DNA from: a virus
Reading direction: 5' to 3' (one strand)
DNA length: 64,000 bases
IMG/VR virus record: IMGVR_UViG_3300015371_000003
Coordinates: 32,001 to 96,000 of that record
The translations under genes and the position numbers were made by a program. Positions 1-64,000 of this stretch are shown in pieces. The first letter of the stretch is position 1. The number at the start of each line of letters is the position of its first letter. Under the pieces are notes generated by a model that saw only the letters and a program-made list of their open reading frames with translations, was not told where the DNA came from and made no database searches.

Positions 1-1
1 G

Positions 2-118
2 CTAACGAACGACCGGCTGTGCGCGTTCTACGACACCGGGATGACCGGCATGCCCGTTACGCCGAATGGCGGGAACATCAACGTCACCGTACATGCTTCT
101 GGCTGGTTTTCCCTCTAG
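2..118 (+). CDS. 3' end of a phage virion structural protein (partial)
   Basis: Frame 2 reads LTNDRLCAFYDTGMTGMPVTPNGGNINVTVHASGWFSL*. The 'PVTPNGG.I.V...GxFxL' C-terminus is familiar from small virion proteins next to fibre genes. Confidence 0.55.
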   Translation, partial: LTNDRLCAFYDTGMTGMPVTPNGGNINVTVHASGWFSL

Positions 119-141
119 ATTTCATTGCTTTGAGGTAGGTC

Positions 142-1845
142 ATGCCGGATAAACGGGTCACGGAACTGACGGCGATTGACGCCGTGTCGGGGTCCGACCT
201 TGTAATGGTCGTGGATGATCCGGCAGGCACCCCCGTCAATAAGAAGGCTACTCAGACGCAAGTCTTGGCTCCGGCGGCGAAGTTAGCCGGTGGCAATGAT
301 TTCGTGGGCGACCAGACGATTGACGGGGATCTGACCGTGAGCGGCACCATTACGCCCTCACGTCGAGAAGAACAGCAACCGAAGATCGATCAACTCATCC
401 CCAAAGATACGCAGGGCGTGCGAACGTTGCTCTCCAAGTCCCTCGTGTCTGGGCTGGCGCTCCGGCATGATGAAGTGGCGGGGAACGCCCGCATCACGGT
501 GGGCAACTACGATACGCAGGTGTACGAACCGCTGCTCACCGAAGCGCAGAGCCTGCAAATCAAAACGGGTACGTATCCACCGGGGCTGGCGGAACACGTC
601 CGGGTGCATCCCTCTGGAGGGGTGACGGTTGGAGATGGGGCCGATCATGACACGGCACCGGGCGTCGGCGTTGTCGTCGCACGTGGACTCGTTGCGGCCA
701 GTGCGAGCATCGGCAGTCTCGGCAATACGCCGTTGGATGCCACGAAGATTCAAGGGATGCCGGGAGATGCCTCCAAGTTTCTGAATGGCACAGGAGGATG
801 GACGGCTCCGGCAGGCGGTGGTGGAGGAACAGGCGGTGTGCAGGGACCAGCGGGGGCTGTAGAGGGCAACATCACCGCATTCGCGGATGCGACGGGCCAA
901 TTCATCGGTGATTCGAATGTGCCGGTGACACAGGTGGCGCGGAAGGATCAGCAGAATGATTTTGTGACCCCGCAGGTGATTCATGGCACCACACCCCGAT
1001 TGCGGTTGACCGATGAGTCACAACCTGTCGGGAGTCAAGTGATTGAAGCGTGCAATTACAACCAGCAGTTCTATGTCCATGCGGCGGATGCCGCGAAGTT
1101 GATGTTTACGGTGAATCGCGTCGGCACGCTGGCCGTTGAGGGCGATGTGAATGCCAAGGGCAACGTCGTTCCGACCGGGCAAGTCTATCCGGGGCGTGTG
1201 GATACGCCGGGGGCACAAGGTTCGTGGTATCTCGGGTCACATGGCGCGTACGGCCTCTACACGAACACCGGCTTTTACATCAACGGCAGCGTGACGACGC
1301 CGGGGACCGTGACCGCAGGCGTAGTCGATGTGAACGGCGGACTGCTCTATGCCCGCCAAGGCTTGCGTGTTGGGTTGGATCCGCCGAATGGTACGGGCCT
1401 CTCGACGTGGCTGCTCGAATCGTCCAACCACATTCGGGCGCAGGGCGGCGTGTATGACTACGGGCGCAGCGTGCCGATGGGTGCTTGGACCGATTTTTCT
1501 CCTGCCTTTTATACCGCTGAAGGTGCGCCATGTGGCATTGTCCGATGGTTCTCCTCTCGTTATCAGATCGTTGGCAACACGATGACGATCATGTTGTTTC
1601 TGACCGTGAACATTCCCGCGCAGACAGGGTTCCTCTACTTCTACATGCCTGTCGGTCAATCAAACGTGCAGAGCGGAGGACCGCTTGTGACGGGATACAG
1701 CGGGGCAGGATTTGCAGCAGCTTGCTATTCGGTGACAGCCAATAACCCCACGATTTATTTGACGCGAGAGTTTGACGGCGGGGCATGGGGGCCGGGACCG
1801 GGCGAGCAATATCTCGTCGGTACTCTGATCCTTAGCATCGGCTGA
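142..1845 (+). CDS. Tail fibre/spike-like virion protein
   Basis: 567 aa, Gly-rich; N-terminus DKRVTELTA...NKKAT typical of fibre anchors; C-terminal receptor-binding-like beta domain; SD gaggt upstream. Confidence 0.6.
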   Translation: MPDKRVTELTAIDAVSGSDLVMVVDDPAGTPVNKKATQTQVLAPAAKLAGGNDFVGDQTIDGDLTVSGTITPSRREEQQPKIDQLIPKDTQGVRTLLSKSLVSGLALRHDEVAGNARITVGNYDTQVYEPLLTEAQSLQIKTGTYPPGLAEHVRVHPSGGVTVGDGADHDTAPGVGVVVARGLVAASASIGSLGNTPLDATKIQGMPGDASKFLNGTGGWTAPAGGGGGTGGVQGPAGAVEGNITAFADATGQFIGDSNVPVTQVARKDQQNDFVTPQVIHGTTPRLRLTDESQPVGSQVIEACNYNQQFYVHAADAAKLMFTVNRVGTLAVEGDVNAKGNVVPTGQVYPGRVDTPGAQGSWYLGSHGAYGLYTNTGFYINGSVTTPGTVTAGVVDVNGGLLYARQGLRVGLDPPNGTGLSTWLLESSNHIRAQGGVYDYGRSVPMGAWTDFSPAFYTAEGAPCGIVRWFSSRYQIVGNTMTIMLFLTVNIPAQTGFLYFYMPVGQSNVQSGGPLVTGYSGAGFAAACYSVTANNPTIYLTREFDGGAWGPGPGEQYLVGTLILSIG

Positions 1846-1852
1846 TTGCCTG

Positions 1853-2038
1853 ATGGCTGAGAGCACCCATCCACTGCGCGAGCGTCCGGATTTGACGCTA
1901 GAGCAGCAGGTACAGGTTTACCGCGAAGTCTGTGCCCGCTTGATGGACTTTGTGTGGTGGCGCGTCAAGCTCACGGAGGAGCAACGGCAAGCCTATCGTG
2001 ATGAAGGGTTCTCCGACATCGAGTTGGACGAACTGTAA
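1853..2038 (+). CDS. Small hypothetical protein (possible fibre chaperone)
   Basis: 61 aa ORF directly after the fibre gene; its stop overlaps the next ATG (TAATG). Confidence 0.5.
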   Translation: MAESTHPLRERPDLTLEQQVQVYREVCARLMDFVWWRVKLTEEQRQAYRDEGFSDIELDEL

Positions 2039-2052
2039 TGGCGACCAAAACT

Positions 2053-2490
2053 TCACGCCACACCGCGTTTGTTCCAAGGCGTTTTGCCACGCACCGCCGT
2101 CGCATGGTGAGCGACGTGTTCAGGGGTTTGCTTGTGACCCTTGAGCGCGGCGGCAATCGCCGCACGATGCGCGGGGCTTTTCGGAACACCCTTTCCGCCA
2201 CGTCCCATGCGTCGATACCCCTCGCGGATTGCGTCAGCGTGGAACTTGCGAAGATGTTCGCTGTGAGACGAACAGAGGGCCAGATTCTCCAGTCGGTTGT
2301 CGGTCTTGTTCTCGTTCAGGTGATGAACGCAGTTCCCATGTGGAATGGGTCCGTGGACGGCTTCCCAAATCACTCGATGCTCCAACTTCCATCGGTGCGA
2401 CCCGGCAATTTTGACCTCGATGTAGCCCTCTGGGTGCTCCCGCCGTGTGCCAACGGGCTTCGCGTTCCACGACGGGCTTTTGCCTGCCAT
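2053..2490 (-). CDS. Free-standing HNH homing endonuclease (HNH_3 plus NUMOD3-like tail)
   Basis: EHRVIWEAVHGPIP...VHHLNENKTDNRLENL HNH motif; basic C-terminal KSPAHRAAIA/QTPEH repeats; the only credible minus-strand gene. Confidence 0.85.
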   Translation of the reverse strand: MAGKSPSWNAKPVGTRREHPEGYIEVKIAGSHRWKLEHRVIWEAVHGPIPHGNCVHHLNENKTDNRLENLALCSSHSEHLRKFHADAIREGYRRMGRGGKGVPKSPAHRAAIAAALKGHKQTPEHVAHHATAVRGKTPWNKRGVA

Positions 2491-2516
2491 CTCTCTAGTA
2501 TATCGTCAGGTAAAAC

Positions 2517-5500
2517 GTGGCGGTAAAAACTTTCTATCTCACAGCGACAGTCAGTAGCGGGGCCGGTCTTGATCAAGGCTGGCGCACGCTGTCGGAAACG
2601 GCGCAGACGGCGGCGAACAACAGCGATGGGTGGGTGGTTGGCACGGGTGCGTCCAACGACTCGGAGTATAACGTCAATACGATACGGGCGTCCACGACGT
2701 TTGTCGGGACTACGGTGCCGGATGGCACGCTCGATCAGAGTCTGAAAGACGCCTTCCGCAGTACGAATCCCCTCAATGGCGCGTTTGTCACGGCGAATTG
2801 GACGTTCAATTTTGTGGTGCGCGGCTCGACGCAGGCAGGCACACAGGCGGGCCGTATTCGGTTCCGCGTCATCCGGGCCAATGCGGATGGGTCCGGGGGG
2901 ACGGAAATTACCAGCGGTATTCAGACGGCTTCGACGGTCACGATCACCAGCACGGGCACGGATTTCACGTCCTCACTCACTGTGTCGGTTCCGGGGGCGA
3001 GTTACGCCAACCAGTATCTGTTCATTCAGTTAGCATGGGAACGAACGGCAGCAGGCGGCATGACCACGACGGATGTGGTGTGGCGCACAGGCTCCTCCTC
3101 CTCTCTCGGCACGCGGATCGTGACCGCCGATTTCACGGCGGCTCAGTTACTCACGGGGTCAAGCGTCGGCGTCATGGACGACTACAGCGGGCCTGCGGGT
3201 GTCACGCTGCCCGATACCACGAATCAAGTTAGTAGCACGCTTTCGGCGGGCCAGACGTTCACGGGCAACGGTCAAGCCGTGCAATCAGTTGCCTTCTTCA
3301 TCTATCGGGATGGGTTGGCGACCGGCAATGTTCGCTTTGCCATTTACGCGACGAGTAGCGGGTTGCCCACAGGGACGGCGCTTGATTCTGTGACGATGAG
3401 TGTCAGTCCGTTCCAACCGGGGGGCTTGTCGGCCTCGGAATGGGTGACGGGGCGGCTCTCGGGCACGGTGGTGTTGACGAATGGCGTGACGTACGCGGCG
3501 GTGGTGGAGAGTGTGACACTCAGCGGTGGGTCTGTGTTTCTCGGCACCCTCGCAGCCGGGGCGCATGCGGGCAAGGCGGTGAGTTTCAACGGCTCCACAT
3601 GGTCCAATCCCGGCGGAGGGGCGCAGGATACGTTGTTTGTGGCGGGGTTCCGCACGACCAGTCTGAATGCGCCAACGATCACGCCACCGGTTGCTACGGT
3701 TACGACGGCGACGATTGCGAGTGGCAACACGCGGTTTGCGCCGACTATGGCCGGGGCTGGTGGTGGCGGGGGTGGGACAGCCACTGTTCTGAAAGTCCAA
3801 GTCAAGACGATTGGGCAGTCGTCTGACACCACGACGATCACGCTCGACTCGACACCCACGGTGGGGAATCTCCTGTGGGCGTACGTGCATTACTTCCCCG
3901 ATGTGAATTACCACTCGACGCCTCCCGCCGGGTGGACGACGGAGCGTGACACGCGCACGGGACCGGCCAGCTATCTGGCCGTCTACAGCCGTGTGGTGCA
4001 GAGCGGCGACGGCACGAGCTATACGTGGAATTTTGACTATCTGGGCAGTCCGAACGCGCAGGGGAACATCATCATCCTCTACGAATTTTCAGGAGCCGAT
4101 CCCACAACACCGCTCGACGGTGGGAGCGTCACTGGCTTCACCTCTGATACGACACCGGATGGCACGTCAGTCACACCCTCGAAGGCAGGCTGTAAGCCGA
4201 TCAGCGTCATCCAGACGGATGGCTGGCAGACCACTTCGCTTGCCAGTAGCGACGGCACGACGTTCACGAAGGATGTAGACCAAGGCGCGGGCGGCGATTT
4301 GGGGGCCGCTCTTGGTACGTTGTCCACCACCGCTGCAATCAATTGCCACTGGAATATCGATGTGGCCCTGTCAGGCAAGGTGACGGTTGATCTGATTCGT
4401 CCAGCGACTACCGGAGCCGCTGATCAAGCGGTCACAGGTGCGAATTGTTCGTCAGGTGTGACGGTGTACACCCCCACTGTTGCATTGGCGAGTGGTTCGC
4501 AGAGCGTCACCAGTGGCACGGTGGCGTCGTCAACGGTGCTGTACGGGCCAACTGTCTCCATCGTCTGGAAGTTTCTCGGCCATGTCACGGTGCAGGGTGA
4601 CGGAGGTACAACGCCTTCACTCGACACGACCGGGGCCGATTTGATCGTCGTTCACGGGGCATACAAGCACGGCACGTATCTCCTGATCACCGACAACAAG
4701 GGCAACACGTGGTTCCCCACCTCAGCGCAATTTGTGACGAGCACGATTGCCACGGCGTTTCGGTGGTGTCAGCCGACTGGCAGTGGGCGAGGGGCGGGAC
4801 ACACCTTCTCGGTGGAGAGTCCGGGCGGCGGGCCGGTCATCCATGTGTTCGCGTTCAAAGGGGCTGCAACAACCCCGTGGAAAACGTTCACGGATCTGCG
4901 GACACATCCCTCGTTTGGAAACTTGGTCGCATCGGCGTCACATCCCTTCAGTTCCGCTGATGTCGGCAATGTCATTCACATCACAGGCGGCTCGGGGTGG
5001 ACGCCCGGCTACTGGACGATCAACGGCACGTCCTCAGTTGGCGGCGTCATCTACGTCACGCTTGGCAACATCATTGGTGGTGGCGGGGATCCCGCGAGTG
5101 CCGGAGTCACTGGCGGCATCGGGGAATTGGGTGCAGTGTTTGAATCGACAGGTGGTGCCAGCGGGTCAAGCATCACGTCGTTGCCCGTGCCGTGGCTGAC
5201 ACCCCGCGATGTCAATGGCCTGATTCTCGGCGGGTACGCGAAGGGCACGTCGTCTGGTGATGTCACCGGCAGCGGCGGATTTCCAGCCGCGAACACGTTT
5301 ACCACGCCGTACTCCGCGACCGCGCCCGACATGGGCGGAGGTGCTGGTTACGTCATCGATCCCGCCCGCACGACCATTGAAACACAGTGGGATTTCACAG
5401 CCGCAGCGACCGTTGCAGGCATCAACGTCGCGTTCCGGTCAGAATCACAGTTCAGCGTCACGACCGGTACGATTGGCCGCGCAGCAGGCGAATCGCTGCT

Positions 5501-6821
5501 TGAAGATGGCGATAACGTGCTGCTTGAAGATGGCAGCGTACTCCTGCTTGAATTGTGGGGAGGTGTCGCCCAAGTTTTTGCCCCGAGTGTCACCACTTCC
5601 GATGCCGTCATTACCGGCACGATTGTCAGCGGCTCCACGCCAAATGCCCCCACGATTACTGTTGGTGCGGTCGCTGTTACTGGAGCCACACGCGCTTCTA
5701 CGCTGCAATTGTTTGCGCCCTCTGTCGCCCCCGGAGCGGTCACGATTGCGGGGGCCACCCGTCCGACCACCCTTCAACTCTTTGCGCCGGTCCTTACGGG
5801 TCTGGTCACAGGGGCTACGATTCCGACCGGCAACCAGCGGTTTGCCCCCACTGTTGTTCAGAACGTCACCAACGGCACGATTACCTCGACGGTTCAGATT
5901 GCGGCTCCGACCGTTGGGCAAACCGTCAGCACGAGTCATCGTCCGAGTGGGCTGCAATTGAATGCACCCTCGTTGTCGGTGGGAGCGGTGTCGATCACTC
6001 TCCCGACGATTGCGAGTAGCCACCAGCTATTTGCGTTGTCGGTGAGTGCGGGGGCCGTCACGGTGGTCGGTGGTCCCATCGTGGCTGGTACGACACTGTT
6101 CCCACCCACGATTACGGGGGTATCGGTTGGGGGCATCGGCGGCGGGACGGTGGCGACCACGAGTCAGGTATTCCAACCCTCCATCGTCGGTGGGCTGCTC
6201 ATCATCGTTACGCCCACAATTGCCTCTGCGAGCACGGTGACACCTCCGAATGTCGCGCCGGGTGCGGTAACGGTCATTGGAGGTACCAGACCTTCCACCC
6301 TGCAAGTGTTTGCCCCCCTCGTGACACCGGGTGCGGTGGAGGTGTTGGGGAGCACGTGTCCCACGACGGAGCAATTGCATGCGCCTACGCTGACGGCCAC
6401 GTTGGTAGGGGGCACGATTGCGAGTGGCAGCGGAACAGACGCTCCGTCCGTCAGTCCGGTGGTGATGCTCCCGCTGATGAGCGTCTTTACGCGCATCTAT
6501 GCCCCAACTGTCATACCACCGGTTGTGTTGGTGGTGGAGGTAAGCACGATTCCCTCCGAAGCCGTGATGAACGGTCCCGAGTTGGAAGTCGGGGCGATCA
6601 CGATTTCTGGCGGGACGATTGCGGGGACAGAACTATTCCCGCCGATTATCTCCGGAGGCATTACACCGGGCACGTGCCTCACCGGGTGTCTGAAGGTGCG
6701 CTTTCTGATGATGAGTGGTGGGTTGACGTGCCGGACGCTGGTAGATGGTGCAATCAAGTGCAGACCACTCGTGAAAGCTGATATGCTCACCATTAGCTGT
6801 CGTAAAATGGAGCCGGTATGA
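2517..6821 (+). CDS. Large Ser/Thr/Gly-rich modular fibre/virion surface protein
   Basis: 1434 aa; several beta-rich modules separated by, and ending in, ~20-aa repeats of the form GxT(I/R)xSxxQ(L/V)FAPxV; LLEDG repeat motif. Confidence 0.65.
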   Translation: MAVKTFYLTATVSSGAGLDQGWRTLSETAQTAANNSDGWVVGTGASNDSEYNVNTIRASTTFVGTTVPDGTLDQSLKDAFRSTNPLNGAFVTANWTFNFVVRGSTQAGTQAGRIRFRVIRANADGSGGTEITSGIQTASTVTITSTGTDFTSSLTVSVPGASYANQYLFIQLAWERTAAGGMTTTDVVWRTGSSSSLGTRIVTADFTAAQLLTGSSVGVMDDYSGPAGVTLPDTTNQVSSTLSAGQTFTGNGQAVQSVAFFIYRDGLATGNVRFAIYATSSGLPTGTALDSVTMSVSPFQPGGLSASEWVTGRLSGTVVLTNGVTYAAVVESVTLSGGSVFLGTLAAGAHAGKAVSFNGSTWSNPGGGAQDTLFVAGFRTTSLNAPTITPPVATVTTATIASGNTRFAPTMAGAGGGGGGTATVLKVQVKTIGQSSDTTTITLDSTPTVGNLLWAYVHYFPDVNYHSTPPAGWTTERDTRTGPASYLAVYSRVVQSGDGTSYTWNFDYLGSPNAQGNIIILYEFSGADPTTPLDGGSVTGFTSDTTPDGTSVTPSKAGCKPISVIQTDGWQTTSLASSDGTTFTKDVDQGAGGDLGAALGTLSTTAAINCHWNIDVALSGKVTVDLIRPATTGAADQAVTGANCSSGVTVYTPTVALASGSQSVTSGTVASSTVLYGPTVSIVWKFLGHVTVQGDGGTTPSLDTTGADLIVVHGAYKHGTYLLITDNKGNTWFPTSAQFVTSTIATAFRWCQPTGSGRGAGHTFSVESPGGGPVIHVFAFKGAATTPWKTFTDLRTHPSFGNLVASASHPFSSADVGNVIHITGGSGWTPGYWTINGTSSVGGVIYVTLGNIIGGGGDPASAGVTGGIGELGAVFESTGGASGSSITSLPVPWLTPRDVNGLILGGYAKGTSSGDVTGSGGFPAANTFTTPYSATAPDMGGGAGYVIDPARTTIETQWDFTAAATVAGINVAFRSESQFSVTTGTIGRAAGESLLEDGDNVLLEDGSVLLLELWGGVAQVFAPSVTTSDAVITGTIVSGSTPNAPTITVGAVAVTGATRASTLQLFAPSVAPGAVTIAGATRPTTLQLFAPVLTGLVTGATIPTGNQRFAPTVVQNVTNGTITSTVQIAAPTVGQTVSTSHRPSGLQLNAPSLSVGAVSITLPTIASSHQLFALSVSAGAVTVVGGPIVAGTTLFPPTITGVSVGGIGGGTVATTSQVFQPSIVGGLLIIVTPTIASASTVTPPNVAPGAVTVIGGTRPSTLQVFAPLVTPGAVEVLGSTCPTTEQLHAPTLTATLVGGTIASGSGTDAPSVSPVVMLPLMSVFTRIYAPTVIPPVVLVVEVSTIPSEAVMNGPELEVGAITISGGTIAGTELFPPIISGGITPGTCLTGCLKVRFLMMSGGLTCRTLVDGAIKCRPLVKADMLTISCRKMEPV
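5560..6660 (+). repeat. Degenerate ~20-aa coding repeats (…T(I/R)xSxxQLFAPxV…)
   Basis: More than 10 imperfect copies in the translation, e.g. TRASTLQLFAPSV, TRPTTLQLFAPVL, TRPSTLQVFAPLV. Confidence 0.7.
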
Positions 6822-7123
6822 GACTGGTGTTGAAACGCGGCACGGATCAAATCGTGACGTTGACGGGGTTGCGAGCGACCGATACCCAAAGCTATTTGAA
6901 TACCGCAACGGTCAAGGGGACGCTGTTGGATCGGGGCCAACCGATCCCGGCGCTCAAAGATATCCCGATGACCTACGTGCCGGAGAGCAATGGCGATTAT
7001 GAGTGGCTGATTCTCGCGTCCCAATCGATGCTCCAAAAAAACGTGGAGTATTCACTGGTGGTGGTTGCACAGCAGGGGAGCTTGAACTACCGGACCACGA
7101 GTCCGGTGACGGTGGAGGACTGA
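6818..7123 (+). CDS. Small virion-associated hypothetical protein
   Basis: 101 aa, ATGA overlap with the upstream gene, beta-rich. Confidence 0.6.
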   Translation: MRLVLKRGTDQIVTLTGLRATDTQSYLNTATVKGTLLDRGQPIPALKDIPMTYVPESNGDYEWLILASQSMLQKNVEYSLVVVAQQGSLNYRTTSPVTVED

Positions 7124-7290
7124 TGAGTACCAAGCCTTCCATCCCACCACGCAAGAAAAAGAAGTCCAAGTTCATTGACGTGCTGAGGGCCACGCGTTTT
7201 CCCAAGCACGGGTTGCGGGGCGGGCAAGAAGTCCCAATGGATATTGACAAGATCAACGCTTCTCTCGACGCGGCGAATAAAAAGGAGTAG
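7123..7290 (+). CDS. Small basic hypothetical protein
   Basis: TGATG coupling, SD ggagg; MSTKPSIPPRKKKKSKFIDVL…. Confidence 0.5.
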   Translation: MSTKPSIPPRKKKKSKFIDVLRATRFPKHGLRGGQEVPMDIDKINASLDAANKKE

Positions 7291-7293
7291 GTG

Positions 7294-7659
7294 ATGCCTG
7301 CATACGGAACAGCGACTCCACAAACGCAGACGGCGGGCTGGCCGCAGGTCGTGTGGAACGATGAAGCGGTGGCGGCGTCGGGAAAGAGTCTCGCCATCGG
7401 CATGCGACGGAATTCGAATATGCCGAATTGCCTCTCCGTGGAAGTGATCTTTGCGTCCAGTCCGGGGACGTTTGGGGTGGATCTGGAAACCGCCGATACG
7501 GATCAAGACAAGTACTACACGGTCAAAGCCTCGTTGAGCACGGTGAACGCACAGTTTGCGGGGCGCATCGAGGCCGCCAATGTGGTGGCGAAATTTGCTC
7601 GACTCAAGATGACCTCGATCACGAATGCGTCCGTGCATGTGACCGCTCGGATCTTCTGA
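7294..7659 (+). CDS. Hypothetical protein (likely virion)
   Basis: About 121 aa, SD aaggag, stop coupled to the next ATG. Confidence 0.6.
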   Translation: MPAYGTATPQTQTAGWPQVVWNDEAVAASGKSLAIGMRRNSNMPNCLSVEVIFASSPGTFGVDLETADTDQDKYYTVKASLSTVNAQFAGRIEAANVVAKFARLKMTSITNASVHVTARIF

Positions 7660-8192
7660 TGTTCGCAGCCGTCCTAAAGTTTGACCCGGCACAGCCCCGC
7701 GATGCCAAAGGGCGGTGGGTTGATGAGGAGGGCACGACACACGTCGGTGCGTTTGTCGAGTTGTATCATGGGACCAGTAAACTGCGGGCCAACAAGATTC
7801 TCAAGAAGGGGTTGAAAATTCGAGCGGTGGCGAAGCAGACGATGGGTGGGGATCCGGAGTCGAGTCGTGATTACATCTGGCTTGCCAAACGCATGGAGTC
7901 AGCCAGACGATACTCGGAGATGCACATCAATCCAACGGTACTAAAGGTGCTTTTGCCGGTGACGGAGTACGAGGAGTTGCGACGGCTTCAGACGGGGCCA
8001 GATTCTGTCTGGACGAAGCAATCTATTCCGGCTAAGCATATCAGTTTGTTCAATCTGCAAGCAATTGCACAAAAAGGAGCGGATATGGCGTTGAAAATCC
8101 TGAAAAAAGCGGAGGCTCCGGCCCCCACTGTGAAAGCCGAGAAGCCTCCGGATTACGTGCGAATCCTGAAAGGCAAAAAAGGAGCCTCTTGA
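7659..8192 (+). CDS. Tagged ADP-ribosyltransferase-fold protein (KptA/Tpt1- or PARP-like)
   Basis: Start at the TGATG overlap (7659); N-terminal VLKFDPAQPRDAKGRW tag, then LYHGTS…KILKKGL…YIWLA…ARRYS…VLKV, an ART-fold pattern. Confidence 0.6.
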   Translation: MFAAVLKFDPAQPRDAKGRWVDEEGTTHVGAFVELYHGTSKLRANKILKKGLKIRAVAKQTMGGDPESSRDYIWLAKRMESARRYSEMHINPTVLKVLLPVTEYEELRRLQTGPDSVWTKQSIPAKHISLFNLQAIAQKGADMALKILKKAEAPAPTVKAEKPPDYVRILKGKKGAS

Positions 8193-8218
8193 CAAACGCC
8201 CCACGCTCATGCTACTGT
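8189..8218 (+). promoter_or_regulatory. sigma70-type promoter TTGACA-18-TACTGT
   Basis: Consensus -35 (overlapping the upstream TGA stop) and a TGn-extended -10. Confidence 0.55.
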
Positions 8219-8264
8219 GGTGAACAGGCGACAGGAGTGTCGAGCACAACCGGCGCAAGGTAAG

Positions 8265-8293
8265 TTGACAAACTTCCGGATAGGTGCTACACT
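8265..8293 (+). promoter_or_regulatory. sigma70-type early promoter TTGACA-17-TACACT
   Basis: Perfect -35, TGn-extended -10, upstream of the PPDK-like gene. Confidence 0.75.
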
Positions 8294-8332
8294 CGTTGTT
8301 GGTTGCAGTTCAACTCAATGGAGTGAGAGCAC

Positions 8333-10312
8333 ATGGAGTTTGTTTCCTTCGGATTCACGAACGATGAGGCGGCTGGTTCCCCGGAACTATTGGGGGGCAA
8401 GGGCGCGGGCCTCTTGTGGCTGTCACGGCAAGGGGTGCCGGTGCCACCCGGATTCGTGATTCCTACGTCCGTCTGGGCGGAGTACGACAAAAAGCCGAAG
8501 TCCACGATGAAGGCGATTGCCAAGGCATTGCCGGTCTATCTGAAGCAACTCGACGCCTACTTCGGGTACCGTCCGCTTCTTTCCGTCCGCTCGGGTGCCC
8601 GTGTCTCGTGCCCCGGCATGATGGATACGATCCTCAACGTGGGGATCGACGGCGATACCACGGCGGAATGGCTCAAGCGGTTGGGTCCGACGTGCTTCGG
8701 GGATAGCTTCAAGCGGCTGGTCCAGATGTACGGGTCCGTCGTCAAGGGGCTTCGCAAGGAAATCTTCGACGGGGATCTGAAGACGGCCCTCGACGTGTAT
8801 CAGGCCAAAACGGAGCAGGCGTTTCCGGACGCTGAAGCCCAACTCCTTGGAGCCATCGAAGCGGTGTTCAAGTCGTGGGATAACGACCGGGCGGAGGAGT
8901 ACCGCAAGATGCACGGGTACGACCGGGCGTGGGGAACGGCGGTCACGGTGCAAGCGATGGTCTTCGGGAATCTGAACGACCAGAGCGGAACCGGCGTGCT
9001 GTTCACGCGCAACCCGAATACCGGCGACAACGAAGTCACGGGCGAATATCTCCGCAACGCGCAGGGGGAAGATATCGTGGCCGGGATCCGGACCCCGGAG
9101 CAGTTGCACGAGTTGCCGTTTGATTTCGGCGTGCCCTTGCATTCGGATCTTCTGGATCTGGTCAAGAAACTCGAAACGCTCAAGCGGGAAATGCTCGACA
9201 TCGAATTCACGATTCAGAACGGCAAGCTGTATCTCTTGCAGGTTCGCAGTGGCAAGCGCACGGCTATTGCCGCCCTGAAGATTGCGGTGGATCTGACGAA
9301 GCAGGGGTTGATCGATGCTCAAACAGCGGTGAGCCGGGTATCGCCCCGTGAATTCGATTTGGCGCAGGAAACGATACTGGATCCGGCGTTTACGACGGTC
9401 CCGGCATTTCAGGGGATCGGAGCCAGCAACGGGATCGTCAGCGGCGTGCCGGTGTTCACGAAGGAAGACGCCATCGAAAGCAAGGTGCCCTGCATCCTCG
9501 TGCGAGAAGAAACGACGCCGGAGGATATCAAGGGAATGAATGCGGCGGCGGGCGTGCTGACGATGAAGGGGGGCTTCACGTCGCATGCGGCGGTGGTGGC
9601 CCGTCAGATGAATCGGGCGTGCGTCGTCGGGCTGGAGCAGTCGGTGGAAGCGTTTACGAATGTCGAAGTCATCAGCCTTGACGGAGCCACGGGCCGGGTG
9701 TGGACCGAAAAGGTGCCGGTCATCAGCGGGCAGACCAACGGCGTGGTCAAGGATTTCACGGCAATGGTCTACTCGACACTGAACGGGGTCATCCCGATTG
9801 TGTTCGACGTGCCCACGGTGCCGGTCAACGAAGCGTTGCTCTATCTGGGGGATCAGATTCTGCATCCGGAGCAGGCGATTCAGACGGTGTTGCTCTCGTT
9901 GTCAAAGGTGCAGCGGCTGTATCTGGATCTGGTCCCAAGCGAGGAGGAATCACGGTTCCTCAAGCTGGTGGCGGCTCACAAGGTGACGGAGCGGTTTCTG
10001 GAAGCCTTGTCTCAGGTGCTGCCGAAGCATCACCCGCTGTTTTCTCGGTTGGTGGTGGTGGTCAAGCCGGGAGTGACCGTGGCGTTCTCGCACATGGTGG
10101 CGGGCGCGGATCTGCGGTCCCTCGTGCTGTCGGATACGGAAGTGATTCTGGACGGCGTGGATACGCTGGACCCGGCGATTCAGCGGGTGCTGGCGTGGAA
10201 GCTGGCGCAGGGGCTGTCGGCGGTGTCTATCGGCGCGTATGTGCCGGAGGCCAAGTCCATGTTGAGCGTGTCTCAAGCGTTGCAATTGATTGCCAACGGG
10301 AAGGGGGCATGA
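8333..10312 (+). CDS. Pyruvate phosphate dikinase-like protein (ATP-grasp plus phospho-His swivel domain; lacks the PEP/pyruvate barrel)
   Basis: LGGKG, SVRSGARVSCPGMMDTILN, QAMVFGN, LQVRSGKRTA and GGFTSHAAVVAR motifs; 659 aa with an unrelated ~190-aa C-terminus. Confidence 0.85.
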   Translation: MEFVSFGFTNDEAAGSPELLGGKGAGLLWLSRQGVPVPPGFVIPTSVWAEYDKKPKSTMKAIAKALPVYLKQLDAYFGYRPLLSVRSGARVSCPGMMDTILNVGIDGDTTAEWLKRLGPTCFGDSFKRLVQMYGSVVKGLRKEIFDGDLKTALDVYQAKTEQAFPDAEAQLLGAIEAVFKSWDNDRAEEYRKMHGYDRAWGTAVTVQAMVFGNLNDQSGTGVLFTRNPNTGDNEVTGEYLRNAQGEDIVAGIRTPEQLHELPFDFGVPLHSDLLDLVKKLETLKREMLDIEFTIQNGKLYLLQVRSGKRTAIAALKIAVDLTKQGLIDAQTAVSRVSPREFDLAQETILDPAFTTVPAFQGIGASNGIVSGVPVFTKEDAIESKVPCILVREETTPEDIKGMNAAAGVLTMKGGFTSHAAVVARQMNRACVVGLEQSVEAFTNVEVISLDGATGRVWTEKVPVISGQTNGVVKDFTAMVYSTLNGVIPIVFDVPTVPVNEALLYLGDQILHPEQAIQTVLLSLSKVQRLYLDLVPSEEESRFLKLVAAHKVTERFLEALSQVLPKHHPLFSRLVVVVKPGVTVAFSHMVAGADLRSLVLSDTEVILDGVDTLDPAIQRVLAWKLAQGLSAVSIGAYVPEAKSMLSVSQALQLIANGKGA

Positions 10313-10572
10313 TGGCTCTAAGCATTGGGGTGTCAGTCGGGAGTAAGATAGATATTGGCGGGCATGTTCTTCAGGTGAAATCACTCGCCCCACCGAATAT
10401 CGTGGTCATCACGATAGATCGTGGGGAGGAGATTGTCATCAGTGAGGGCAAGTCGGTGGAAATTCTGCCGGGGGTCAAGGTGCAATCAGGCTCCGGCGGC
10501 AACCGGCTGGCCTTCCATGCAGCGAAGTCGATTCGGATTTCACGGATGGGGGAAGCCTTTCAAAAGGGTTGA
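10309..10572 (+). CDS. CsrA/RsmA-like RNA-binding protein
   Basis: ATGA-coupled start; ALSIGVSVGSKIDIG…GNRLAFHAAKSIRISR matches the CsrA N- and C-terminal strands with an internal insertion. Confidence 0.5.
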   Translation: MMALSIGVSVGSKIDIGGHVLQVKSLAPPNIVVITIDRGEEIVISEGKSVEILPGVKVQSGSGGNRLAFHAAKSIRISRMGEAFQKG

Positions 10573-10576
10573 ACAG

Positions 10577-10903
10577 ATGCAGATCAGTCCTAAAGTCATG
10601 CGCGTGCTCCAAGCGGAGAAGATTCCTGCTGAGGAACTGTACCGCATGCTGGATGACGTGGCGTTCACGTCGATTCGTGGATGCAACCGGCGGTACTTCC
10701 AGTGGTTGTTTCTCGTGAAGGATAATGTCCTTCAGGATATGCAGCGGCTGGATCTGGTGCAAGTCGGGAAAGGCCAGAACCGCATGCTGGAGGAGCACGA
10801 AGCATGCGACGGCGAAGGCTGTCGGGAGTGCGGGTGGGTAGGCAGTATTTCACGGGCCGTAAACGACGTGACGGCCACGATGATCCAGTCCGCAGGGTTT
10901 TGA
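10577..10903 (+). CDS. Hypothetical protein with a Zn-finger-like motif (HEACDGEGCRECGWVG)
   Basis: DnaJ-type Cys/Gly motif near the C-terminus. Confidence 0.55.
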   Translation: MQISPKVMRVLQAEKIPAEELYRMLDDVAFTSIRGCNRRYFQWLFLVKDNVLQDMQRLDLVQVGKGQNRMLEEHEACDGEGCRECGWVGSISRAVNDVTATMIQSAGF

Positions 10904-10929
10904 CAAACGACCAGTAGTTGTGCGATACT
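10900..10929 (+). promoter_or_regulatory. sigma70-type promoter TTGACA-18-GATACT
   Basis: -35 overlaps the upstream stop; TG-extended -10. Confidence 0.6.
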
Positions 10930-10955
10930 AGATACCTCAAAGGAGTGAGGCTCAG

Positions 10956-11489
10956 ATGGCTTTAGGGCAGTTACGGCTACCAGTGAACAAGCGGCAGTAC
11001 TTCGTGGTGACGGGAGGCCCGTTCCACGAGTGTCCGCCCAACATGCAGGGCGTCAAGATGGCGAAGGAAATCAAGCAGGCGTGTGCCGTGGACATTCCCA
11101 CGGCTGATTTCCAGACGCCGGATCGGTTGGTGCTCTATCGTGGGCTGCACAAAGCCCTCGATTTGGTGCTGGCCGGGGAACCCCTGTATGTGGGGTGCAT
11201 GGGCGGCAAGGGGCGGACGGGGCTGTTTCTGGCCGTGCTGGTCAAAGCCTTCGGGGTCAAGAAACCGGTGGAATTCGTGCGGGCGAACTACTATGCCCAT
11301 GCGGTGGAGACGGATGAGCAAATGGCGTTCGTCCGGAAGTTCACCATTACGCCCCCGATGCGGCGGAAGATCAAGCGGCTTCGGCGGTGGTCGTGGCTCC
11401 GGTTCTGGAAGCGGAACCTGACCCGTCTCCCGGCTCCGGAAGGGGAGAAGCAGGCACCGGCCATGCGGAAGGTGGCCGGAGGCCGGTGA
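10956..11489 (+). CDS. Protein-tyrosine/dual-specificity phosphatase family (CX5R)
   Basis: VGCMGGKGRTG P-loop, DFQTP acid loop, AVETDEQ Q-loop. Confidence 0.85.
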   Translation: MALGQLRLPVNKRQYFVVTGGPFHECPPNMQGVKMAKEIKQACAVDIPTADFQTPDRLVLYRGLHKALDLVLAGEPLYVGCMGGKGRTGLFLAVLVKAFGVKKPVEFVRANYYAHAVETDEQMAFVRKFTITPPMRRKIKRLRRWSWLRFWKRNLTRLPAPEGEKQAPAMRKVAGGR

Positions 11490-11490
11490 T

Positions 11491-11520
11491 TTGACAAACG
11501 CCCACGGTTGGGTGTATACT
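11491..11520 (+). promoter_or_regulatory. sigma70-type promoter TTGACA-18-TATACT
   Basis: Near-consensus hexamers in an intergenic gap. Confidence 0.75.
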
Positions 11521-11559
11521 GGTTGAGTCAGTGGGGAGTCTCAAGGGAGTGAGCAGATC

Positions 11560-12675
11560 ATGAAGTTTCGTCCGACCAACACATTGGCGTATTTCAATGC
11601 CGCGCCCCAGACGCATCTGCATGATCTGTCGGATCTGCCGATTGCGGTGCTGGCGGAGGCCACGAAGAAGTACCGGGAGACGTGCGGCACTGTCTCGCCC
11701 AATGACGGCGCGGTGACGTTCTACACGCTGAACCATTGTGCGTCGATTGTGCGAAAGCTGTTCACGCCCCATGAAACGCTGCCGGAGTGGGCGCGGGTCA
11801 TCATGCAGACCTATACGACCGTTTGCATGGATCAGGGTGAGCGGATGCTGCACTACATCCTGAGTATCACCACACGGGAAATGCGTCATGTGTCCTCCTC
11901 GAAAGAGGCGCTGTGGAACGGCATGACGAAAGAGGCCGGAGCAGCGGTCGCACAGTTCATCAAGGGGAACTGCGCCAACGGGGAAGATTCGGCGGTGTCG
12001 AAGTACATGAACAATCCGCCGAATGCGACGGTGGGGCAGTACATCGGCGGCATGGCGTACGGGTTCTGGAATGGGTGGGGGAAGTACACCCCGGAGACAA
12101 TGGAGAATTGGAGCGGCGGCTACGGTGGCCCGACGTGGGCACTTGTGGCGGAAGCGGCTCGGGCCATGCTGACGGGCACCACGTCAATGGAAATGCTGGT
12201 GGACACGGGCTATACGCTGGCCCACAACGGTGGTCCCATTTTCAACAAGGGGATGATGTACACCCACTACGACAGTCATTTCCTGACGATTCTGGATTTA
12301 CAGCGGGCGGGTCAGATGCTGGATCTGCTGACCGGGACCAATTTGCATGGGATCAAGAAGACGCCTGAAGCGGTGGCGGCGGTGGCAGCGATTCAGCAAC
12401 CCGAGGCACAGCAGGCGATTGAAACGTTTCTGCCGGGAGAGGTGATTTTCAAGGGGTACATCGATTGGAAGCTGGTGGATGATCTTCGCCCGGATAAGTC
12501 GAAGAACCCCGGCAAGTATCACGCGCAGATTCACGCGCAGGCGCAGCCTACGGCGACGGTGAAGCCGAAGCCGAAGACGATCAAGTTTCACGGGAAGAAG
12601 GCCAAGGCAGTCGGGGAATTTCTGGTCTATCCCAAGCAGACGGTCAAGATTATCGAACGGACGGGGGGCAAGTGA
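11560..12675 (+). CDS. Hypothetical phage protein (GYGGxxW…D…AHNGGPIFNKG motif)
   Basis: 371 aa with its own promoter and strong SD; conserved-looking motifs, function not recognised. Confidence 0.7.
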   Translation: MKFRPTNTLAYFNAAPQTHLHDLSDLPIAVLAEATKKYRETCGTVSPNDGAVTFYTLNHCASIVRKLFTPHETLPEWARVIMQTYTTVCMDQGERMLHYILSITTREMRHVSSSKEALWNGMTKEAGAAVAQFIKGNCANGEDSAVSKYMNNPPNATVGQYIGGMAYGFWNGWGKYTPETMENWSGGYGGPTWALVAEAARAMLTGTTSMEMLVDTGYTLAHNGGPIFNKGMMYTHYDSHFLTILDLQRAGQMLDLLTGTNLHGIKKTPEAVAAVAAIQQPEAQQAIETFLPGEVIFKGYIDWKLVDDLRPDKSKNPGKYHAQIHAQAQPTATVKPKPKTIKFHGKKAKAVGEFLVYPKQTVKIIERTGGK

Positions 12676-13406
12676 TGGCGTGGGAAGACTGGAAGTCCAA
12701 GAAGCAGTCGGCGGACACGGCGTTCGCAGGCACGGCGTACTCGGTGCGGTGTTACGAGTCACACCCCGTGCTCAAGATCGGCAAGGGCAGGCTCTATGGG
12801 GGTAGTGCTCGCAACCCGGTGAAGGAGATGGACGTGTATGTGGTCCTTCAGAACGGGGATCAGGGCGGGCGGCAGTCGGATCCGTGGGACAAGCAGGCAG
12901 TCACGGAAATCTACTACGGCATCAACGACATGCACGCGCCGTCCAACGTGGCCCGGTTCAAGAAGCTGGTGACGTGGATTTGCACTCAATTGCAGGCGGG
13001 CAAGAAGGTCCACGTCGGCTGTATCGGTGGGCATGGACGAACCGGCACGGTGCTCTCCGCCATCATCGCGGAGGCGTTGAAGGAGAAGGATGCGATCCAG
13101 TGGGTGCGGAAGCACTACTGCAAGAAGGCGGTGGAGTCCAAGGATCAAGTCGCGTTCCTGATGAAGCATTACGGGGTGACGCAGGCCAAGGCGACGAAGG
13201 ATTACACGGGGTTGCTCCGGCGAGACAGCATTGAACCGGTCAGGACGGCGGGTCAAATGCCGTTGCTCCAACCGTCGTGGGTGAACACCCCGGTGGGTCA
13301 GGTGAAGTCAGGGACCACGAAGCGGGCGGTGCCGGAGAAGGCCACGAAGTCGTATGGCCCCATGGCGTCCGTCCGGAGTCTGTGGAAGCCCAAGCGGGGG
13401 ATTTGA
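12675..13406 (+). CDS. Protein-tyrosine/dual-specificity phosphatase family (CX5R)
   Basis: HVGCIGGHGRTG, DMHAP and AVESKDQ motifs; TGATG coupling. Confidence 0.85.
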   Translation: MAWEDWKSKKQSADTAFAGTAYSVRCYESHPVLKIGKGRLYGGSARNPVKEMDVYVVLQNGDQGGRQSDPWDKQAVTEIYYGINDMHAPSNVARFKKLVTWICTQLQAGKKVHVGCIGGHGRTGTVLSAIIAEALKEKDAIQWVRKHYCKKAVESKDQVAFLMKHYGVTQAKATKDYTGLLRRDSIEPVRTAGQMPLLQPSWVNTPVGQVKSGTTKRAVPEKATKSYGPMASVRSLWKPKRGI

Positions 13407-13431
13407 CAAATCCCTAGCCCGGTGCTATACT
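13403..13431 (+). promoter_or_regulatory. sigma70-type promoter TTGACA-17-TATACT
   Basis: Perfect -35 overlapping a stop codon; TGn-extended -10. Confidence 0.8.
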
Positions 13432-13474
13432 GGATGCCGGTCGAGTAAACTTTAGCTCAAGGGAGTGGGCAGCA

Positions 13475-14434
13475 ATGGCAGTGAAACTTAGTTCCGAAGC
13501 ACAGTTGGTGTTCTTCAACCAAATCTTCGGGTCAACCCATCCGGTGGTCGGACAGGCCAAAGCCCTGTTGCAGTCCGGGGTCACGTTCGAAGTCGGTCTG
13601 TACGAGATACAGGCGCATGTCGGCGGCAAGCTGTTGACCAGTCTCAAGCTGACCTATGGGACCACGCCACTGATGAAGGGGCAGGCCAATTCGGTGGTGC
13701 TCGGTCACAACAAAGCCCTCATCGAAGGGTGGGTGGAGGGGGTGTTCAAGAAGCAGGGATCCCCGGCGGTGTATGCGGCGGCGGTGGCTCCGAAGGCTCT
13801 GGTATCGGTGGTGCTCACGGGCGTCTCGGCTCTCGTGGGATCGGTGCTCCCGCTGATCAAGGTGGTTAATGAAGCAATGGGAACCACGGGCACCCTCAAG
13901 GATGCCAAAGCTGCCGTGGACAAGGCCAAGGATGGCATTGCGTCGGTCATCGGTTCGTTTTCGCCCGCTGATGCGGCAACGTTGGCGGCGGCACTGCAAG
14001 CCAAAGGTGGACAGGTGACGGTTGGGGGTGTGGCACCGAAGCCGGTGTTTGCTCCGCAACAGCCGGTGGCCTACAACGCGGCGAAGGTGGATGCCGTGAT
14101 CGATTTGAAAGCGGCGGCGGCACTCGGCCAGAAGGTGCATGGGACCAGTACGGGCAGCGTCTACTACTGCATTGCGATGACGGAGCACGTCAAGGTGGCG
14201 GCACGGCTGACCGCCGGAGGTTCTGTCTCCATTCGCGTGGAGTGGACGGACAATCCGAAGGATGATCTGAAGAAGCTGACGGAGGCCGGGGTCATCATGA
14301 AGCAGGGGTATGGCTCCATCCATTTCGATGCCGAGAACGTGCCCATGCCGCGAGTCGTCGGCGCGTTTCTTCTGGGCACCGGCATCAACTGGAAGCAGAT
14401 CGTCACCAACGGTGCGGAACTGGTGGTGGCGTGA
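13475..14434 (+). CDS. Protein with an internal ribosomal L7/L12 C-terminal-like domain
   Basis: VSVVLTG…LIKVVNEAMG..GTLKDAKAAVD…SPADAATLAAALQAKGGQVTV aligns by eye to the L7/L12 CTD. Confidence 0.55.
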   Translation: MAVKLSSEAQLVFFNQIFGSTHPVVGQAKALLQSGVTFEVGLYEIQAHVGGKLLTSLKLTYGTTPLMKGQANSVVLGHNKALIEGWVEGVFKKQGSPAVYAAAVAPKALVSVVLTGVSALVGSVLPLIKVVNEAMGTTGTLKDAKAAVDKAKDGIASVIGSFSPADAATLAAALQAKGGQVTVGGVAPKPVFAPQQPVAYNAAKVDAVIDLKAAAALGQKVHGTSTGSVYYCIAMTEHVKVAARLTAGGSVSIRVEWTDNPKDDLKKLTEAGVIMKQGYGSIHFDAENVPMPRVVGAFLLGTGINWKQIVTNGAELVVA

Positions 14435-14691
14435 TGATCTGCCGGGATGCGATCCGATTGGAGTCGGCGGCGGCACAGCACGAACTGAAGCTGCTCGAAT
14501 CGATGCAGGTCGGGGGCACCCGGCGAGGGGTGCTTCTTCCGGCCCTCTCCGTGGGGGTGGAGTGGACCCTGATGACGGCCAAGCCGGGGTACTGGGAATT
14601 CGACGGCACGTTTTTCGGTCAGCCGTTCTACCGGCTGGTCATTCGCACGGATGCGGGGTTGCTGACGCTCGAAGTGCAGGAGGCCAAGTAA
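14434..14691 (+). CDS. Hypothetical protein
   Basis: About 85 aa, translationally coupled on both sides. Confidence 0.55.
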   Translation: MICRDAIRLESAAAQHELKLLESMQVGGTRRGVLLPALSVGVEWTLMTAKPGYWEFDGTFFGQPFYRLVIRTDAGLLTLEVQEAK

Positions 14692-15185
14692 TGGATCTGG
14701 CGTATTTCGCGGCGGATACCCTTGGGGTGACGCTCTACCAAATTGGGGACACGTTGACGGCCAACGAGGTGCGCCAGACGGCACTCGGGCCATGGACGCT
14801 GGATCTGCCGATGGATGTGGAGTCCGATATCCTCTCCGGCACTGAGCTAGGCTTCTGGGTCACGCTTGGCAAGCAATTGCACCTCTACGTGGTCGTGCGG
14901 GAGAAGGAGAACTGGCTGTTCGTCCTGAACCACACGAAGCTGGCGGACTGCGAGCAACAGACCCTGTTCGAAGCCCAGACCATCATCGGACGGCTGAAGG
15001 AATTCAAACCGGCTATTGTGGGCGTGTTTGAGTGGGGTGACAACGAGTGGACCCAAGTCAAGTATGATGGGGGCGGGAGCGAGCATGCTGACGATCTGGA
15101 CGAAGGGTCTTCCGAACAAGGTACTGCAAGCGTTCTCCCCGGTGCTGCGTTCGGTACCGCATCTGCCCGTCCACGTCGTCAGTGA
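14691..15185 (+). CDS. Hypothetical protein
   Basis: TAATG-coupled start with SD ggagg (MDLAYFAADTLG…); 3' end overlaps the polymerase start. Confidence 0.55.
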   Translation: MDLAYFAADTLGVTLYQIGDTLTANEVRQTALGPWTLDLPMDVESDILSGTELGFWVTLGKQLHLYVVVREKENWLFVLNHTKLADCEQQTLFEAQTIIGRLKEFKPAIVGVFEWGDNEWTQVKYDGGGSEHADDLDEGSSEQGTASVLPGAAFGTASARPRRQ

Positions 15186-18100
15186 TTTTACCGTCCCCGC
15201 TGGCACCAAGACCATCTTGGCGCTTGGCGGGGATTCTCTCAAGCAACTCCAAACCGAAAAGGTGATCGCCAAGAACCGGACGATCACCGCCTACCGGACC
15301 CTCCCGCAAATGCGGGGCGGCGTGCCGGTGCTCATCAGCTACGATTCGAGCATCGGAGAGATTGATTACGGCTACCACGTCGATCTGTTGACGGACGTGA
15401 CGCTGGCGATTCGGTTTTGTCTGACCGGCAACTGGAAACCCGCCTACGGCAAGTATCGCTACGTCCCTGACTTCGCGGAGCTATGCACGTCGATTGAGCA
15501 GCAGCACAAGGCGACCGGCAAACCGGTGGACGTGGCGAAGGATCTGGAAACGTTGGGGCTGGATCCGTATGCCCTCCCCTCCCTGAATCCTCTCTACCCC
15601 GGTGCCTACATCGTGACCATGCAGGCCACGCACCAAGCGGGCACCGCAGATGTAGTGCGCTTCAGTAATCGGGAACACGAGACGGAACGTTTACAAGATC
15701 AGACACTTCGTGAGCAGATTGAGTTTCTGTTGCGCTGTCCCTACGTGCGGCTGAAGGGGGCGAATTTCAAATACGATTTGCATTGGCTGTGGAAGCGGGG
15801 CGGCTTTACCTGTTCCACGTTCTGTTTTGATACCACTATCGTTGGCTCGCTGCTGGATGAGAACCGGTCCAACTCCCTCGACACGCACACCAAGATTTAC
15901 GTGCCGTCGTTGGGTGGGTATGCAGACGTGTTCAACGCGACGGTGGACAAGAGTCGCATGGATCAAGTTCCACCGGATCAACTTCTCCCGTATGCGGGCG
16001 GCGACGTGGATGCGGATCTACAGGTGGCGGCAGCACAGAAGTCGGAACTACTCCGAGACAAGCAACTCACCTCGTTCTACGTGAACATCCTCCACCCGGC
16101 AGCACGGGCCTTCGAATGGGTGGAGCAAGGGGGTGTCCTTGTCGATCTGCCTGCCTTTCAGGAACTGAAGGCAGATTTGGAGCAGGAGCACCAACGGCTG
16201 GTCAAAGAGGCGTGCAAGATCATGGGCGGGCGCATCGTGGCGAAGCACGGTTACATGGTGGACCCCGGTGGTTTCAATCTCACCAAGGCGTCCATGCTCT
16301 GTGACTTCATGTTCAGTCCGATGGGGCTGAATCTGAAACCGCAGATGTATACGGCGAAGCCCGATAAGGATGGGATCAAACGCCCCTCGACGGCAATGGA
16401 ACACCTTGAGATGTTTGCGGAGGTGCCGGAGGCCAAAGCCTTCGTGGAGATTATCCGTGAAGACTCTGGGGTGATGAAGACGTATAACACCTATGTGGTA
16501 GGGTTCTTGGAACATCTCAGGTCGGACGGACGCTTTCACCCCACGTATTATTTGTTCGTAGGCAACCGGGATGACGGGGAAGGCGGGGCCAAGACGGGGC
16601 GGCTCTCCTGTAAAGCTCCGGCCTTCCAGTGTTGCGTGGGCGAGACAGAAGTGGTCACGAATCAGGGGTCACGATGTATTGATTGGTTGGTGGAGCAACG
16701 GGGAGCAGGACTCCATGTGCTGAGCCATACCGGGCAGTGGCAACCGATTGTAGACGTGCATCGAAATGGCGTCCAGCCAGTGTTTCGTGTGAGCACGGTT
16801 AGTGGTCGTGCAATTGACTGCACGGCAAACCATCCGTTGTTGACGCCTGTTGGGTGGGTAAGAACAGATCAGTTGGTGGTGGGGGATCGCTGTTATGTCA
16901 CTCGGACACCGCACGCAACATTACACGAGTCCGACGTATTACTCGTGGAGCGCGATGAAGAATCGTTGCTTGTCGAAGACATCGAAAGATTGGTCCAAGT
17001 ATGGGGGGCGTGGGATCAAAGTGTGCCCTCAGTGGATGACCTTCGAAGGCTTCTTGAACAACATGGGCGAGAAGCCGGGGAAGGGATGGTCTATCGAGCG
17101 GAAAGACGTAAACGGGAATTACGAACCGGGCAATTGTTACTGGGCGACATTGAAGGAGCAGGGCAGCAATCGTCGGAATACCAAATGGATTACATTCGAG
17201 AACAAGACGCAGACCGAGGCGCAGTGGGCGCGGGAGTACGGGATTTCCAGAGGCCGGTTGCATTACCGGCTCTCGATTGGCCTTCCGATGGAGCAAGCAC
17301 TGATGAAGACTACCCGCCCGACCGGAGTGTCTTCCAAGAAGACTGCATCGTTTCTATCGAACCAGTAGGTGAGCGAGAGACGTTTGATTTGACCATTGAA
17401 GGCAGTCATTCGTTCATAGCGAACGGGATTGCGGTCCACAACACGGTGCCCAAGCACACCAAGTACGCACAGCGAATCCGGCGTTGTTATCCGGCTCCAC
17501 CCGGATACGTGGTTGTGGAGCGGGATTACGGACAAGGGGAGCTACGGGTCATTGCGTGCGTAGCCCACGAGACGGGCATGCTGGCGGTGTTCAAAGCAGG
17601 CCGGGACATTCACGCAGACACCGCAGCCCCCTTCTCCGGCTTCACGTATGAGAAGCTGATGGCGTTGGAGGCGACGGATCCCCACACCTTCGAAGAAACG
17701 CGGCAGCTTGGCAAGGCAGGCAATTTTGGGTTGTGCTTCGGCATGAAGGAAGATGGGTTTGTCATCTACGCACGGGTGAACTACGGGGTGAACCTCTCGT
17801 GGGATGAGGCGCACGATTTTCGAAACGGGTTCTTCAAGAAGTACCCGCAACTGCTGGTCTATCACGAGTGGGCCAAGTCGTATGCGCGGCAACACAAATT
17901 CATTCGAACCCCCCTTGGACGGCTGAGACACCTCCCCCTGATCAAGAGTCCCAATCGAGAAGTGGCGGCAAAGGCGGAGCGGCAGGCCATCAACAGTCCG
18001 ATTCAAGGGTGCCTCACGGATATGGGCCTGTGGACGATAGCGTTGGAGCAACAGTCCGGGTTGGCAGAGATTGCGCCATGCTTCGGAGCCTGCCATGATT

Positions 18101-18276
18101 CCCTCATGAACTACGTGCCGGAGGATCGGGTGGATGAGATTGTGACGCGCCAACTGGACCAAATGGAATCGTTACCCTTTGAGAAAGTAGGTTGGCAACC
18201 TCAATTGACGTTTGTTGCGGATGCAAGAGTAGGAAAAAATTGGGGGGATATGACGAAATTCAAGAGGAAGAAATGA
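15085..18276 (+). CDS. polA: Family A DNA polymerase with 3'-5' exonuclease and an intein
   Basis: Exo motifs DLET, NFKYD, YAGGD; TGRLS; motif A DYGQGELR; motif B RQLGKAGNFGLCFG; motif C CHDS; probable start ATG 15085 after gggag. Confidence 0.92.
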   Translation: MLTIWTKGLPNKVLQAFSPVLRSVPHLPVHVVSDFTVPAGTKTILALGGDSLKQLQTEKVIAKNRTITAYRTLPQMRGGVPVLISYDSSIGEIDYGYHVDLLTDVTLAIRFCLTGNWKPAYGKYRYVPDFAELCTSIEQQHKATGKPVDVAKDLETLGLDPYALPSLNPLYPGAYIVTMQATHQAGTADVVRFSNREHETERLQDQTLREQIEFLLRCPYVRLKGANFKYDLHWLWKRGGFTCSTFCFDTTIVGSLLDENRSNSLDTHTKIYVPSLGGYADVFNATVDKSRMDQVPPDQLLPYAGGDVDADLQVAAAQKSELLRDKQLTSFYVNILHPAARAFEWVEQGGVLVDLPAFQELKADLEQEHQRLVKEACKIMGGRIVAKHGYMVDPGGFNLTKASMLCDFMFSPMGLNLKPQMYTAKPDKDGIKRPSTAMEHLEMFAEVPEAKAFVEIIREDSGVMKTYNTYVVGFLEHLRSDGRFHPTYYLFVGNRDDGEGGAKTGRLSCKAPAFQCCVGETEVVTNQGSRCIDWLVEQRGAGLHVLSHTGQWQPIVDVHRNGVQPVFRVSTVSGRAIDCTANHPLLTPVGWVRTDQLVVGDRCYVTRTPHATLHESDVLLVERDEESLLVEDIERLVQVWGAWDQSVPSVDDLRRLLEQHGREAGEGMVYRAERRKRELRTGQLLLGDIEGAGQQSSEYQMDYIREQDADRGAVGAGVRDFQRPVALPALDWPSDGASTDEDYPPDRSVFQEDCIVSIEPVGERETFDLTIEGSHSFIANGIAVHNTVPKHTKYAQRIRRCYPAPPGYVVVERDYGQGELRVIACVAHETGMLAVFKAGRDIHADTAAPFSGFTYEKLMALEATDPHTFEETRQLGKAGNFGLCFGMKEDGFVIYARVNYGVNLSWDEAHDFRNGFFKKYPQLLVYHEWAKSYARQHKFIRTPLGRLRHLPLIKSPNREVAAKAERQAINSPIQGCLTDMGLWTIALEQQSGLAEIAPCFGACHDSLMNYVPEDRVDEIVTRQLDQMESLPFEKVGWQPQLTFVADARVGKNWGDMTKFKRKK
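16630..17442 (+). mobile_element. Intein (271 aa) in the DNA polymerase
   Basis: AFQ|CCVGET… block A; TANHPLLT block B; FDLTIEGSHSFIANGIAVHN|T blocks F/G. Removal restores TGRLSCKAPAFQTVP. Confidence 0.92.
16895..17368 (+). CDS. HNH endonuclease nested out of frame inside the intein
   Basis: TYYSWSAMKNRC…YGGRGIKVCPQW..FEGFLNNMGEKP…SIERKDVNGNYEPGNCYWAT..EQ..NRR, a typical phage HNH family pattern, in the +1 frame relative to the polymerase. Confidence 0.8.
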   Translation: MSLGHRTQHYTSPTYYSWSAMKNRCLSKTSKDWSKYGGRGIKVCPQWMTFEGFLNNMGEKPGKGWSIERKDVNGNYEPGNCYWATLKEQGSNRRNTKWITFENKTQTEAQWAREYGISRGRLHYRLSIGLPMEQALMKTTRPTGVSSKKTASFLSNQ

Positions 18277-18662
18277 AGGGCATCCACAGCATGACCTTGG
18301 CAGAGCGAATCATAGCTAAGACTAAAGTGAACGAGAACGGGTGTCGGCTGTGGCAGGAGTCCTTACTGAAGGACGGCTATGCGCTGATTCGGTACAAAGG
18401 GAAAAAAATTACCGTGCATCGGGCGGCGTGGATGGCTTTCAAAGGTCCAATTCCAGACGGCATGTCGGTGTTGCATTCGTGTGATATTCGACATTGCACG
18501 GCTGAGGAGCATTTGTTTTTAGGAACCTATGCTGATAACTCGAAAGATGCTGTGACGAAAGGGAGACAAAAGAATTTATTTCCGAGTGGTGATCTGCATC
18601 CGAATAGGATTAAAAAACTCAAGAAATTGCAGCGGTTGACAAGACTGAGAGAGTTGGGTTAG
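18273..18662 (+). CDS. HNH homing endonuclease
   Basis: CRLWQ…GY…VHRAAWMAFKGPIPDGMSVLHSCD…HLFLGTYADNSKD; ATGA overlap with the polymerase stop; AT-richer DNA. Confidence 0.85.
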   Translation: MKGIHSMTLAERIIAKTKVNENGCRLWQESLLKDGYALIRYKGKKITVHRAAWMAFKGPIPDGMSVLHSCDIRHCTAEEHLFLGTYADNSKDAVTKGRQKNLFPSGDLHPNRIKKLKKLQRLTRLRELG

Positions 18663-18665
18663 ACT
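18636..18665 (+). promoter_or_regulatory. sigma70-type promoter TTGACA-18-TAGACT
   Basis: Same pattern as the other early promoters, followed by the shared TCAATGGAGTGA RBS motif. Confidence 0.6.
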
Positions 18666-18685
18666 AGGTTCCTGTCAATGGAGTG

Positions 18686-20707
18686 ATGATGAAGATACCT
18701 GACGGATTCCGGCCAGTTACGCTTGGTGGAATGCTCTCTCATTTTGAGAAGGCGTCTCCGCAATTGGGGCAAATGCTGGCGGACCATCTCAAGCGGCCTA
18801 TCGAAGATGCCTCTGCCACGATTACGCGGCTTGAGGCAATGGGGTTGGTGCAGTTTGCCATTTCCTCCTCCAATGAACCGTCCATCTTCGTCGCGGCTCC
18901 GGAGCGATTTGTGTCAGCGGAGGATCAAGCCTTCGCGGATGCTCTCGTGACGTTCTGGGATGTGACCGGCAAGTTTGACGACAGGGAGGGGCGGATATCC
19001 TCCATTGAAGCGGCGGGGGGTGAGACACGGATTCTGACACCTGACGGCCCGGTGTCCATTGCCCCTCGTGTGGCTCTGAAGCTGTGGAAGATGGGGCTGC
19101 TTACGGAGGACGCAACCGGACAACTGCGAGCCAAGTCGAAGGCACAGTTGTATGCCGCCACCGAAGAAGTGGGTATTTGCGATTTCTGTTCTGATCCGAA
19201 TCCCACGCACACGGTGCTCCTCCCGAGTTTCGAACTAGTACAGGGCCATCGGAGTGAAGGGGGCTGGCGAGCCTGCGAGACGTGCTACCAGATGGTTCAG
19301 CACGATCAACGCACGGATCTGTTGCGGCGGGCGATTGATTCTCAAGGCGGAGGTCGGTGGGTAGCGGCGTCGATCCAAGGGCTGCACAGGCGGTTCTGGA
19401 AGCAGATGGAACTGAAGGTGGAAGCCGCAGGGATTGGATCGGCCCTACTGACTTTCATTAAGGGGGACATCCAACCGGCCCAACCGTTCATTGATCCCAA
19501 AATGCAGCAACAGGAGGCCCGCAAGGAGGCCATCCGGCGCATGACGGGGTTGTCACAGGACGAAATGACGGCGCTTGAACGAGGCGACGTACTTCACAAG
19601 GAGATTGCTCAGAAGCTGGATACATGGCGGCGGCGGTGGTTGCCCGAGAAGGATGACGGCAATGAGGGCCAGCGAGCACAGGCCATTGCGGAGATGCTGA
19701 ATGCCGCAGGGCGTCCACTCCCCCCGAACCTGCAACCCCATTGGCAGATTGCCTTGGACCGCAAGGTGGAGGCGATGGGGCGGCTGGATAAGCTGGTCAA
19801 GGCGGATGGCGGAGTGTTGCAGTTGGGGCACGGGTTGCTCCATGACATGGAAGAAGACTTGTCGGTTCTGAAGCTGGCCGATGTCTATTCCTTCAACGCC
19901 GACACCATGCACGCGATTCAGGAGGGGGCCAAGACGATTTCCCATGAATCCACCTTGAAGTCGGTGGAGATTCCGACCGTGCGGGCGGGGTGGTTTTGGT
20001 TTGCGGATCCGTTCCCGGTAGCGTCGTCTCCGAATTCATCGGATAACACCCATGCCATGCTCTGGTCGTGGGGTAGGGATTTCAAGGTGCCGACGTTGCG
20101 ATTCTCGTGCTACGTGGTGACGGAGAAGGTGCCCTACAACAGCGACCTTCGCAATACCATCTACCCGTCTACTATCTGGTTGTGGCCGATGGATTTGAAT
20201 TTCCATGAGATGCTGGCGTTCAATCGGCAACTGTACAAGGATAGCTACGGGCCGGGAAGCCCGGATTCTCCCGGTAAGGAGGCCGCAGTCGGGGAGGAAC
20301 CGACGCTGTTGGTGGTGGCGGAGATGAGCCTGTTCTTCCTGATGGCCTGTCTCTGGTTCCGACAGACGGTGCCGGGGAATCCTAAGAAGAAGATCGAACC
20401 TAAGCTCACCCAGACACCCGGTCACATTGAACGGCATGCGCGGAAGCGGTATGAGAAGGCGTTCAAGACCACGCCCACCGTGCATGTGATTGCGCTCCGG
20501 AAGTCGGCGGTGGAGCGGGTGGAGTCGGGAGAGGGGACTGGTAGCAAGCTGAAGGTCCGGTTTGTGGTGCGAGGCCACGCGAAGCTGCAACCGTGTGGTC
20601 CGGGGAGAGCCGATAGAAAGTTGATTTGGATTGATCCGTTCGTCAAGGGGCCGGAGGATGCGCCGTTCAAGGAGTCGGGACCACGGGTATTCGCGGTGAT
20701 CAGATGA
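18686..20707 (+). CDS. Large hypothetical phage protein
   Basis: About 673 aa; CDFC…ACETC Zn motif; C-terminal VRGH…QPCG…RKLIWIDPFVKGP motif. Confidence 0.7.
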   Translation: MMKIPDGFRPVTLGGMLSHFEKASPQLGQMLADHLKRPIEDASATITRLEAMGLVQFAISSSNEPSIFVAAPERFVSAEDQAFADALVTFWDVTGKFDDREGRISSIEAAGGETRILTPDGPVSIAPRVALKLWKMGLLTEDATGQLRAKSKAQLYAATEEVGICDFCSDPNPTHTVLLPSFELVQGHRSEGGWRACETCYQMVQHDQRTDLLRRAIDSQGGGRWVAASIQGLHRRFWKQMELKVEAAGIGSALLTFIKGDIQPAQPFIDPKMQQQEARKEAIRRMTGLSQDEMTALERGDVLHKEIAQKLDTWRRRWLPEKDDGNEGQRAQAIAEMLNAAGRPLPPNLQPHWQIALDRKVEAMGRLDKLVKADGGVLQLGHGLLHDMEEDLSVLKLADVYSFNADTMHAIQEGAKTISHESTLKSVEIPTVRAGWFWFADPFPVASSPNSSDNTHAMLWSWGRDFKVPTLRFSCYVVTEKVPYNSDLRNTIYPSTIWLWPMDLNFHEMLAFNRQLYKDSYGPGSPDSPGKEAAVGEEPTLLVVAEMSLFFLMACLWFRQTVPGNPKKKIEPKLTQTPGHIERHARKRYEKAFKTTPTVHVIALRKSAVERVESGEGTGSKLKVRFVVRGHAKLQPCGPGRADRKLIWIDPFVKGPEDAPFKESGPRVFAVIR

Positions 20708-21000
20708 TGCTTGTGCTCGAAGTGGCAGCAGGCGTATTTCTGGCGTTACTGGCGTGGCGCATACGCCTCTTGTTACTGGTCTTCGTTATGACGGCAGCAG
20801 GGTTGACTTGCTTGGGAGCAACTTTTTGGGCAGTGTTCTTGGCTGAGGGTCAGTGGACCGGATACGCTAAATTGGGGTGGTGGGTGATTTTTTGTGTAGG
20901 GATGTGGTTGATCGGTCCATTCGCGTCGTGCATAGGGGCATGGTGTTATGGGGGATCCCCCCTCAGTGAGTTATATAACGAGAGTAAGTGGGGAGATTGA
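20704..21000 (+). CDS. Small membrane protein
   Basis: 98 aa with about three hydrophobic segments. Confidence 0.55.
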   Translation: MMLVLEVAAGVFLALLAWRIRLLLLVFVMTAAGLTCLGATFWAVFLAEGQWTGYAKLGWWVIFCVGMWLIGPFASCIGAWCYGGSPLSELYNESKWGD

Positions 21001-21001
21001 T

Positions 21002-21265
21002 ATGATTGCTCAGGAGTATCTGAAAACGTTCCCGCTGGCGTGTACGTTCTATCCCCATCTGAACGACGCGGCTCCCTGCGGGCAACCAGCCGTGGCGATC
21101 TACGTCACGGATGATGAGCGGCGGCGAGCCTGTTTCGTCTGCCGGTCGTGCGCGGAGAAGGCGGAGCAGGATGGAGACGGCCCGGTGTTCTGGATGAAGG
21201 AGCGGCCAGCGGAGGCGGAAGCCGGGGACGGGATGGACATGCGGTTGTTCTTGGGAGAGGGGTAG
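21002..21265 (+). CDS. Small Cys-rich hypothetical protein
   Basis: SD gggag; C…CG…CxxC. Confidence 0.5.
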   Translation: MIAQEYLKTFPLACTFYPHLNDAAPCGQPAVAIYVTDDERRRACFVCRSCAEKAEQDGDGPVFWMKERPAEAEAGDGMDMRLFLGEG

Positions 21266-21267
21266 GT

Positions 21268-21462
21268 ATGACACACTACGTGGATTACGATGTGCAAGTG
21301 CCACGTAAAACGATTGTGCAAGCCCTCTGCGGGGAATACGTCAGACGGGATGAAGGTGTGGGTGCTCCAACCTGTCCGAAGTGCCAACGGTTGCTGAAGA
21401 TCCGCGAAGACGAGGATGCGGAAACAGCCCGGAAGTTGGGAGTGATCGATGACCACTCGTGA
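21268..21462 (+). CDS. Small Zn-finger protein (DUF3039-like)
   Basis: THYV…ALCG…PTCPKC. Confidence 0.5.
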   Translation: MTHYVDYDVQVPRKTIVQALCGEYVRRDEGVGAPTCPKCQRLLKIREDEDAETARKLGVIDDHS

Positions 21463-21545
21463 AATTGTCATCATGGTGATCGGCTTTTTCATCGGGTATT
21501 TTATCGGGTGGCGGTTTCTGCGGATCATTCGGTAGGAGGCGGCGA

Positions 21546-21719
21546 ATGGGGTGGCGCATTCGGAGCATGACCAAACGCGATTTCCACGGACGCTCCAAGT
21601 ACTGGTCCTTCAGCGTAGGCTGGACGTGGTTGGAACATGCGGACGTGTTCACGAACTATGATCGGGAGCACATGCTGTTGCCGCCCGATGGCGTGTGGGA
21701 GGAAGTGCAGGACTACTAG
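21546..21719 (+). CDS. Small hypothetical protein
   Basis: SD aggagg then ATG; 57 aa, Trp-rich (below the ORF-track cutoff). Confidence 0.4.
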   Translation: MGWRIRSMTKRDFHGRSKYWSFSVGWTWLEHADVFTNYDREHMLLPPDGVWEEVQDY

Positions 21720-21784
21720 TTTATCAAGAGGCCACTGATGATAGTGGCCTATCTTTTTTCTCAGACCCACCCCCCAACTCTCCG

Positions 21785-21814
21785 TTGCAATTGAGTGCAG
21801 CAGTCCCGTATACT
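21785..21814 (+). promoter_or_regulatory. Portal-operon promoter TTGCAA-18-TATACT overlapping a TGCA-N6-TGCA box
   Basis: TTGCAATTGAGTGCAG…TATACT upstream of the portal gene. Confidence 0.5.
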
Positions 21815-21859
21815 GGTGTCCGTCTGAACTACAACCGATTGATTTGACAAGAGGGCCGT

Positions 21860-23854
21860 ATGCTCAAGTTGACGGACGGCACGCCCCCCAAAGACACTCC
21901 TGAATCCAAGATTACCTTCATCCAGAAGGTGATCAAGGGTGAAACGTGGATGGTGATGGCGCACTCCGCCGTCGAATTAGAGGATGAGTTTTCCAGCCTC
22001 TATTACACGGCAGGGCAGCAGAACAACCTGTTCCTGATGCCCCCGTTCGAACCCAACGTCCTCCTGAACCTCGTCCAGACCAACAACATCCTCAACCAGT
22101 GCATCGAAGCGATGGAAGTGAACATCGATGGCACCGGGCATGAGTTTATTCCGGCGAAGGATAAAGCCTCCGACAAGTCCGCAGGAAAGCCGGGAGCCGA
22201 GGACAACGCTCCGGCACAGTCAGGCATTCCTCCGCCGACATCTTTTGGCAGCATCCGCAAACAGGATGCGACGGCGGATGACATCGATGAGGAGGAGAAG
22301 AAAGTAGCGGAGGGATTCTTCAAAGAACCCTATCCGAACACCTCGTTTGTGTCGATACGCCGGAGAATGCGGCGGCAGATGGAATCGGTGGGCTATGCGT
22401 TCCTCGAAGTACTCCGCAATGTGGCCGGGGACGTAGTAGCTATCCGGAACATTGAAACGCAGCATGTTCGCATGGTGAAGCTGGATGCCCCCATTCAGGT
22501 GAAGAAGAAGATTGAGCGGGACGGGAAAGTCGTGGAACTGGTGCTCTGGGAGCGGGAGCGACGATTTGCACAGACGGTGGCCCTGAAGCAGCAGGTGTAC
22601 TACCGGGAGTATGGGTCCACCCGTGAAATCAACCGGGAAACGGGGGATTGGGAGACGGACACCGAGAAGGTACCGCCGGAGAAGCGGGGATCAGAACTGC
22701 TGATGTTTGGGATCAATCCGGACGTGACCACCCCGTACTTCCTCCCCCGGTGGATCAACGAGTTACCCTCCGTCATCGGTTCCCGAGCGGCGGAGGAACA
22801 GAACCTGCAATTTCTGGATGCGGGTGGTCTGCCTCCGGCCATCGTATTTATCCAAGGCGGCACACTCATCAAGGACACCTCCGACCAACTCCGCATGTAT
22901 TTGTCTGGCCTGAACAAGAACAAGAACCGGGCGGTGGTCGTGGAGGTGCAATCCTCCAGTGGATCACTGGATGCGGCGGGCAAGGTGGATGTGAAAGTCG
23001 AGCGATTCGGTTCTGCCCAATCCCAAGACGCGATGTTCACCAACTACGATGAATCCACCGAGGAGCACGTGCGGATCGGCTTCCGGTTGCCCAAGATTTT
23101 TCTGGGGCGGGAGGAATCCTACAACTTTGCGACGGCACAAGTGGCCTACATGATTGCGGAGGCCCAAGTCTTTGGTCCGGAGCGGGAGGAGTTTGACAAG
23201 ATCATCAACAAGACGATCATCAAGGAACTGAAGCTCAAGACACTGGAATTCAAGTCCAAGCCCATTACCTTGAAGGATGTCACGTCGATTCTGACGGCTC
23301 TGGAATTGTCGGCACCGATGGCAACGCGGGAATCCTTCCTGAAGGAAGTGAATACGTCGGTGGGCACGTCGTTGGAACTGGCGGAAGTCCCGGCCCCGAA
23401 TGTGGCCCCCGGTCAAACGCCGTTGCCGAATACGCGGACCATCGATGAGATGCACCACGGTGAACTGCCCGCGTCTACCCAAACTCCGCAGATGACGGCT
23501 CCGCAACAGGAACCCAAGCCCGAGCCACCACCGAAGGAGACACACGTCATCCTGAAACCGGGGGATGAGATGCACCCAGTGCCCGCCAAGGATGAGACGA
23601 TTCGGGCTAAGCCGAAGGAGAAGAAGGCGGCGAGTGACATCCTGACGCTAGCGCAGGATTACGCCATCTATCAGGGGTTGATGCCCCAACTGGCGATCAA
23701 GCAGGAGTTGACCAAAGAGCGAGCGGATGCTATCAACGAGGAGCTAGACACGCTCCACCCGGATGATGTGCGTGTGTTCAACAGCCTGCTGGCGATGATG
23801 GTGTTTGGATCGGATGACGCGGATCTGTCCTCCGTGATTGCCGCCACCCGGTAA
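21860..23854 (+). CDS. Portal protein (PBSX/XkdE-like)
   Basis: PPFEP..L…CIEAMEVNIDG.G; GYAFLEVLRN..G; YFLPRW…QNLQFLDAGGLPP; QDAMF…IGFRLPKIFLG…YNFATA; first gene of the head module. Confidence 0.85.
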   Translation: MLKLTDGTPPKDTPESKITFIQKVIKGETWMVMAHSAVELEDEFSSLYYTAGQQNNLFLMPPFEPNVLLNLVQTNNILNQCIEAMEVNIDGTGHEFIPAKDKASDKSAGKPGAEDNAPAQSGIPPPTSFGSIRKQDATADDIDEEEKKVAEGFFKEPYPNTSFVSIRRRMRRQMESVGYAFLEVLRNVAGDVVAIRNIETQHVRMVKLDAPIQVKKKIERDGKVVELVLWERERRFAQTVALKQQVYYREYGSTREINRETGDWETDTEKVPPEKRGSELLMFGINPDVTTPYFLPRWINELPSVIGSRAAEEQNLQFLDAGGLPPAIVFIQGGTLIKDTSDQLRMYLSGLNKNKNRAVVVEVQSSSGSLDAAGKVDVKVERFGSAQSQDAMFTNYDESTEEHVRIGFRLPKIFLGREESYNFATAQVAYMIAEAQVFGPEREEFDKIINKTIIKELKLKTLEFKSKPITLKDVTSILTALELSAPMATRESFLKEVNTSVGTSLELAEVPAPNVAPGQTPLPNTRTIDEMHHGELPASTQTPQMTAPQQEPKPEPPPKETHVILKPGDEMHPVPAKDETIRAKPKEKKAASDILTLAQDYAIYQGLMPQLAIKQELTKERADAINEELDTLHPDDVRVFNSLLAMMVFGSDDADLSSVIAATR

Positions 23855-23856
23855 GA

Positions 23857-25373
23857 TGCCGACGCTCGATCTGCGGACGTATGTGCTGTTGGAGCGGGCC
23901 TTTGTCCGGAGGCTCCAACGGTCATGGCGGCAGCAGTCGGCTCCGCTGTACGCGAAGATTGCCCAAGCCTGCAACGACCACAAATGGGATGAAGCCCGCC
24001 GTCTTGTCACCGATCTGGACATGACGGAGGTCGGCACCGAGAACCGCGAGTGGATCACGTACATGCTCCGGTCGTGTGCCGTCTTCGGAGCCGGTACCGT
24101 CTCCAAGAAGAAACCGAGTTTCGTGGGCGTGGGCAGCTTCGATACCTTCCTGAAGCAGACCACGAACAATTTCCTGCAATACCTCGAATTGACCGCCACC
24201 GCTCAGATCCAAGCGGAAGCGTTGCAATCAATTGCCGAAGATGAGGCTAAGACCAAAGCCGCGATGTTGAAGGCGGCATGGGATGAATCCCAACACCCCC
24301 GTGACAAGGAAGGACAGTTCACGGAGGCCGGGGCCGGAACGGAGGCCAAGTCGGGGGATCCCGAAGGCAGTGGCCCCGCCCGTGTGGAATGGAACAAGCG
24401 CAACAAGGCGGTGATGGAAGCGACTGATGTCTATATTGACACCAGAGAAGCCCATCGAGCTTTAGTGGAGCGATTGAACGCTGAATATCAGGCGGAAACC
24501 CCGATGGGGTATCCAGAGGCCGGGTATGCGGCGTACAAGAAATCCCAAGCCACATTGGAGCAGGCCAACCAAGCGTTGGCACAGGCCGAAACTGCGCTGA
24601 AGCAACAAGAACCGCTGATGCGGAAGGAAATCGTCCAGAATCTGGCGACAGACGTAGCCAGTGATTTGGGCGTTGATCCACGTTTGATTGACGTGGTGGA
24701 CGAAGCTCCGCATCCGTTTACGGTTGGAGATAAGCAATTTACCGAGGCGGGGCACTACGATCCGACTACCAAACGCATTCAGTTGAATTCCAACAATATC
24801 TCGTATGCGAATGCCCCCGGAGTCAAGGGGGTGGTAGCCCATGAAATTTCTCATGCGATCTATCACCAGTTGAAGATTGCGGCGGAGGAGGAATTTCAAC
24901 GGTATCTCGTCAAAGCTACGACCGAGGATGCCTATACCCCGTGGTTTCATGAGCGGTTTACCACCGATCCCCATAAAATTGGCCGTCAGGTGAAGCCCGA
25001 GTACGCCAAGGAAATGGCCGAGGAATTTCCGGCGTCTACCGTGCTGGCCCGGTTGAGTGGGGGAGATATTTTCTCCGGTATCACTGATGAGATGATTGCT
25101 GAAAATGGGCATAGTCGGTATGCCAAATCGTACTGGGCCGCTGAAGCCGAGAAACGGATAGGGCTGCGGAATTACCGTAACGCCATCAATGAAACGATAG
25201 CCGAGATTACGCGGTGGTTGGCCTACCCCCGGTCATGGGAGGAGGAGAAGCCACCGGATCTGGATTCTCCGTGGGTCAAGTTGACAGAATCCATGTTGGG
25301 ATGGCATCAACGACAGCAAGCTGAACAGGCGAGGCAGTTTGCCGCGTCTTTGGCGTCGGGGTTCCGAGCATGA
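23857..25373 (+). CDS. MuF N-terminal half + tag + zincin (HExxH) metallopeptidase-like domain
   Basis: Helical head-morphogenesis-like N-terminus right after portal; LKAAWDESQHPRDKEGQF; VAHEISHAI…NETIAE. Confidence 0.6.
24279..24326 (+). repeat. Peptide-coding tag repeat WDESQHPRDKEGQFTE
   Basis: Near-identical peptide at 25550 and 27195, with mostly synonymous DNA differences. Confidence 0.8.
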
Positions 25374-27055
25374 TCCTGCCTGAACCTATCACCCTCAACG
25401 GTCGGACGGGTACCGTCGCCTATCTGGACGCGCAGTGGCATCCAGTCCCGGCGGATCAGGCGACGATGGCGCGAGTCCTGTTCGATGATGGGGGGACTGG
25501 TTTCTTTCAGGTGCAACCGATTGCCAAATCCACTGAAGATGCGGTAAAATGGGATGAGTCCAAACACCCCCGCGATAAAGAGGGGCAATTTACCGAAGGA
25601 GTCGGAGATGGACGAAGTGGTAAGACAACCCCGGAATCTGACAGAGGAGCAGGAGGCAGCGGAGGAGTTGGCGTATCGACGCCCCCCAAAGGGGTGGAAG
25701 CCGCAGGTCAAAAACGCCCCCCCGCCGTCCCCGAAGTCCAAGCCGTAGCGCGGGCGTATAACGCGCAGCACGGACTGCCCCCGGTCGAGCACGGCTATGC
25801 GACGGTGAATGAGGCCCGAGCAGGGGCCATTGCCGATGCCTATGACGCGCTTCCGGTGGATGATACGGATAATCCAGCGGTGCGGGAGGCGTATGCGGCC
25901 CTGAGTCGAGAGATTCAGGAGCAGTGGGATTTCATCACCTCTCACGGGGTGACGTTCGAACCGTGGACTGGAGAGGGACAGCCGTATCAGAATTCGCCGG
26001 AGATGGTGGCGGACATTCAGAAGAACCACCACCTGTATTTCTTCACGGGTGGGGAGCCGCATCCGTTGTTGGGGGCGATTGATCCGGCGACGGGGCTGTC
26101 CATGAACGACAAACTGCGAGCAGTCCATGACTACTTTGGGCATGCCGCAGGCGGCTATGGATTCGGAGCGAGAGGCGAGGAGAATGCGTGGCGGGCGCAT
26201 TCCCAGATGTTCAGCGCCCAAGCGAGACGGGCGATGACGACGGAGACACGCGGGCAGAATTCGTGGGTGAATTTCGGGCGACAGAACTACACGCCTGAGG
26301 GCATCTACAAGAATATTCCCGCCGCCGAGCGTCCGTATGCGGTGCAGAAGGTGGCGATTCTCCCCGATGTGTACGTGGTCTTGGAGCATGGTGGAGTCCT
26401 GAAATGGGAGGAGTCACAGCATCCACGGGTGCCGGGAGGGGAGCATGGCGGAGAGTTTACGCGAGTCGCCATTACGAGTCAGCGACCGGCGGATGACCCC
26501 GGCCATCAGACCAATCGGGAAGTGTTTGAGCACATGCGCGTGTTTGCAGGCCGATTGGCAGCCATCCCCGGCGTGACCAACGTGTCGGTGAAGCCCGGAG
26601 TCGGGGGGTGGGACGGCGGAGCCGAATCGATGTGGCAAGTGTTCTATCGGGGGAATGGTGAAGCTACGCGGTTGGTGGCGATGACGGCCAAGCACTTCAA
26701 TCAGGATGCGGTGTTGATCCTTAAGAAGTGTCAGGGTGGAGCGGATTGTCAGCCCGCTACGGAATTGCATTTCTCCAAGGGGATTGGCGGGAAGGTTCGT
26801 GTGGGCGTCGAGAAAGTACTGGTTGAGCATAAGATTAAGGGCTGGACGTGGATGAAGCGCGACGGACGGACCATTCTTCGAATGGTGGCGATTCCCGAAG
26901 AAGGGGATGATCCGGTCACGCATCAGCAGACGACAGCGGTGATTAGTCAGCAGTTGCGGGATAAGGGCTTGATGAACAAACGGCACGTGCAAAAGGTGGC
27001 CGTGAGTATGATGCGGCGTGAAGGACCAAACAGTTATGACCGAATCCTTGGATAA
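25370..27055 (+). CDS. Tagged two-module cargo protein (HDxxGH…EE zincin-like domain plus unknown domain)
   Basis: AVKWDESKHPRDKEGQF; RAVHDYFGH…GEENAW…TETRGQNSWVNFG; second tag VLKWEESQHPR…GGEF. Confidence 0.65.
   Translation: MILPEPITLNGRTGTVAYLDAQWHPVPADQATMARVLFDDGGTGFFQVQPIAKSTEDAVKWDESKHPRDKEGQFTEGVGDGRSGKTTPESDRGAGGSGGVGVSTPPKGVEAAGQKRPPAVPEVQAVARAYNAQHGLPPVEHGYATVNEARAGAIADAYDALPVDDTDNPAVREAYAALSREIQEQWDFITSHGVTFEPWTGEGQPYQNSPEMVADIQKNHHLYFFTGGEPHPLLGAIDPATGLSMNDKLRAVHDYFGHAAGGYGFGARGEENAWRAHSQMFSAQARRAMTTETRGQNSWVNFGRQNYTPEGIYKNIPAAERPYAVQKVAILPDVYVVLEHGGVLKWEESQHPRVPGGEHGGEFTRVAITSQRPADDPGHQTNREVFEHMRVFAGRLAAIPGVTNVSVKPGVGGWDGGAESMWQVFYRGNGEATRLVAMTAKHFNQDAVLILKKCQGGADCQPATELHFSKGIGGKVRVGVEKVLVEHKIKGWTWMKRDGRTILRMVAIPEEGDDPVTHQQTTAVISQQLRDKGLMNKRHVQKVAVSMMRREGPNSYDRILG
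25547..25597 (+). repeat. Tag repeat KWDESKHPRDKEGQFTE
   Basis: See 24279. Confidence 0.8.
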
Positions 27056-28232
27056 GGCGTTACAGGAATTGGAACAGCTTGTGGCAGAAGAAGCCGCGTC
27101 ATCGGACACGGGTGAAGATTTGCCAGAGTATGATCCGCTGCCTGAAGACGATGACGATGTGTCAGTCACGTTTCTGGCTGGTCCTGCGGTGAAATGGGAT
27201 CCATCCAAGCACCCGCGTGACAAAGAGGGGCAGTTCACGGACACCGTAGGCACCATCCGAGGAGTGGTTCGCACCACCGCTGAACAGGCCCGCCGGGATC
27301 TGGTCGCACTCGGGAAGAAGGTGGAGCAGTTAGACCACCGTCATGCGAAAGCCGCCGAGGAATCGCGGGTAGCGTGGGCGGCGTTCATGAAAGACGCACG
27401 GGAGCGGAAACGTCCCCTGAAGATTGACGGGGCGGCGGCGAAGAAATTGCCGTCCTACAAAGCCGCGCAAGCCGCCGATGCCAAGGTCATCGCCATTTCC
27501 GAGGAGACATCCCGAGTCGCCAGAGAAGTCAACAAAGAAGCGTTACGACAACTCGTGGTGCCGGAACGGGAGCGGTCCCTTGTGGAGTTTCTGGTTCCCG
27601 AGGGGCAATTGAATCCGGATCCACGGATTGAAGCTGGAATTGGCGACCACGCGAAGCGAGCGTTGGATGTCTTCCGCAAGTACGATGGGTCCGGGGAGTT
27701 GATGGGCGTCCCCATTCCACCGGGGAAAGAAGAACAGTTCAAAGAGATTTTTGGGGACGTGGAGTTTGAACATCTGCCGGATGGAAGTACGTGGGTGACG
27801 AAGAAGCTCCGGTTGACGCGGGCACCGGCTGGTGCGCGGGCCAATGCGTCGGCGTTTGGGGTACAAATTGGTGGGACTCGTGAGTTGGAGCGGACCATCT
27901 ATCACGAGGTGGCGCACCATGTGGAGTTTGCCAACTCGGACATTTATCAGGCCGCTGTGGATCTGCGGGCTTCGCTTGCCAGCGAGTCTACGCCCAAGTC
28001 CTTGAATGACTTGAAGGGCGTGGGTGGGTATGGACCCGAAGAAATTGCGCTGCCGGGAAAATTTCTCGATTCGTATGTGGGCAAGGTCTATCCGGAGGAT
28101 GCACGGGCCACAGAAATGTTGTCCACCGGGATGGAGTACTATCTGACGGACCCGATTCGATTTGCCCGAGAAGCCCCCGAGCATTTCAAGTTTGTGTGGA
28201 ACGTGATGCACGGGAAGTATCGGAGGAAGTAA
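27036..28232 (+). CDS. Tagged zincin (HExxH) metallopeptidase-like protein
   Basis: Acidic leader, AVKWDPSKHPRDKEGQF, IYHEVAHHVE…YVGKVY…TEMLSTGME. Confidence 0.65.
   Translation: MTESLDKALQELEQLVAEEAASSDTGEDLPEYDPLPEDDDDVSVTFLAGPAVKWDPSKHPRDKEGQFTDTVGTIRGVVRTTAEQARRDLVALGKKVEQLDHRHAKAAEESRVAWAAFMKDARERKRPLKIDGAAAKKLPSYKAAQAADAKVIAISEETSRVAREVNKEALRQLVVPERERSLVEFLVPEGQLNPDPRIEAGIGDHAKRALDVFRKYDGSGELMGVPIPPGKEEQFKEIFGDVEFEHLPDGSTWVTKKLRLTRAPAGARANASAFGVQIGGTRELERTIYHEVAHHVEFANSDIYQAAVDLRASLASESTPKSLNDLKGVGGYGPEEIALPGKFLDSYVGKVYPEDARATEMLSTGMEYYLTDPIRFAREAPEHFKFVWNVMHGKYRRK
27192..27242 (+). repeat. Tag repeat KWDPSKHPRDKEGQFTD
   Basis: See 24279. Confidence 0.8.
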
Positions 28233-28459
28233 TGGTGGAAGTCGAAGTGTACGGCGAACGAGCACGGTGCCAAAACGGGGTGTGGACGGCGGAGAGTCAG
28301 GCGCTGACGGATCTGCTGAACGCTCCGTGGAATCAGCCGGATGCCTTCCGGTATCGGCTGGATCCGGATATCGATGCGGCGGAGCACGTCGTGAAGACGA
28401 TGGGCGCACAGGTGATTTCCACCGAACCCCCGCCCACTGAACCCGGCGTGGTGTACTGA
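28232..28459 (+). CDS. Small acidic protein (candidate partner/immunity protein)
   Basis: TAATG-coupled to the zincin gene, SD ggagg, 75 aa. Confidence 0.55.
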   Translation: MVEVEVYGERARCQNGVWTAESQALTDLLNAPWNQPDAFRYRLDPDIDAAEHVVKTMGAQVISTEPPPTEPGVVY

Positions 28460-28472
28460 CGAAACCTTAGGA

Positions 28473-28490
28473 GTTGCACTTGAGTGCAAC
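28473..28490. promoter_or_regulatory. Perfect inverted repeat GTTGCACT-TG-AGTGCAAC (operator-like)
   Basis: 8-bp inverted repeat in the gap before the kinase gene; related boxes occur elsewhere. Confidence 0.6.
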
Positions 28491-28502
28491 GGAGCAACGC
28501 CG

Positions 28503-30311
28503 ATGCGGTCGTACCGAGACATTCTCCGGGGGGCATTGCGTTACGTCCACATCCTCAAGTGGGATGAGTCTAAAATTCACCGTAATCCTGCCGGGAGTCC
28601 GGGTAGTTCCGGGGGGCAGTTTGCGAAGATGGGGATGCGGGGGAGTGCGTATGGCACGGCTCCGGTGCCCTCCTCTGAAGCTATTGCCCGTATGCCAAGT
28701 GGGGCACCGGAAGCGATGGCCCACATGCGACGGGCGGGCCTGATCGCACAGCAGGATCGGGAGAAGTATCAGGAATTAGCCGCAGCGGAATCCCAAGCGG
28801 TGCGTCAAGGCGGCGGCGTGGCCGGATGGCGGTCGAGGGATAAAGCCGCAGAGCGGTACAAGGATGTGCTGATCAACCGCCCCCGTGCGGAGAATTTCGA
28901 ACCACCTCCTCCCCCACCCCCAGAACCCACACCAGTACTCACGTCTGGCAGTGCCACCAGTGTCGTGAAGAAATTGGGCGGCAGTTCGAATGCCTGCTAC
29001 GTCGTCCAGATGGAGGATGGTTCCAAAGCCTTCTTCAAACCGGAAGCCGGGGAGACGTGGGAAGCCGGGTTCTGCAACAACGACATTTCCACCTACATCA
29101 CCAATAAAGACTTTTCACTGGCGGAGCGGGAAGCCACCGCACATGAAGTGTCTATCGCGTTGGGGTTTGGGGAGTTGGTGCCGGAAACCCATCTCCGTGA
29201 ACACTTCGACGTGCCGGGGATCGATCTAGCCACCGATGATGAATCCGGCGGCGGTTACGATGAAGACTACGTGCGGAGCCTCTACAACCAGTACCATGAA
29301 AAAGCCCAAGAAAAGGCTTTTGATGAGGCTGGTGAGGAGATGGCGAATCAGTACTATGATGCTCAGCAGGAGCATTTGAGGGATGTCAAGAATCGCGCCG
29401 AGGAAATGACGGATATCTGGAATGAGGTAATTAAGGAATTTCCAGATGGTCCGGACTACGGATCACAGTCGGCGTTGCAAGAACATCCTCGTCTCCCGCT
29501 TGGGTCACAGCACTTCAGCCGCCCCCCGCAGGTCGGGGTGGTTGATCCACTGGACGTGTTGAAAGAAGCGGATGTGGACATCTCGGCGGCGATGAACAAT
29601 GAGGAGCGAGAACGGGTTGCGGACGTGTTCCGTGATCGGTTGAAAGCCGGTCATCAGGAACTAGGCGATGTGGACGAGGAAGCCGCCAAAGACGATCTGG
29701 ATCGGGATCAGTGGTACGAGGATCACCAAAATACCGAGGCACGGTTAATCGAAAGCAAAATTCAGTCGTTTGATTCGTGGCGGCATAGTCAGGGTTACGA
29801 CAGCGGCGATCAAGGAGGGGGCGGCAACGTCTTCAAGAATTCCGAGGCTCCTCATCCTCACGGCGGATCCCTGCAACGGTGGTTAAACAGCGGAGGCCGC
29901 GATGGGGATATGACCCATGAGGAGGCCACGCAATTTGCGGTGCTCGATTATGTGTTGGGCACGATGGATCGGCACGGCAACAACATCATGTTCTCCGGTG
30001 GGAAAGCCTACGCCATTGATAACGGTTATGCCTTCCCCGGCCCGGATACGCCCGATGGGTTTACTTACCGGTCAGATGCCGTACGGGAGTGGATGGGGGA
30101 TGACCAACACCGCGAAGTCCCCGAAAGCACCCGGAATGAAATCTTGGGAGCGATGAATCGGACGGACTGGAAAGCCTTGGTAGACCGTCACCCGAGCATG
30201 AGCCGGGAAGAACGGCAGTCGTTTCTGGACCGGGTGGACAAGATGAAAGAAGCCCTGTCCTACGCCGAGGGGTTGTCCACCCTCTGGCATGACCAGCAAT
30301 TGATGTATTGA
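28503..30311 (+). CDS. Tagged PI3K/PI4K/HipA-like kinase with a large acidic insert
   Basis: YVHILKWDESKIHR…GGQF tag; GGSSN…KAFFKPE; EREATAHEVS…VPET; LDYVLGTMDRHGNNIM…AIDNGYAF. Confidence 0.8.
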   Translation: MRSYRDILRGALRYVHILKWDESKIHRNPAGSPGSSGGQFAKMGMRGSAYGTAPVPSSEAIARMPSGAPEAMAHMRRAGLIAQQDREKYQELAAAESQAVRQGGGVAGWRSRDKAAERYKDVLINRPRAENFEPPPPPPPEPTPVLTSGSATSVVKKLGGSSNACYVVQMEDGSKAFFKPEAGETWEAGFCNNDISTYITNKDFSLAEREATAHEVSIALGFGELVPETHLREHFDVPGIDLATDDESGGGYDEDYVRSLYNQYHEKAQEKAFDEAGEEMANQYYDAQQEHLRDVKNRAEEMTDIWNEVIKEFPDGPDYGSQSALQEHPRLPLGSQHFSRPPQVGVVDPLDVLKEADVDISAAMNNEERERVADVFRDRLKAGHQELGDVDEEAAKDDLDRDQWYEDHQNTEARLIESKIQSFDSWRHSQGYDSGDQGGGGNVFKNSEAPHPHGGSLQRWLNSGGRDGDMTHEEATQFAVLDYVLGTMDRHGNNIMFSGGKAYAIDNGYAFPGPDTPDGFTYRSDAVREWMGDDQHREVPESTRNEILGAMNRTDWKALVDRHPSMSREERQSFLDRVDKMKEALSYAEGLSTLWHDQQLMY

Positions 30312-30314
30312 AAC

Positions 30315-30343
30315 TTGACATATCCACCATTTGGTGGTAAACT
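30315..30343 (+). promoter_or_regulatory. sigma70-type promoter TTGACA-17-TAAACT
   Basis: Perfect -35 and TG-extended -10 between the kinase and the small downstream gene. Confidence 0.7.
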
Positions 30344-30363
30344 TACTACATGGGGGGTGTGTG

Positions 30364-30588
30364 ATGCACGTGGAATTGCTGGATGTTTCGTCAGGAAATG
30401 AGGAAGTGTACGGCACCGTCCGGATGGACAACGGACAGGTGGTAGTCGAAGGGGACGTGCCCGCCCGTGTCAAACGAGATATCGAATTCGAGCGGCGGCA
30501 CACCGATGTCGGGGACGAAGCGTTTCTTCTGCGCCTTGAACAGCGGGTGTTCACAGGCCGGTATCTGCGGGCGCGATTCGTGAAATAA
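30364..30588 (+). CDS. Small protein with its own promoter (candidate kinase antitoxin/immunity protein)
   Basis: 74 aa, immediately after the kinase gene. Confidence 0.55.
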   Translation: MHVELLDVSSGNEEVYGTVRMDNGQVVVEGDVPARVKRDIEFERRHTDVGDEAFLLRLEQRVFTGRYLRARFVK

Positions 30589-30594
30589 TCCCCC

Positions 30595-33500
30595 ATGCTC
30601 CGTATCCACCCGCCGAAGGTGCAACCCATTGCACCCTCCCTTCTTGAAGTCCTGAAGTTTGATCCGAGTGAACCTCGTGATCCTCACGGACGATGGACGA
30701 CTTTCGGCGCGTCCATTCGAGTTGGGGACCGAGAGATTGCCGTAGTCAAACCAGCCCGCGCCAGAGACGATCAACTGGTCCCCCTGAACGTCGTCGCATT
30801 TGATACCGAATTTCAGCGGGAGCAGGGGTTTTATCTGGGCGTCGGTGGAATTGGGGGGATCGGCACCCGCTACCAACGTTTCGGGGACTTCATTGCCTCT
30901 CATGACAGCATCGAAGCGGCGGAAGTGTCCGTGCAGGAGAACGGGCGCGTGGGTTTCACCAACGGACGCCACCGGTATGCGTGGCTCCGTGATCAAGGAT
31001 TGACCACCATTCCCGTAGCCATGACCCCGGAGTCAGTCAGGAACGCCAAGAAGCATGGGTATCTGGCGGCGGTCAAGCTGGCGTGGGATGAGAGCCAACC
31101 TCGTGACGCTAAAGGACGGTGGGCAAAAGGATCAGCAGAACCTCCACCAGTCGGTCCACGTATTGGATTTGTGGGGCCGGATGGGAAGGAGCATGTTGGA
31201 CGTAAGACGGGGGGATTAGGAGGGTATTCCGAAGATCACACGGACACGGCTCGCCGGTTACTAGATAAGGAATACTCCACGGCACTGAGTCAGGCGCAAG
31301 CACGTGGTGGGGATTACCCAAATGCCATTCGTTTGATGTTGGAACAAGGAGCCATTCGGTATTGGGTGCGGAACGGGGAGATTGCGCTGCATTTTCAAGC
31401 AGGCCACCCAAAGACCGTCGAACACGTCATTCAATTTCTGCATGACAATTTTCAGGATGGGGATCGCATTTATATCGACATCGAAGGGGCCGAACCGCAT
31501 GTGCATTTTTTCGATAATGTCGGAGCCGCGAATCGTACTATTCGTCAGACAAAGCCACTCAAGAAGGTGGCGCAAGAGCATTCCTACGGCAACACCCAGA
31601 TTCAAATTGCTCCGACCAGTGCCGCCGCACTTTCTCTGAATATGGCCCGTGCTGCCATCCGCGATGAACATTGCATGGCAACCGGCAAGGATGTGGATCC
31701 GAACCATGTGACGGTGCGCTTCGGCCTCCTGAACGATGATCTGGATGGTCTGCGGTCGTTTATTGTCCGTCAACAGTCCTTCGAAGCTGAGGTCGGAGAG
31801 ATTGAACTATTCCCGGCCAGTGAGCACAGCGATGGAGCCGTGCCCGTCGTGGCCCGCATCGTCAGTCCCGAGTTGCATGCCATCGAAGCGGAGATAGGGC
31901 AGTATGCCGACTTCAAGGATAAGAATTTCCCCGAGTACAAACCCCATTGCACCCTTGCCTACGTCCACCCGGACAAAGCGGATTACTACCGTGATCTGTT
32001 CGTCAACGGATCGTTCGTGGTGCAGAGCATTACCATCAGTCATGCCTCCGGGGTGCAGGAGACGATCCCCTTCGGGATGGCCCAGAAGTGGGACGTGACG
32101 AAGCGGGATGGCAAGAGCACCCGCTTTCATAATCGTCCGCATTGGGCCGAGAGCCTACACCCACGTCAGCCTGCGGGATCTTCTCGCGGCGGCGAATTCA
32201 TGTCCACGTTGCATGGTCCTAGAGATGCGTTGGATTCTCTGCTCAACAAAGAGAAGAACGTCAGCATTGACCGGAATGATGTCCGTCGCTTTCTCGAATT
32301 AGCCGGGGAGCAACTGGAAGATCCGGACCTCACCGATTTGCAAGTCGAGGGGATGGAGATTTTTGGGGGCAATGGTCTGGGCATCAAACGTGATCAGATG
32401 CCGCAGATTCCCCGTGAGCATCGGCAACGATTTTTGAGAGAGTTGGTGGCGGCGGGTGTCAAGATTACGGAGGAGTCCGTCGATCCCCTCACCCTGAAAC
32501 CCACCCAGAAGGAAATCTCCGCCCGCCGGGTGATGGAGAAGATTACCAAGTACGAAACCAAGAACAAAGCCTTTCCTCCCCTCCTCGTCTCTCTGGATGA
32601 CCGAGTATTAGACGGCCATCATCATTGGGGCATGATGGCGGCATTTGCGCTGGATGTACCGGAGGCCAAGGTGCCCATCTTCCGGTTGCACATCAAGACC
32701 AAAGCCGCCTTGTCCATGATGCACGCTTACATGCGAAAGCACCACATCAAGCGGGCGTCGATTACCGGGGAGAAGATTGCAGCGGATCCAGTCACAGGAC
32801 GCTACGTTACACCTTTCGTCTCTTTCGAAAAACAAGGCGATGAACAACTCCGGATGATCGCCAGTCTCAATTCCAGCCGGTTGGCGACGTGGGGATTCAC
32901 GGCAGAGGCCGAAGTCTTGGGGATGGCCCGGTACAAGTTGACCGCTGTACTGGACGGTCGCACCAGCAAATTCTGCCGGATGATCAACGGACATATCTTC
33001 GACGTGCCGGATGCCCGCCGCAAGGTGATCGAAGCCCTGAACGTCCAAGACCCGAACGACTTGAAGACGGTGCAGCCGTGGCCCAAGCAAACCAAGGAGG
33101 CGATGGCTGAGTACGCCAAGATGAGTCCACAGGATTTTGTGGATCGGGGACTGCACATTCCTCCGTATCATCCCCACTGCCGCACGCTCCTCCGCCATGT
33201 GCAATCAAGTGCAGGGAAAGCCACCGAACCTCCGGTCCCCACCCTCCCTGATGACACCGAGGTGTTCCATCCGATCACCCAAGCGGACTTGAAAGAGTTG
33301 GGGGTGGAGGCCACGCCCGAAGAAGTTGCGTGGTGGAACAGTCAGATTGGGATGAGTCCCACGGAGTTGATCGCCAAGCTCACCGGCATGCCGCCCCAAG
33401 AAATTCTGACCAAGGGCAAAGGCATCGGAGCCAATCCTATTCGCTTCGATGAGGGGGGCGCGGGGAACATCGGCGTCCGAGCCAGAGGCGAACTACCGAG

Positions 33501-34002
33501 CGGCGTGGAATTCGCCATGGGCGCGATTCTCGATCCGTTCACAGGCATTTTCTACTTGTCAGAAGCCGCACTGGAAGTCGGAACACCAGCGGCAGAAATC
33601 TCGTTTCTCAAGAATCTGTTCTCGGAGATGATCAATACCGGCCTTCGCACGTCAGCGACCGAAGTGGCGGTGGGCGTGGCCGGGAATGCGGCGTATTATG
33701 CGAAACTCGGTTTCCTCCCCGATGATTTGGAGTGGGAGACGCTACGCACGCATACGTTGACGGAGCTAGAGAGCGGTGGATTGCAGGAGATGTTTCAGTC
33801 CTTGGCCCCGCTGGATCAGGAACTGGTGAAGCATCTGTTGCAGGATCAATCCGCGTCAGCCCTTTCCGCATTGGTGGATCTGCCATTCACCTACGAAGGC
33901 CGTACATTCGGAGAGTGGATGCTGGAAGATGCGGGCGGGACGTGGGGATTGGATCTGACGGATGAGGCGGTAGTGAACCAAGCGAAAGCCTACCTGTCAT
34001 GA
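30595..34002 (+). CDS. Polyvalent minor head protein: tag-ParB-like, tag-unknown, 2H phosphoesterase, tag-ParB/Srx, MuF domain, GNAT-like C-terminus
   Basis: NGRHR; HVTV…PHCTL (2H); LKPTQ…LDGHHHW; TAVLDGRTSKFCR…PPYHPHCRT (MuF/SPP1 gp7); AYYAKLGF. Confidence 0.75.
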   Translation: MLRIHPPKVQPIAPSLLEVLKFDPSEPRDPHGRWTTFGASIRVGDREIAVVKPARARDDQLVPLNVVAFDTEFQREQGFYLGVGGIGGIGTRYQRFGDFIASHDSIEAAEVSVQENGRVGFTNGRHRYAWLRDQGLTTIPVAMTPESVRNAKKHGYLAAVKLAWDESQPRDAKGRWAKGSAEPPPVGPRIGFVGPDGKEHVGRKTGGLGGYSEDHTDTARRLLDKEYSTALSQAQARGGDYPNAIRLMLEQGAIRYWVRNGEIALHFQAGHPKTVEHVIQFLHDNFQDGDRIYIDIEGAEPHVHFFDNVGAANRTIRQTKPLKKVAQEHSYGNTQIQIAPTSAAALSLNMARAAIRDEHCMATGKDVDPNHVTVRFGLLNDDLDGLRSFIVRQQSFEAEVGEIELFPASEHSDGAVPVVARIVSPELHAIEAEIGQYADFKDKNFPEYKPHCTLAYVHPDKADYYRDLFVNGSFVVQSITISHASGVQETIPFGMAQKWDVTKRDGKSTRFHNRPHWAESLHPRQPAGSSRGGEFMSTLHGPRDALDSLLNKEKNVSIDRNDVRRFLELAGEQLEDPDLTDLQVEGMEIFGGNGLGIKRDQMPQIPREHRQRFLRELVAAGVKITEESVDPLTLKPTQKEISARRVMEKITKYETKNKAFPPLLVSLDDRVLDGHHHWGMMAAFALDVPEAKVPIFRLHIKTKAALSMMHAYMRKHHIKRASITGEKIAADPVTGRYVTPFVSFEKQGDEQLRMIASLNSSRLATWGFTAEAEVLGMARYKLTAVLDGRTSKFCRMINGHIFDVPDARRKVIEALNVQDPNDLKTVQPWPKQTKEAMAEYAKMSPQDFVDRGLHIPPYHPHCRTLLRHVQSSAGKATEPPVPTLPDDTEVFHPITQADLKELGVEATPEEVAWWNSQIGMSPTELIAKLTGMPPQEILTKGKGIGANPIRFDEGGAGNIGVRARGELPSGVEFAMGAILDPFTGIFYLSEAALEVGTPAAEISFLKNLFSEMINTGLRTSATEVAVGVAGNAAYYAKLGFLPDDLEWETLRTHTLTELESGGLQEMFQSLAPLDQELVKHLLQDQSASALSALVDLPFTYEGRTFGEWMLEDAGGTWGLDLTDEAVVNQAKAYLS

Positions 34003-34175
34003 TCAAAGTGAAACCGATTACTTCCCACCGAGCAGGACCGGCCATCAAACCACTGGTGACGGTGCCTGCCAAGCCTCCGATGGTGAAGCGGTCCTATCAG
34101 CAATTGGTCACGCGACAGAACGTCCCTCCCGAGAGAGCCATATCTCTCCTGTTGAGCTTGCCTAGAGAAAAATAG
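33999..34175 (+). CDS. Small basic Pro-rich peptide
   Basis: ATGA-coupled 58-aa ORF MIKVKPITSHR…. Confidence 0.35.
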   Translation: MIKVKPITSHRAGPAIKPLVTVPAKPPMVKRSYQQLVTRQNVPPERAISLLLSLPREK

Positions 34176-34236
34176 TTGTTGCCTCTCAACCGGTCCTGTA
34201 AAATAACGTGCAATCAGTTGCACCGGGAGAGCCACC

Positions 34237-34755
34237 ATGCCCCTACATACGACCGGATTGACTTCGCGGCACGACCTCGATCATCCGGACGAGAAACCTC
34301 CTGCGAAGGCCGATCCGCTGCCCTATGAACGGGTGTTGAAGTTCAACCCCAATCATGGGCCGGATGGCCGGTTCACCTCCGGCGGTGGAGGCCGCAGAGG
34401 TGGGACGGAAGGTCCACCGCGAGTGGGAGCCTTCGGGCAGAAGCTGTCTCCGGCGGAGGTTGAGTTTCGGGTTTCTCGCCCGAAAACATATCAAGATCGA
34501 TTGAAAGGTTCAGCGGCACGAGCCGCGAATGATGCGAGGCTGGATCGACAGCAGGCGGAAGTCGCCCGTCAGCAACAAGAATCTCTCGCAGAAGCAACAA
34601 GAATTATTTCTGGAGTGACCTATGCCTCAGCGGGGCGTCAAGCATCGGCCCGCCAGATGCTGAGCAATGCGAGTCTTGCGACTCGTGCGACGACTACCAC
34701 GCACACGGGTTCGATGGTCGGAGGTGTTCCCACCAAGCGATCCACTTTCAGCTAA
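34237..34755 (+). CDS. Tagged basic hypothetical protein
   Basis: MPLHTTGLTSR leader; YERVLKFNPNHGPDGRF. Confidence 0.6.
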   Translation: MPLHTTGLTSRHDLDHPDEKPPAKADPLPYERVLKFNPNHGPDGRFTSGGGGRRGGTEGPPRVGAFGQKLSPAEVEFRVSRPKTYQDRLKGSAARAANDARLDRQQAEVARQQQESLAEATRIISGVTYASAGRQASARQMLSNASLATRATTTTHTGSMVGGVPTKRSTFS

Positions 34756-34767
34756 GGGATTCGGGTC

Positions 34768-35073
34768 ATGCCCATCACTTCCGGGTTTACTACCCGTGCC
34801 GCCGCCGCCGAGAAAGGCGAAGGCCATATCCACACGGATAAGTGGCATCGCTGTATTGAGCACGTGAAAGGCAAAAGCAGCGGCGTCGATCCCTATGCGG
34901 TGTGTACCCACAGCATCGGATATGCGGGATCGGTCAATCCTGAACATCGGACGGAAGGACGCCATGCGTCCGCGAATCCCAAGCGGTTCAAGACCAAAGA
35001 AGGCCAGCGAAGTGCCCGTGCCCGTGAGAAAGCCGCGAAACAGTCCTATGCGGAAGTCCTGAAGTTCAAATAG
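34768..35073 (+). CDS. Small basic protein
   Basis: MPITSGFTTR leader; KWHRCIEHVK…PYAVCT; ends in YAEVLKFK. Confidence 0.6.
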   Translation: MPITSGFTTRAAAAEKGEGHIHTDKWHRCIEHVKGKSSGVDPYAVCTHSIGYAGSVNPEHRTEGRHASANPKRFKTKEGQRSARAREKAAKQSYAEVLKFK

Positions 35074-35076
35074 TCC

Positions 35077-36153
35077 ATGCCGATTACGGAAGGCTTTACC
35101 ACACGGGGGATGGTCGCCAAAAGTGGCTACTCGTGTGTCGGTCCCCCCAAGCAAGGGCACATGGAGAAGCGGGGGCACCAGAAGAAACGGAAAGCCGCCT
35201 CCTATCTGGGGGTGTTGAAGTTTGATGAAAGTGCGGTCAATCGCCAACCAGCGGGTGCTCCCGGTAGCAAAGGCGGAGAATTCGCCCCGAAAGGTCAAGG
35301 ATTTAAGGGGAGTACCGGCAGCAGAACTGGTAAAGATTTGACGCCCGCTCAGCGAGCCATGCAGCGGACGTTGAAGGAACAGAGCCGCAAGCGCATCCAT
35401 AAAGTGGACACCCCCGAACAAGGGGTGGCGCTGATTCTCAAGGGCGAACGGGTGGAATTACGGGACACCAAAGATGTTCACACGGTCCTCAAAGAACTAG
35501 GCGAGATGGCGATCAAAGCCAAGGAAGCCTGTGGCGGGAAGGAACCGTGTGAAGGCGTCCCCAATTTCGATCCCTGTCTGGTGACGGTCAAAGGCACCAG
35601 CTTGTTTTGCTCTGAAAAACTCAAAACGAAAGAATTTCCTCACGGGATTCCGCGTATTGAGATGCCGCAGTTCAAGTCCAAGAATCCCGTGCCGGGGAGC
35701 GAAGCCGATAAACTGCCCCGTGATGCCAACGGAGAAGTGGATGCTACGGATGCGTTTCTCAAGCATCTGGATGAAGCAGGTGTGAAAACAAATTCGTATG
35801 ACACCGTGCTTGCCCGCAAATTGAAGGCGAGTCAGGCGGAGATGGAAGGCGCGAAAGTCGCCGCCATGATGCTGTCGTCACGGGATCCCAAGAAAGCCCG
35901 TATTGTGGTGTCGGCAGACAACTACGTGGTGGATGGGCACCACACGTGGGCCGCGTCGGTGGGCCGGGATGCTGAGGACGGCAATCTGGACAACGACAAA
36001 GAAATGGAAGTGGTCCGGATCAATCTGCCGATGTCCGACATCTATCAGTTGGCGGTGGAGTGGACCAAGACTTTTGGCATGCCGCAAGCCGGTATCAAAA
36101 AGCGTGATTGGTTGAGGGCTGTGCTCACCTTCGGGCAGGCGTCTCTCAACTGA
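35077..36153 (+). CDS. Tagged ParB/Srx-like domain protein
   Basis: MPITEGFTTR leader; YLGVLKFDES…GGEF; GIPRIEMPQF…LKASQ…IVVSADNYVVDGHHTWAA. Confidence 0.7.
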   Translation: MPITEGFTTRGMVAKSGYSCVGPPKQGHMEKRGHQKKRKAASYLGVLKFDESAVNRQPAGAPGSKGGEFAPKGQGFKGSTGSRTGKDLTPAQRAMQRTLKEQSRKRIHKVDTPEQGVALILKGERVELRDTKDVHTVLKELGEMAIKAKEACGGKEPCEGVPNFDPCLVTVKGTSLFCSEKLKTKEFPHGIPRIEMPQFKSKNPVPGSEADKLPRDANGEVDATDAFLKHLDEAGVKTNSYDTVLARKLKASQAEMEGAKVAAMMLSSRDPKKARIVVSADNYVVDGHHTWAASVGRDAEDGNLDNDKEMEVVRINLPMSDIYQLAVEWTKTFGMPQAGIKKRDWLRAVLTFGQASLN

Positions 36154-36164
36154 ATGGAGAGCCT

Positions 36165-36905
36165 ATGCCAACAAGACAGGTACTGATTCAGGGCATCATG
36201 ACGTGGGATGAGCCGACACAGCCTCAGCCCCCGAGTGGTGCTCACCCGGAGCATCCGATCTTCTATCCACCGGGGATCTGGGGACCGACCGATCCTCGTC
36301 CTTCGAATCCGATTGCCAACGTTCCCGGTATCAGCAATCCCAATCCTCCGGGGTGGGGTCAGCGACCGGAACATCCCATCGTGCTGCCTCCTCCGGGTGG
36401 TGGCGGTGGGACTCCTCCGGGGATCTGGGGGGGAGGCAATCAGCCGTTCCCCACGCCCCCGATTGCCAATGTGCCGGGGATCGACAATCCCAATCCTCCG
36501 GGCTGGCAACCGCCGGGGATCTGGGGTCCACCGGGACCGTGGCCCACTCCGCCGATTGCGTTTCCGCCCGGATGGGTAGGAGGCGTACCACCCGGTGGGG
36601 GGACTCCGCCGTCCGGTGCTCATCCGGAGCATCCCATCGTGCTGCCGCCGAACGTGCCGCCATCAGGACCGGGAGGTCCGAGCGGAGGCGTTCCGACGCA
36701 TCCCATCGGTGGGGTGCAAGGTCCAGCCGGGATGTTCGTGTGGTACTGGTCCCCGGCATGGGGGTGGTTCGCAGTGCCTGCGAGCGGGCCGATTCAGCCG
36801 CCGCAACAGCCACCGACGCAGCCTCCGACCGAGCCGCCGTTACCGGGAGATATTCCGCATCCGGAGCATCCGATTGTGCTGCCGCCGGAAGCGGAGCCGA
36901 AGTAG
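36165..36905 (+). CDS. Pro/Gly-rich repeat protein
   Basis: PEHPIxxPP x4, PGIWG x3, PIANVPGIxNPNPPGW x2; SD ggag. Confidence 0.65.
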   Translation: MPTRQVLIQGIMTWDEPTQPQPPSGAHPEHPIFYPPGIWGPTDPRPSNPIANVPGISNPNPPGWGQRPEHPIVLPPPGGGGGTPPGIWGGGNQPFPTPPIANVPGIDNPNPPGWQPPGIWGPPGPWPTPPIAFPPGWVGGVPPGGGTPPSGAHPEHPIVLPPNVPPSGPGGPSGGVPTHPIGGVQGPAGMFVWYWSPAWGWFAVPASGPIQPPQQPPTQPPTEPPLPGDIPHPEHPIVLPPEAEPK

Positions 36906-36919
36906 CAGGGGAGGGGCGT

Positions 36920-37516
36920 ATGCCGAAACCAAAACACAAGGCACTCGTGATCAAGAACGAAGAAGCACAACTTGTGTTTGGGGAGGTGTACGCCCCGAAC
37001 CGTCCCGACGCGCAAGGTGAGTACATGACGGCCACGGACATTCAGAAGATGGCCCATGAATTCATCCGGTCAGGCAAGATGGGTCAGATTGATGTGATGC
37101 ACGGGAACAAAGTGGTGACGGGCGCGAGTGTGGTTGAGTCCTTCGTGGCGGATGACACGGATTCCCGCTTCCTGCCCGGTTCGTGGGTGATCGGTGTCCA
37201 CATTCCCGATCCTCAACTCTGGTCTGCCATCAAGAAGGGTGAAATCAACGGCTTCAGCATGGAAGCCTTGGTGACACGCCATGAGATGGATGTGGAAGTC
37301 GAAATTCCTCCGGTGGTCACAGGCTTGACCAGTAAGCATGACGATCATCAACACAAATTTTTCGTCGCCTACGACCAAAAAGGGGAATTCAAAGGCGGTG
37401 TGACGGATACGGTCAATGGGCATTTCCATGCGATTGTCGCCGGGACACATACTCAGGATGCCGCAGGCCACCGTCACCGCTTTTCTAGCGTTGATAACGT
37501 GCGGATTCTAGGGTAG
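36920..37516 (+). CDS. XkdF-like prohead serine protease with a His-rich tail
   Basis: LVFGEVYAPNRPDAQGE…IDVMH…VVESF…GSWVIG…WSAIKKGEINGFSME; C-terminal HxH repeats. Confidence 0.85.
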   Translation: MPKPKHKALVIKNEEAQLVFGEVYAPNRPDAQGEYMTATDIQKMAHEFIRSGKMGQIDVMHGNKVVTGASVVESFVADDTDSRFLPGSWVIGVHIPDPQLWSAIKKGEINGFSMEALVTRHEMDVEVEIPPVVTGLTSKHDDHQHKFFVAYDQKGEFKGGVTDTVNGHFHAIVAGTHTQDAAGHRHRFSSVDNVRILG

Positions 37517-37526
37517 TCTTGCACAC

Positions 37527-38621
37527 ATGGCTACGATTCAAACCAAGCTGAAGCAGTTGCGAAACGCGGATGTCCGGTTTATTTCGCTGGTGGATCGTGC
37601 CGCCACGCGCATTCCCTTCCGGGTGCTGAAGCGGAACAAGGAGAATTCGATGGGCATTGATTTGACGAGCGTGTTCAAGTCGGAGGCACAAGTACCGCCA
37701 CACGTCTCGGCAGTGGTGGTCTTTGCCCAGAAGAATGAAGCCGCCGGGAAGCAGATCGCGGAGGCGATCAAGGCCCACGGCTTCATCACGGATCGGGTGC
37801 AGAAATCTGACGAGGGAGAAACGCTGGTGTTCTCCCAAGGCGATCAGCCGAAGGACACCGTGGTCGTGCGTCTGAGCGATCAGATGCTGGTGTCGGTAGC
37901 TGGTCTGGGCATCCCCGAAGGATGGGTGGGGGATCTGGTCGAGGAGCACGGTTTCTTCCCCGATCTGGCAATGGCGAATGCGGCGATGGAAGATCGGTTG
38001 CAGGAAGTCGTCACCAAGTCCGAAGCCCCGCAGCAGGACGCCCAAGCGGTGCTCACCAGCTATGCTCAGTACGTGAGCCAGATGGCGGTGTTGCCGACCG
38101 CCGTGTTCAAGCTGGATGAAGCCATCCGTGACATCGTGCAGAAGTGCGCGTGTCAGGAACCGGCGGAAAAAACCGACGATGCCTCGCCCACCAAGAAGAT
38201 CGTGGAGAAGGCGGCAGGCACCACGGAAACCGACGCGGAGAAAGCGAAGCGAGTCAAGAACCATCCGCCTGCGGAGATGGCTCCTCCGGACGAAGACGAC
38301 GATCAGAAACCACCACCGGATGAAGTCAACAAGTCCGACGAATCGGCTATTCTCACGGCGCTGAAGGGCATCGAAACGACCGTCTCCGGGTTGTCCGCCA
38401 AGCTGGAAACGGTTGTCACCGAGCAAGTCGCGCAGAAGAAAGTGCTTGACGACGTGGTGCAGAAATCCGACACTCTGGCAACTACGTTGAAGTCCACCGT
38501 GACGGCTCCCCCGCTCGCAGGGGATCATCCGGCGGGCCTTCCCCGGATGCGGGTGGAGAAGCAGGACACGGATCCCCGCACGGGCAATTTCGACACGGCG
38601 TTTCTCCGGAGACGGCGCTAG
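37527..38621 (+). CDS. Scaffold protein with an N-terminal protease-type SLVD strand
   Basis: LRNADVRFISLVDRAA; many (V/I)xK(S/A) motifs; coiled coil; lies between protease and capsid genes. Confidence 0.7.
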   Translation: MATIQTKLKQLRNADVRFISLVDRAATRIPFRVLKRNKENSMGIDLTSVFKSEAQVPPHVSAVVVFAQKNEAAGKQIAEAIKAHGFITDRVQKSDEGETLVFSQGDQPKDTVVVRLSDQMLVSVAGLGIPEGWVGDLVEEHGFFPDLAMANAAMEDRLQEVVTKSEAPQQDAQAVLTSYAQYVSQMAVLPTAVFKLDEAIRDIVQKCACQEPAEKTDDASPTKKIVEKAAGTTETDAEKAKRVKNHPPAEMAPPDEDDDQKPPPDEVNKSDESAILTALKGIETTVSGLSAKLETVVTEQVAQKKVLDDVVQKSDTLATTLKSTVTAPPLAGDHPAGLPRMRVEKQDTDPRTGNFDTAFLRRRR

Positions 38622-38661
38622 ATCACGGTTCACCGGCAGTTCTTTTTGGTAAGGAGCAGAC

Positions 38662-39606
38662 ATGACGAATCAGGAAGTGATCATCCAGAAAGCTGATCTG
38701 GCGCTGAGTGATCTGGCGACCGCCGGGAAGCTGAATCCCGAGCAGACCGACCGGTTCATTCGGACGCTGATCGATCAGCCGACGTTGCTCGCCTCTGTCC
38801 GCACGGTGGCGATGGGCGCTCCGCAGATGAAGATCAACAAGATCGGATTCGGGAGCCGCATTCTGCACCCGGCAGTCAGCGCCACCCCGCTGCCTGACAA
38901 CCTCCGCTCGAAACCCGATCTGGGTCAGGTCCAACTCGAAACCGCCGAAGTCATCGCGGAAGTTCACATTCCGTACGATGTCATCGAGGACAACATCGAG
39001 AAGGGCAACGTCAACGTGCCGATGCAAACCGGCGCGGGCGGATTGCATCAGACCATCGTGGACCTGATGGCGGAACGGGCGGCTCTCGATCTGGAGGAAC
39101 TTGCCATTCAGGGCGATACCACCAACGTGGGGGATCCCTATCTGGCCCTTCAGGACGGGTACCTGAAGATGGCGACGGCGAACGTCGTCAACGTCGGGGG
39201 CGCGTTCGACAAGACGGCGGTCAAACAGGCGCTCAAGACGATGCCCACCCGGTACCTCCGGAACCGGAGTGCCATGTCGCACTTCGTCTCCGTGGACAAC
39301 GAGACGGAAATCCGTGACCAGTACGGCGCACGGCAGACGGCACTCGGGGATCAGCAGTTGCAGGGGCTGCTGCCCGTTTACATCTACGGTTCGAAGGTCG
39401 TGCCGGTTGCCATGATGTTGGGCACCAGCGGGCTGTTCACCGATCCGATGAACCTGATCTTCGGGATCCAGCGCAACATCATGATCGAGTACGACAAGGA
39501 CATCCGGGCGCGGGTGTTCATCATCGTGCTGACGGCCCGCATCGACTTCGCCATCGAAGAAGCGAACGCCGTCGTCAAGTACACCGGCATCACCGGAAGC
39601 CGGTAG
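38662..39606 (+). CDS. Major capsid protein (XkdG/HK97-fold)
   Basis: GKLNPEQTDRFI…IEDNIE…DLEELAIQGD…NLIFGIQRNI…ARIDFAIEE; strongly biased codons; SD aaggag. Confidence 0.9.
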   Translation: MTNQEVIIQKADLALSDLATAGKLNPEQTDRFIRTLIDQPTLLASVRTVAMGAPQMKINKIGFGSRILHPAVSATPLPDNLRSKPDLGQVQLETAEVIAEVHIPYDVIEDNIEKGNVNVPMQTGAGGLHQTIVDLMAERAALDLEELAIQGDTTNVGDPYLALQDGYLKMATANVVNVGGAFDKTAVKQALKTMPTRYLRNRSAMSHFVSVDNETEIRDQYGARQTALGDQQLQGLLPVYIYGSKVVPVAMMLGTSGLFTDPMNLIFGIQRNIMIEYDKDIRARVFIIVLTARIDFAIEEANAVVKYTGITGSR

Positions 39607-39670
39607 GCACTCTCCTTGCTTTGGTTCAGGCCGGTTTTATTGGTGGAGTAGGAACGACAAGGAGGATGCG

Positions 39671-40183
39671 TTGACTGACAAGCATGACAAGACGCCGTTG
39701 GAGTCCAAGTTGGGGCAGAAAACGGAAATCGTCGGTGGGAAGCCGATGACCCCGGAGGAAGCCCAACAGAACGTCAAGCAAGTCGAGGCGGAGCAGGCCA
39801 AGCTGTCCGATCCGGGCGAACGCAACGTTCCGCCGGATGCCAAGGTAAACCAGCCGCCGCAGCCGTCTCACCCCGAAACCATCCGTTCCGCGAAGGAGAC
39901 GGAGAAGGAAAGCGGCGAGTCCAAGGCCAAGCGCGTGGACACCGCTGACGTAGATCCTGCCGGGGAGAAAGCTCCCGCCGGGTGGGGCAAGAAGCCGACC
40001 GTCTACGTCATGACCAACGTGGACGGCGAGAAGATGAACGTGACGGTCAAGCAGTGGGCCAAGCACGGACAGCTTCTCCGCGCCAAGGGCTGGACCACGC
40101 CGGAATTCGCGGAAGGCGATCAGGGGGGCAGCGAGCCGATCCCCGGCGATGTCGTGTGGGGCAAGGACAAGCCCGAGGAGTAA
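39671..40183 (+). CDS. Charged hypothetical protein
   Basis: SD ggagg then TTG; 170 aa following the capsid gene. Confidence 0.6.
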   Translation: MTDKHDKTPLESKLGQKTEIVGGKPMTPEEAQQNVKQVEAEQAKLSDPGERNVPPDAKVNQPPQPSHPETIRSAKETEKESGESKAKRVDTADVDPAGEKAPAGWGKKPTVYVMTNVDGEKMNVTVKQWAKHGQLLRAKGWTTPEFAEGDQGGSEPIPGDVVWGKDKPEE

Positions 40184-40207
40184 GTCATTCTCGGTCCTAC
40201 CGGATGA

Positions 40208-40236
40208 GGGAGGCGAGTACGTGGCCTCCCTTTTTT
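40208..40236 (+). terminator. Rho-independent terminator
   Basis: GGGAGGC-loop-GCCTCCC followed by T6. Confidence 0.8.
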
Positions 40237-40295
40237 GTTGCACTTGATTGCACCACAAAGTGTGGTAAGCTGTGGCTCCATCCAAAGGAGTGCTG

Positions 40296-40601
40296 ATGCC
40301 ACAATTTCCGCGCCCGATCAAGTTTCAGACGCCTGCCATGCGTGTTGCACAGCCGGTAGATTATCTCGGAAACGGCACTATCGTCCGCTCCACCTACAAG
40401 GAAGGCGAATTCAGCATTCAGGGTCCGGACGGACAGTGGCTGTCTCCCTGTCAGGAAGGCAACCCGATGAACGACCAGTGGGCGGGAGCCGTGCTGGATC
40501 AGGAGTCGTTCGCCCCGGATCCGAATCTTCCCAACGTTCTTATCATTGACCGCAGTCGGTTCGAAGGGGGCAAGTCCTACACACTGGTGATCTTCGGATG
40601 A
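40296..40601 (+). CDS. Hypothetical protein
   Basis: SD aaggag, 101 aa. Confidence 0.55.
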   Translation: MPQFPRPIKFQTPAMRVAQPVDYLGNGTIVRSTYKEGEFSIQGPDGQWLSPCQEGNPMNDQWAGAVLDQESFAPDPNLPNVLIIDRSRFEGGKSYTLVIFG

Positions 40602-41689
40602 CTCCCGCGATTGATGTCACCCGTGGCGTCGGCAGTCTGATAGGCGCACCCTCTGGCGGAGGCGGTGGACGGCATCCTATCCCCACGCCAGTACAGCGGG
40701 AGCCGCTGCCCCCGTTTGATCCGAATACCACCGACAAGGAAACCGGTTCTCCCCTGCCGGTGTACACAACACTTCCCAGACCGTTCCCCCCGTTGGATGA
40801 TCCCAATTACATGCGAGCCGATTTATGGAGTCTCACGATTCCCGGCTTGCCACCGATTCCCGGTGGGGCGGGTGGGCCTGCTCAGGAACGGGTGCTCACC
40901 TATTTGTGGGAACGCTACGGCATGGTGCCGGGGGACTGGCAACAGAAAATCCTGAAAGCCTACGGTGAAGCGGGCCTCCGGCTGTTCGTTCGTTCGTGGC
41001 CGGATGAACGGAGTGCCAGCGGGATTTCGGTGCAGCAGTACGTCGATGACACCAAGCGCATTCAGGATGCGGGCCTCGACAACGGGCACATGCTCCGCAG
41101 CAAGTACTACGACGGTCCGGACAATTACACCACTTGCGATGAGGTGGTGGACGCGCTTGTCAAGATCAACGGGATTCAGTGGGCCGCACATGCGTGGGAA
41201 GCGAGTCTCTGGATGTCCCCGGAGCAGTACCGCCGCATGATTGACCACGACGCGCTTCGGCATCCCGATATTCGTTGGTTGATTCACCTCCAAGAGCACT
41301 ATGCTGACTTCGGCCCAGACGGAGCAGGTCACTCGAAGAAATTTTGGGAAGCCAATTTTGCCGTGGGCGTGCGTCATCTGGCGTATCAGCATGTGACCAC
41401 GAGCGGTTCTCCGAATGACCCGTGGGCCGCAGGGATGATGGCGGCACGTCTCGAAGATGTACAGGTCCGTCGTGTGGCCGGAGGGCTGTGGGGGTTGTCG
41501 CAGTCGTTCGAAATAATTGATTTCGAACGGACGGCGCAGTTGCAATTCAACAACCAAAGGGACGGCGACGGCAACATCGCGGATGAACTGCACGGCAACT
41601 TGAAAGGCTATGAGAATTCGTGTCACCCCAAGGTGGTGATGGCTGGATACGGCAACGGCAATCGGAAGCCGGATGGGAGCTACGCATGA
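40598..41689 (+). CDS. Hypothetical protein (Pro-rich N-terminus, possible alpha/beta enzyme domain)
   Basis: 363 aa, ATGA coupling. Confidence 0.6.
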   Translation: MTPAIDVTRGVGSLIGAPSGGGGGRHPIPTPVQREPLPPFDPNTTDKETGSPLPVYTTLPRPFPPLDDPNYMRADLWSLTIPGLPPIPGGAGGPAQERVLTYLWERYGMVPGDWQQKILKAYGEAGLRLFVRSWPDERSASGISVQQYVDDTKRIQDAGLDNGHMLRSKYYDGPDNYTTCDEVVDALVKINGIQWAAHAWEASLWMSPEQYRRMIDHDALRHPDIRWLIHLQEHYADFGPDGAGHSKKFWEANFAVGVRHLAYQHVTTSGSPNDPWAAGMMAARLEDVQVRRVAGGLWGLSQSFEIIDFERTAQLQFNNQRDGDGNIADELHGNLKGYENSCHPKVVMAGYGNGNRKPDGSYA

Positions 41690-41901
41690 CACCGAAGCCA
41701 CCGCCTGCGGTTCTCGAACGTGTGGAAGAAGCCCTCCGGAATCTCAAGGGCACGCGCAACGAGCAAGAGGAGCAGGAAGCTGTCTCCCGAGCCGTGAGCG
41801 TCCCGTTGGTTGCCGCCAAGTGGTTGATCGCCCACGTCCGGGGCGAGGAGAAAGTCGTTGCGGATCCGCAATACATTCCCGGTGGGAAGGGCGGATGTTG
41901 A
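41686..41901 (+). CDS. Small hypothetical protein
   Basis: ATGA coupling, 71 aa. Confidence 0.45.
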   Translation: MTPKPPPAVLERVEEALRNLKGTRNEQEEQEAVSRAVSVPLVAAKWLIAHVRGEEKVVADPQYIPGGKGGC

Positions 41902-41954
41902 ACTAGGTGTTGCACTTGCAGTAAACTCGCGTCAAAGGAGTAGCCTGTGACGTT

Positions 41955-42356
41955 ATGGCCTTGAAAACTTCGGACAAGCCCGCCGCCACGCCCGCCCAAC
42001 CGCCGTTTACGCAGACGACGGTGTTGGAGTTGGCCCTGTACAAGTTGTATACGTGGCAGAACAACACGTATGAACAGGGCAAGCCCTATCGCTTTCGCAA
42101 CGAGGATGCGATGTTGCTTCTCGGAGAACAGGATCTGGGCCGTCAAGTTTGGAAGCTGTATCAGCCGCCCAAGAAGCGGGAAGCTCCCAAACATGAAATC
42201 GTGGACGCCACACGAGTGGTTGCCACGCGCCCGGTGGAAGATGTCGGCTTCGGCACGCTGAACAAAGCCTCAGGCCGCATTGAAGTGGGCACCGATGACG
42301 AGATTCAAGACATTCTGGAGCGGAACGAAGAAGGCGGTGGAGATGTGACGGTCTAG
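41955..42356 (+). CDS. Hypothetical protein (head-tail region)
   Basis: SD aaggag; preceded by TTGAAC-18-TAAACT. Confidence 0.6.
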   Translation: MALKTSDKPAATPAQPPFTQTTVLELALYKLYTWQNNTYEQGKPYRFRNEDAMLLLGEQDLGRQVWKLYQPPKKREAPKHEIVDATRVVATRPVEDVGFGTLNKASGRIEVGTDDEIQDILERNEEGGGDVTV

Positions 42357-42358
42357 TC

Positions 42359-43168
42359 ATGTCCCCCACCAAGATGCACATGCCGTTGTTCGTGGATCCG
42401 CAGGATGTGATTCTGCGGATGCAGTTGAGTCCTGACCTGACGGGCATCGAAGACGTGGTTACGTCAGGCATCATCGGAGCACAACTCCATGTGGAACGCA
42501 TCATTGATGGACGCCTATCTCGACAAGCCCAAGACTGCCTATTCTTCATCGATGCGGAGTCCTTCTCTGGAATCGCTCCGGGCGGTGCTTACCGACTGGA
42601 AATCCCAAGCGGGCTGGTCCGACAGGATGTCCCCCAGAACGTATCATCCTCAACCGGGACGGTTAGTGGCCCCTTTACGGACTACGAAGCGGTTCAGACG
42701 AACCTGATGAAGTTTGATTACAACCGAGGCTACTTGTACCTCGACACGCAGTATGCGAATAACCACATTCGCGTGACGTGTGAAACGGGGTACGAGGACG
42801 GCACCCGCCCGCTCCCGCCCACGGGGTTGCCGGATTTCGATGACACGGTGCAATATCAAGTTGGGGACCGAGTGGCGTATCTTGAAGCTGCCTTTGAATG
42901 TACGGCGGCTCCGCCCGTTGGTACGGTCCCCACCACCGCCGCGTATTGGAAGCGAGCACTCGTCCCGCAGGAACCGCTACCGGATGCCATCTACGAAGCG
43001 ATCATGTCGCTGGTGCCGATGGTGTTCAACGCGAATCAAACGACCAACCGGAGCGACGAAGCCAAGAACCAGTACCAGACGTTGACGGATCACGCCAACC
43101 TGTTGCTGCAACCGTGGGTGCGGACCAAAGGGTTTACGTTCCGCACGGTGTTTGGACATACGGGATGA
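42359..43168 (+). CDS. Head-tail adaptor with an inserted CBM5/12-like module
   Basis: gp6/gp15-like termini (IRVTCETGY…LPDAIYEAI…LLQPW) interrupted by FDDTVQYQVGDRVAY…FEC…P….YW. Confidence 0.6.
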   Translation: MSPTKMHMPLFVDPQDVILRMQLSPDLTGIEDVVTSGIIGAQLHVERIIDGRLSRQAQDCLFFIDAESFSGIAPGGAYRLEIPSGLVRQDVPQNVSSSTGTVSGPFTDYEAVQTNLMKFDYNRGYLYLDTQYANNHIRVTCETGYEDGTRPLPPTGLPDFDDTVQYQVGDRVAYLEAAFECTAAPPVGTVPTTAAYWKRALVPQEPLPDAIYEAIMSLVPMVFNANQTTNRSDEAKNQYQTLTDHANLLLQPWVRTKGFTFRTVFGHTG

Positions 43169-43629
43169 GACTCCTCAGCGTCACCGTCCAAGGGCAACCC
43201 GGCTTGGTAAAAGCCATGCAGGGGATGGCCGATGCCCTCGATACGGTGAAGATTCTGGACGAAGGGGCAGCGGTCATCTACAACCGCATGCGCTCCCGGT
43301 TTCTGGTGGAGACGGATCCGTTGGGGAACAAGTGGCCCCCGAGTCAAGCGGCTCTCAGGCGAGCACGGTCAGGACGGGGTGGTGGGACGCTGTTCGACAG
43401 CGGGAAGCTGTTTCGCAGCATTCAGTTGTATGCGGACAGCCCAACTACCCGAGCGATTGGGACCAACGTTACGTCTCCACAAGGCTACTTCTATCCCTAT
43501 CAGCATCAATATGGGATTGGCTTCCCACAGCGGCAATTCTTGGGCTTCGCCCCTGAGGACATGGACGTGATGTCCAAAGTCATCATCAACCGTGTCGTGA
43601 GGGGATTGAAGCAGGGGATGACGCCGTGA
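43165..43629 (+). CDS. Virion morphogenesis protein (Mu gpG / P2 S-like)
   Basis: RF..ETDP.G.KWPP…LFDSGKLFRSI…IGTN…HQYG..FPQRQFLG. Confidence 0.8.
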   Translation: MRLLSVTVQGQPGLVKAMQGMADALDTVKILDEGAAVIYNRMRSRFLVETDPLGNKWPPSQAALRRARSGRGGGTLFDSGKLFRSIQLYADSPTTRAIGTNVTSPQGYFYPYQHQYGIGFPQRQFLGFAPEDMDVMSKVIINRVVRGLKQGMTP

Positions 43630-44120
43630 GTAAGTTGAACGAAGTCTTGGATGAAGCCAAGCAGCGGTTGCTGCAATTGAATGCACCACCCGTGACCCTC
43701 ACCGGCAAGGTGGTCGTGGCCTACGATGAGAACGATTTGCTGGATGTGCTGAAGGGCGTCCGGTCGTTTCCTGCGGTGGGTATCGTCTACGAAGGCATGC
43801 GCTCCATGTCGGAGGAGCCGAATCCTACGGCGAAGGTTGGGCTGTCGTGTGAAATCGTGTTGGGCTTTGTGCTGGTGGAACGGGGTGATGAAATTCACGC
43901 CACCGACCAGAAGAAAACCCGAGCGATTGATTACTTGGATGCGATGCGCCTGCAATTCATCGGGCAGCGCAGTACTGTCTCGAAACACTATTGGCACTTC
44001 ATGGTAGAGGCTCCTGCCGCGCTTCGATCCGGAGCCGTCTGTTGGGTACAGCGATGGTCCTTGCCAGTGCAACTGCCTCACTTGCCCCCGAACGGCCAGC
44101 AACACCCGTTCTGCCCGTAG
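43626..44120 (+). CDS. Tail terminator/completion-like protein
   Basis: Position and size (164 aa); FPAVGIVYEG motif. Confidence 0.5.
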   Translation: MSKLNEVLDEAKQRLLQLNAPPVTLTGKVVVAYDENDLLDVLKGVRSFPAVGIVYEGMRSMSEEPNPTAKVGLSCEIVLGFVLVERGDEIHATDQKKTRAIDYLDAMRLQFIGQRSTVSKHYWHFMVEAPAALRSGAVCWVQRWSLPVQLPHLPPNGQQHPFCP

Positions 44121-44788
44121 TCTCGTGCATTCTGCCGACGAAGGACCGAGCGGCGTACATCCCACACGCCATCCGTAGCTATCAGTCGCAAACCTACCCC
44201 GCCAAAGAACTGATCGTCGTGGATAATGGGACCGATGCGACGGAGGCGCTGATTCCGCCGGATCCATCGATTCGGTATACCAAGGTGACGGGCACGCTGT
44301 CCACCGGAGAAATGCGGAATCTCTGTGTGAAACAGGCGCAGGGAAAGTTTATCTGTCATTTTGATTCGGATGATTGGAGTGCGCCGGAACGGGTGGCCGA
44401 TCAAATTACGCGCCTTGGAGTGTTTGGGGTCGTGACCGGGTACGACTCCATGTTATTTTATGATGAGCGGGATGGGCAGTGCTACCAGTGGTCGTATCCG
44501 GCCCCCATCCGTTTTGCCTTGGGTACGTCGTTGTGCTACCGGAAGGCATGGTGGGATCACCATCCGTTTCATGCGTTGCGGGTGGGGGAGGATGTGCGGT
44601 TTTTTATGCAGGCCATCCGCGAAGCCAATCGACTGGTTCTGACGGCTCCCGCCAATCACCTGATGGTGGCGCGAGTCCACAATCAGCAGACGAGTCGCAA
44701 GACGTTGAATCGCACCAGTTACAAACCCGTCCCTCCGGTGCATCTCCCCCCGTTGTACCCATGCGATTTAACCTCATCTCCAATCTGA
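44054..44788 (+). CDS. Glycosyltransferase family 2
   Basis: VSCILPTKDR…ELIVVDNG…RN…GKFICHFDSDDW…GED; start uncertain. Confidence 0.85.
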   Translation: MVLASATASLAPERPATPVLPVVSCILPTKDRAAYIPHAIRSYQSQTYPAKELIVVDNGTDATEALIPPDPSIRYTKVTGTLSTGEMRNLCVKQAQGKFICHFDSDDWSAPERVADQITRLGVFGVVTGYDSMLFYDERDGQCYQWSYPAPIRFALGTSLCYRKAWWDHHPFHALRVGEDVRFFMQAIREANRLVLTAPANHLMVARVHNQQTSRKTLNRTSYKPVPPVHLPPLYPCDLTSSPI

Positions 44789-45624
44789 CCAACGGGTGCG
44801 GGCTGCAACAGGATTACCTGTTGCTGAAGTCGGCCTTGGAAGCCCGTGGGCATTCGGCGTATGGCATTCAGTTCAATCACAAGCCCTTGCTGGTGAAGCC
44901 TGCGGATGTCAATATTTTCTTGGAAGTGGTGGTGCCTCAGGTGTTTACGGCGGCTCCGAAACAATGGGCCATTCCCAATCCCGAATGGTGGTTTGCCGGG
45001 TGGGATGCGAGTCCGTGGGATCGGGTGTTCGCCAAGACGCACGATTGCGAACGGATTTTTCGGGAGAAGGTTGGGAACCGGTGTGAATATCTGGGGTGGA
45101 TGGCCCGTGACCTCTACCACGAGGGGATTCAGCGGGAACGGAAGTTTTTGCATGTGGCCGGGAAATCCCGGTTCAAGAATACTGCGGCAGTGGTGACAGG
45201 ATGCCGCATGGCGGGTGTGCCGTTGACGGTCGTAAGTGCCTTTCCTCCCTACACCCGAGTCTCCGATTATACGCTTATCCAATTGATGAATTCTCATTTC
45301 TGCCACGTCATGCCTTCGGCCTACGAAGGGTATGGGCACGTGTTGCATGAGGCGTTGGGGACCGGTCAGATTGTCATTACGACCAATGCCCCACCGATGA
45401 ATGAAATTACGCCCGCGATCTACGTGCCGAGTGTGGCGACGACGGCGCATCATTCCGGGTGGTTGCACCGGGTGGACGCTCAAGCTGTCGCCAAGGCGGT
45501 GCAGGAAGTTTCGGCGTACTCCGATGACGAGGTGAAGCAGCAACAGCGTCAGGCCCGAGCGTCGTTTCAGCAGAGTCAACAGGCGTTTGAATACGCCTTG
45601 GATCACGTGGTGGGACACGCATGA
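44761..45624 (+). CDS. GT-B glycosyltransferase (GT4-like)
   Basis: FLHVAGKSRFKNT…MPSAYEGYGHVLHEAL…VITTNAPPMNE. Confidence 0.8.
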   Translation: MRFNLISNLTNGCGLQQDYLLLKSALEARGHSAYGIQFNHKPLLVKPADVNIFLEVVVPQVFTAAPKQWAIPNPEWWFAGWDASPWDRVFAKTHDCERIFREKVGNRCEYLGWMARDLYHEGIQRERKFLHVAGKSRFKNTAAVVTGCRMAGVPLTVVSAFPPYTRVSDYTLIQLMNSHFCHVMPSAYEGYGHVLHEALGTGQIVITTNAPPMNEITPAIYVPSVATTAHHSGWLHRVDAQAVAKAVQEVSAYSDDEVKQQQRQARASFQQSQQAFEYALDHVVGHA

Positions 45625-46172
45625 AGTGGCAGTGGTCTGGTACGGCTGGACTGGATTTACATGAGGCGTTGCGGGCCGCATGTGCGTTCATCAAACCCGT
45701 GAACAGTTATCTGGAAATTGGGGTGGATGGCGGCGGATCCCTGAACACGGTGCTCTGTGAAGGTCGCCCCGAGCGGATTGTGCTGTGTGATATCTGGGAT
45801 CCCACTTACTGCGAGCACGGAGACGCCAAGCCCCGTGTGCTGGAAATCCTTGACTTCTTCGAAGCCACGGCCCGATTTTTGGATGGGGATTCGAAACGGC
45901 TCATTCCCACGTTGAAGGAGTCCTTCGATCTGGTGACTGTGGATGGGGACCACAGTCCAGAGGGAGCCTATATCGATCTGTGTAACGCATGGCCCCTCGT
46001 GAAAGTCGGTGGCATTTTGGTAATGGATGACATTCACCATCCGAATTACCCGTGGCTCAAGCAAGTCTGGGAAGGCTGTCTGCAACAGTGGCATCTCCAA
46101 CAGTGGCGGTTGGAACGCATCATCGAACAACACGGGGGCTGTAACGCCGACATGGTGAAGAAGATCGCATGA
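45621..46172 (+). CDS. Class I SAM-dependent methyltransferase (Methyltransf_24-like)
   Basis: YLEIGVDGGGS…GDS…FDLVTVDGDH…GGILVMDD. Confidence 0.85.
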   Translation: MKWQWSGTAGLDLHEALRAACAFIKPVNSYLEIGVDGGGSLNTVLCEGRPERIVLCDIWDPTYCEHGDAKPRVLEILDFFEATARFLDGDSKRLIPTLKESFDLVTVDGDHSPEGAYIDLCNAWPLVKVGGILVMDDIHHPNYPWLKQVWEGCLQQWHLQQWRLERIIEQHGGCNADMVKKIA

Positions 46173-46190
46173 AACTGGAATTGGGGCCAA

Positions 46191-46760
46191 ATGGTAGCAT
46201 TTGAGAATTTAACAGGGCACCGATTTGGCCGTCTTGTGGTGTTGGGGCGTGCTGGTACTGATAAGAACGCTTTTGTTCTTTGGAAATGCCGGTGCGATTG
46301 CGGGAAGGTGGTGGATCGTGTTAGGACTCCCGGCTTAAAGAAGGGCAAAGCTAAAAGTTGTGGGTGCCTGAATAGGGAGAGAGTGCGAGCATTACACGCA
46401 AAGAACGCCAACGAAATGTCAGCTTTGCGTAGGTTGTATTACGAGACGGGAGCCTCCGCACGCCAGAGGGAGCTTAGTTTTACACTAACCCTTGAAGTTT
46501 TTATTGAGTTGGTAAAGTCTGATTGTGTTTATTGTGGAGCACCACCATCGAGAGTATTCAGACGAACGAATAAGGGTGGAATGAAGGCCCATTCGTTATG
46601 TGTGGTGAACGGGATCGATAGACGAGACAATCAGTATGGATATGAAACGCTCAATTGCGTGACTGCCTGCGAGCTTTGCAATCGAGCCAAGTCTGCGATG
46701 GGGGAAGTTGAATTCGTGGCTTGGATTGATAGATTGGCGAGGCACCGAAAATTCGATTAG
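46191..46760 (+). CDS. HNH homing endonuclease
   Basis: LTGHRFGRLVV…WKCRCDCG…SCGC; CVYCG…NGIDRRDN..GY…NCVTACELCN; AT-richer DNA. Confidence 0.85.
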   Translation: MVAFENLTGHRFGRLVVLGRAGTDKNAFVLWKCRCDCGKVVDRVRTPGLKKGKAKSCGCLNRERVRALHAKNANEMSALRRLYYETGASARQRELSFTLTLEVFIELVKSDCVYCGAPPSRVFRRTNKGGMKAHSLCVVNGIDRRDNQYGYETLNCVTACELCNRAKSAMGEVEFVAWIDRLARHRKFD

Positions 46761-47212
46761 AACTTGGTTGCGGAAACCACCCGACACCGGGCTACCTGCA
46801 TCATGATCGGTGGGTGCATTCACCGCACATCGATATTGCCTTTGATCTAGATACGTTTCCGTGGCCCGTCGAGGACGGGTCCGTCGAAATGCTCCTTGCC
46901 ACAGACGTGTTCGAACATCTCAAGTGCGACGTGCAGACATGGTTGGATGAGTGCTGGCGAATTCTCAGACGACAAGGCGTGCTGAGCATGCGCCTCCCTG
47001 CGTATGACAACCCGTATAGCTGGCGGGATCCCACGCACCAACGGGTGTTTCATCAGGAATCGTTTCTTTACTGGTGCCCCCAAGCGGAGGGCACAGTATG
47101 GAAGGATTTTGGGCGCTACTACTTCGGTCCTGCGTATCAGAAGTGGTGGCGGCAGCAGTCCGTGATTCGTGAAGTCAAAGACTGGCGTTTTACGCTATGC
47201 AAGATGTCGTAA
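46751..47212 (+). CDS. Class I SAM-dependent methyltransferase (non-canonical start, probably ATT)
   Basis: In-frame IRLELGCGNHPTPGYLHHD upstream of GTG 46814; DL..FPWP…VFEHL…ECWRIL…DPTH. Confidence 0.7.
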   Translation: MRLELGCGNHPTPGYLHHDRWVHSPHIDIAFDLDTFPWPVEDGSVEMLLATDVFEHLKCDVQTWLDECWRILRRQGVLSMRLPAYDNPYSWRDPTHQRVFHQESFLYWCPQAEGTVWKDFGRYYFGPAYQKWWRQQSVIREVKDWRFTLCKMS

Positions 47213-47958
47213 TCATCCCTACGTATGACCGGCCTGAACTGTTGTGGCTTTGTCTGGATTACCTGTCTAAGTGTCCTGATAGCGTGCATGTGCCGATTCG
47301 GATTTACGTGGATGCTCATATCGGACAGCCGCCCCCGCCACGAGAGGATATTACGGCGGTGGTTGAGAAGTTTCCCACGCTCTCCATCCAAGTGGCCTAT
47401 CGCGCCTCCCATCCCTACCCCGGCAACAGTCATAACGTCCTGATGGCCTACAAGGATGCCTACGAATCGGAAGCGTCCTACGTCTTTCTCGTGGAAGACG
47501 ATGTGCTAATTCATCCGCAGTTTTTTACGTGGCACCGGTATGTGCAGAACGGGAGTAAAGCCATCGGGTGCAGTATTGCGGTGACGAATCCGGGGCATGG
47601 CGCGTATGCGTCGTTGGGCGTGTGTTTCAAGCGGGAGCGGCTTCAACTGGTGATGCCCCACTGCAAAGCCGCCTATTTTCAGGATATGCGGGGGTATTGT
47701 CGTGCCCATTTCCCACCCTCACGGTTTGACTGTGAACAGGATGGGTTATTCGCACGAGTGCTGGCAGGCCATCCGGTCGTGTGGGCAGGCACCCCCTACG
47801 CACAGCATGTGGGATGGTACGGGTATCACCGTCCGAGAAGTGTCCGACCACAGGGCACCTTAGAAGATCGCTATTTTCAAGTGAAGCAGGCGTTGCGAAC
47901 CACGCAATCCATCCGGAAAGTCTCGCGTGATTTCAGGGATATCCAACCGTTGACGTAA
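47197..47958 (+). CDS. GT-A fold glycosyltransferase
   Basis: VIIPTYDRPE.L…FLVEDDV…EQDG…QHVGWYG. Confidence 0.75.
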   Translation: MQDVVIIPTYDRPELLWLCLDYLSKCPDSVHVPIRIYVDAHIGQPPPPREDITAVVEKFPTLSIQVAYRASHPYPGNSHNVLMAYKDAYESEASYVFLVEDDVLIHPQFFTWHRYVQNGSKAIGCSIAVTNPGHGAYASLGVCFKRERLQLVMPHCKAAYFQDMRGYCRAHFPPSRFDCEQDGLFARVLAGHPVVWAGTPYAQHVGWYGYHRPRSVRPQGTLEDRYFQVKQALRTTQSIRKVSRDFRDIQPLT

Positions 47959-48067
47959 CCTCAACCGCTGCAACCAATTGCACGAAAAGTCCGTTGACTT
48001 TGGGGGGTGGCCCCCTTACAGTATCTGTTGCAGCCGAATAGGTTGCCCCTATCAAGGAGTCATTGCT

Positions 48068-48895
48068 ATGGGGATGGTAAATGTACGAAACTTGGGGTTT
48101 GGTGGATCAGGGATTCCTGACACTTTGCCTCAGGCGATTGCCGAACTACAGGGCATGAGACAATCCGTCGTGAACGGGGCGGCGGCTGGCACCGTCATCG
48201 TGGTGCCGGGAATGGACCCCGAGGACAGCGTGGGAGCGGTGGTGGATCTGACTACGCCCGCCACGATTGATCCGGCTACGGTCACTGTGGCGGAGAGGAA
48301 TGCCTCTGCCACGATCACGGCGCTTACCACTGCCGCCGATGGCGACAAGGTGATCGTCAACGGCAAGACGTACACGATCAAAGATGTGGTCGTGAACACC
48401 AGCTATAACGCGCCCCCCTTCGTGGTGCCGGTGGACATTACGCCGAGCGGCAACGACGCGGAGATTCTGGCGGATCGTCTCGCCAAGGCCATCATGTCCG
48501 GGGACAGCACCCTGACCACTTCCGTGGGACCGAATGCGGCGTCTCCGCCCGCCCGTGTGGTGGTCACTGTGAAGGTGCGGCAACCCGGCACCGCAGGCAA
48601 CTCGTACACCCTGTCCGAAGTCGGCAGTGCCGTGACCGTCTCAGGTGCGAATTTCACCGGAGGTGTGGCGGCGGCATCGGCTGGTTTTTCCAGCAGCGTC
48701 AACACGTCGGGCAAGAAACTGCTGGTGACGTGGTACGACCGTCATCCGGGTGCTGCCACGGCTCCGCTGATGGTGGAGTCGGAGGACATCGCATCTCCGC
48801 CCGAAGGTGACGATCTTCAGTCGCCGCCGGAGCCGAACACTCACGCGAATCTGCACATGCCGGATTCGCCTAACAAGAAGCCCGTCAGGAAGTAA
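48068..48895 (+). CDS. Virion structural/decoration-like protein
   Basis: Ala/Thr/Val-rich, SD aaggag, promoter-like TTGACT-17-TACAGT upstream, directly before the tail tube gene. Confidence 0.55.
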   Translation: MGMVNVRNLGFGGSGIPDTLPQAIAELQGMRQSVVNGAAAGTVIVVPGMDPEDSVGAVVDLTTPATIDPATVTVAERNASATITALTTAADGDKVIVNGKTYTIKDVVVNTSYNAPPFVVPVDITPSGNDAEILADRLAKAIMSGDSTLTTSVGPNAASPPARVVVTVKVRQPGTAGNSYTLSEVGSAVTVSGANFTGGVAAASAGFSSSVNTSGKKLLVTWYDRHPGAATAPLMVESEDIASPPEGDDLQSPPEPNTHANLHMPDSPNKKPVRK

Positions 48896-48921
48896 ACTGG
48901 CCGTAGCTAAGGAGAATCAGC

Positions 48922-49755
48922 ATGAGCACTTTTGATGCGGCCAACTGGTACTTCAGCGGCCAAGGGGTGATCATGATCGGGCGTCGTGACCCGATCACGG
49001 GCAACCCGATTGGGCTGAGGCCAGTGGGCAACTGCCCGGAGATGCGCTTGACGGTCGCTACCACCGTCGTCAACCACAAAGGTTCGCAGGATGGACAGCG
49101 GGCCACCGATGCTCGACTGCAAACCGAAGTCAACGTGACGGCCTCGTTCACGTGCGAGAACTGGAATGCCCGGAACCTTGCGGAAGCCACTCGTGGGTCC
49201 GATACGCTGATCCCGGCAGGGTCCGTGGTCAACGAAGCGGCCAAGGCGTTCCCCGGACTGGTGACGGCCCTCCGGTACATCAAGGTCAACGGTGTCGTGG
49301 TCAAGAAGGGCGCGACCACCCTGACCAAGTACACCGATGGCACCGTGCCGTGGGATTACAAGCTGAATCCCGAGGCCGGTTCCATCATGTTCAACGACGG
49401 GGATCTGATGGACTTCGCGGGGTTCGTGCCCTCGTCGCCGCCGGATCCTGATGGGGATGATCTGACGGTGAGCTATTCGTACGAGGAACAGTACCTCGTC
49501 TCGTCTCTCACCCGTCCGATCACCGACAACTGGCTCCGCTTCGAGGGTCTGAACACCATCGAGGAGAACAGCCCGGTCATCGTGGACGTGTTCCGCTTCT
49601 CCAACGATCCGCTCAAGGAACTGGCGCTCCTGTCCGATACCTTCGGGCAGTTTGTCATCGAGGGATCGGTGCTGAAGGACGACACGCGGCTGAGCGGCAG
49701 CAACTATTTCAGCATCAAGAAGCTGAAGGCACAGCCTGACAATCTCGTCAACTAA
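48922..49755 (+). CDS. Major tail tube protein
   Basis: YFSGQG…RPVGNCP…LRFEGLNT…VIVDVFR…L.L.SD.FG…EGSVLKD; lies upstream of chaperones and tape measure. Confidence 0.8.
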   Translation: MSTFDAANWYFSGQGVIMIGRRDPITGNPIGLRPVGNCPEMRLTVATTVVNHKGSQDGQRATDARLQTEVNVTASFTCENWNARNLAEATRGSDTLIPAGSVVNEAAKAFPGLVTALRYIKVNGVVVKKGATTLTKYTDGTVPWDYKLNPEAGSIMFNDGDLMDFAGFVPSSPPDPDGDDLTVSYSYEEQYLVSSLTRPITDNWLRFEGLNTIEENSPVIVDVFRFSNDPLKELALLSDTFGQFVIEGSVLKDDTRLSGSNYFSIKKLKAQPDNLVN

Positions 49756-49770
49756 CGCCGCATCGTGATC

Positions 49771-49805
49771 GGGGGTGACTCCTCAATGGTGGGGAGTCAC
49801 CTTCC
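49771..49805 (+). terminator. Stem-loop after the tail tube gene (terminator/attenuator)
   Basis: GGTGACTCC…GGAGTCACC hairpin with a weak U tract. Confidence 0.45.
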
Positions 49806-49834
49806 GTGTCGAGGCCAGAAGACAAGGAGTGGAT

Positions 49835-50299
49835 ATGGCCCCCAAGCAAGTTGTCAAAATAACGGACCTCGCACAACTTAGCCGTCCTGTTGACATTTCC
49901 GACGACAAACAAATCATGGTCCGCGCTCTCAATTTGCGCGAGATGGTGACGTTGTTTGTGGATTCACGGGATGTGTTCCTTCCGCTGTATGCCGCAGGCG
50001 TCGAAGGACGCATGAACCCGGATGATTTAGCGCCGTTTCTGCTGTCCGCCCCACAGGTAGTCGCCCAGATCATTGCGATGGCCGGGGATGAACCGGAATC
50101 GGCCTCCACTGTTGAAAAACTCATGCCTGCTACGTCGCAATTGATTGCATTGTCGGAGATTTGGCGAGCGTCGGTACCGGATCAAAAAAAAGCGAAGCAA
50201 CTGTTATCCGAGGTGACGGCGCTAGTGCAAAAGCTATCCGAAAAAGGCGAAAACTTACTCCAGAAGACGCCTTCTCTCATGGACTCGCCGCCTCTGTAG
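49835..50299 (+). CDS. Tail assembly chaperone (G-like)
   Basis: Between tube and tape measure; SD aaggag; A8 slippery run at 50184-50191. Confidence 0.75.
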   Translation: MAPKQVVKITDLAQLSRPVDISDDKQIMVRALNLREMVTLFVDSRDVFLPLYAAGVEGRMNPDDLAPFLLSAPQVVAQIIAMAGDEPESASTVEKLMPATSQLIALSEIWRASVPDQKKAKQLLSEVTALVQKLSEKGENLLQKTPSLMDSPPL

Positions 50300-50496
50300 A
50301 GGTGTTGGTCGCCAATGGGCATCGTCCTGCGGAAGTCTGGGGTTATAGTTTGCGGGTCATTGATGCCTATATCGAATTGATTGCTCAACGTCTTCAGCAC
50401 GAGTTGCATGATCTGACCGTGGCAGTTCGACACTCTCAAGGAACGGACGCAAAGGTGTTTCGTCAATTTTTAGAGAGTTTGCAGGGAGACGAGTAA
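50184..50496 (+). CDS. Tail assembly chaperone GT extension (-1 frameshift product)
   Basis: -1 frame open from the A8 run to TAA 50496: LVANGHRPAEVWGYSLRVI…. Confidence 0.65.
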
Positions 50497-53400
50497 TGCC
50501 CCCGACCTCCGCCGCGATGGAACTGAAAGTCCTGATCAGCGTGCTTCAGAGCGGCAATGCGCTGAAGACGCTACTCGGGCAGGTCAATCAGCTATCGTCG
50601 GCGCTGACCACTCTCCAATCGAAAAGTAATGGGGCACAGCCTCCCGGTATTCCTCCGACACTCAAGCCCCGTGCTGATGAAGCTACCAAGTCCCTGCTGA
50701 ATATTGAAGGCGCGGCGAATAAGGTTACGAATGCTCTCAAGTTTATGGTCGGGGGGTTTCTGGCCCTTGAGAGCGTACGGTTCGTGAAAGATTTGGCGGA
50801 TGCGGCGGCGAGAGCGGAGGTGTTGCAAACTGTTCTGCATGTGGTGGGGAACAACGCCGGGTACATGCGAACGGAATTGGATGCTGCTGACAAAGCGGTC
50901 CAGAAGCTCGGAATCACGGCGTCGGCATCTCGTCAGGCGTTGACCCAAGCGATTCAAGCCGGGATCCCCCTTGCCGATGTGACCAAGTTGGCGCGGGCGG
51001 CTCAGGATACGGCGGTCATTCTCGGGACGAATTCATCAGAAGCCTTCCAGCGGCTTGTGACAGCGGTGCAGACCAGTAACACCCTGATGCTTCGGCATAT
51101 GGGGATTACGGTGCAAGCGCAAGCTGCGTACGACCGGTTTGCCTTATCGATTGGAAAGACCGCGAGTCAGTTGACCGCTCACGAGCGAGTGCTGGCGTTT
51201 TCGAACGCCACATTGCGGGAGGCCGCGAAACTCCAAGGCACGTACGAAGCCGCAATGGGGAATGTCGGTAAGCAACTGACTTCTCTGGATCGGTTGCAAG
51301 AAAACCTCAAGGTATCGTTGGGCGCGGGACTGTTGCCTGCGTATTCAGCGTTAGTCGAGGAACTATCGGAATTTCTGAAGTATCTGGGCCTGACCACTGA
51401 CGAAATGGGTGGGCAGACCAAAGCCGCACGGGATCTTGGAGCGACCATCAAAGATTTGGCCCATAGTTTTTTTGAAATTGGGAAATTTTTGATTGAGCAC
51501 AAGGGTGTGGTGTTGGGGGTGATCGAAGCCTACTTCGTCTTCACTCGTGTGCTTCCGTGGATACGAAGTTTGGTTGCTGCGCTGCCCGCGTTAGAAGCCG
51601 CTATAGCCGGAGTAGCGGGCGGCGGAGCCGGTCTGGTCGCGGCCTTAGGCGGATGGCCCGTCATTATTGCCGGAGTGATTGCCATTCTTGTTGCACTGGC
51701 GGCTCAATTCCCCACAGTCCGGGCGGGATTGCTCAGCGTGTGGTATGCCTTCTTGACGGTGCTGACCGTCATTGGGGCTGTGGCGAAAGCCATCTTCGGG
51801 CTGATTCCCCTGTTGAATACGCTGAATGATGTGTTGATCCATCCGTGGAGAGCCGCTGATTTGGCAGCGGCATGGAAACAATGGGAGGACACCGCGAAGC
51901 AGTCGATGGACGAGGTGGTGGCTTATGCCAAAAAAACACAGGAGCAAGTTGGTAAAGCCTTAACTCCTGAAACACCAGAACAGGCGGCAGCACGAGAAAA
52001 ACAGGCCAGAGAAGACGACATTGCCAAGGGCCGCGTCGAAATTGCCAAACTCATGGCGCAGGAGGCGGATGCGAAAGAGCGATTGGAGAAGGCCCAAACG
52101 CTTGGGGGAGGAAGTAAAGTCACGGATCTTGAGGAGGCGCTGAAACGAGTCCGAGAGGAACTAGGCAAAGCGCAAGCGGCCCAAGACAAACTGTATGGGG
52201 CGGGCGGGTATTCCCCCGAAAGTATCGAGCGGGAAAAGAAGATGGTGGCGGTGCTGGCTGAAGAACAGAAAGCCCGCTATGACATGGAAGGGATTGAGGA
52301 AGCCAGATCCAAGAGTCGATTTACCTACGGGGCGGAAGGGGAGTTGAGTCGAAGTTTTGGCTTACAGATCGGGCAATATAGCGAATTGCTGAATGGGTAC
52401 GTCAATAAAACGAAAGATGCCAATGTTACGACCGCTGAACTGACTACCAATCTCGAAGAAGCTGGTAAAGCGGCCCAAACTGCGGGCGATTTGAAGCTGC
52501 TGACAGCGGCGGTGAATGACCTTCTGAAAAGTAACAAAGAACTGTCCGCCGAAGAACGTTCGCGTGTCCGGTCAGCCCTGACAACAGGGCGTTTGCAAGT
52601 GGAGCAGGCAACGCTGGCCCGAACAAATGAAATTTTCCAACGTCAACAAGCCTTGCGGAATGAAGCCAACAAGCAGACTGATCAGCAGCTACAGCTTGAG
52701 TTGACGCAGTTACAGACTCATAACGCTCAGACACAGGCTCTCGAAGATCAGGCGTACGCCCGTGGAGCCATTTCCCTCCAAGATTATTACGATCATCGTG
52801 CGGCCATCATTGAGGCGGAATACCAGAAACAAAAACAAGTTGCAGAGACAGACTTACAGCAAGCGATTACGAGGCCCGTGCGAAACGTGCAGGAGGAAGC
52901 TGCTCGGGCTACAGAGGTTCAAGCGGCCCGGAATCGTTTGGCAAAATTGGAAGACGATACCGAGGGGAAGCGGCAAGAGAACCGGATCAAACGGGATCAG
53001 GAACGTACGTCGATTAACAACGAGATTCTGGATATTCAGCGGGAAATTGCGGAATACGAGGGAGACGAAGCGACCGTTCTTGAAGTCCTGAATGCGAAGT
53101 ATCAGGACCGATTAAATAGGCTCAAGGATTCAAAACCGGAAGCTCGGGAATTGCTACGGATTCAACAGACCATCGAAGAATTTGATATTGCCCGAGAGAA
53201 TCGTGAAAAAAGGGCACAACCCATCTTTGATGAGTTGGCGGCTCGGAAACAGACGCTGGATCTGGAGCAGAAGCAAGCCGATCTTGAGAAAATTCGTGTG
53301 GATGCGCTGGAGAAGTCTGGGAATCTGACGGCGACTCAAGCCGCCCGTGCTCGCAATCAATTGCTGCAACAACAGGAACAGCGGGTCTACCAGCAGGGGT

Positions 53401-54593
53401 TGAACGAAGCCAATAAACTCCGGCAGACGAGTATTCGGTTAGCTGAGGAGGAGGCGGCCAAACGGAAGGAGTTGGAGAGTATTGGTGTTAAAGATTCTGG
53501 ACAGATGGAATTGCTGCTGTCTCAGGACAAAGCGATTATCAAACTGCGTGAGGATTTCCGCCAAGGGAAGATTGCCGTTCAAGATTTCGAAAATCAGATG
53601 GCGGCTCTCGCTACGCAAATCGAGCGGTCTGGGGATCAAATTCGAAAAGCTTTCCAAGATGGGTTGGGGAAGGCCATCAACGATTCAATTTACGGGATCA
53701 AGAAACTCGGAGAGACGTGGGGCACGTTCCTTGTAGATTTCAGCAAGAGCGTGACTGGAATGATCACGGGGGATATCGCGGCCCGCATTACGAATGCGAT
53801 CAATCGGATTGGGGCGAAGACCGATAAAGGAAATGTGGTTCCGGGGACAGGGTTGTTTGAACGGTTTCTGCCCCCGTGGTTGCGAACAGCCCCCAAGCGG
53901 GATGGTAGTTCGCCCGGAATGTCGCTGTATGTGGATTTTGCGAATCCGGAAAAGCTGTTCAATTATCTCAAGCCCACGGCGATTGGAGAACAACCACAAC
54001 TCAATTTCTCACCCAAAACGAATCAGCAGTTCAATTTCTTGATGGCGGGGGTGAGTAGTGCGTCCACGTCGTTCAGTCAGTTTGCACCTCTTGCCAATTT
54101 GGGAGCTAATTTAGCACCCCACCTTCTACGGATGTTTAGCACGAGAGCACCGGTTTTTGAAGGGGGATCGACGCTTGCCGCCAATCTCGGCGGAGCCGGA
54201 GCACTAACAGGGTTTGAAGAAGGTGGCCCGGTCCAAGGGCCGGGAACCGGCACCAGTGATTCCATCTTGGCCCGAGTCTCAGCGGGTGAGCACATCATGC
54301 CAGCGGCCAAAGCCGCACGATGGATGCCCCTGCTAGAGAGCATTCGGCTTGGGACACTGGCTCCGGCGTTTGCCTTGGGTGGGGTGGTCGCGTTGCAATC
54401 AATTGCCATGTCTCCGGTGATCCCCCGTCGCTATGCCTCCGGTGGGGTGGTGGTGACGGATGGCGGAGCCTCAGCGGTAGAAACCGGAGGCGGAGCCGGG
54501 AATATGGTGGTGTCTCTCCATCCCGATGCCTTGAATCTGACCATGCGAGAGTGGTTGGAGCATGAAGTGGTGCGTCAGCAGGGGAGACGGTAG
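50496..54593 (+). CDS. Tape measure protein
   Basis: 1365 aa Ala/Leu/Gln-rich helical protein with a hydrophobic middle; C-terminal GGPVQGPGTGTSDSILARVSAGE. Confidence 0.92.
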   Translation: MPPTSAAMELKVLISVLQSGNALKTLLGQVNQLSSALTTLQSKSNGAQPPGIPPTLKPRADEATKSLLNIEGAANKVTNALKFMVGGFLALESVRFVKDLADAAARAEVLQTVLHVVGNNAGYMRTELDAADKAVQKLGITASASRQALTQAIQAGIPLADVTKLARAAQDTAVILGTNSSEAFQRLVTAVQTSNTLMLRHMGITVQAQAAYDRFALSIGKTASQLTAHERVLAFSNATLREAAKLQGTYEAAMGNVGKQLTSLDRLQENLKVSLGAGLLPAYSALVEELSEFLKYLGLTTDEMGGQTKAARDLGATIKDLAHSFFEIGKFLIEHKGVVLGVIEAYFVFTRVLPWIRSLVAALPALEAAIAGVAGGGAGLVAALGGWPVIIAGVIAILVALAAQFPTVRAGLLSVWYAFLTVLTVIGAVAKAIFGLIPLLNTLNDVLIHPWRAADLAAAWKQWEDTAKQSMDEVVAYAKKTQEQVGKALTPETPEQAAAREKQAREDDIAKGRVEIAKLMAQEADAKERLEKAQTLGGGSKVTDLEEALKRVREELGKAQAAQDKLYGAGGYSPESIEREKKMVAVLAEEQKARYDMEGIEEARSKSRFTYGAEGELSRSFGLQIGQYSELLNGYVNKTKDANVTTAELTTNLEEAGKAAQTAGDLKLLTAAVNDLLKSNKELSAEERSRVRSALTTGRLQVEQATLARTNEIFQRQQALRNEANKQTDQQLQLELTQLQTHNAQTQALEDQAYARGAISLQDYYDHRAAIIEAEYQKQKQVAETDLQQAITRPVRNVQEEAARATEVQAARNRLAKLEDDTEGKRQENRIKRDQERTSINNEILDIQREIAEYEGDEATVLEVLNAKYQDRLNRLKDSKPEARELLRIQQTIEEFDIARENREKRAQPIFDELAARKQTLDLEQKQADLEKIRVDALEKSGNLTATQAARARNQLLQQQEQRVYQQGLNEANKLRQTSIRLAEEEAAKRKELESIGVKDSGQMELLLSQDKAIIKLREDFRQGKIAVQDFENQMAALATQIERSGDQIRKAFQDGLGKAINDSIYGIKKLGETWGTFLVDFSKSVTGMITGDIAARITNAINRIGAKTDKGNVVPGTGLFERFLPPWLRTAPKRDGSSPGMSLYVDFANPEKLFNYLKPTAIGEQPQLNFSPKTNQQFNFLMAGVSSASTSFSQFAPLANLGANLAPHLLRMFSTRAPVFEGGSTLAANLGGAGALTGFEEGGPVQGPGTGTSDSILARVSAGEHIMPAAKAARWMPLLESIRLGTLAPAFALGGVVALQSIAMSPVIPRRYASGGVVVTDGGASAVETGGGAGNMVVSLHPDALNLTMREWLEHEVVRQQGRR

Positions 54594-54596
54594 ATC

Positions 54597-55496
54597 GTGC
54601 ATCGGGTCCAAGGCGCATCTCGCAGCGAAAATTTTCAGGCGTTCACGAACCTGATTTTTGCTGCACCCCCTATTGTGGGAAGTGGCATCGTCGTCGCCAT
54701 GAACATGACGCTGTTTGATACCAATGACGTGACCACTTCGTGTGCCGATAGCGGAGGGCACGAGTACGTGCGGGTGGTGTCCCGGTGGCATCAAACAGGC
54801 CGGGTGAAGTCGGAGATTTGGTATCTACCACGAGTGCAGCGCACGAGTGCTTCGTATACGGTGGTTGCTGGCGCTTCCGGGGGCCGCATGGCGGCGTCGG
54901 CGGTGGAAGTCGGGGACTTAGGGTATGCGGGGTTGTTGTCCGGAGTGTTCACCGGGGCCATCGGCAACTCCAACGTGATTGATACCGGCGCGACAATTCC
55001 GTTGACAGCACTCGAAAGTTTTGTGCTGGCCGCAACGATCATTGGCGTCAACAGCACTAGTTCATTGGTGATTCGGGCGGATACCCCGGCATGGTATGAG
55101 GAGGGGGAACACCGGTCCCTGTTTTTCTTCCCGAGTGAGGAGGATAGCCGTAAAGTCGTCAAGCCGACACTGGCTGATGGAGATCCCCAACAAGCAATCT
55201 GGGATTTTCCTACGGCTGGCCCGTGGGCGACGGTGCTGGCGACGTTCTCCACCGATGCCCGTCCTCAGCCGGTCATTCGCAATTTGACTGGTTCCGTGCG
55301 GCAATTCGGAGGCGCGATTCTCTGTTTCCAAGGGCCACCCAATAAGAGCGTGGACTGGCGGATTCTCGAAGGGCATGGCACGTTGACGCCGTTTACCACC
55401 TTCACGGATGCGTTGGGGCGGTGTTCGTGCCGATATGAGGCGGCGGGGTTCGTAGAGCATGTGGTGGTCGGTGTGGCCTACGTGCCGGAGGACTGA
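54597..55496 (+). CDS. Tail-region protein
   Basis: 299 aa after tape measure; Ig-like C-terminus (TDALGR). Confidence 0.55.
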   Translation: MHRVQGASRSENFQAFTNLIFAAPPIVGSGIVVAMNMTLFDTNDVTTSCADSGGHEYVRVVSRWHQTGRVKSEIWYLPRVQRTSASYTVVAGASGGRMAASAVEVGDLGYAGLLSGVFTGAIGNSNVIDTGATIPLTALESFVLAATIIGVNSTSSLVIRADTPAWYEEGEHRSLFFFPSEEDSRKVVKPTLADGDPQQAIWDFPTAGPWATVLATFSTDARPQPVIRNLTGSVRQFGGAILCFQGPPNKSVDWRILEGHGTLTPFTTFTDALGRCSCRYEAAGFVEHVVVGVAYVPED

Positions 55497-56473
55497 TGGC
55501 CCTTCGACTCCTGTCAGGTCCGAACAAGATCGTGGATGACGAGGGAAATCTTCCCTTGACCATGAATCTGTCCTCGTACTATCCGGGCCGGGGGTTACTG
55601 GCGTATGGGTACTACGACTACTACAAAAGCACCAGCTATCATTGGGTGACGTTTGACGGCGTGAGTCAGCGGTGTCCAATGGCGGGCACAGCCACGAGTG
55701 AGTTGGGGTGGTGGGTAGTCAAGAAGCGCATGGTGAGTTATCCGGGGTTTGCGTTCAATCAACCTGAAATTGTCTGGGAACCCAAGGTGTTCATGGCTCA
55801 GAATGCTGAGGATCCGGGCACGGGGTTGCTCAATCCACCGGGGGGATTGGCACATAAGCCATACGTGCGGCTGTCAGATCGGTGGCTGTACGGAGATAGC
55901 ACGCGCATCAACGTCGTGCGGCAGAATGGCACCAGTTATACCAACGTACAAGAGGGTCCAGTGTGGCCGTTTACGTTGAATGGACTCCGCCCCGGACGGT
56001 CAGACATCGAAGTGTTGGGTATTGGTATCAACCATGACCGTGCCCGGTTCTACGATGTCGAACGACACGAATTTACCTCTGATGTGTTGTATCTGGGCAT
56101 GACGGCCAATTGTCTGGTGTTCGCGCCGGAATGGGGCGTGCTGGTGTCCGGGCATTCGAATGAGCCGTTTGATGAGGGGAATGCCTACGCCATTCGGGTG
56201 TGGAGTCTGGAAGTTAACCCGATAGTGCTGTCCGATCCGGCCCCATGGTTTGGCACGGTGAAATCAGGGCAGATCGTGACCTACGCCACGGTGTTGGCCG
56301 GGGCGCAGGGGGATCCAGCGGCTGATGAATTTGTGAACTGGCAACTCGGTGGAGCGGGCGTGCTGCTGGATGTGCAGTCCAAGACCAATGCCGCCGGGAG
56401 AGCCTTTGCTAGAGTCCAATACCGAGTCGGAGAAACGGGCACGTCTACGGTGCAGGCGAGCGTGCAATGCTGA
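55496..56473 (+). CDS. Tail-region protein with a C-terminal Ig-like domain
   Basis: SKTNAAGRAFARVQY…STVQASV. Confidence 0.55.
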   Translation: MALRLLSGPNKIVDDEGNLPLTMNLSSYYPGRGLLAYGYYDYYKSTSYHWVTFDGVSQRCPMAGTATSELGWWVVKKRMVSYPGFAFNQPEIVWEPKVFMAQNAEDPGTGLLNPPGGLAHKPYVRLSDRWLYGDSTRINVVRQNGTSYTNVQEGPVWPFTLNGLRPGRSDIEVLGIGINHDRARFYDVERHEFTSDVLYLGMTANCLVFAPEWGVLVSGHSNEPFDEGNAYAIRVWSLEVNPIVLSDPAPWFGTVKSGQIVTYATVLAGAQGDPAADEFVNWQLGGAGVLLDVQSKTNAAGRAFARVQYRVGETGTSTVQASVQC

Positions 56474-58212
56474 GGGAAATTTTCAAAACGGTGCCTATTC
56501 CCTACCTAAAGCGGGATGATCCGCTCAGTCCGTTGGGGAAAACGATTTTCGGGGGGCTGGAGTACCACGCCAATCAAGAGCCGTATATCGAAAGCATGCG
56601 GTGGTTCAATGGCATTCATGTGGGACGACAGCAGTCAAATGCCAAAGCTACGCTTGGGGACAGTAACCCCGATAGCCCGACTTCAATTTATGTGTGGACC
56701 ACGCTCAACGTGGCGTGGTGGCCGAGTTGGGGATTTGGCTACTACCGGTTCAATGGAAAAACGGGTGTCTTTGTCCGGCGGTTGGGCATTCCGGGTACGG
56801 AGTCCATCGGGCAGGCGCTTGCCATTGGGCACGTGACCACGACACGAAACGGCGTCCCCTACGCCACGAATTGGTACGGCAATGCGATTTTCAAAATTTC
56901 GTTGGGCGATACGGCTCAAGCGTTAGTCGGAGAAGTCCCTGAAGATCGGGATAGTTGGCGGCTGGTGGCGGAAGGGGATCCCGGTGGGAATCCCTTCGAT
57001 GGCTACATGGTGTCTCGGTTTCATGGAGAAATCAATTCCTATGGGAGTTTTGCGTTGGACGATCAACAGGGGGAGAACATCTTCCTGAATTTGTCCTATC
57101 AGGATTTGCGGGTGTTTACGTGGACCACGGGTGAACTGCTCTACAAAACATTCTTACCGAATCTCGGAGTGGCGATTGCGCTGGAAGATGCTCAACGATG
57201 CTACATCCTGCTGGAAGATCGGTCCATCATTCTGTTTGATTACATGCGGGGGGAAGTCCTTGGGGCCAGTCGCATTCCTCCGAGTGAATCAGGGTTGAGT
57301 TATTGGAACAATGGTGACGTGACCCTCACGTACGATGCGGTCAACCGCCGCATTTTGATTGCGGAACAGACGCCGGATGACCCGGATACCGGAGCCTGCA
57401 CCTGTCAGATTCGCGGCTATCGCATGGTGCCGGAACCTACTCGGTTGACGGTGCCTATTCCCCTCAAAGCCCCCCGGCAACGTCGTGTGATCCCCGTGCT
57501 GGTGCAAGCGGTGGGAGATACCAACGAAGGTGTGGGCGGGTATGTGATCAAGGCCAAGGTGACGGGATCCGGCTCACTGGTGGGCATTCCGATTTCTGAT
57601 CATTACGGCAACACGGTGATGCAAGTCGCCTGTGAAGGCTCCTCGTTGTTTGCCGAATCGATGGGGGATTGGGCGTCCACTGGTTCTCCAGAAGCGACTC
57701 CGCCCCATACCGGATTGGTGAATATCTCCGCCACGGCATACGTCTATCAACCCGATCCTCCTGATATTCAGACGAGTGCGGGGCCGGTGGACCCGTCGAA
57801 GCCTAAAATTGGTGCGCCCGGAGGCGGGGTGGATAGCGGAACGGGGCTGCATGAATCCGCGCCGAATATGTTTGAGGTGGTCAAGCAAGTCCGGGCCTCT
57901 CGGAAGTGGGTGTTGGGGAAAGGCGATGCCTACGACAGCACCGCATCCGATGGGCGGGGGGAGTTTACGGAACAGTGCGCCAATTCCATGCACGATTTGG
58001 ATGCCCGGTGGGGGCACATCAAAAAGAATCCGGGGCAGTTGCAGTACAACAAACACTCTGTGGATTCCGTCATTTTCCTGAACGATGATCATGTGACCGC
58101 AGAAATTTTCAGCATTGTCAGCACGCCCACGGTGAAGGGTGATGTCACGATCAAGTGGGAGTTTGTGAGTCGCAATTCGAATTCCCGAAGTCTGTGGTAT
58201 TACCCGGCGTAA
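56467..58212 (+). CDS. Tail-region multidomain protein
   Basis: 581 aa; beta-rich core, Ig-like domain, Pro/Gly linker, extra C-terminal domain. Confidence 0.55.
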   Translation: MLREIFKTVPIPYLKRDDPLSPLGKTIFGGLEYHANQEPYIESMRWFNGIHVGRQQSNAKATLGDSNPDSPTSIYVWTTLNVAWWPSWGFGYYRFNGKTGVFVRRLGIPGTESIGQALAIGHVTTTRNGVPYATNWYGNAIFKISLGDTAQALVGEVPEDRDSWRLVAEGDPGGNPFDGYMVSRFHGEINSYGSFALDDQQGENIFLNLSYQDLRVFTWTTGELLYKTFLPNLGVAIALEDAQRCYILLEDRSIILFDYMRGEVLGASRIPPSESGLSYWNNGDVTLTYDAVNRRILIAEQTPDDPDTGACTCQIRGYRMVPEPTRLTVPIPLKAPRQRRVIPVLVQAVGDTNEGVGGYVIKAKVTGSGSLVGIPISDHYGNTVMQVACEGSSLFAESMGDWASTGSPEATPPHTGLVNISATAYVYQPDPPDIQTSAGPVDPSKPKIGAPGGGVDSGTGLHESAPNMFEVVKQVRASRKWVLGKGDAYDSTASDGRGEFTEQCANSMHDLDARWGHIKKNPGQLQYNKHSVDSVIFLNDDHVTAEIFSIVSTPTVKGDVTIKWEFVSRNSNSRSLWYYPA

Positions 58213-58224
58213 AAGAGAGCACCT

Positions 58225-59637
58225 ATGATCGTCAATCCGCAAGGTCACATCGCCCACGGCATCGGCACTGCCGGAGCCTGTCTGGATAACGTCAAGTTCG
58301 ATGACGGGGGTGATACTCGGTGGCTGACAAGTACGAAACTCATTTATCAGCATGGCGTAGCGGGGGATCCGGACTGGCATTTGTCCACGTATGACCCCAC
58401 CACATCTCCTCCGACCATCACTCAAATCCATGCGCTCGGGGAGAATGCGCTATTTGCTGATGAGCATGGACATTGGGCCGCATGGATTTACGGGACGGGG
58501 ATCTTTACGTCGTGGGGGCTGACCAAGCCCAATGCCGGGTTGTTGGGGATGGGGCGGGATGGCACGTTGGCCTTTCGTCCAGTCTACAGCGAAGCGGGCG
58601 GGTTGACGCTCCGCACGTTGAGTGGCACGGAGACGCCCATTTCTACTGGTCCTGCCGATCAGGTGGCGATTGTCGGGCCGGGGCAGGCGCTCTGGCACGA
58701 AGTGAACGTGCTCAAGAGTTACGGCATGCCGCCCATTCAGGTGGTCACAGGCGGGATCTGGTCCCCTAAGGCAGTGTTGGCCGGAGGCAAGTGGTGGATT
58801 GCCTACTACTCGGCGTCGTATGGCACGGTGCTCCACCCGATTGATTCGTTGGAAGGGATCAAACCCATCACGATGGATGGGTGGTTCGATATCTGTGTGC
58901 TGGAAGGCCAACCGAATGTGATTCGGTTCGCATGGTCCACCACTCAATTGGAATTCGAAGGCACGATTCACTACACCGATATCGATGTGACGACGGCAGA
59001 TCGTACGTTGTTGGGGGAAGCCGGTACGCCTGTGGAGGGTGTCACCCCTCTCGATGAGACGATTGATGCGGCGGGGACTCGGACCATCGTGGTGTCTGGA
59101 TCGTTTGGGGTAGCATCAGCCGCTGAAGAAATCGTATCGTTGCCCATCGAAGTCTTTCCGGCCTTTCCAGAGGAGAGTGGGCGGGGCCGCATTGTCCACC
59201 CTATTCTCGGAGCCTTCGATTACGAAGTGAAACCCGATGAGTGGGTGAACATCGATGCGGATGCGGTGATTCCGCCAGTCTGGTCTTCTTCTCGGACGCT
59301 CACGAGTGCGGCCAACGTGCTGTGGTTGGGCAATATCCGAGATGTGGTGGTCGAGGAACGGTGGAAGGCGTTGGGCGGGTTGGCGATGCCGATCACTCAA
59401 CTGCGGATGCTGATGGCTATTTGGACCATGCCCATTGATCCAGATGTGGGATACGTTCATTGGCACCCCAATTACATTACCTCAGTGGCCTTTAAGGTGT
59501 TACCGGTCATGCTCTCAGCAGGAGGGCAGGGACTGACGTTCGATGACATCGTGAACTACAAAGATGAGTTTGGGGATCCGATTGGGTGGATGACAAATCC
59601 GGTGACGTTTCAACTGAAGTTGGTGGAGCGGATCTAA
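58225..59637 (+). CDS. Tail protein (beta-propeller-like N-terminus plus distal-tail-like C-terminus)
   Basis: 470 aa, Trp/Gly-rich beta repeats, positioned before the hub-like gene. Confidence 0.5.
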   Translation: MIVNPQGHIAHGIGTAGACLDNVKFDDGGDTRWLTSTKLIYQHGVAGDPDWHLSTYDPTTSPPTITQIHALGENALFADEHGHWAAWIYGTGIFTSWGLTKPNAGLLGMGRDGTLAFRPVYSEAGGLTLRTLSGTETPISTGPADQVAIVGPGQALWHEVNVLKSYGMPPIQVVTGGIWSPKAVLAGGKWWIAYYSASYGTVLHPIDSLEGIKPITMDGWFDICVLEGQPNVIRFAWSTTQLEFEGTIHYTDIDVTTADRTLLGEAGTPVEGVTPLDETIDAAGTRTIVVSGSFGVASAAEEIVSLPIEVFPAFPEESGRGRIVHPILGAFDYEVKPDEWVNIDADAVIPPVWSSSRTLTSAANVLWLGNIRDVVVEERWKALGGLAMPITQLRMLMAIWTMPIDPDVGYVHWHPNYITSVAFKVLPVMLSAGGQGLTFDDIVNYKDEFGDPIGWMTNPVTFQLKLVERI

Positions 59638-61581
59638 GTGGACTACCGCTGGAAACCGTTCAGCCCGGATAGCCGGAAGGATGTGCGGGTCATCCTGCAC
59701 CCTACGGCTCCTATCTGGGCAGTGCGTGAGGGCTTGGACCCCGGATCGGATGATTCGGTGGACTTGTCTCCGTACGTGACGCAGGGTTCGCATTCAGCCT
59801 TCGAAGCCCGTGTGACGCTCAAATTCAATCGGGAGTTGTTTGGGGAGACGCAACCCAAGCCGTTTCAGATTCTCGAAATTCAACTGTGGCAGAGTAACGA
59901 GTGGAAGCCCGTGTGGTTGGGCATTGTCGATTCGCTGAATTCGTTCACCCTCCAACGGGGAGAGCGGTCGGTGCAATTGACTGCAAAAACCCGAGAGCAG
60001 CAGGACATCTGGAAGAACACCAAGCGCATTACTCCGTTGTTTCCGCAGATGACGGATTTATCCTACATCATTCAGCGGGTGGCACGGTCGGCGGGCATGC
60101 GCGGGGATGAAATTCTCCTGCCCAACACCTCATTTACGACGGCGCACAGCAACACACAGCTAGCCGATATGAATGCGTGGGACATGGTGCAATCGGTCTG
60201 CACTCCTATTGGTTGGACACCGTTCATTGATGCGTTGGGGCGTTTGAGAGTCGCCAATCGAGAACTACAACACCGAGTTTCCGATGTCGTGTTGAAAGAC
60301 GCGCTGTTGGTGAAGGTGGGTGGGCAGCGGCAGCGGCCCCCGAAGTCTCGCGTCCGGGTGAGTTGGTTGAACCCCACGATGAAGATGTATCGGAGGCAGG
60401 ATCAATCTCTCGGGGGGCCACAGACCATTACGATGGGGTGGTTCCTGCCGTACTGGAAGCATACCGTCTGGTTTTCTGCCGATAAAACCCAACGAGCCGA
60501 TCATACCCGGATCAATTGGGACACGAGTCAGAGCGTCAATATCTTTGGGCATTTGCTGCATGCGAATATTTTGAATTGGTGTAAGGAATCATGGACGCAA
60601 CAAGCCCCGAATCACGGGAAGTTGTCGTTTGTAAATTACGACACGTTTGCGGTGGTGGGGGCGTTGATTATTTCATGGTTAGCGGCCCATAAAACACCGG
60701 ATACGGTGCATGTTCCAAGTGTGCCCATAACAGTACCTACTCAACCCACCGGACGGACAGCGGAAGCCGCCGCTGGTGCGCTTCTGATGTTTACGATGAT
60801 GAACGTTGGCACCGGAGCCTATGACATCTGGGGCACCCCGTACGATTGGGTGCATGCCCGGAACGTCTCCGAAGCCTTTGATAGCTCCGTGCCCACCTAC
60901 GTGGACAACGCGGATGAGATTGAATCGGATTTCATCGTCAACGAGGAACATGCGAAGGCGGTGGCGATTCGAGAACTGATCTATCAAGCGAGAGCCGCCA
61001 ACAAATGGTCGGTGACGATGGTGGACGATCCCCGCATTGAATTCGGGGACATTTTGCAGTTCACGGATGGCAGTCAGTTGTATGTCGAAGATTTCACGCG
61101 CTCGATTGAGCGGGGCAGCGAAGCCATCCTCGATGTGAGTGGATTCCTCATTCCGTTGACCAAGACGGCGGCGTTTGCGGGCTTCGAAGGATCGTCGCCC
61201 CCGCCGCCCACAGGAGATGGCGTGACACCCCCAACAGGGGCTGGTGATGGATCGGATGGCCTCCAACCGGGTGAACCGGCGTTTGGTCCGGGTTCTCGCA
61301 ATGAGCCGCTGATTCCCATGAGCGATGATCCGGCGCAGATGGAGAGTGCGATCAAGGCGAGTCTGTACTATTTCAATCGCAAGGATTTCAGCTATTGGTT
61401 TAATGCGGTCAACCATCCGGGGCAGTATGGGGATGGGCGATGGGTCATTGGGTGGAATGCCTACATGGAACAGCGGATGGCACCGGGAGATACCGGAGCC
61501 GCGTTGCATTCTTTGATTGAACAGCCTTCAGTCCATACCACGCCTCCGCCGCCGGGGTATCCGCCGGGAGGATGGGTCTGA
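59638..61581 (+). CDS. Baseplate hub/Tal-like tail protein
   Basis: WLGIVD…FIDALGRL…DPRIEFGDIL pattern of tail hub proteins. Confidence 0.6.
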   Translation: MDYRWKPFSPDSRKDVRVILHPTAPIWAVREGLDPGSDDSVDLSPYVTQGSHSAFEARVTLKFNRELFGETQPKPFQILEIQLWQSNEWKPVWLGIVDSLNSFTLQRGERSVQLTAKTREQQDIWKNTKRITPLFPQMTDLSYIIQRVARSAGMRGDEILLPNTSFTTAHSNTQLADMNAWDMVQSVCTPIGWTPFIDALGRLRVANRELQHRVSDVVLKDALLVKVGGQRQRPPKSRVRVSWLNPTMKMYRRQDQSLGGPQTITMGWFLPYWKHTVWFSADKTQRADHTRINWDTSQSVNIFGHLLHANILNWCKESWTQQAPNHGKLSFVNYDTFAVVGALIISWLAAHKTPDTVHVPSVPITVPTQPTGRTAEAAAGALLMFTMMNVGTGAYDIWGTPYDWVHARNVSEAFDSSVPTYVDNADEIESDFIVNEEHAKAVAIRELIYQARAANKWSVTMVDDPRIEFGDILQFTDGSQLYVEDFTRSIERGSEAILDVSGFLIPLTKTAAFAGFEGSSPPPPTGDGVTPPTGAGDGSDGLQPGEPAFGPGSRNEPLIPMSDDPAQMESAIKASLYYFNRKDFSYWFNAVNHPGQYGDGRWVIGWNAYMEQRMAPGDTGAALHSLIEQPSVHTTPPPPGYPPGGWV

Positions 61582-62159
61582 TGACAGTTCTCACGGATCT
61601 AGCCTCAGCAGAGGTCAAGCGCAACGCCAAGCGGCTGTATGGCGAGACGTTGACGCGCCCCACACTCCTCGTGTCGGATGGCATCAACGAGCAGTACGCC
61701 TGCGATGTGCATATTGGTCCGACCGATCCGACCGGGCAGATTCGGCAGTACGTGGACAAGAAGAATCACTCCACGTATTTGACCGGCCTCCCCGGACAGA
61801 AGCCGGAAGACTGGCAATTGGATGATTCGTTGCCGGGGCACGTGGATACCACGCTTCGCAATGTCGTCATCTCTCGCAACAACGCCGATTTGATTTATGC
61901 CGATGTCGGGAGTCCGGTGATCTGTGATCGCACGGAATCCGGCAATTGGCAGATCACGGGGTTCTCCATTGAGCGACCGGGTACCCACATGCTCTATCCG
62001 GTGGACTTGGGCGATATGTCCATCGGAACCGTGATTGATTTGTCGATTGACACGCGCCTGTTGACGCTGGCGGAGATGGGGGAATTCAAACCGTTTGGCG
62101 TCCTTCCGTTTGGCGCAAGTGCGATTTTCGAAGGTGGCGAACTGGTGAACATCGTTTAA
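61581..62159 (+). CDS. Tail-tip protein
   Basis: About 192 aa, coupled to the hub-like gene. Confidence 0.5.
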   Translation: MTVLTDLASAEVKRNAKRLYGETLTRPTLLVSDGINEQYACDVHIGPTDPTGQIRQYVDKKNHSTYLTGLPGQKPEDWQLDDSLPGHVDTTLRNVVISRNNADLIYADVGSPVICDRTESGNWQITGFSIERPGTHMLYPVDLGDMSIGTVIDLSIDTRLLTLAEMGEFKPFGVLPFGASAIFEGGELVNIV

Positions 62160-62168
62160 GAGGGCCGC

Positions 62169-63137
62169 ATGGAACTACGAAACTTTGCCAGTGGCGATAC
62201 TGACTATATTGCCAAACTGAATTCGAACAATTCCGAGATTCAAGCGGCCATTGATGCGTTGCAGGCGGCAGCAGGGGCAGCAGGGGCGGGCACTGCGCTG
62301 TCGGCGGGTCTATTTATCAGTTCCCTGTGTAATGGGGAAGATTGTCTGATCGGTCCCGGCAGTTACACCCTCACTCAGAATCCTACGTCGGTGACGGTGA
62401 GTCCCGGCAGTATATTTTTGGCGGGTTCTCAAGCGGTGGTGCAGTCGTTGTTGACGCCCACGCTGAATTTTTTGGGGCAGACGGCGGGCACCAAGTACAT
62501 CGTGGTGGATGCGGCGGGCACGCCTGCGATTCGATCCACGGCAGATGCGGGTGCGATTTATTCGGTGTTTTGGACAGGCAGCGGGTTTCTCGGGGAACCG
62601 GTGCGTATCGCGTCCGTGTTATCGGATGCTGATGAAGATACAGCGGCCCGACTCAGTACGGCCCTTGGGGATTTGGAATCGCCTCCAAACGATAAACCGT
62701 TCGACACGTTGGATGATCGGCTGGAAGCCATTGAATTGGTGGCGACTCAAGCCAAAGCCCTCGCAGGGGGGACTCGAAAAATTGGGGCGACGGTGGATGG
62801 TTCGACAGGGGTGAAAGGAGCCATCCAGATCGATTTTGCAGGCACCATCATTGGATGGAGCATCATTGCCGATCAACCGGGGGATATCACGGTGACGGTG
62901 AGTCGAGCGTCCTCCTCTCCACCTGATGACGCCCCGGCGATTCCCGATCCGGTGGCAGACAAGATTTCGGCCAGTGCGCCCATTCAGTTGGTCGGTGCCC
63001 AATCAGCGTCTGGGAATGAATCGGATGTCTCGACGTGGGATCCGGATTTGTTGCCGTGGGACGTGGTGCAATTTGCTGTAACTGCGGCCACGACACTCAC
63101 GAGTGCCACGTTGTATCTCCGCATTGCTCCGCTGTAA
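62169..63137 (+). CDS. Tail/baseplate-associated protein
   Basis: 322 aa, Ala/Gly-rich, C-terminal beta sandwich (GTIIGWSIIADQPG.I.V). Confidence 0.55.
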   Translation: MELRNFASGDTDYIAKLNSNNSEIQAAIDALQAAAGAAGAGTALSAGLFISSLCNGEDCLIGPGSYTLTQNPTSVTVSPGSIFLAGSQAVVQSLLTPTLNFLGQTAGTKYIVVDAAGTPAIRSTADAGAIYSVFWTGSGFLGEPVRIASVLSDADEDTAARLSTALGDLESPPNDKPFDTLDDRLEAIELVATQAKALAGGTRKIGATVDGSTGVKGAIQIDFAGTIIGWSIIADQPGDITVTVSRASSSPPDDAPAIPDPVADKISASAPIQLVGAQSASGNESDVSTWDPDLLPWDVVQFAVTAATTLTSATLYLRIAPL

Positions 63138-63146
63138 ACGAGGCAC

Positions 63147-64000
63147 ATGGCGTTTGCACTCACAACTTCTCTGACGGCGGGCCTCGGTGCCAGTGGTGGC
63201 ACCACGGGGACGTTTGATTCAACCGGCGCGAAGCTGATCGTTGTCGGGGTGTCCTATTACAACGGGGGTGGGGGCGCACCTTCCAGCATCAGTGATAACA
63301 AGGGCAATACCTACATTCCGACCACACTCCGAGCAGCGGTGAACGTTGCCCATCGTTTTTACTATGTGCTCAATCCCACCGTAGGCACAGGGCACACGGT
63401 CACGATATCTGGGTCGAATTTCTATCCCGGTGTCGTGATTCAGGCGTTTAGTGGGAATGGGACGTTTGACGTACAGAATGGAGCCGGATTTAACGGTCCC
63501 ACTCCTCCGCAGAGTGCGGGATCGATTACGCCTACTGCGAACAATTCGCTGGTGGTGACAGGCTTCGCGTCGGATAACGTCGCAAGCCCCACGACCAGTG
63601 GATTTACCGTCACGACGCAGGCGTATGGCGCAGGCGTCAACATGACGGGCGCGTCGGGGTACGTGGTGCAGACCACGGCGACTGCCGTGAATCCGTCGTG
63701 GTCATGGTCTACCGCCCCCGCAGGCGTCAAAGATGTCGCGTTATCCGTCATCTCGTTTACGGTGGCGGCAACTATTCCGACGAGAGTCCAGACCACCGCT
63801 AAACTTCAACGGTCGAATACGAACACGGCGACGATTACGTTTGCGGGGGCACAGCCTACCGTTGGGAACGCGATTGTCATTCCCATCATTGGATGGAATT
63901 CTGGTTCCATCTCTGCCACGGATAACTACGGCAATACCTATAACTTGGCGCGGCAGACCAACAATGGCAGCGTCAACGTTCATGCGTTGTATTGCGGGCG
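63147..64000 (+). CDS. Ser/Thr/Gly-rich fibre-like protein (partial, runs off the window)
   Basis: MAFALTTTSLTAG…GGTTGTFDSTGAKLIVV…SDNKGNTY; shares a module with the 2517..6821 protein. Confidence 0.65.
   Translation, partial: MAFALTTSLTAGLGASGGTTGTFDSTGAKLIVVGVSYYNGGGGAPSSISDNKGNTYIPTTLRAAVNVAHRFYYVLNPTVGTGHTVTISGSNFYPGVVIQAFSGNGTFDVQNGAGFNGPTPPQSAGSITPTANNSLVVTGFASDNVASPTTSGFTVTTQAYGAGVNMTGASGYVVQTTATAVNPSWSWSTAPAGVKDVALSVISFTVAATIPTRVQTTAKLQRSNTNTATITFAGAQPTVGNAIVIPIIGWNSGSISATDNYGNTYNLARQTNNGSVNVHALYCG

Follow-up and report, generated by a model that had tools for sequence, protein, structure and literature searches.

The uncultured phage studied here encodes a MuF-family minor head protein in two halves on separate ORFs, and this arrangement is best explained as the product of a derived fission at a hot spot for cargo insertion within the protein, a reading we consider likely. 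The 64,000-nucleotide stretch analysed (the window) belongs to a complete genome record of 116,229 bp with terminal repeats, in which exactly one copy of each half was found. The N-half opens the gene following the portal gene and ends right before the first HPR tag (W-D-E-S-Q-H-P-R, position 24279), and the C-half begins at 32773 within the 1135-residue ORF5, 8,494 nt downstream of the N-half (Table 1). The original prediction had placed a helical N-half directly after the portal and a MuF core from 32773 onward on a separate ORF about 8.5 kb away, and both placements were borne out, with the core running to 33210; the start of the N-half gene, given as 23857, was corrected by one base to the ATG at 23856.

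Table 1. Coordinates of the MuF halves, cargo genes and neighbouring virion genes in the window.
Feature	Position	Strand	Basis
Portal gene, 664 aa	21860..23854	+	43% identity, 3e-179, to annotated portal of Stenotrophomonas phage DLP_3; weak PF04860 match
N-half of MuF-family head protein, helical, ORF1 residues 1-141	23856..24278	+	Profile nodes 2-135; DLP3_002 similarity
First HPR tag, W-D-E-S-Q-H-P-R-D-K-E-G-Q-F-T-E, abutting the N-half	24279..24326	+	Motif scan
ORF1 cargo fused to the N-half: helical region and zincin-like metallopeptidase (H-E-x-x-H)	24327..25373	+	PF04298 1.3e-4, PF10263 8e-4, both below cut-off
Cargo ORF2, 561 aa, two tags	25370..27055	+	Start overlaps ORF1 stop as ATGA
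Cargo ORF3, 404 aa, one tag, second H-E-x-x-H zincin-like motif	27018..28232	+	No Pfam match
Small 87-aa ORF in gap after ORF3	28196..28459	+	No Pfam match; none in relatives at thresholds used
Cargo ORF4, 602 aa, one long-form tag, PI3/PI4-kinase-like domain	28503..30311	+	PF00454 3.7e-8, 34 bits, above cut-off
Small 85-aa ORF in gap after ORF4	30331..30588	+	37-45% identity copies in related loci L003, L010 and L017
ORF5 N-terminal cargo, residues 1-726	30595..32772	+	PF13563 5.4e-6; PF23474 1.5e-3; PF22162 5.2e-4; phrog_2859 2e-31
C-half part 1: ancestral junction motif, bundle-completing helix and MuF core, ORF5 residues 727-872	32773..33210	+	PF04233, TIGR01641 and PHROG matches; profile nodes about 139-270
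C-half part 2: C-terminal domain, about 265 aa, weakly GNAT-like	33211..34002	+	Profile nodes to 533
ORF7, tagged ParB-like cargo gene outside the split	35077..36153	+	Tag; in relatives weak similarity to ORF5 ParB-like module
Prohead protease, XkdF type	36914..37516	+	PF14550 1.9e-24, 86.5 bits

The ATG of ORF1 lies 2 nt past the portal stop codon (TAA, 23852-23854), and the gene directly downstream of the portal holds the same syntenic position in the window, Stenotrophomonas phage DLP_3, Vibrio phage PG28 and 21 related loci. The genes carrying tags or MuF halves sit among the late virion genes, which extend from the portal (21860) to the protease, scaffold and capsid genes (36914-39606). 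A search of the complete genome with its terminal repeats for a tyrosine integrase, made with PF00589 only, found none.

Both halves are homologous to uninterrupted proteins. A 534-node profile built from 61 uninterrupted homologues and run against the complete genome matched it twice, with nodes 2-135 falling on the N-half (3.8e-44) and nodes from about 139 to 533 on the C-half. In the Stenotrophomonas phage vB_SmaS_DLP_3, both halves are present in a single 445-residue gene after the portal (DLP3_002); its residues 1-141 have 35% identity (2e-21) to the N-half and its residues 145-411 have 40% identity (3e-56) to ORF5 736-995, of which the MuF core makes up 736-872. DLP3_002 matches ORF1 from 10 to 147 and ORF5 from 736 to 995, with three residues between the matches. 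Vibrio phage PG28 likewise encodes about 166 N-terminal residues and the core in one post-portal gene. By itself, the N-half had no PHROG, NCBIfam or Pfam family match and no usable match in the ESM Atlas. The core matched PF04233 (E 0.0018; 19.4 bits against a cut-off of 29.6) and TIGR01641 (7.6e-8; 32.7 bits against a cut-off of 39.65) below both thresholds and several minor-head-protein PHROGs at 3.6e-8 to 2.8e-6. Since homologues of the same family pass PF04233 (P0047, 30.3 bits) or carry it by precomputed annotation (P0036, P0039, P0040), and minor-head PHROG families are matched, the window core is treated here as a divergent MuF relative. Judged by these sequence comparisons, the similarity of both halves to their MuF-family relatives is far above chance. 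The region after the core is a conserved, weakly GNAT-like domain, with structure matches to acetyltransferases reaching Z 6-6.7 only, and not a variable toxin.

The C-half opens with K-I-A-A-D-P-V-T-G-R-Y-V, a segment that the original prediction had read as a degenerate tag. That reading did not hold: uninterrupted homologues that have no tag share the segment, in the form V-x-K-A-[DE]...R-[FY]-V, as the ancestral start of the core, and a decayed HPR tag at this position was rejected. The ancestral junction was therefore without an HPR tag. Thus, of the proposal that a contiguous ancestral gene contained a tag into which cassettes were inserted, the contiguous MuF-family gene, the uptake of cargo at one internal site and the present state with halves on separate ORFs and cargo fused to each all stand, and the tag in the ancestor does not.

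Proteins of the family usually have about 530 aa, their gene directly following that of the portal, and a survey of 188 family proteins gave a graded series of forms. No more than 25 residues separated the halves in 75 proteins, inserts of 28-1488 residues were found at the same site in 52, and the remaining proteins had the N-half only (37) or the core only (24). The domains inserted in single chains included 2H/Acb1, Topo IB, ART-PolyVal, ADPrib_exo_Tox and DUF3626; N-half ORFs of relatives carried ART-PolyVal, Topo IB, Tpt1-like, ADPrib_exo_Tox and zincin cargo. Among the cultured phages in the collection no inserted or split form was found, all cultured relatives being uninterrupted. Separate metagenome records, two of them complete, each contained one N-half and one core, and the distance between the halves across ten records was 3.05, 4.7, 5.6, 8.5, 9.6, 10.8, 12.2, 13.0 and about 15 kb. 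The interior was mosaic in these records, and their halves were 71-84% identical to those of the window.

Trees were built for each half with FastTree only, the core tree being midpoint-rooted and the N-half tree based on few columns. One clade of the core tree (SH-like support 100) held 13 of the 14 split forms and lay beside an inserted form of 1331 aa. With PG28 as the root of the N-half tree, 31 of its 34 split forms fell in one clade (98) that was nested in inserted and then in standard forms. The split clade was shallow in both trees, with end branches of 0.0-0.3, inside deep and diverse uninterrupted forms. The trees of each half thus place the split clade within inserted forms and, as far as sequence phylogeny goes, the split is the derived state. 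The opposite polarity, in which two genes were ancestral and the uninterrupted proteins are later fusions (a Rosetta-stone case), draws on the dependent rooting of these trees, with a midpoint root for the core; however, it would have to accommodate a single shallow split clade within deep uninterrupted forms in both trees, cultured relatives that are all uninterrupted, and a loop that lies inside one helical bundle and not between two domains, and we regard it as very improbable.

The cargo in the window is spread over several ORFs. Within ORF5 it follows the order tag, ParB/PFIN-like, tag, unassigned, 2H phosphoesterase (Acb1-like), tag and ParB-like. A module homologous to the ORF1 cargo closes the N-half ORF in most relatives, the modules of ORF2 vary in presence among relatives, and ORF4 is kept at 43-49% identity across eight related loci (L003 to L017). 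The ORF2/ORF3 overlap is 38 nt, and the gaps between ORF3 and ORF4 (270 nt) and ORF4 and ORF5 (283 nt) contain stops in all frames. These junctions bear on whether the split is an artefact, that is, a mis-assembly, a result of sequencing frameshifts or a giant polyprotein made via programmed frameshifting. The genes are indeed tightly packed, given the ATGA overlap of ORF1 and ORF2 and the overlap of ORF2 and ORF3, but the gaps are closed in every frame, the genome record is complete with terminal repeats, and the same bookend arrangement recurs in separate metagenome assemblies with other ORF numbers and contents, leaving an artefact hardly credible.

The copies of the HPR tag share 70-81% nucleotide identity with mostly synonymous differences, and a recent DNA duplication of the tags was rejected on these grounds. 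A target-site duplication, suggested by a 19-nt repeat coding K-T-K-A-A (24249 and 32695, 89% identity) that flanks the island, was also rejected; the repeat seems fortuitous, since 19-nt pairs just as good are numerous in the same 13 kb and the ORF5 stretch that holds it was aligned to the profile with a low posterior.

An AlphaFold model of the uninterrupted protein P0046 (mean pLDDT 91.9, pTM 0.78) predicted that residues 1-178 align as one helical bundle, to which the N-terminal part gives six helices and the MuF-core half its first helix, the two parts being joined by a short disordered loop. The only segment under pLDDT 50, residues 132-144, is the junction. Co-folding of the two halves, the check proposed at the outset, favoured their association: the N-half of the window with the core and C-terminal domain scored 0.80, compared to 0.00 for the best of three controls. 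Among solved complexes 58 of 80 attained the mark of this test, as against 2 of 110 mismatched pairs, although these benchmark counts hold only roughly because our own alignments were used. The score is also to be read with the tendency of split-gene halves to pass and with the same uninterrupted proteins having been in both alignments. The runs agreed in at least 51% of contacts with a partner pLDDT of at least 80; the predicted interface on the C-half comprised ORF5 741-785, and the invariant G78 of the N-half was predicted to touch the invariant G41 of the core half. Across uninterrupted forms the predicted interface was more conserved than the rest (entropy 2.28 vs 2.69; p 0.0046). The corresponding difference in the split clade (0.62 vs 0.72; p 0.19) was not significant, the clade being too shallow for this comparison to be informative.

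Neither sequence nor Foldseek searches turned up a similar complex among solved structures, with PDB sequence matches at E 0.18 or worse and no Foldseek match at E 0.001 or better. A wide structural search returned helical bundles of a generic kind, the best of them a designed bundle at Z 10.0, together with weak matches to GNAT proteins, and no solved MuF-like fold. This is not evidence of a new fold.

The halves may instead have parted functionally and no longer bind, the N-half acting as a stand-alone portal-linked carrier that bears polymorphic cargo at its C-terminus, much as the trafficking domain does at the N-terminus of polymorphic toxins, and the core being independent. The very diverse cargo on the N-half ORF of relatives fits such a carrier, as do the tolerance of the covalent link to inserts of up to 1488 residues and the split-clade interface being not significantly more conserved than the rest. 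However, the co-fold score, its contact between invariant glycines and the retention of exactly one copy of each half in every examined record oppose it, and because the first helix of the core half completes the N-terminal bundle in the model, a lone N-half would be an incomplete bundle. We therefore judge this alternative unlikely.

For the preferred reading, fission at an insertion hot spot, we propose the following course. The junction loop would have become, in this phage lineage, a site for adding effector modules, among them 2H/Acb1-like proteins, ADP-ribosyltransferases, topoisomerase IB, ParB-like proteins, zincins and a kinase-like domain, at first inside one polypeptide that was later broken into several ORFs in one clade. 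The window would represent the extreme state, with N-half, tag and zincin on ORF1, four cargo modules before the core on ORF5, and 8.5 kb with three further cargo genes between the two. The halves are predicted to re-associate non-covalently and rebuild the helical bundle, and the rebuilt MuF unit may, by analogy with SPP1 gp7, enter the procapsid via the portal and bring both cargo chains along. Either the XkdF-type protease or the zincins would then release cargo at the lysine-headed tags, and such release, we propose, would make the covalent link dispensable and fission nearly cost-free. Cargo ORFs 2-4 and 7 are without any MuF part, and their loading is left unexplained by this model for that reason.

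A more speculative extension, which we put forward tentatively, concerns the junction lysine (K-A-[DE]), which is nearly invariant. The loop in the N-terminal bundle might be a dedicated cargo socket with flanking maturation cleavage sites, the junction lysine and the head of the HPR tag (K-[WF]-[DE]) being the same kind of protease site. Modules would be freed in the capsid with the halves clamped non-covalently, and the bookends would co-load two polyvalent chains at the portal and frame a recombination island of 3-15 kb of pre-packaged anti-defence enzymes. Such a socket would account for the tolerance of the protein to inserts of whatever length and to the splitting of its gene.

The enzymes of the phage T4 head provide a working analogy for the tagged modules: the internal proteins and Alt carry a capsid-targeting sequence cleaved by gp21, so that enzymes are loaded into the head and freed by the prohead protease. 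Their sequences are unrelated to those described here and they have no MuF carrier.

Among known systems, the closest is DLP3_002 (QIN95165.1, annotated as a 'ParB-like nuclease domain protein', with counterparts in DLP_5 and Summit), which shares the post-portal place, the homologous 141 N-terminal residues and the MuF core with the window, but it is a single chain with no junction insert, C-terminal ParB-like cargo and no HPR tags. The MuF/SPP1 gp7 family (PF04233, TIGR01641) shares the core motifs and gene position with the window; its members are single polypeptides, whereas in the window another ORF, 8.5 kb away, encodes what precedes the Pfam core, and the core falls below both curated cut-offs. 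In SPP1, the portal brings a small number of gp7 copies into the procapsid (PMC6316719). MuF polymorphic toxins of temperate phages and prophages have an N-terminal MuF, one variable C-terminal toxin and immunity genes (Jamet et al., 2017; PMC5576092). Like the one proposed for the window, their MuF module carries enzymatic domains of variable kind that are probably delivered along with the DNA (PMC5576092), whereas the cargo of the window is internal, lies between N-half and core, and comprises multiple modules on multiple ORFs. The C-terminal position of cargo in described MuF toxins, noted in the original prediction, agrees with PMC5576092 and PMC5512222. Phage polyvalent proteins are described as strings of effector domains among late virion genes, with zincin peptidase, ART, ParB, 2H and MuF as hubs, and their processing by zincin peptidases has been proposed (Iyer, Burroughs, Anand, de Souza and Aravind, 2017; PMC5512222). 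ORF5 (ParB/PFIN-like, 2H, ParB-like and MuF) and ORF1 (N-half and zincin) have this composition, to which relatives add ART-PolyVal and Topo IB. In the passages of PMC5512222 consulted, neither cargo nested in a MuF-family protein nor fission into two bookend genes is described. A published split or internally loaded MuF was not found in the literature searched, which lay outside most subscription journals.

MuF-type proteins are the textbook carrier of enzymes injected with the DNA of tailed phages, and their cargo is known as a C-terminal add-on. This family has a second, internal loading site within the carrier's own fold, used in 52 of the 188 proteins surveyed. Exchangeable effectors fill as much as 15 kb there, or about 13% of a genome, and include Acb1-like, ADP-ribosyltransferase and topoisomerase modules. 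It also offers a case, found in nature, of a phage structural protein that persists although its gene is split in two, which suggests that the covalent link is no longer needed once assembly is complete. The conserved bookends offer search handles for new capsid-carried anti-defence enzymes in metagenomes, and the permissive loop is a candidate engineering site for cargo in cultured relatives such as the Stenotrophomonas phages DLP_3 and DLP_5.

The MuF minor head gene of this virus is in two parts about 8.5 kb apart, as originally predicted, with the halves on ORF1 and ORF5 of the five large plus-strand ORFs that, with two small ones, follow the portal gene. The N-half comprises 141 helical residues and its end, immediately 5' of a W-D-E-S-Q-H-P-R sequence at 24279, had been correctly placed; the start codon is the ATG at 23856, one base earlier than the predicted 23857, and follows the portal stop codon (TAA, 23852-23854). 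The MuF core, present as a single copy in the genome, carries the motifs D-G-R-T-S-x-F-C-R and P-P-x-H-P-x-C-R and scored below threshold against both PF04233 (19.4 bits; threshold 29.6) and TIGR01641 (32.7 bits; threshold 39.65). Matches to several minor-head-protein PHROGs were also obtained, all of them falling at profile positions 160-300, indicating that typical members have 150-250 residues before the core. The source record is a complete virus genome (116,229 bp, direct terminal repeats), of which the window covers bases 32001-96000. Farther downstream in the head module come a further tagged gene, the gene for an XkdF-type prohead protease (PF14550, 1.9e-24) and two ORFs, one of scaffold size and one of capsid size. 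The two small ORFs occupy the only intergenic gaps of the island and may be partner or immunity-like genes.

Features of the head module and its surroundings (window positions)
Feature	Position	Strand	Observation
1086-aa ORF	15016-18276	+	Family-A DNA polymerase-like; apparent intein-like insert (Cys-led block to H-N-T) amid polymerase motifs, from translation only
674-aa ORF	18683-20707	+	Upstream of portal, position expected for large terminase; no terminase match in Pfam, sole match a weak DUF2250
Portal gene	21860-23854	+	43% identity (3e-179) to annotated portal of Stenotrophomonas phage DLP_3
Interval between halves	24279-32772		8,494 nt
87-aa ORF	28196-28459	+	After second zincin gene
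85-aa ORF	30331-30588	+	After kinase-like gene; found again in related loci L003, L010 and L017 at 37-45% identity
MuF core	32773-33210		ORF5 residues 727-872
Conserved C-terminal domain	33211-34002	+	Absent in DLP_3, where a ParB-like domain takes its place
265-aa ORF	36108-36905	+	Immediately 5' of protease gene; no Pfam match
42-nt direct repeats	36309-36350, 36459-36500		In 265-aa ORF; 86% identity, 150 nt apart

The two halves form one gene in other phages. A tblastn search with the N-half matched only four Stenotrophomonas phage records, representing three phages (DLP_3, DLP_5, Summit), always in the gene after portal, and a search with the core retrieved the same gene. In DLP_3 this protein (DLP3_002, 445 aa) matched ORF1 residues 10-147 over its residues 1-141 (35% identity, 2e-21) and ORF5 residues 736-995, spanning the MuF core (736-872), over its residues 145-411 (40% identity, 3e-56), with three residues separating the matches. 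Vibrio phage PG28 has the same gene layout. A 534-node profile of the standard, single-chain family, built from 61 uninterrupted homologues, matched exactly two places in the genome, ORF1 (nodes 2-135; 3.8e-44) and ORF5 (nodes about 139-533; 2.4e-141). Neither inserted nor split forms were found among the cultured phages of the collection.

With the least-interrupted homologue as query, a survey of 1.84 billion representative proteins returned 1,429 relatives (E 0.001 or better). Of the proteins retrieved, 188 were classed with models that we built for the N-half, the core and the C-terminal domain, giving 190 rows including ORF1 and ORF5. At most 25 residues separated the halves in 75 (standard forms, about 530 aa), 26-100 residues in six, 101-300 in 27 (mostly a 2H/Acb1-like domain of ~175 residues) and >300 in 19 (maximum 1,488, in a 1,972-aa protein); 37 had the N-half only, two the C-terminal domain only and 24 the core only, 13 of these with long N-terminal cargo, in the split clade and resembling ORF5. 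Domains inserted in single chains included 2H/Acb1, topoisomerase IB, ART-PolyVal, ADPrib_exo_Tox and DUF3626, and all inserts shared one insertion point, between an N-half end of the form ...I-A-E-D-E... and a core start of the form K-A-[DE]...G-R-[FY]-V-T-P-F. The uninterrupted relative P0106 has a strong match to Acb1 (anti-CBASS; 2.7e-35, residues 610-752) directly before the MuF core, and an ADPrib_exo_Tox domain.

The junction of tag-less standard forms reads V-x-K-A-[DE], 0-8 residues, R-[FY]-V, with a nearly invariant lysine in a disordered loop. The K-I-A-A-D-P-V-T-G-R-Y-V preceding the core had been read as a degenerate HPR tag (the short peptide that recurs in the cargo ORFs); this was rejected, as tag-less standard forms carry the corresponding segment, which is the ancestral junction. 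The proposal that an ancestral gene took cargo at one site, leaving separate halves, therefore stands without its ancestral tag. Position -1 of 71 distinct family tags was mostly K (49; A in 16), so that K-[WF]-[DE] at the head of the tag mirrors K-A-[DE] at the junction; this is compatible with, but no proof of, a common site at which either the XkdF-type protease or the zincins would cut. Tag copies share 70-81% DNA identity and differ at synonymous sites, which indicates selection on the peptide.

A FastTree phylogeny of 127 rows, built on the core together with the C-terminal domain, gathered 13 of the 14 split forms into one clade (support 100). This clade adjoined an inserted form of 1,331 aa and belonged to a group in which inserted forms were frequent, with standard forms on the deeper branches. 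The N-half tree, rooted on PG28, placed 31 of 34 split forms in one clade (98), which lay within a set that included inserted forms and, beyond that, within standard forms; it had few columns, and both trees were quick. Split versus contiguous state required 2-3 changes and insert states 15-26, so the insertion site was used many times. Together these results strongly indicate that the gene was ancestrally contiguous and the split derived.

An assembly artefact was ruled out by related loci. The N-half was found at 63-84% identity in 21 IMG/VR loci, and those with enough sequence had one N-half and one core, always on different ORFs and 71-84% identical to those of the window, separated by 3.05, 4.7, 5.6, 8.5, 9.6, 10.8, 12.2 or 13.0 kb, and in one further record by about 15 kb counted across the record ends. 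Interior modules varied in presence, order and identity (25-75%); with bookends conserved and spacing variable, the island is hypervariable. The 2H/Acb1-like module directly follows the N-half in three loci (L018, L022, L023), whereas in L012, L020 and the window it immediately precedes the core or is one module removed from it, so the oldest insert can have the ORF break on either flank.

AlphaFold2 modelling of the uninterrupted homologue P0046 (alignment of 61 sequences) gave a mean pLDDT of 91.9 and pTM of 0.78, and the only stretch below 50 pLDDT (residues 132-144) coincided exactly with the junction. Residues 1-178 (the N-half helices together with the helix that opens the core half) aligned as one helical bundle with generic structural matches (best Z 10.0, rmsd 5.6, 167 aligned), and neither sequence search nor Foldseek turned up a solved relative. 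In this model the junction loop lies within a single bundle, and the split therefore cuts a loop inside one structural unit and not a linker between independent domains. Residues 325-531 of P0046, in the conserved C-terminal domain, were weakly GNAT-like (Z 6-6.7), with the anti-CRISPR acetyltransferase AcrVA5 among the matches (Z 6.2). Co-folding of the N-half (141 aa) with the core and C-terminal domain (409 aa), the proposed check, scored 0.80 against 0.00 for the best of three controls. Among 80 solved complexes 58 attained the mark for this test, as did 2 among 110 mismatched pairs (a rough calibration, since our own alignments were used). Agreement between runs was at least 51% of contacts and partner pLDDT at least 80, and ORF5 residues 741-785 were predicted to contact most of the N-half, with invariant glycines of both alignments touching. 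The prediction supports binding between the halves, with the caveat that split-gene halves tend to pass and that both alignments drew on the same uninterrupted proteins. In uninterrupted forms the interface positions were better conserved than the remainder (p 0.0046); within the split clade, which is shallow, there was no significant difference (p 0.19).

SPP1 gp7 is brought to the procapsid by the portal (PMC6316719). MuF toxins carry their toxin domain at the C-terminus (PMC5576092), as originally stated, whereas here cargo is internal, between N-half and core. Polyvalent proteins, as outlined in PMC5512222, bring together zincin, ART, ParB, 2H and MuF domains and are encoded close to virion genes; our literature search found no published description of cargo nested within a MuF-family protein, or of fission of that protein. 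Internal cargo insertion followed by splitting of the gene is supported as the main interpretation, and the halves would presumably reassemble and be packaged, with cleavage likewise presumed.
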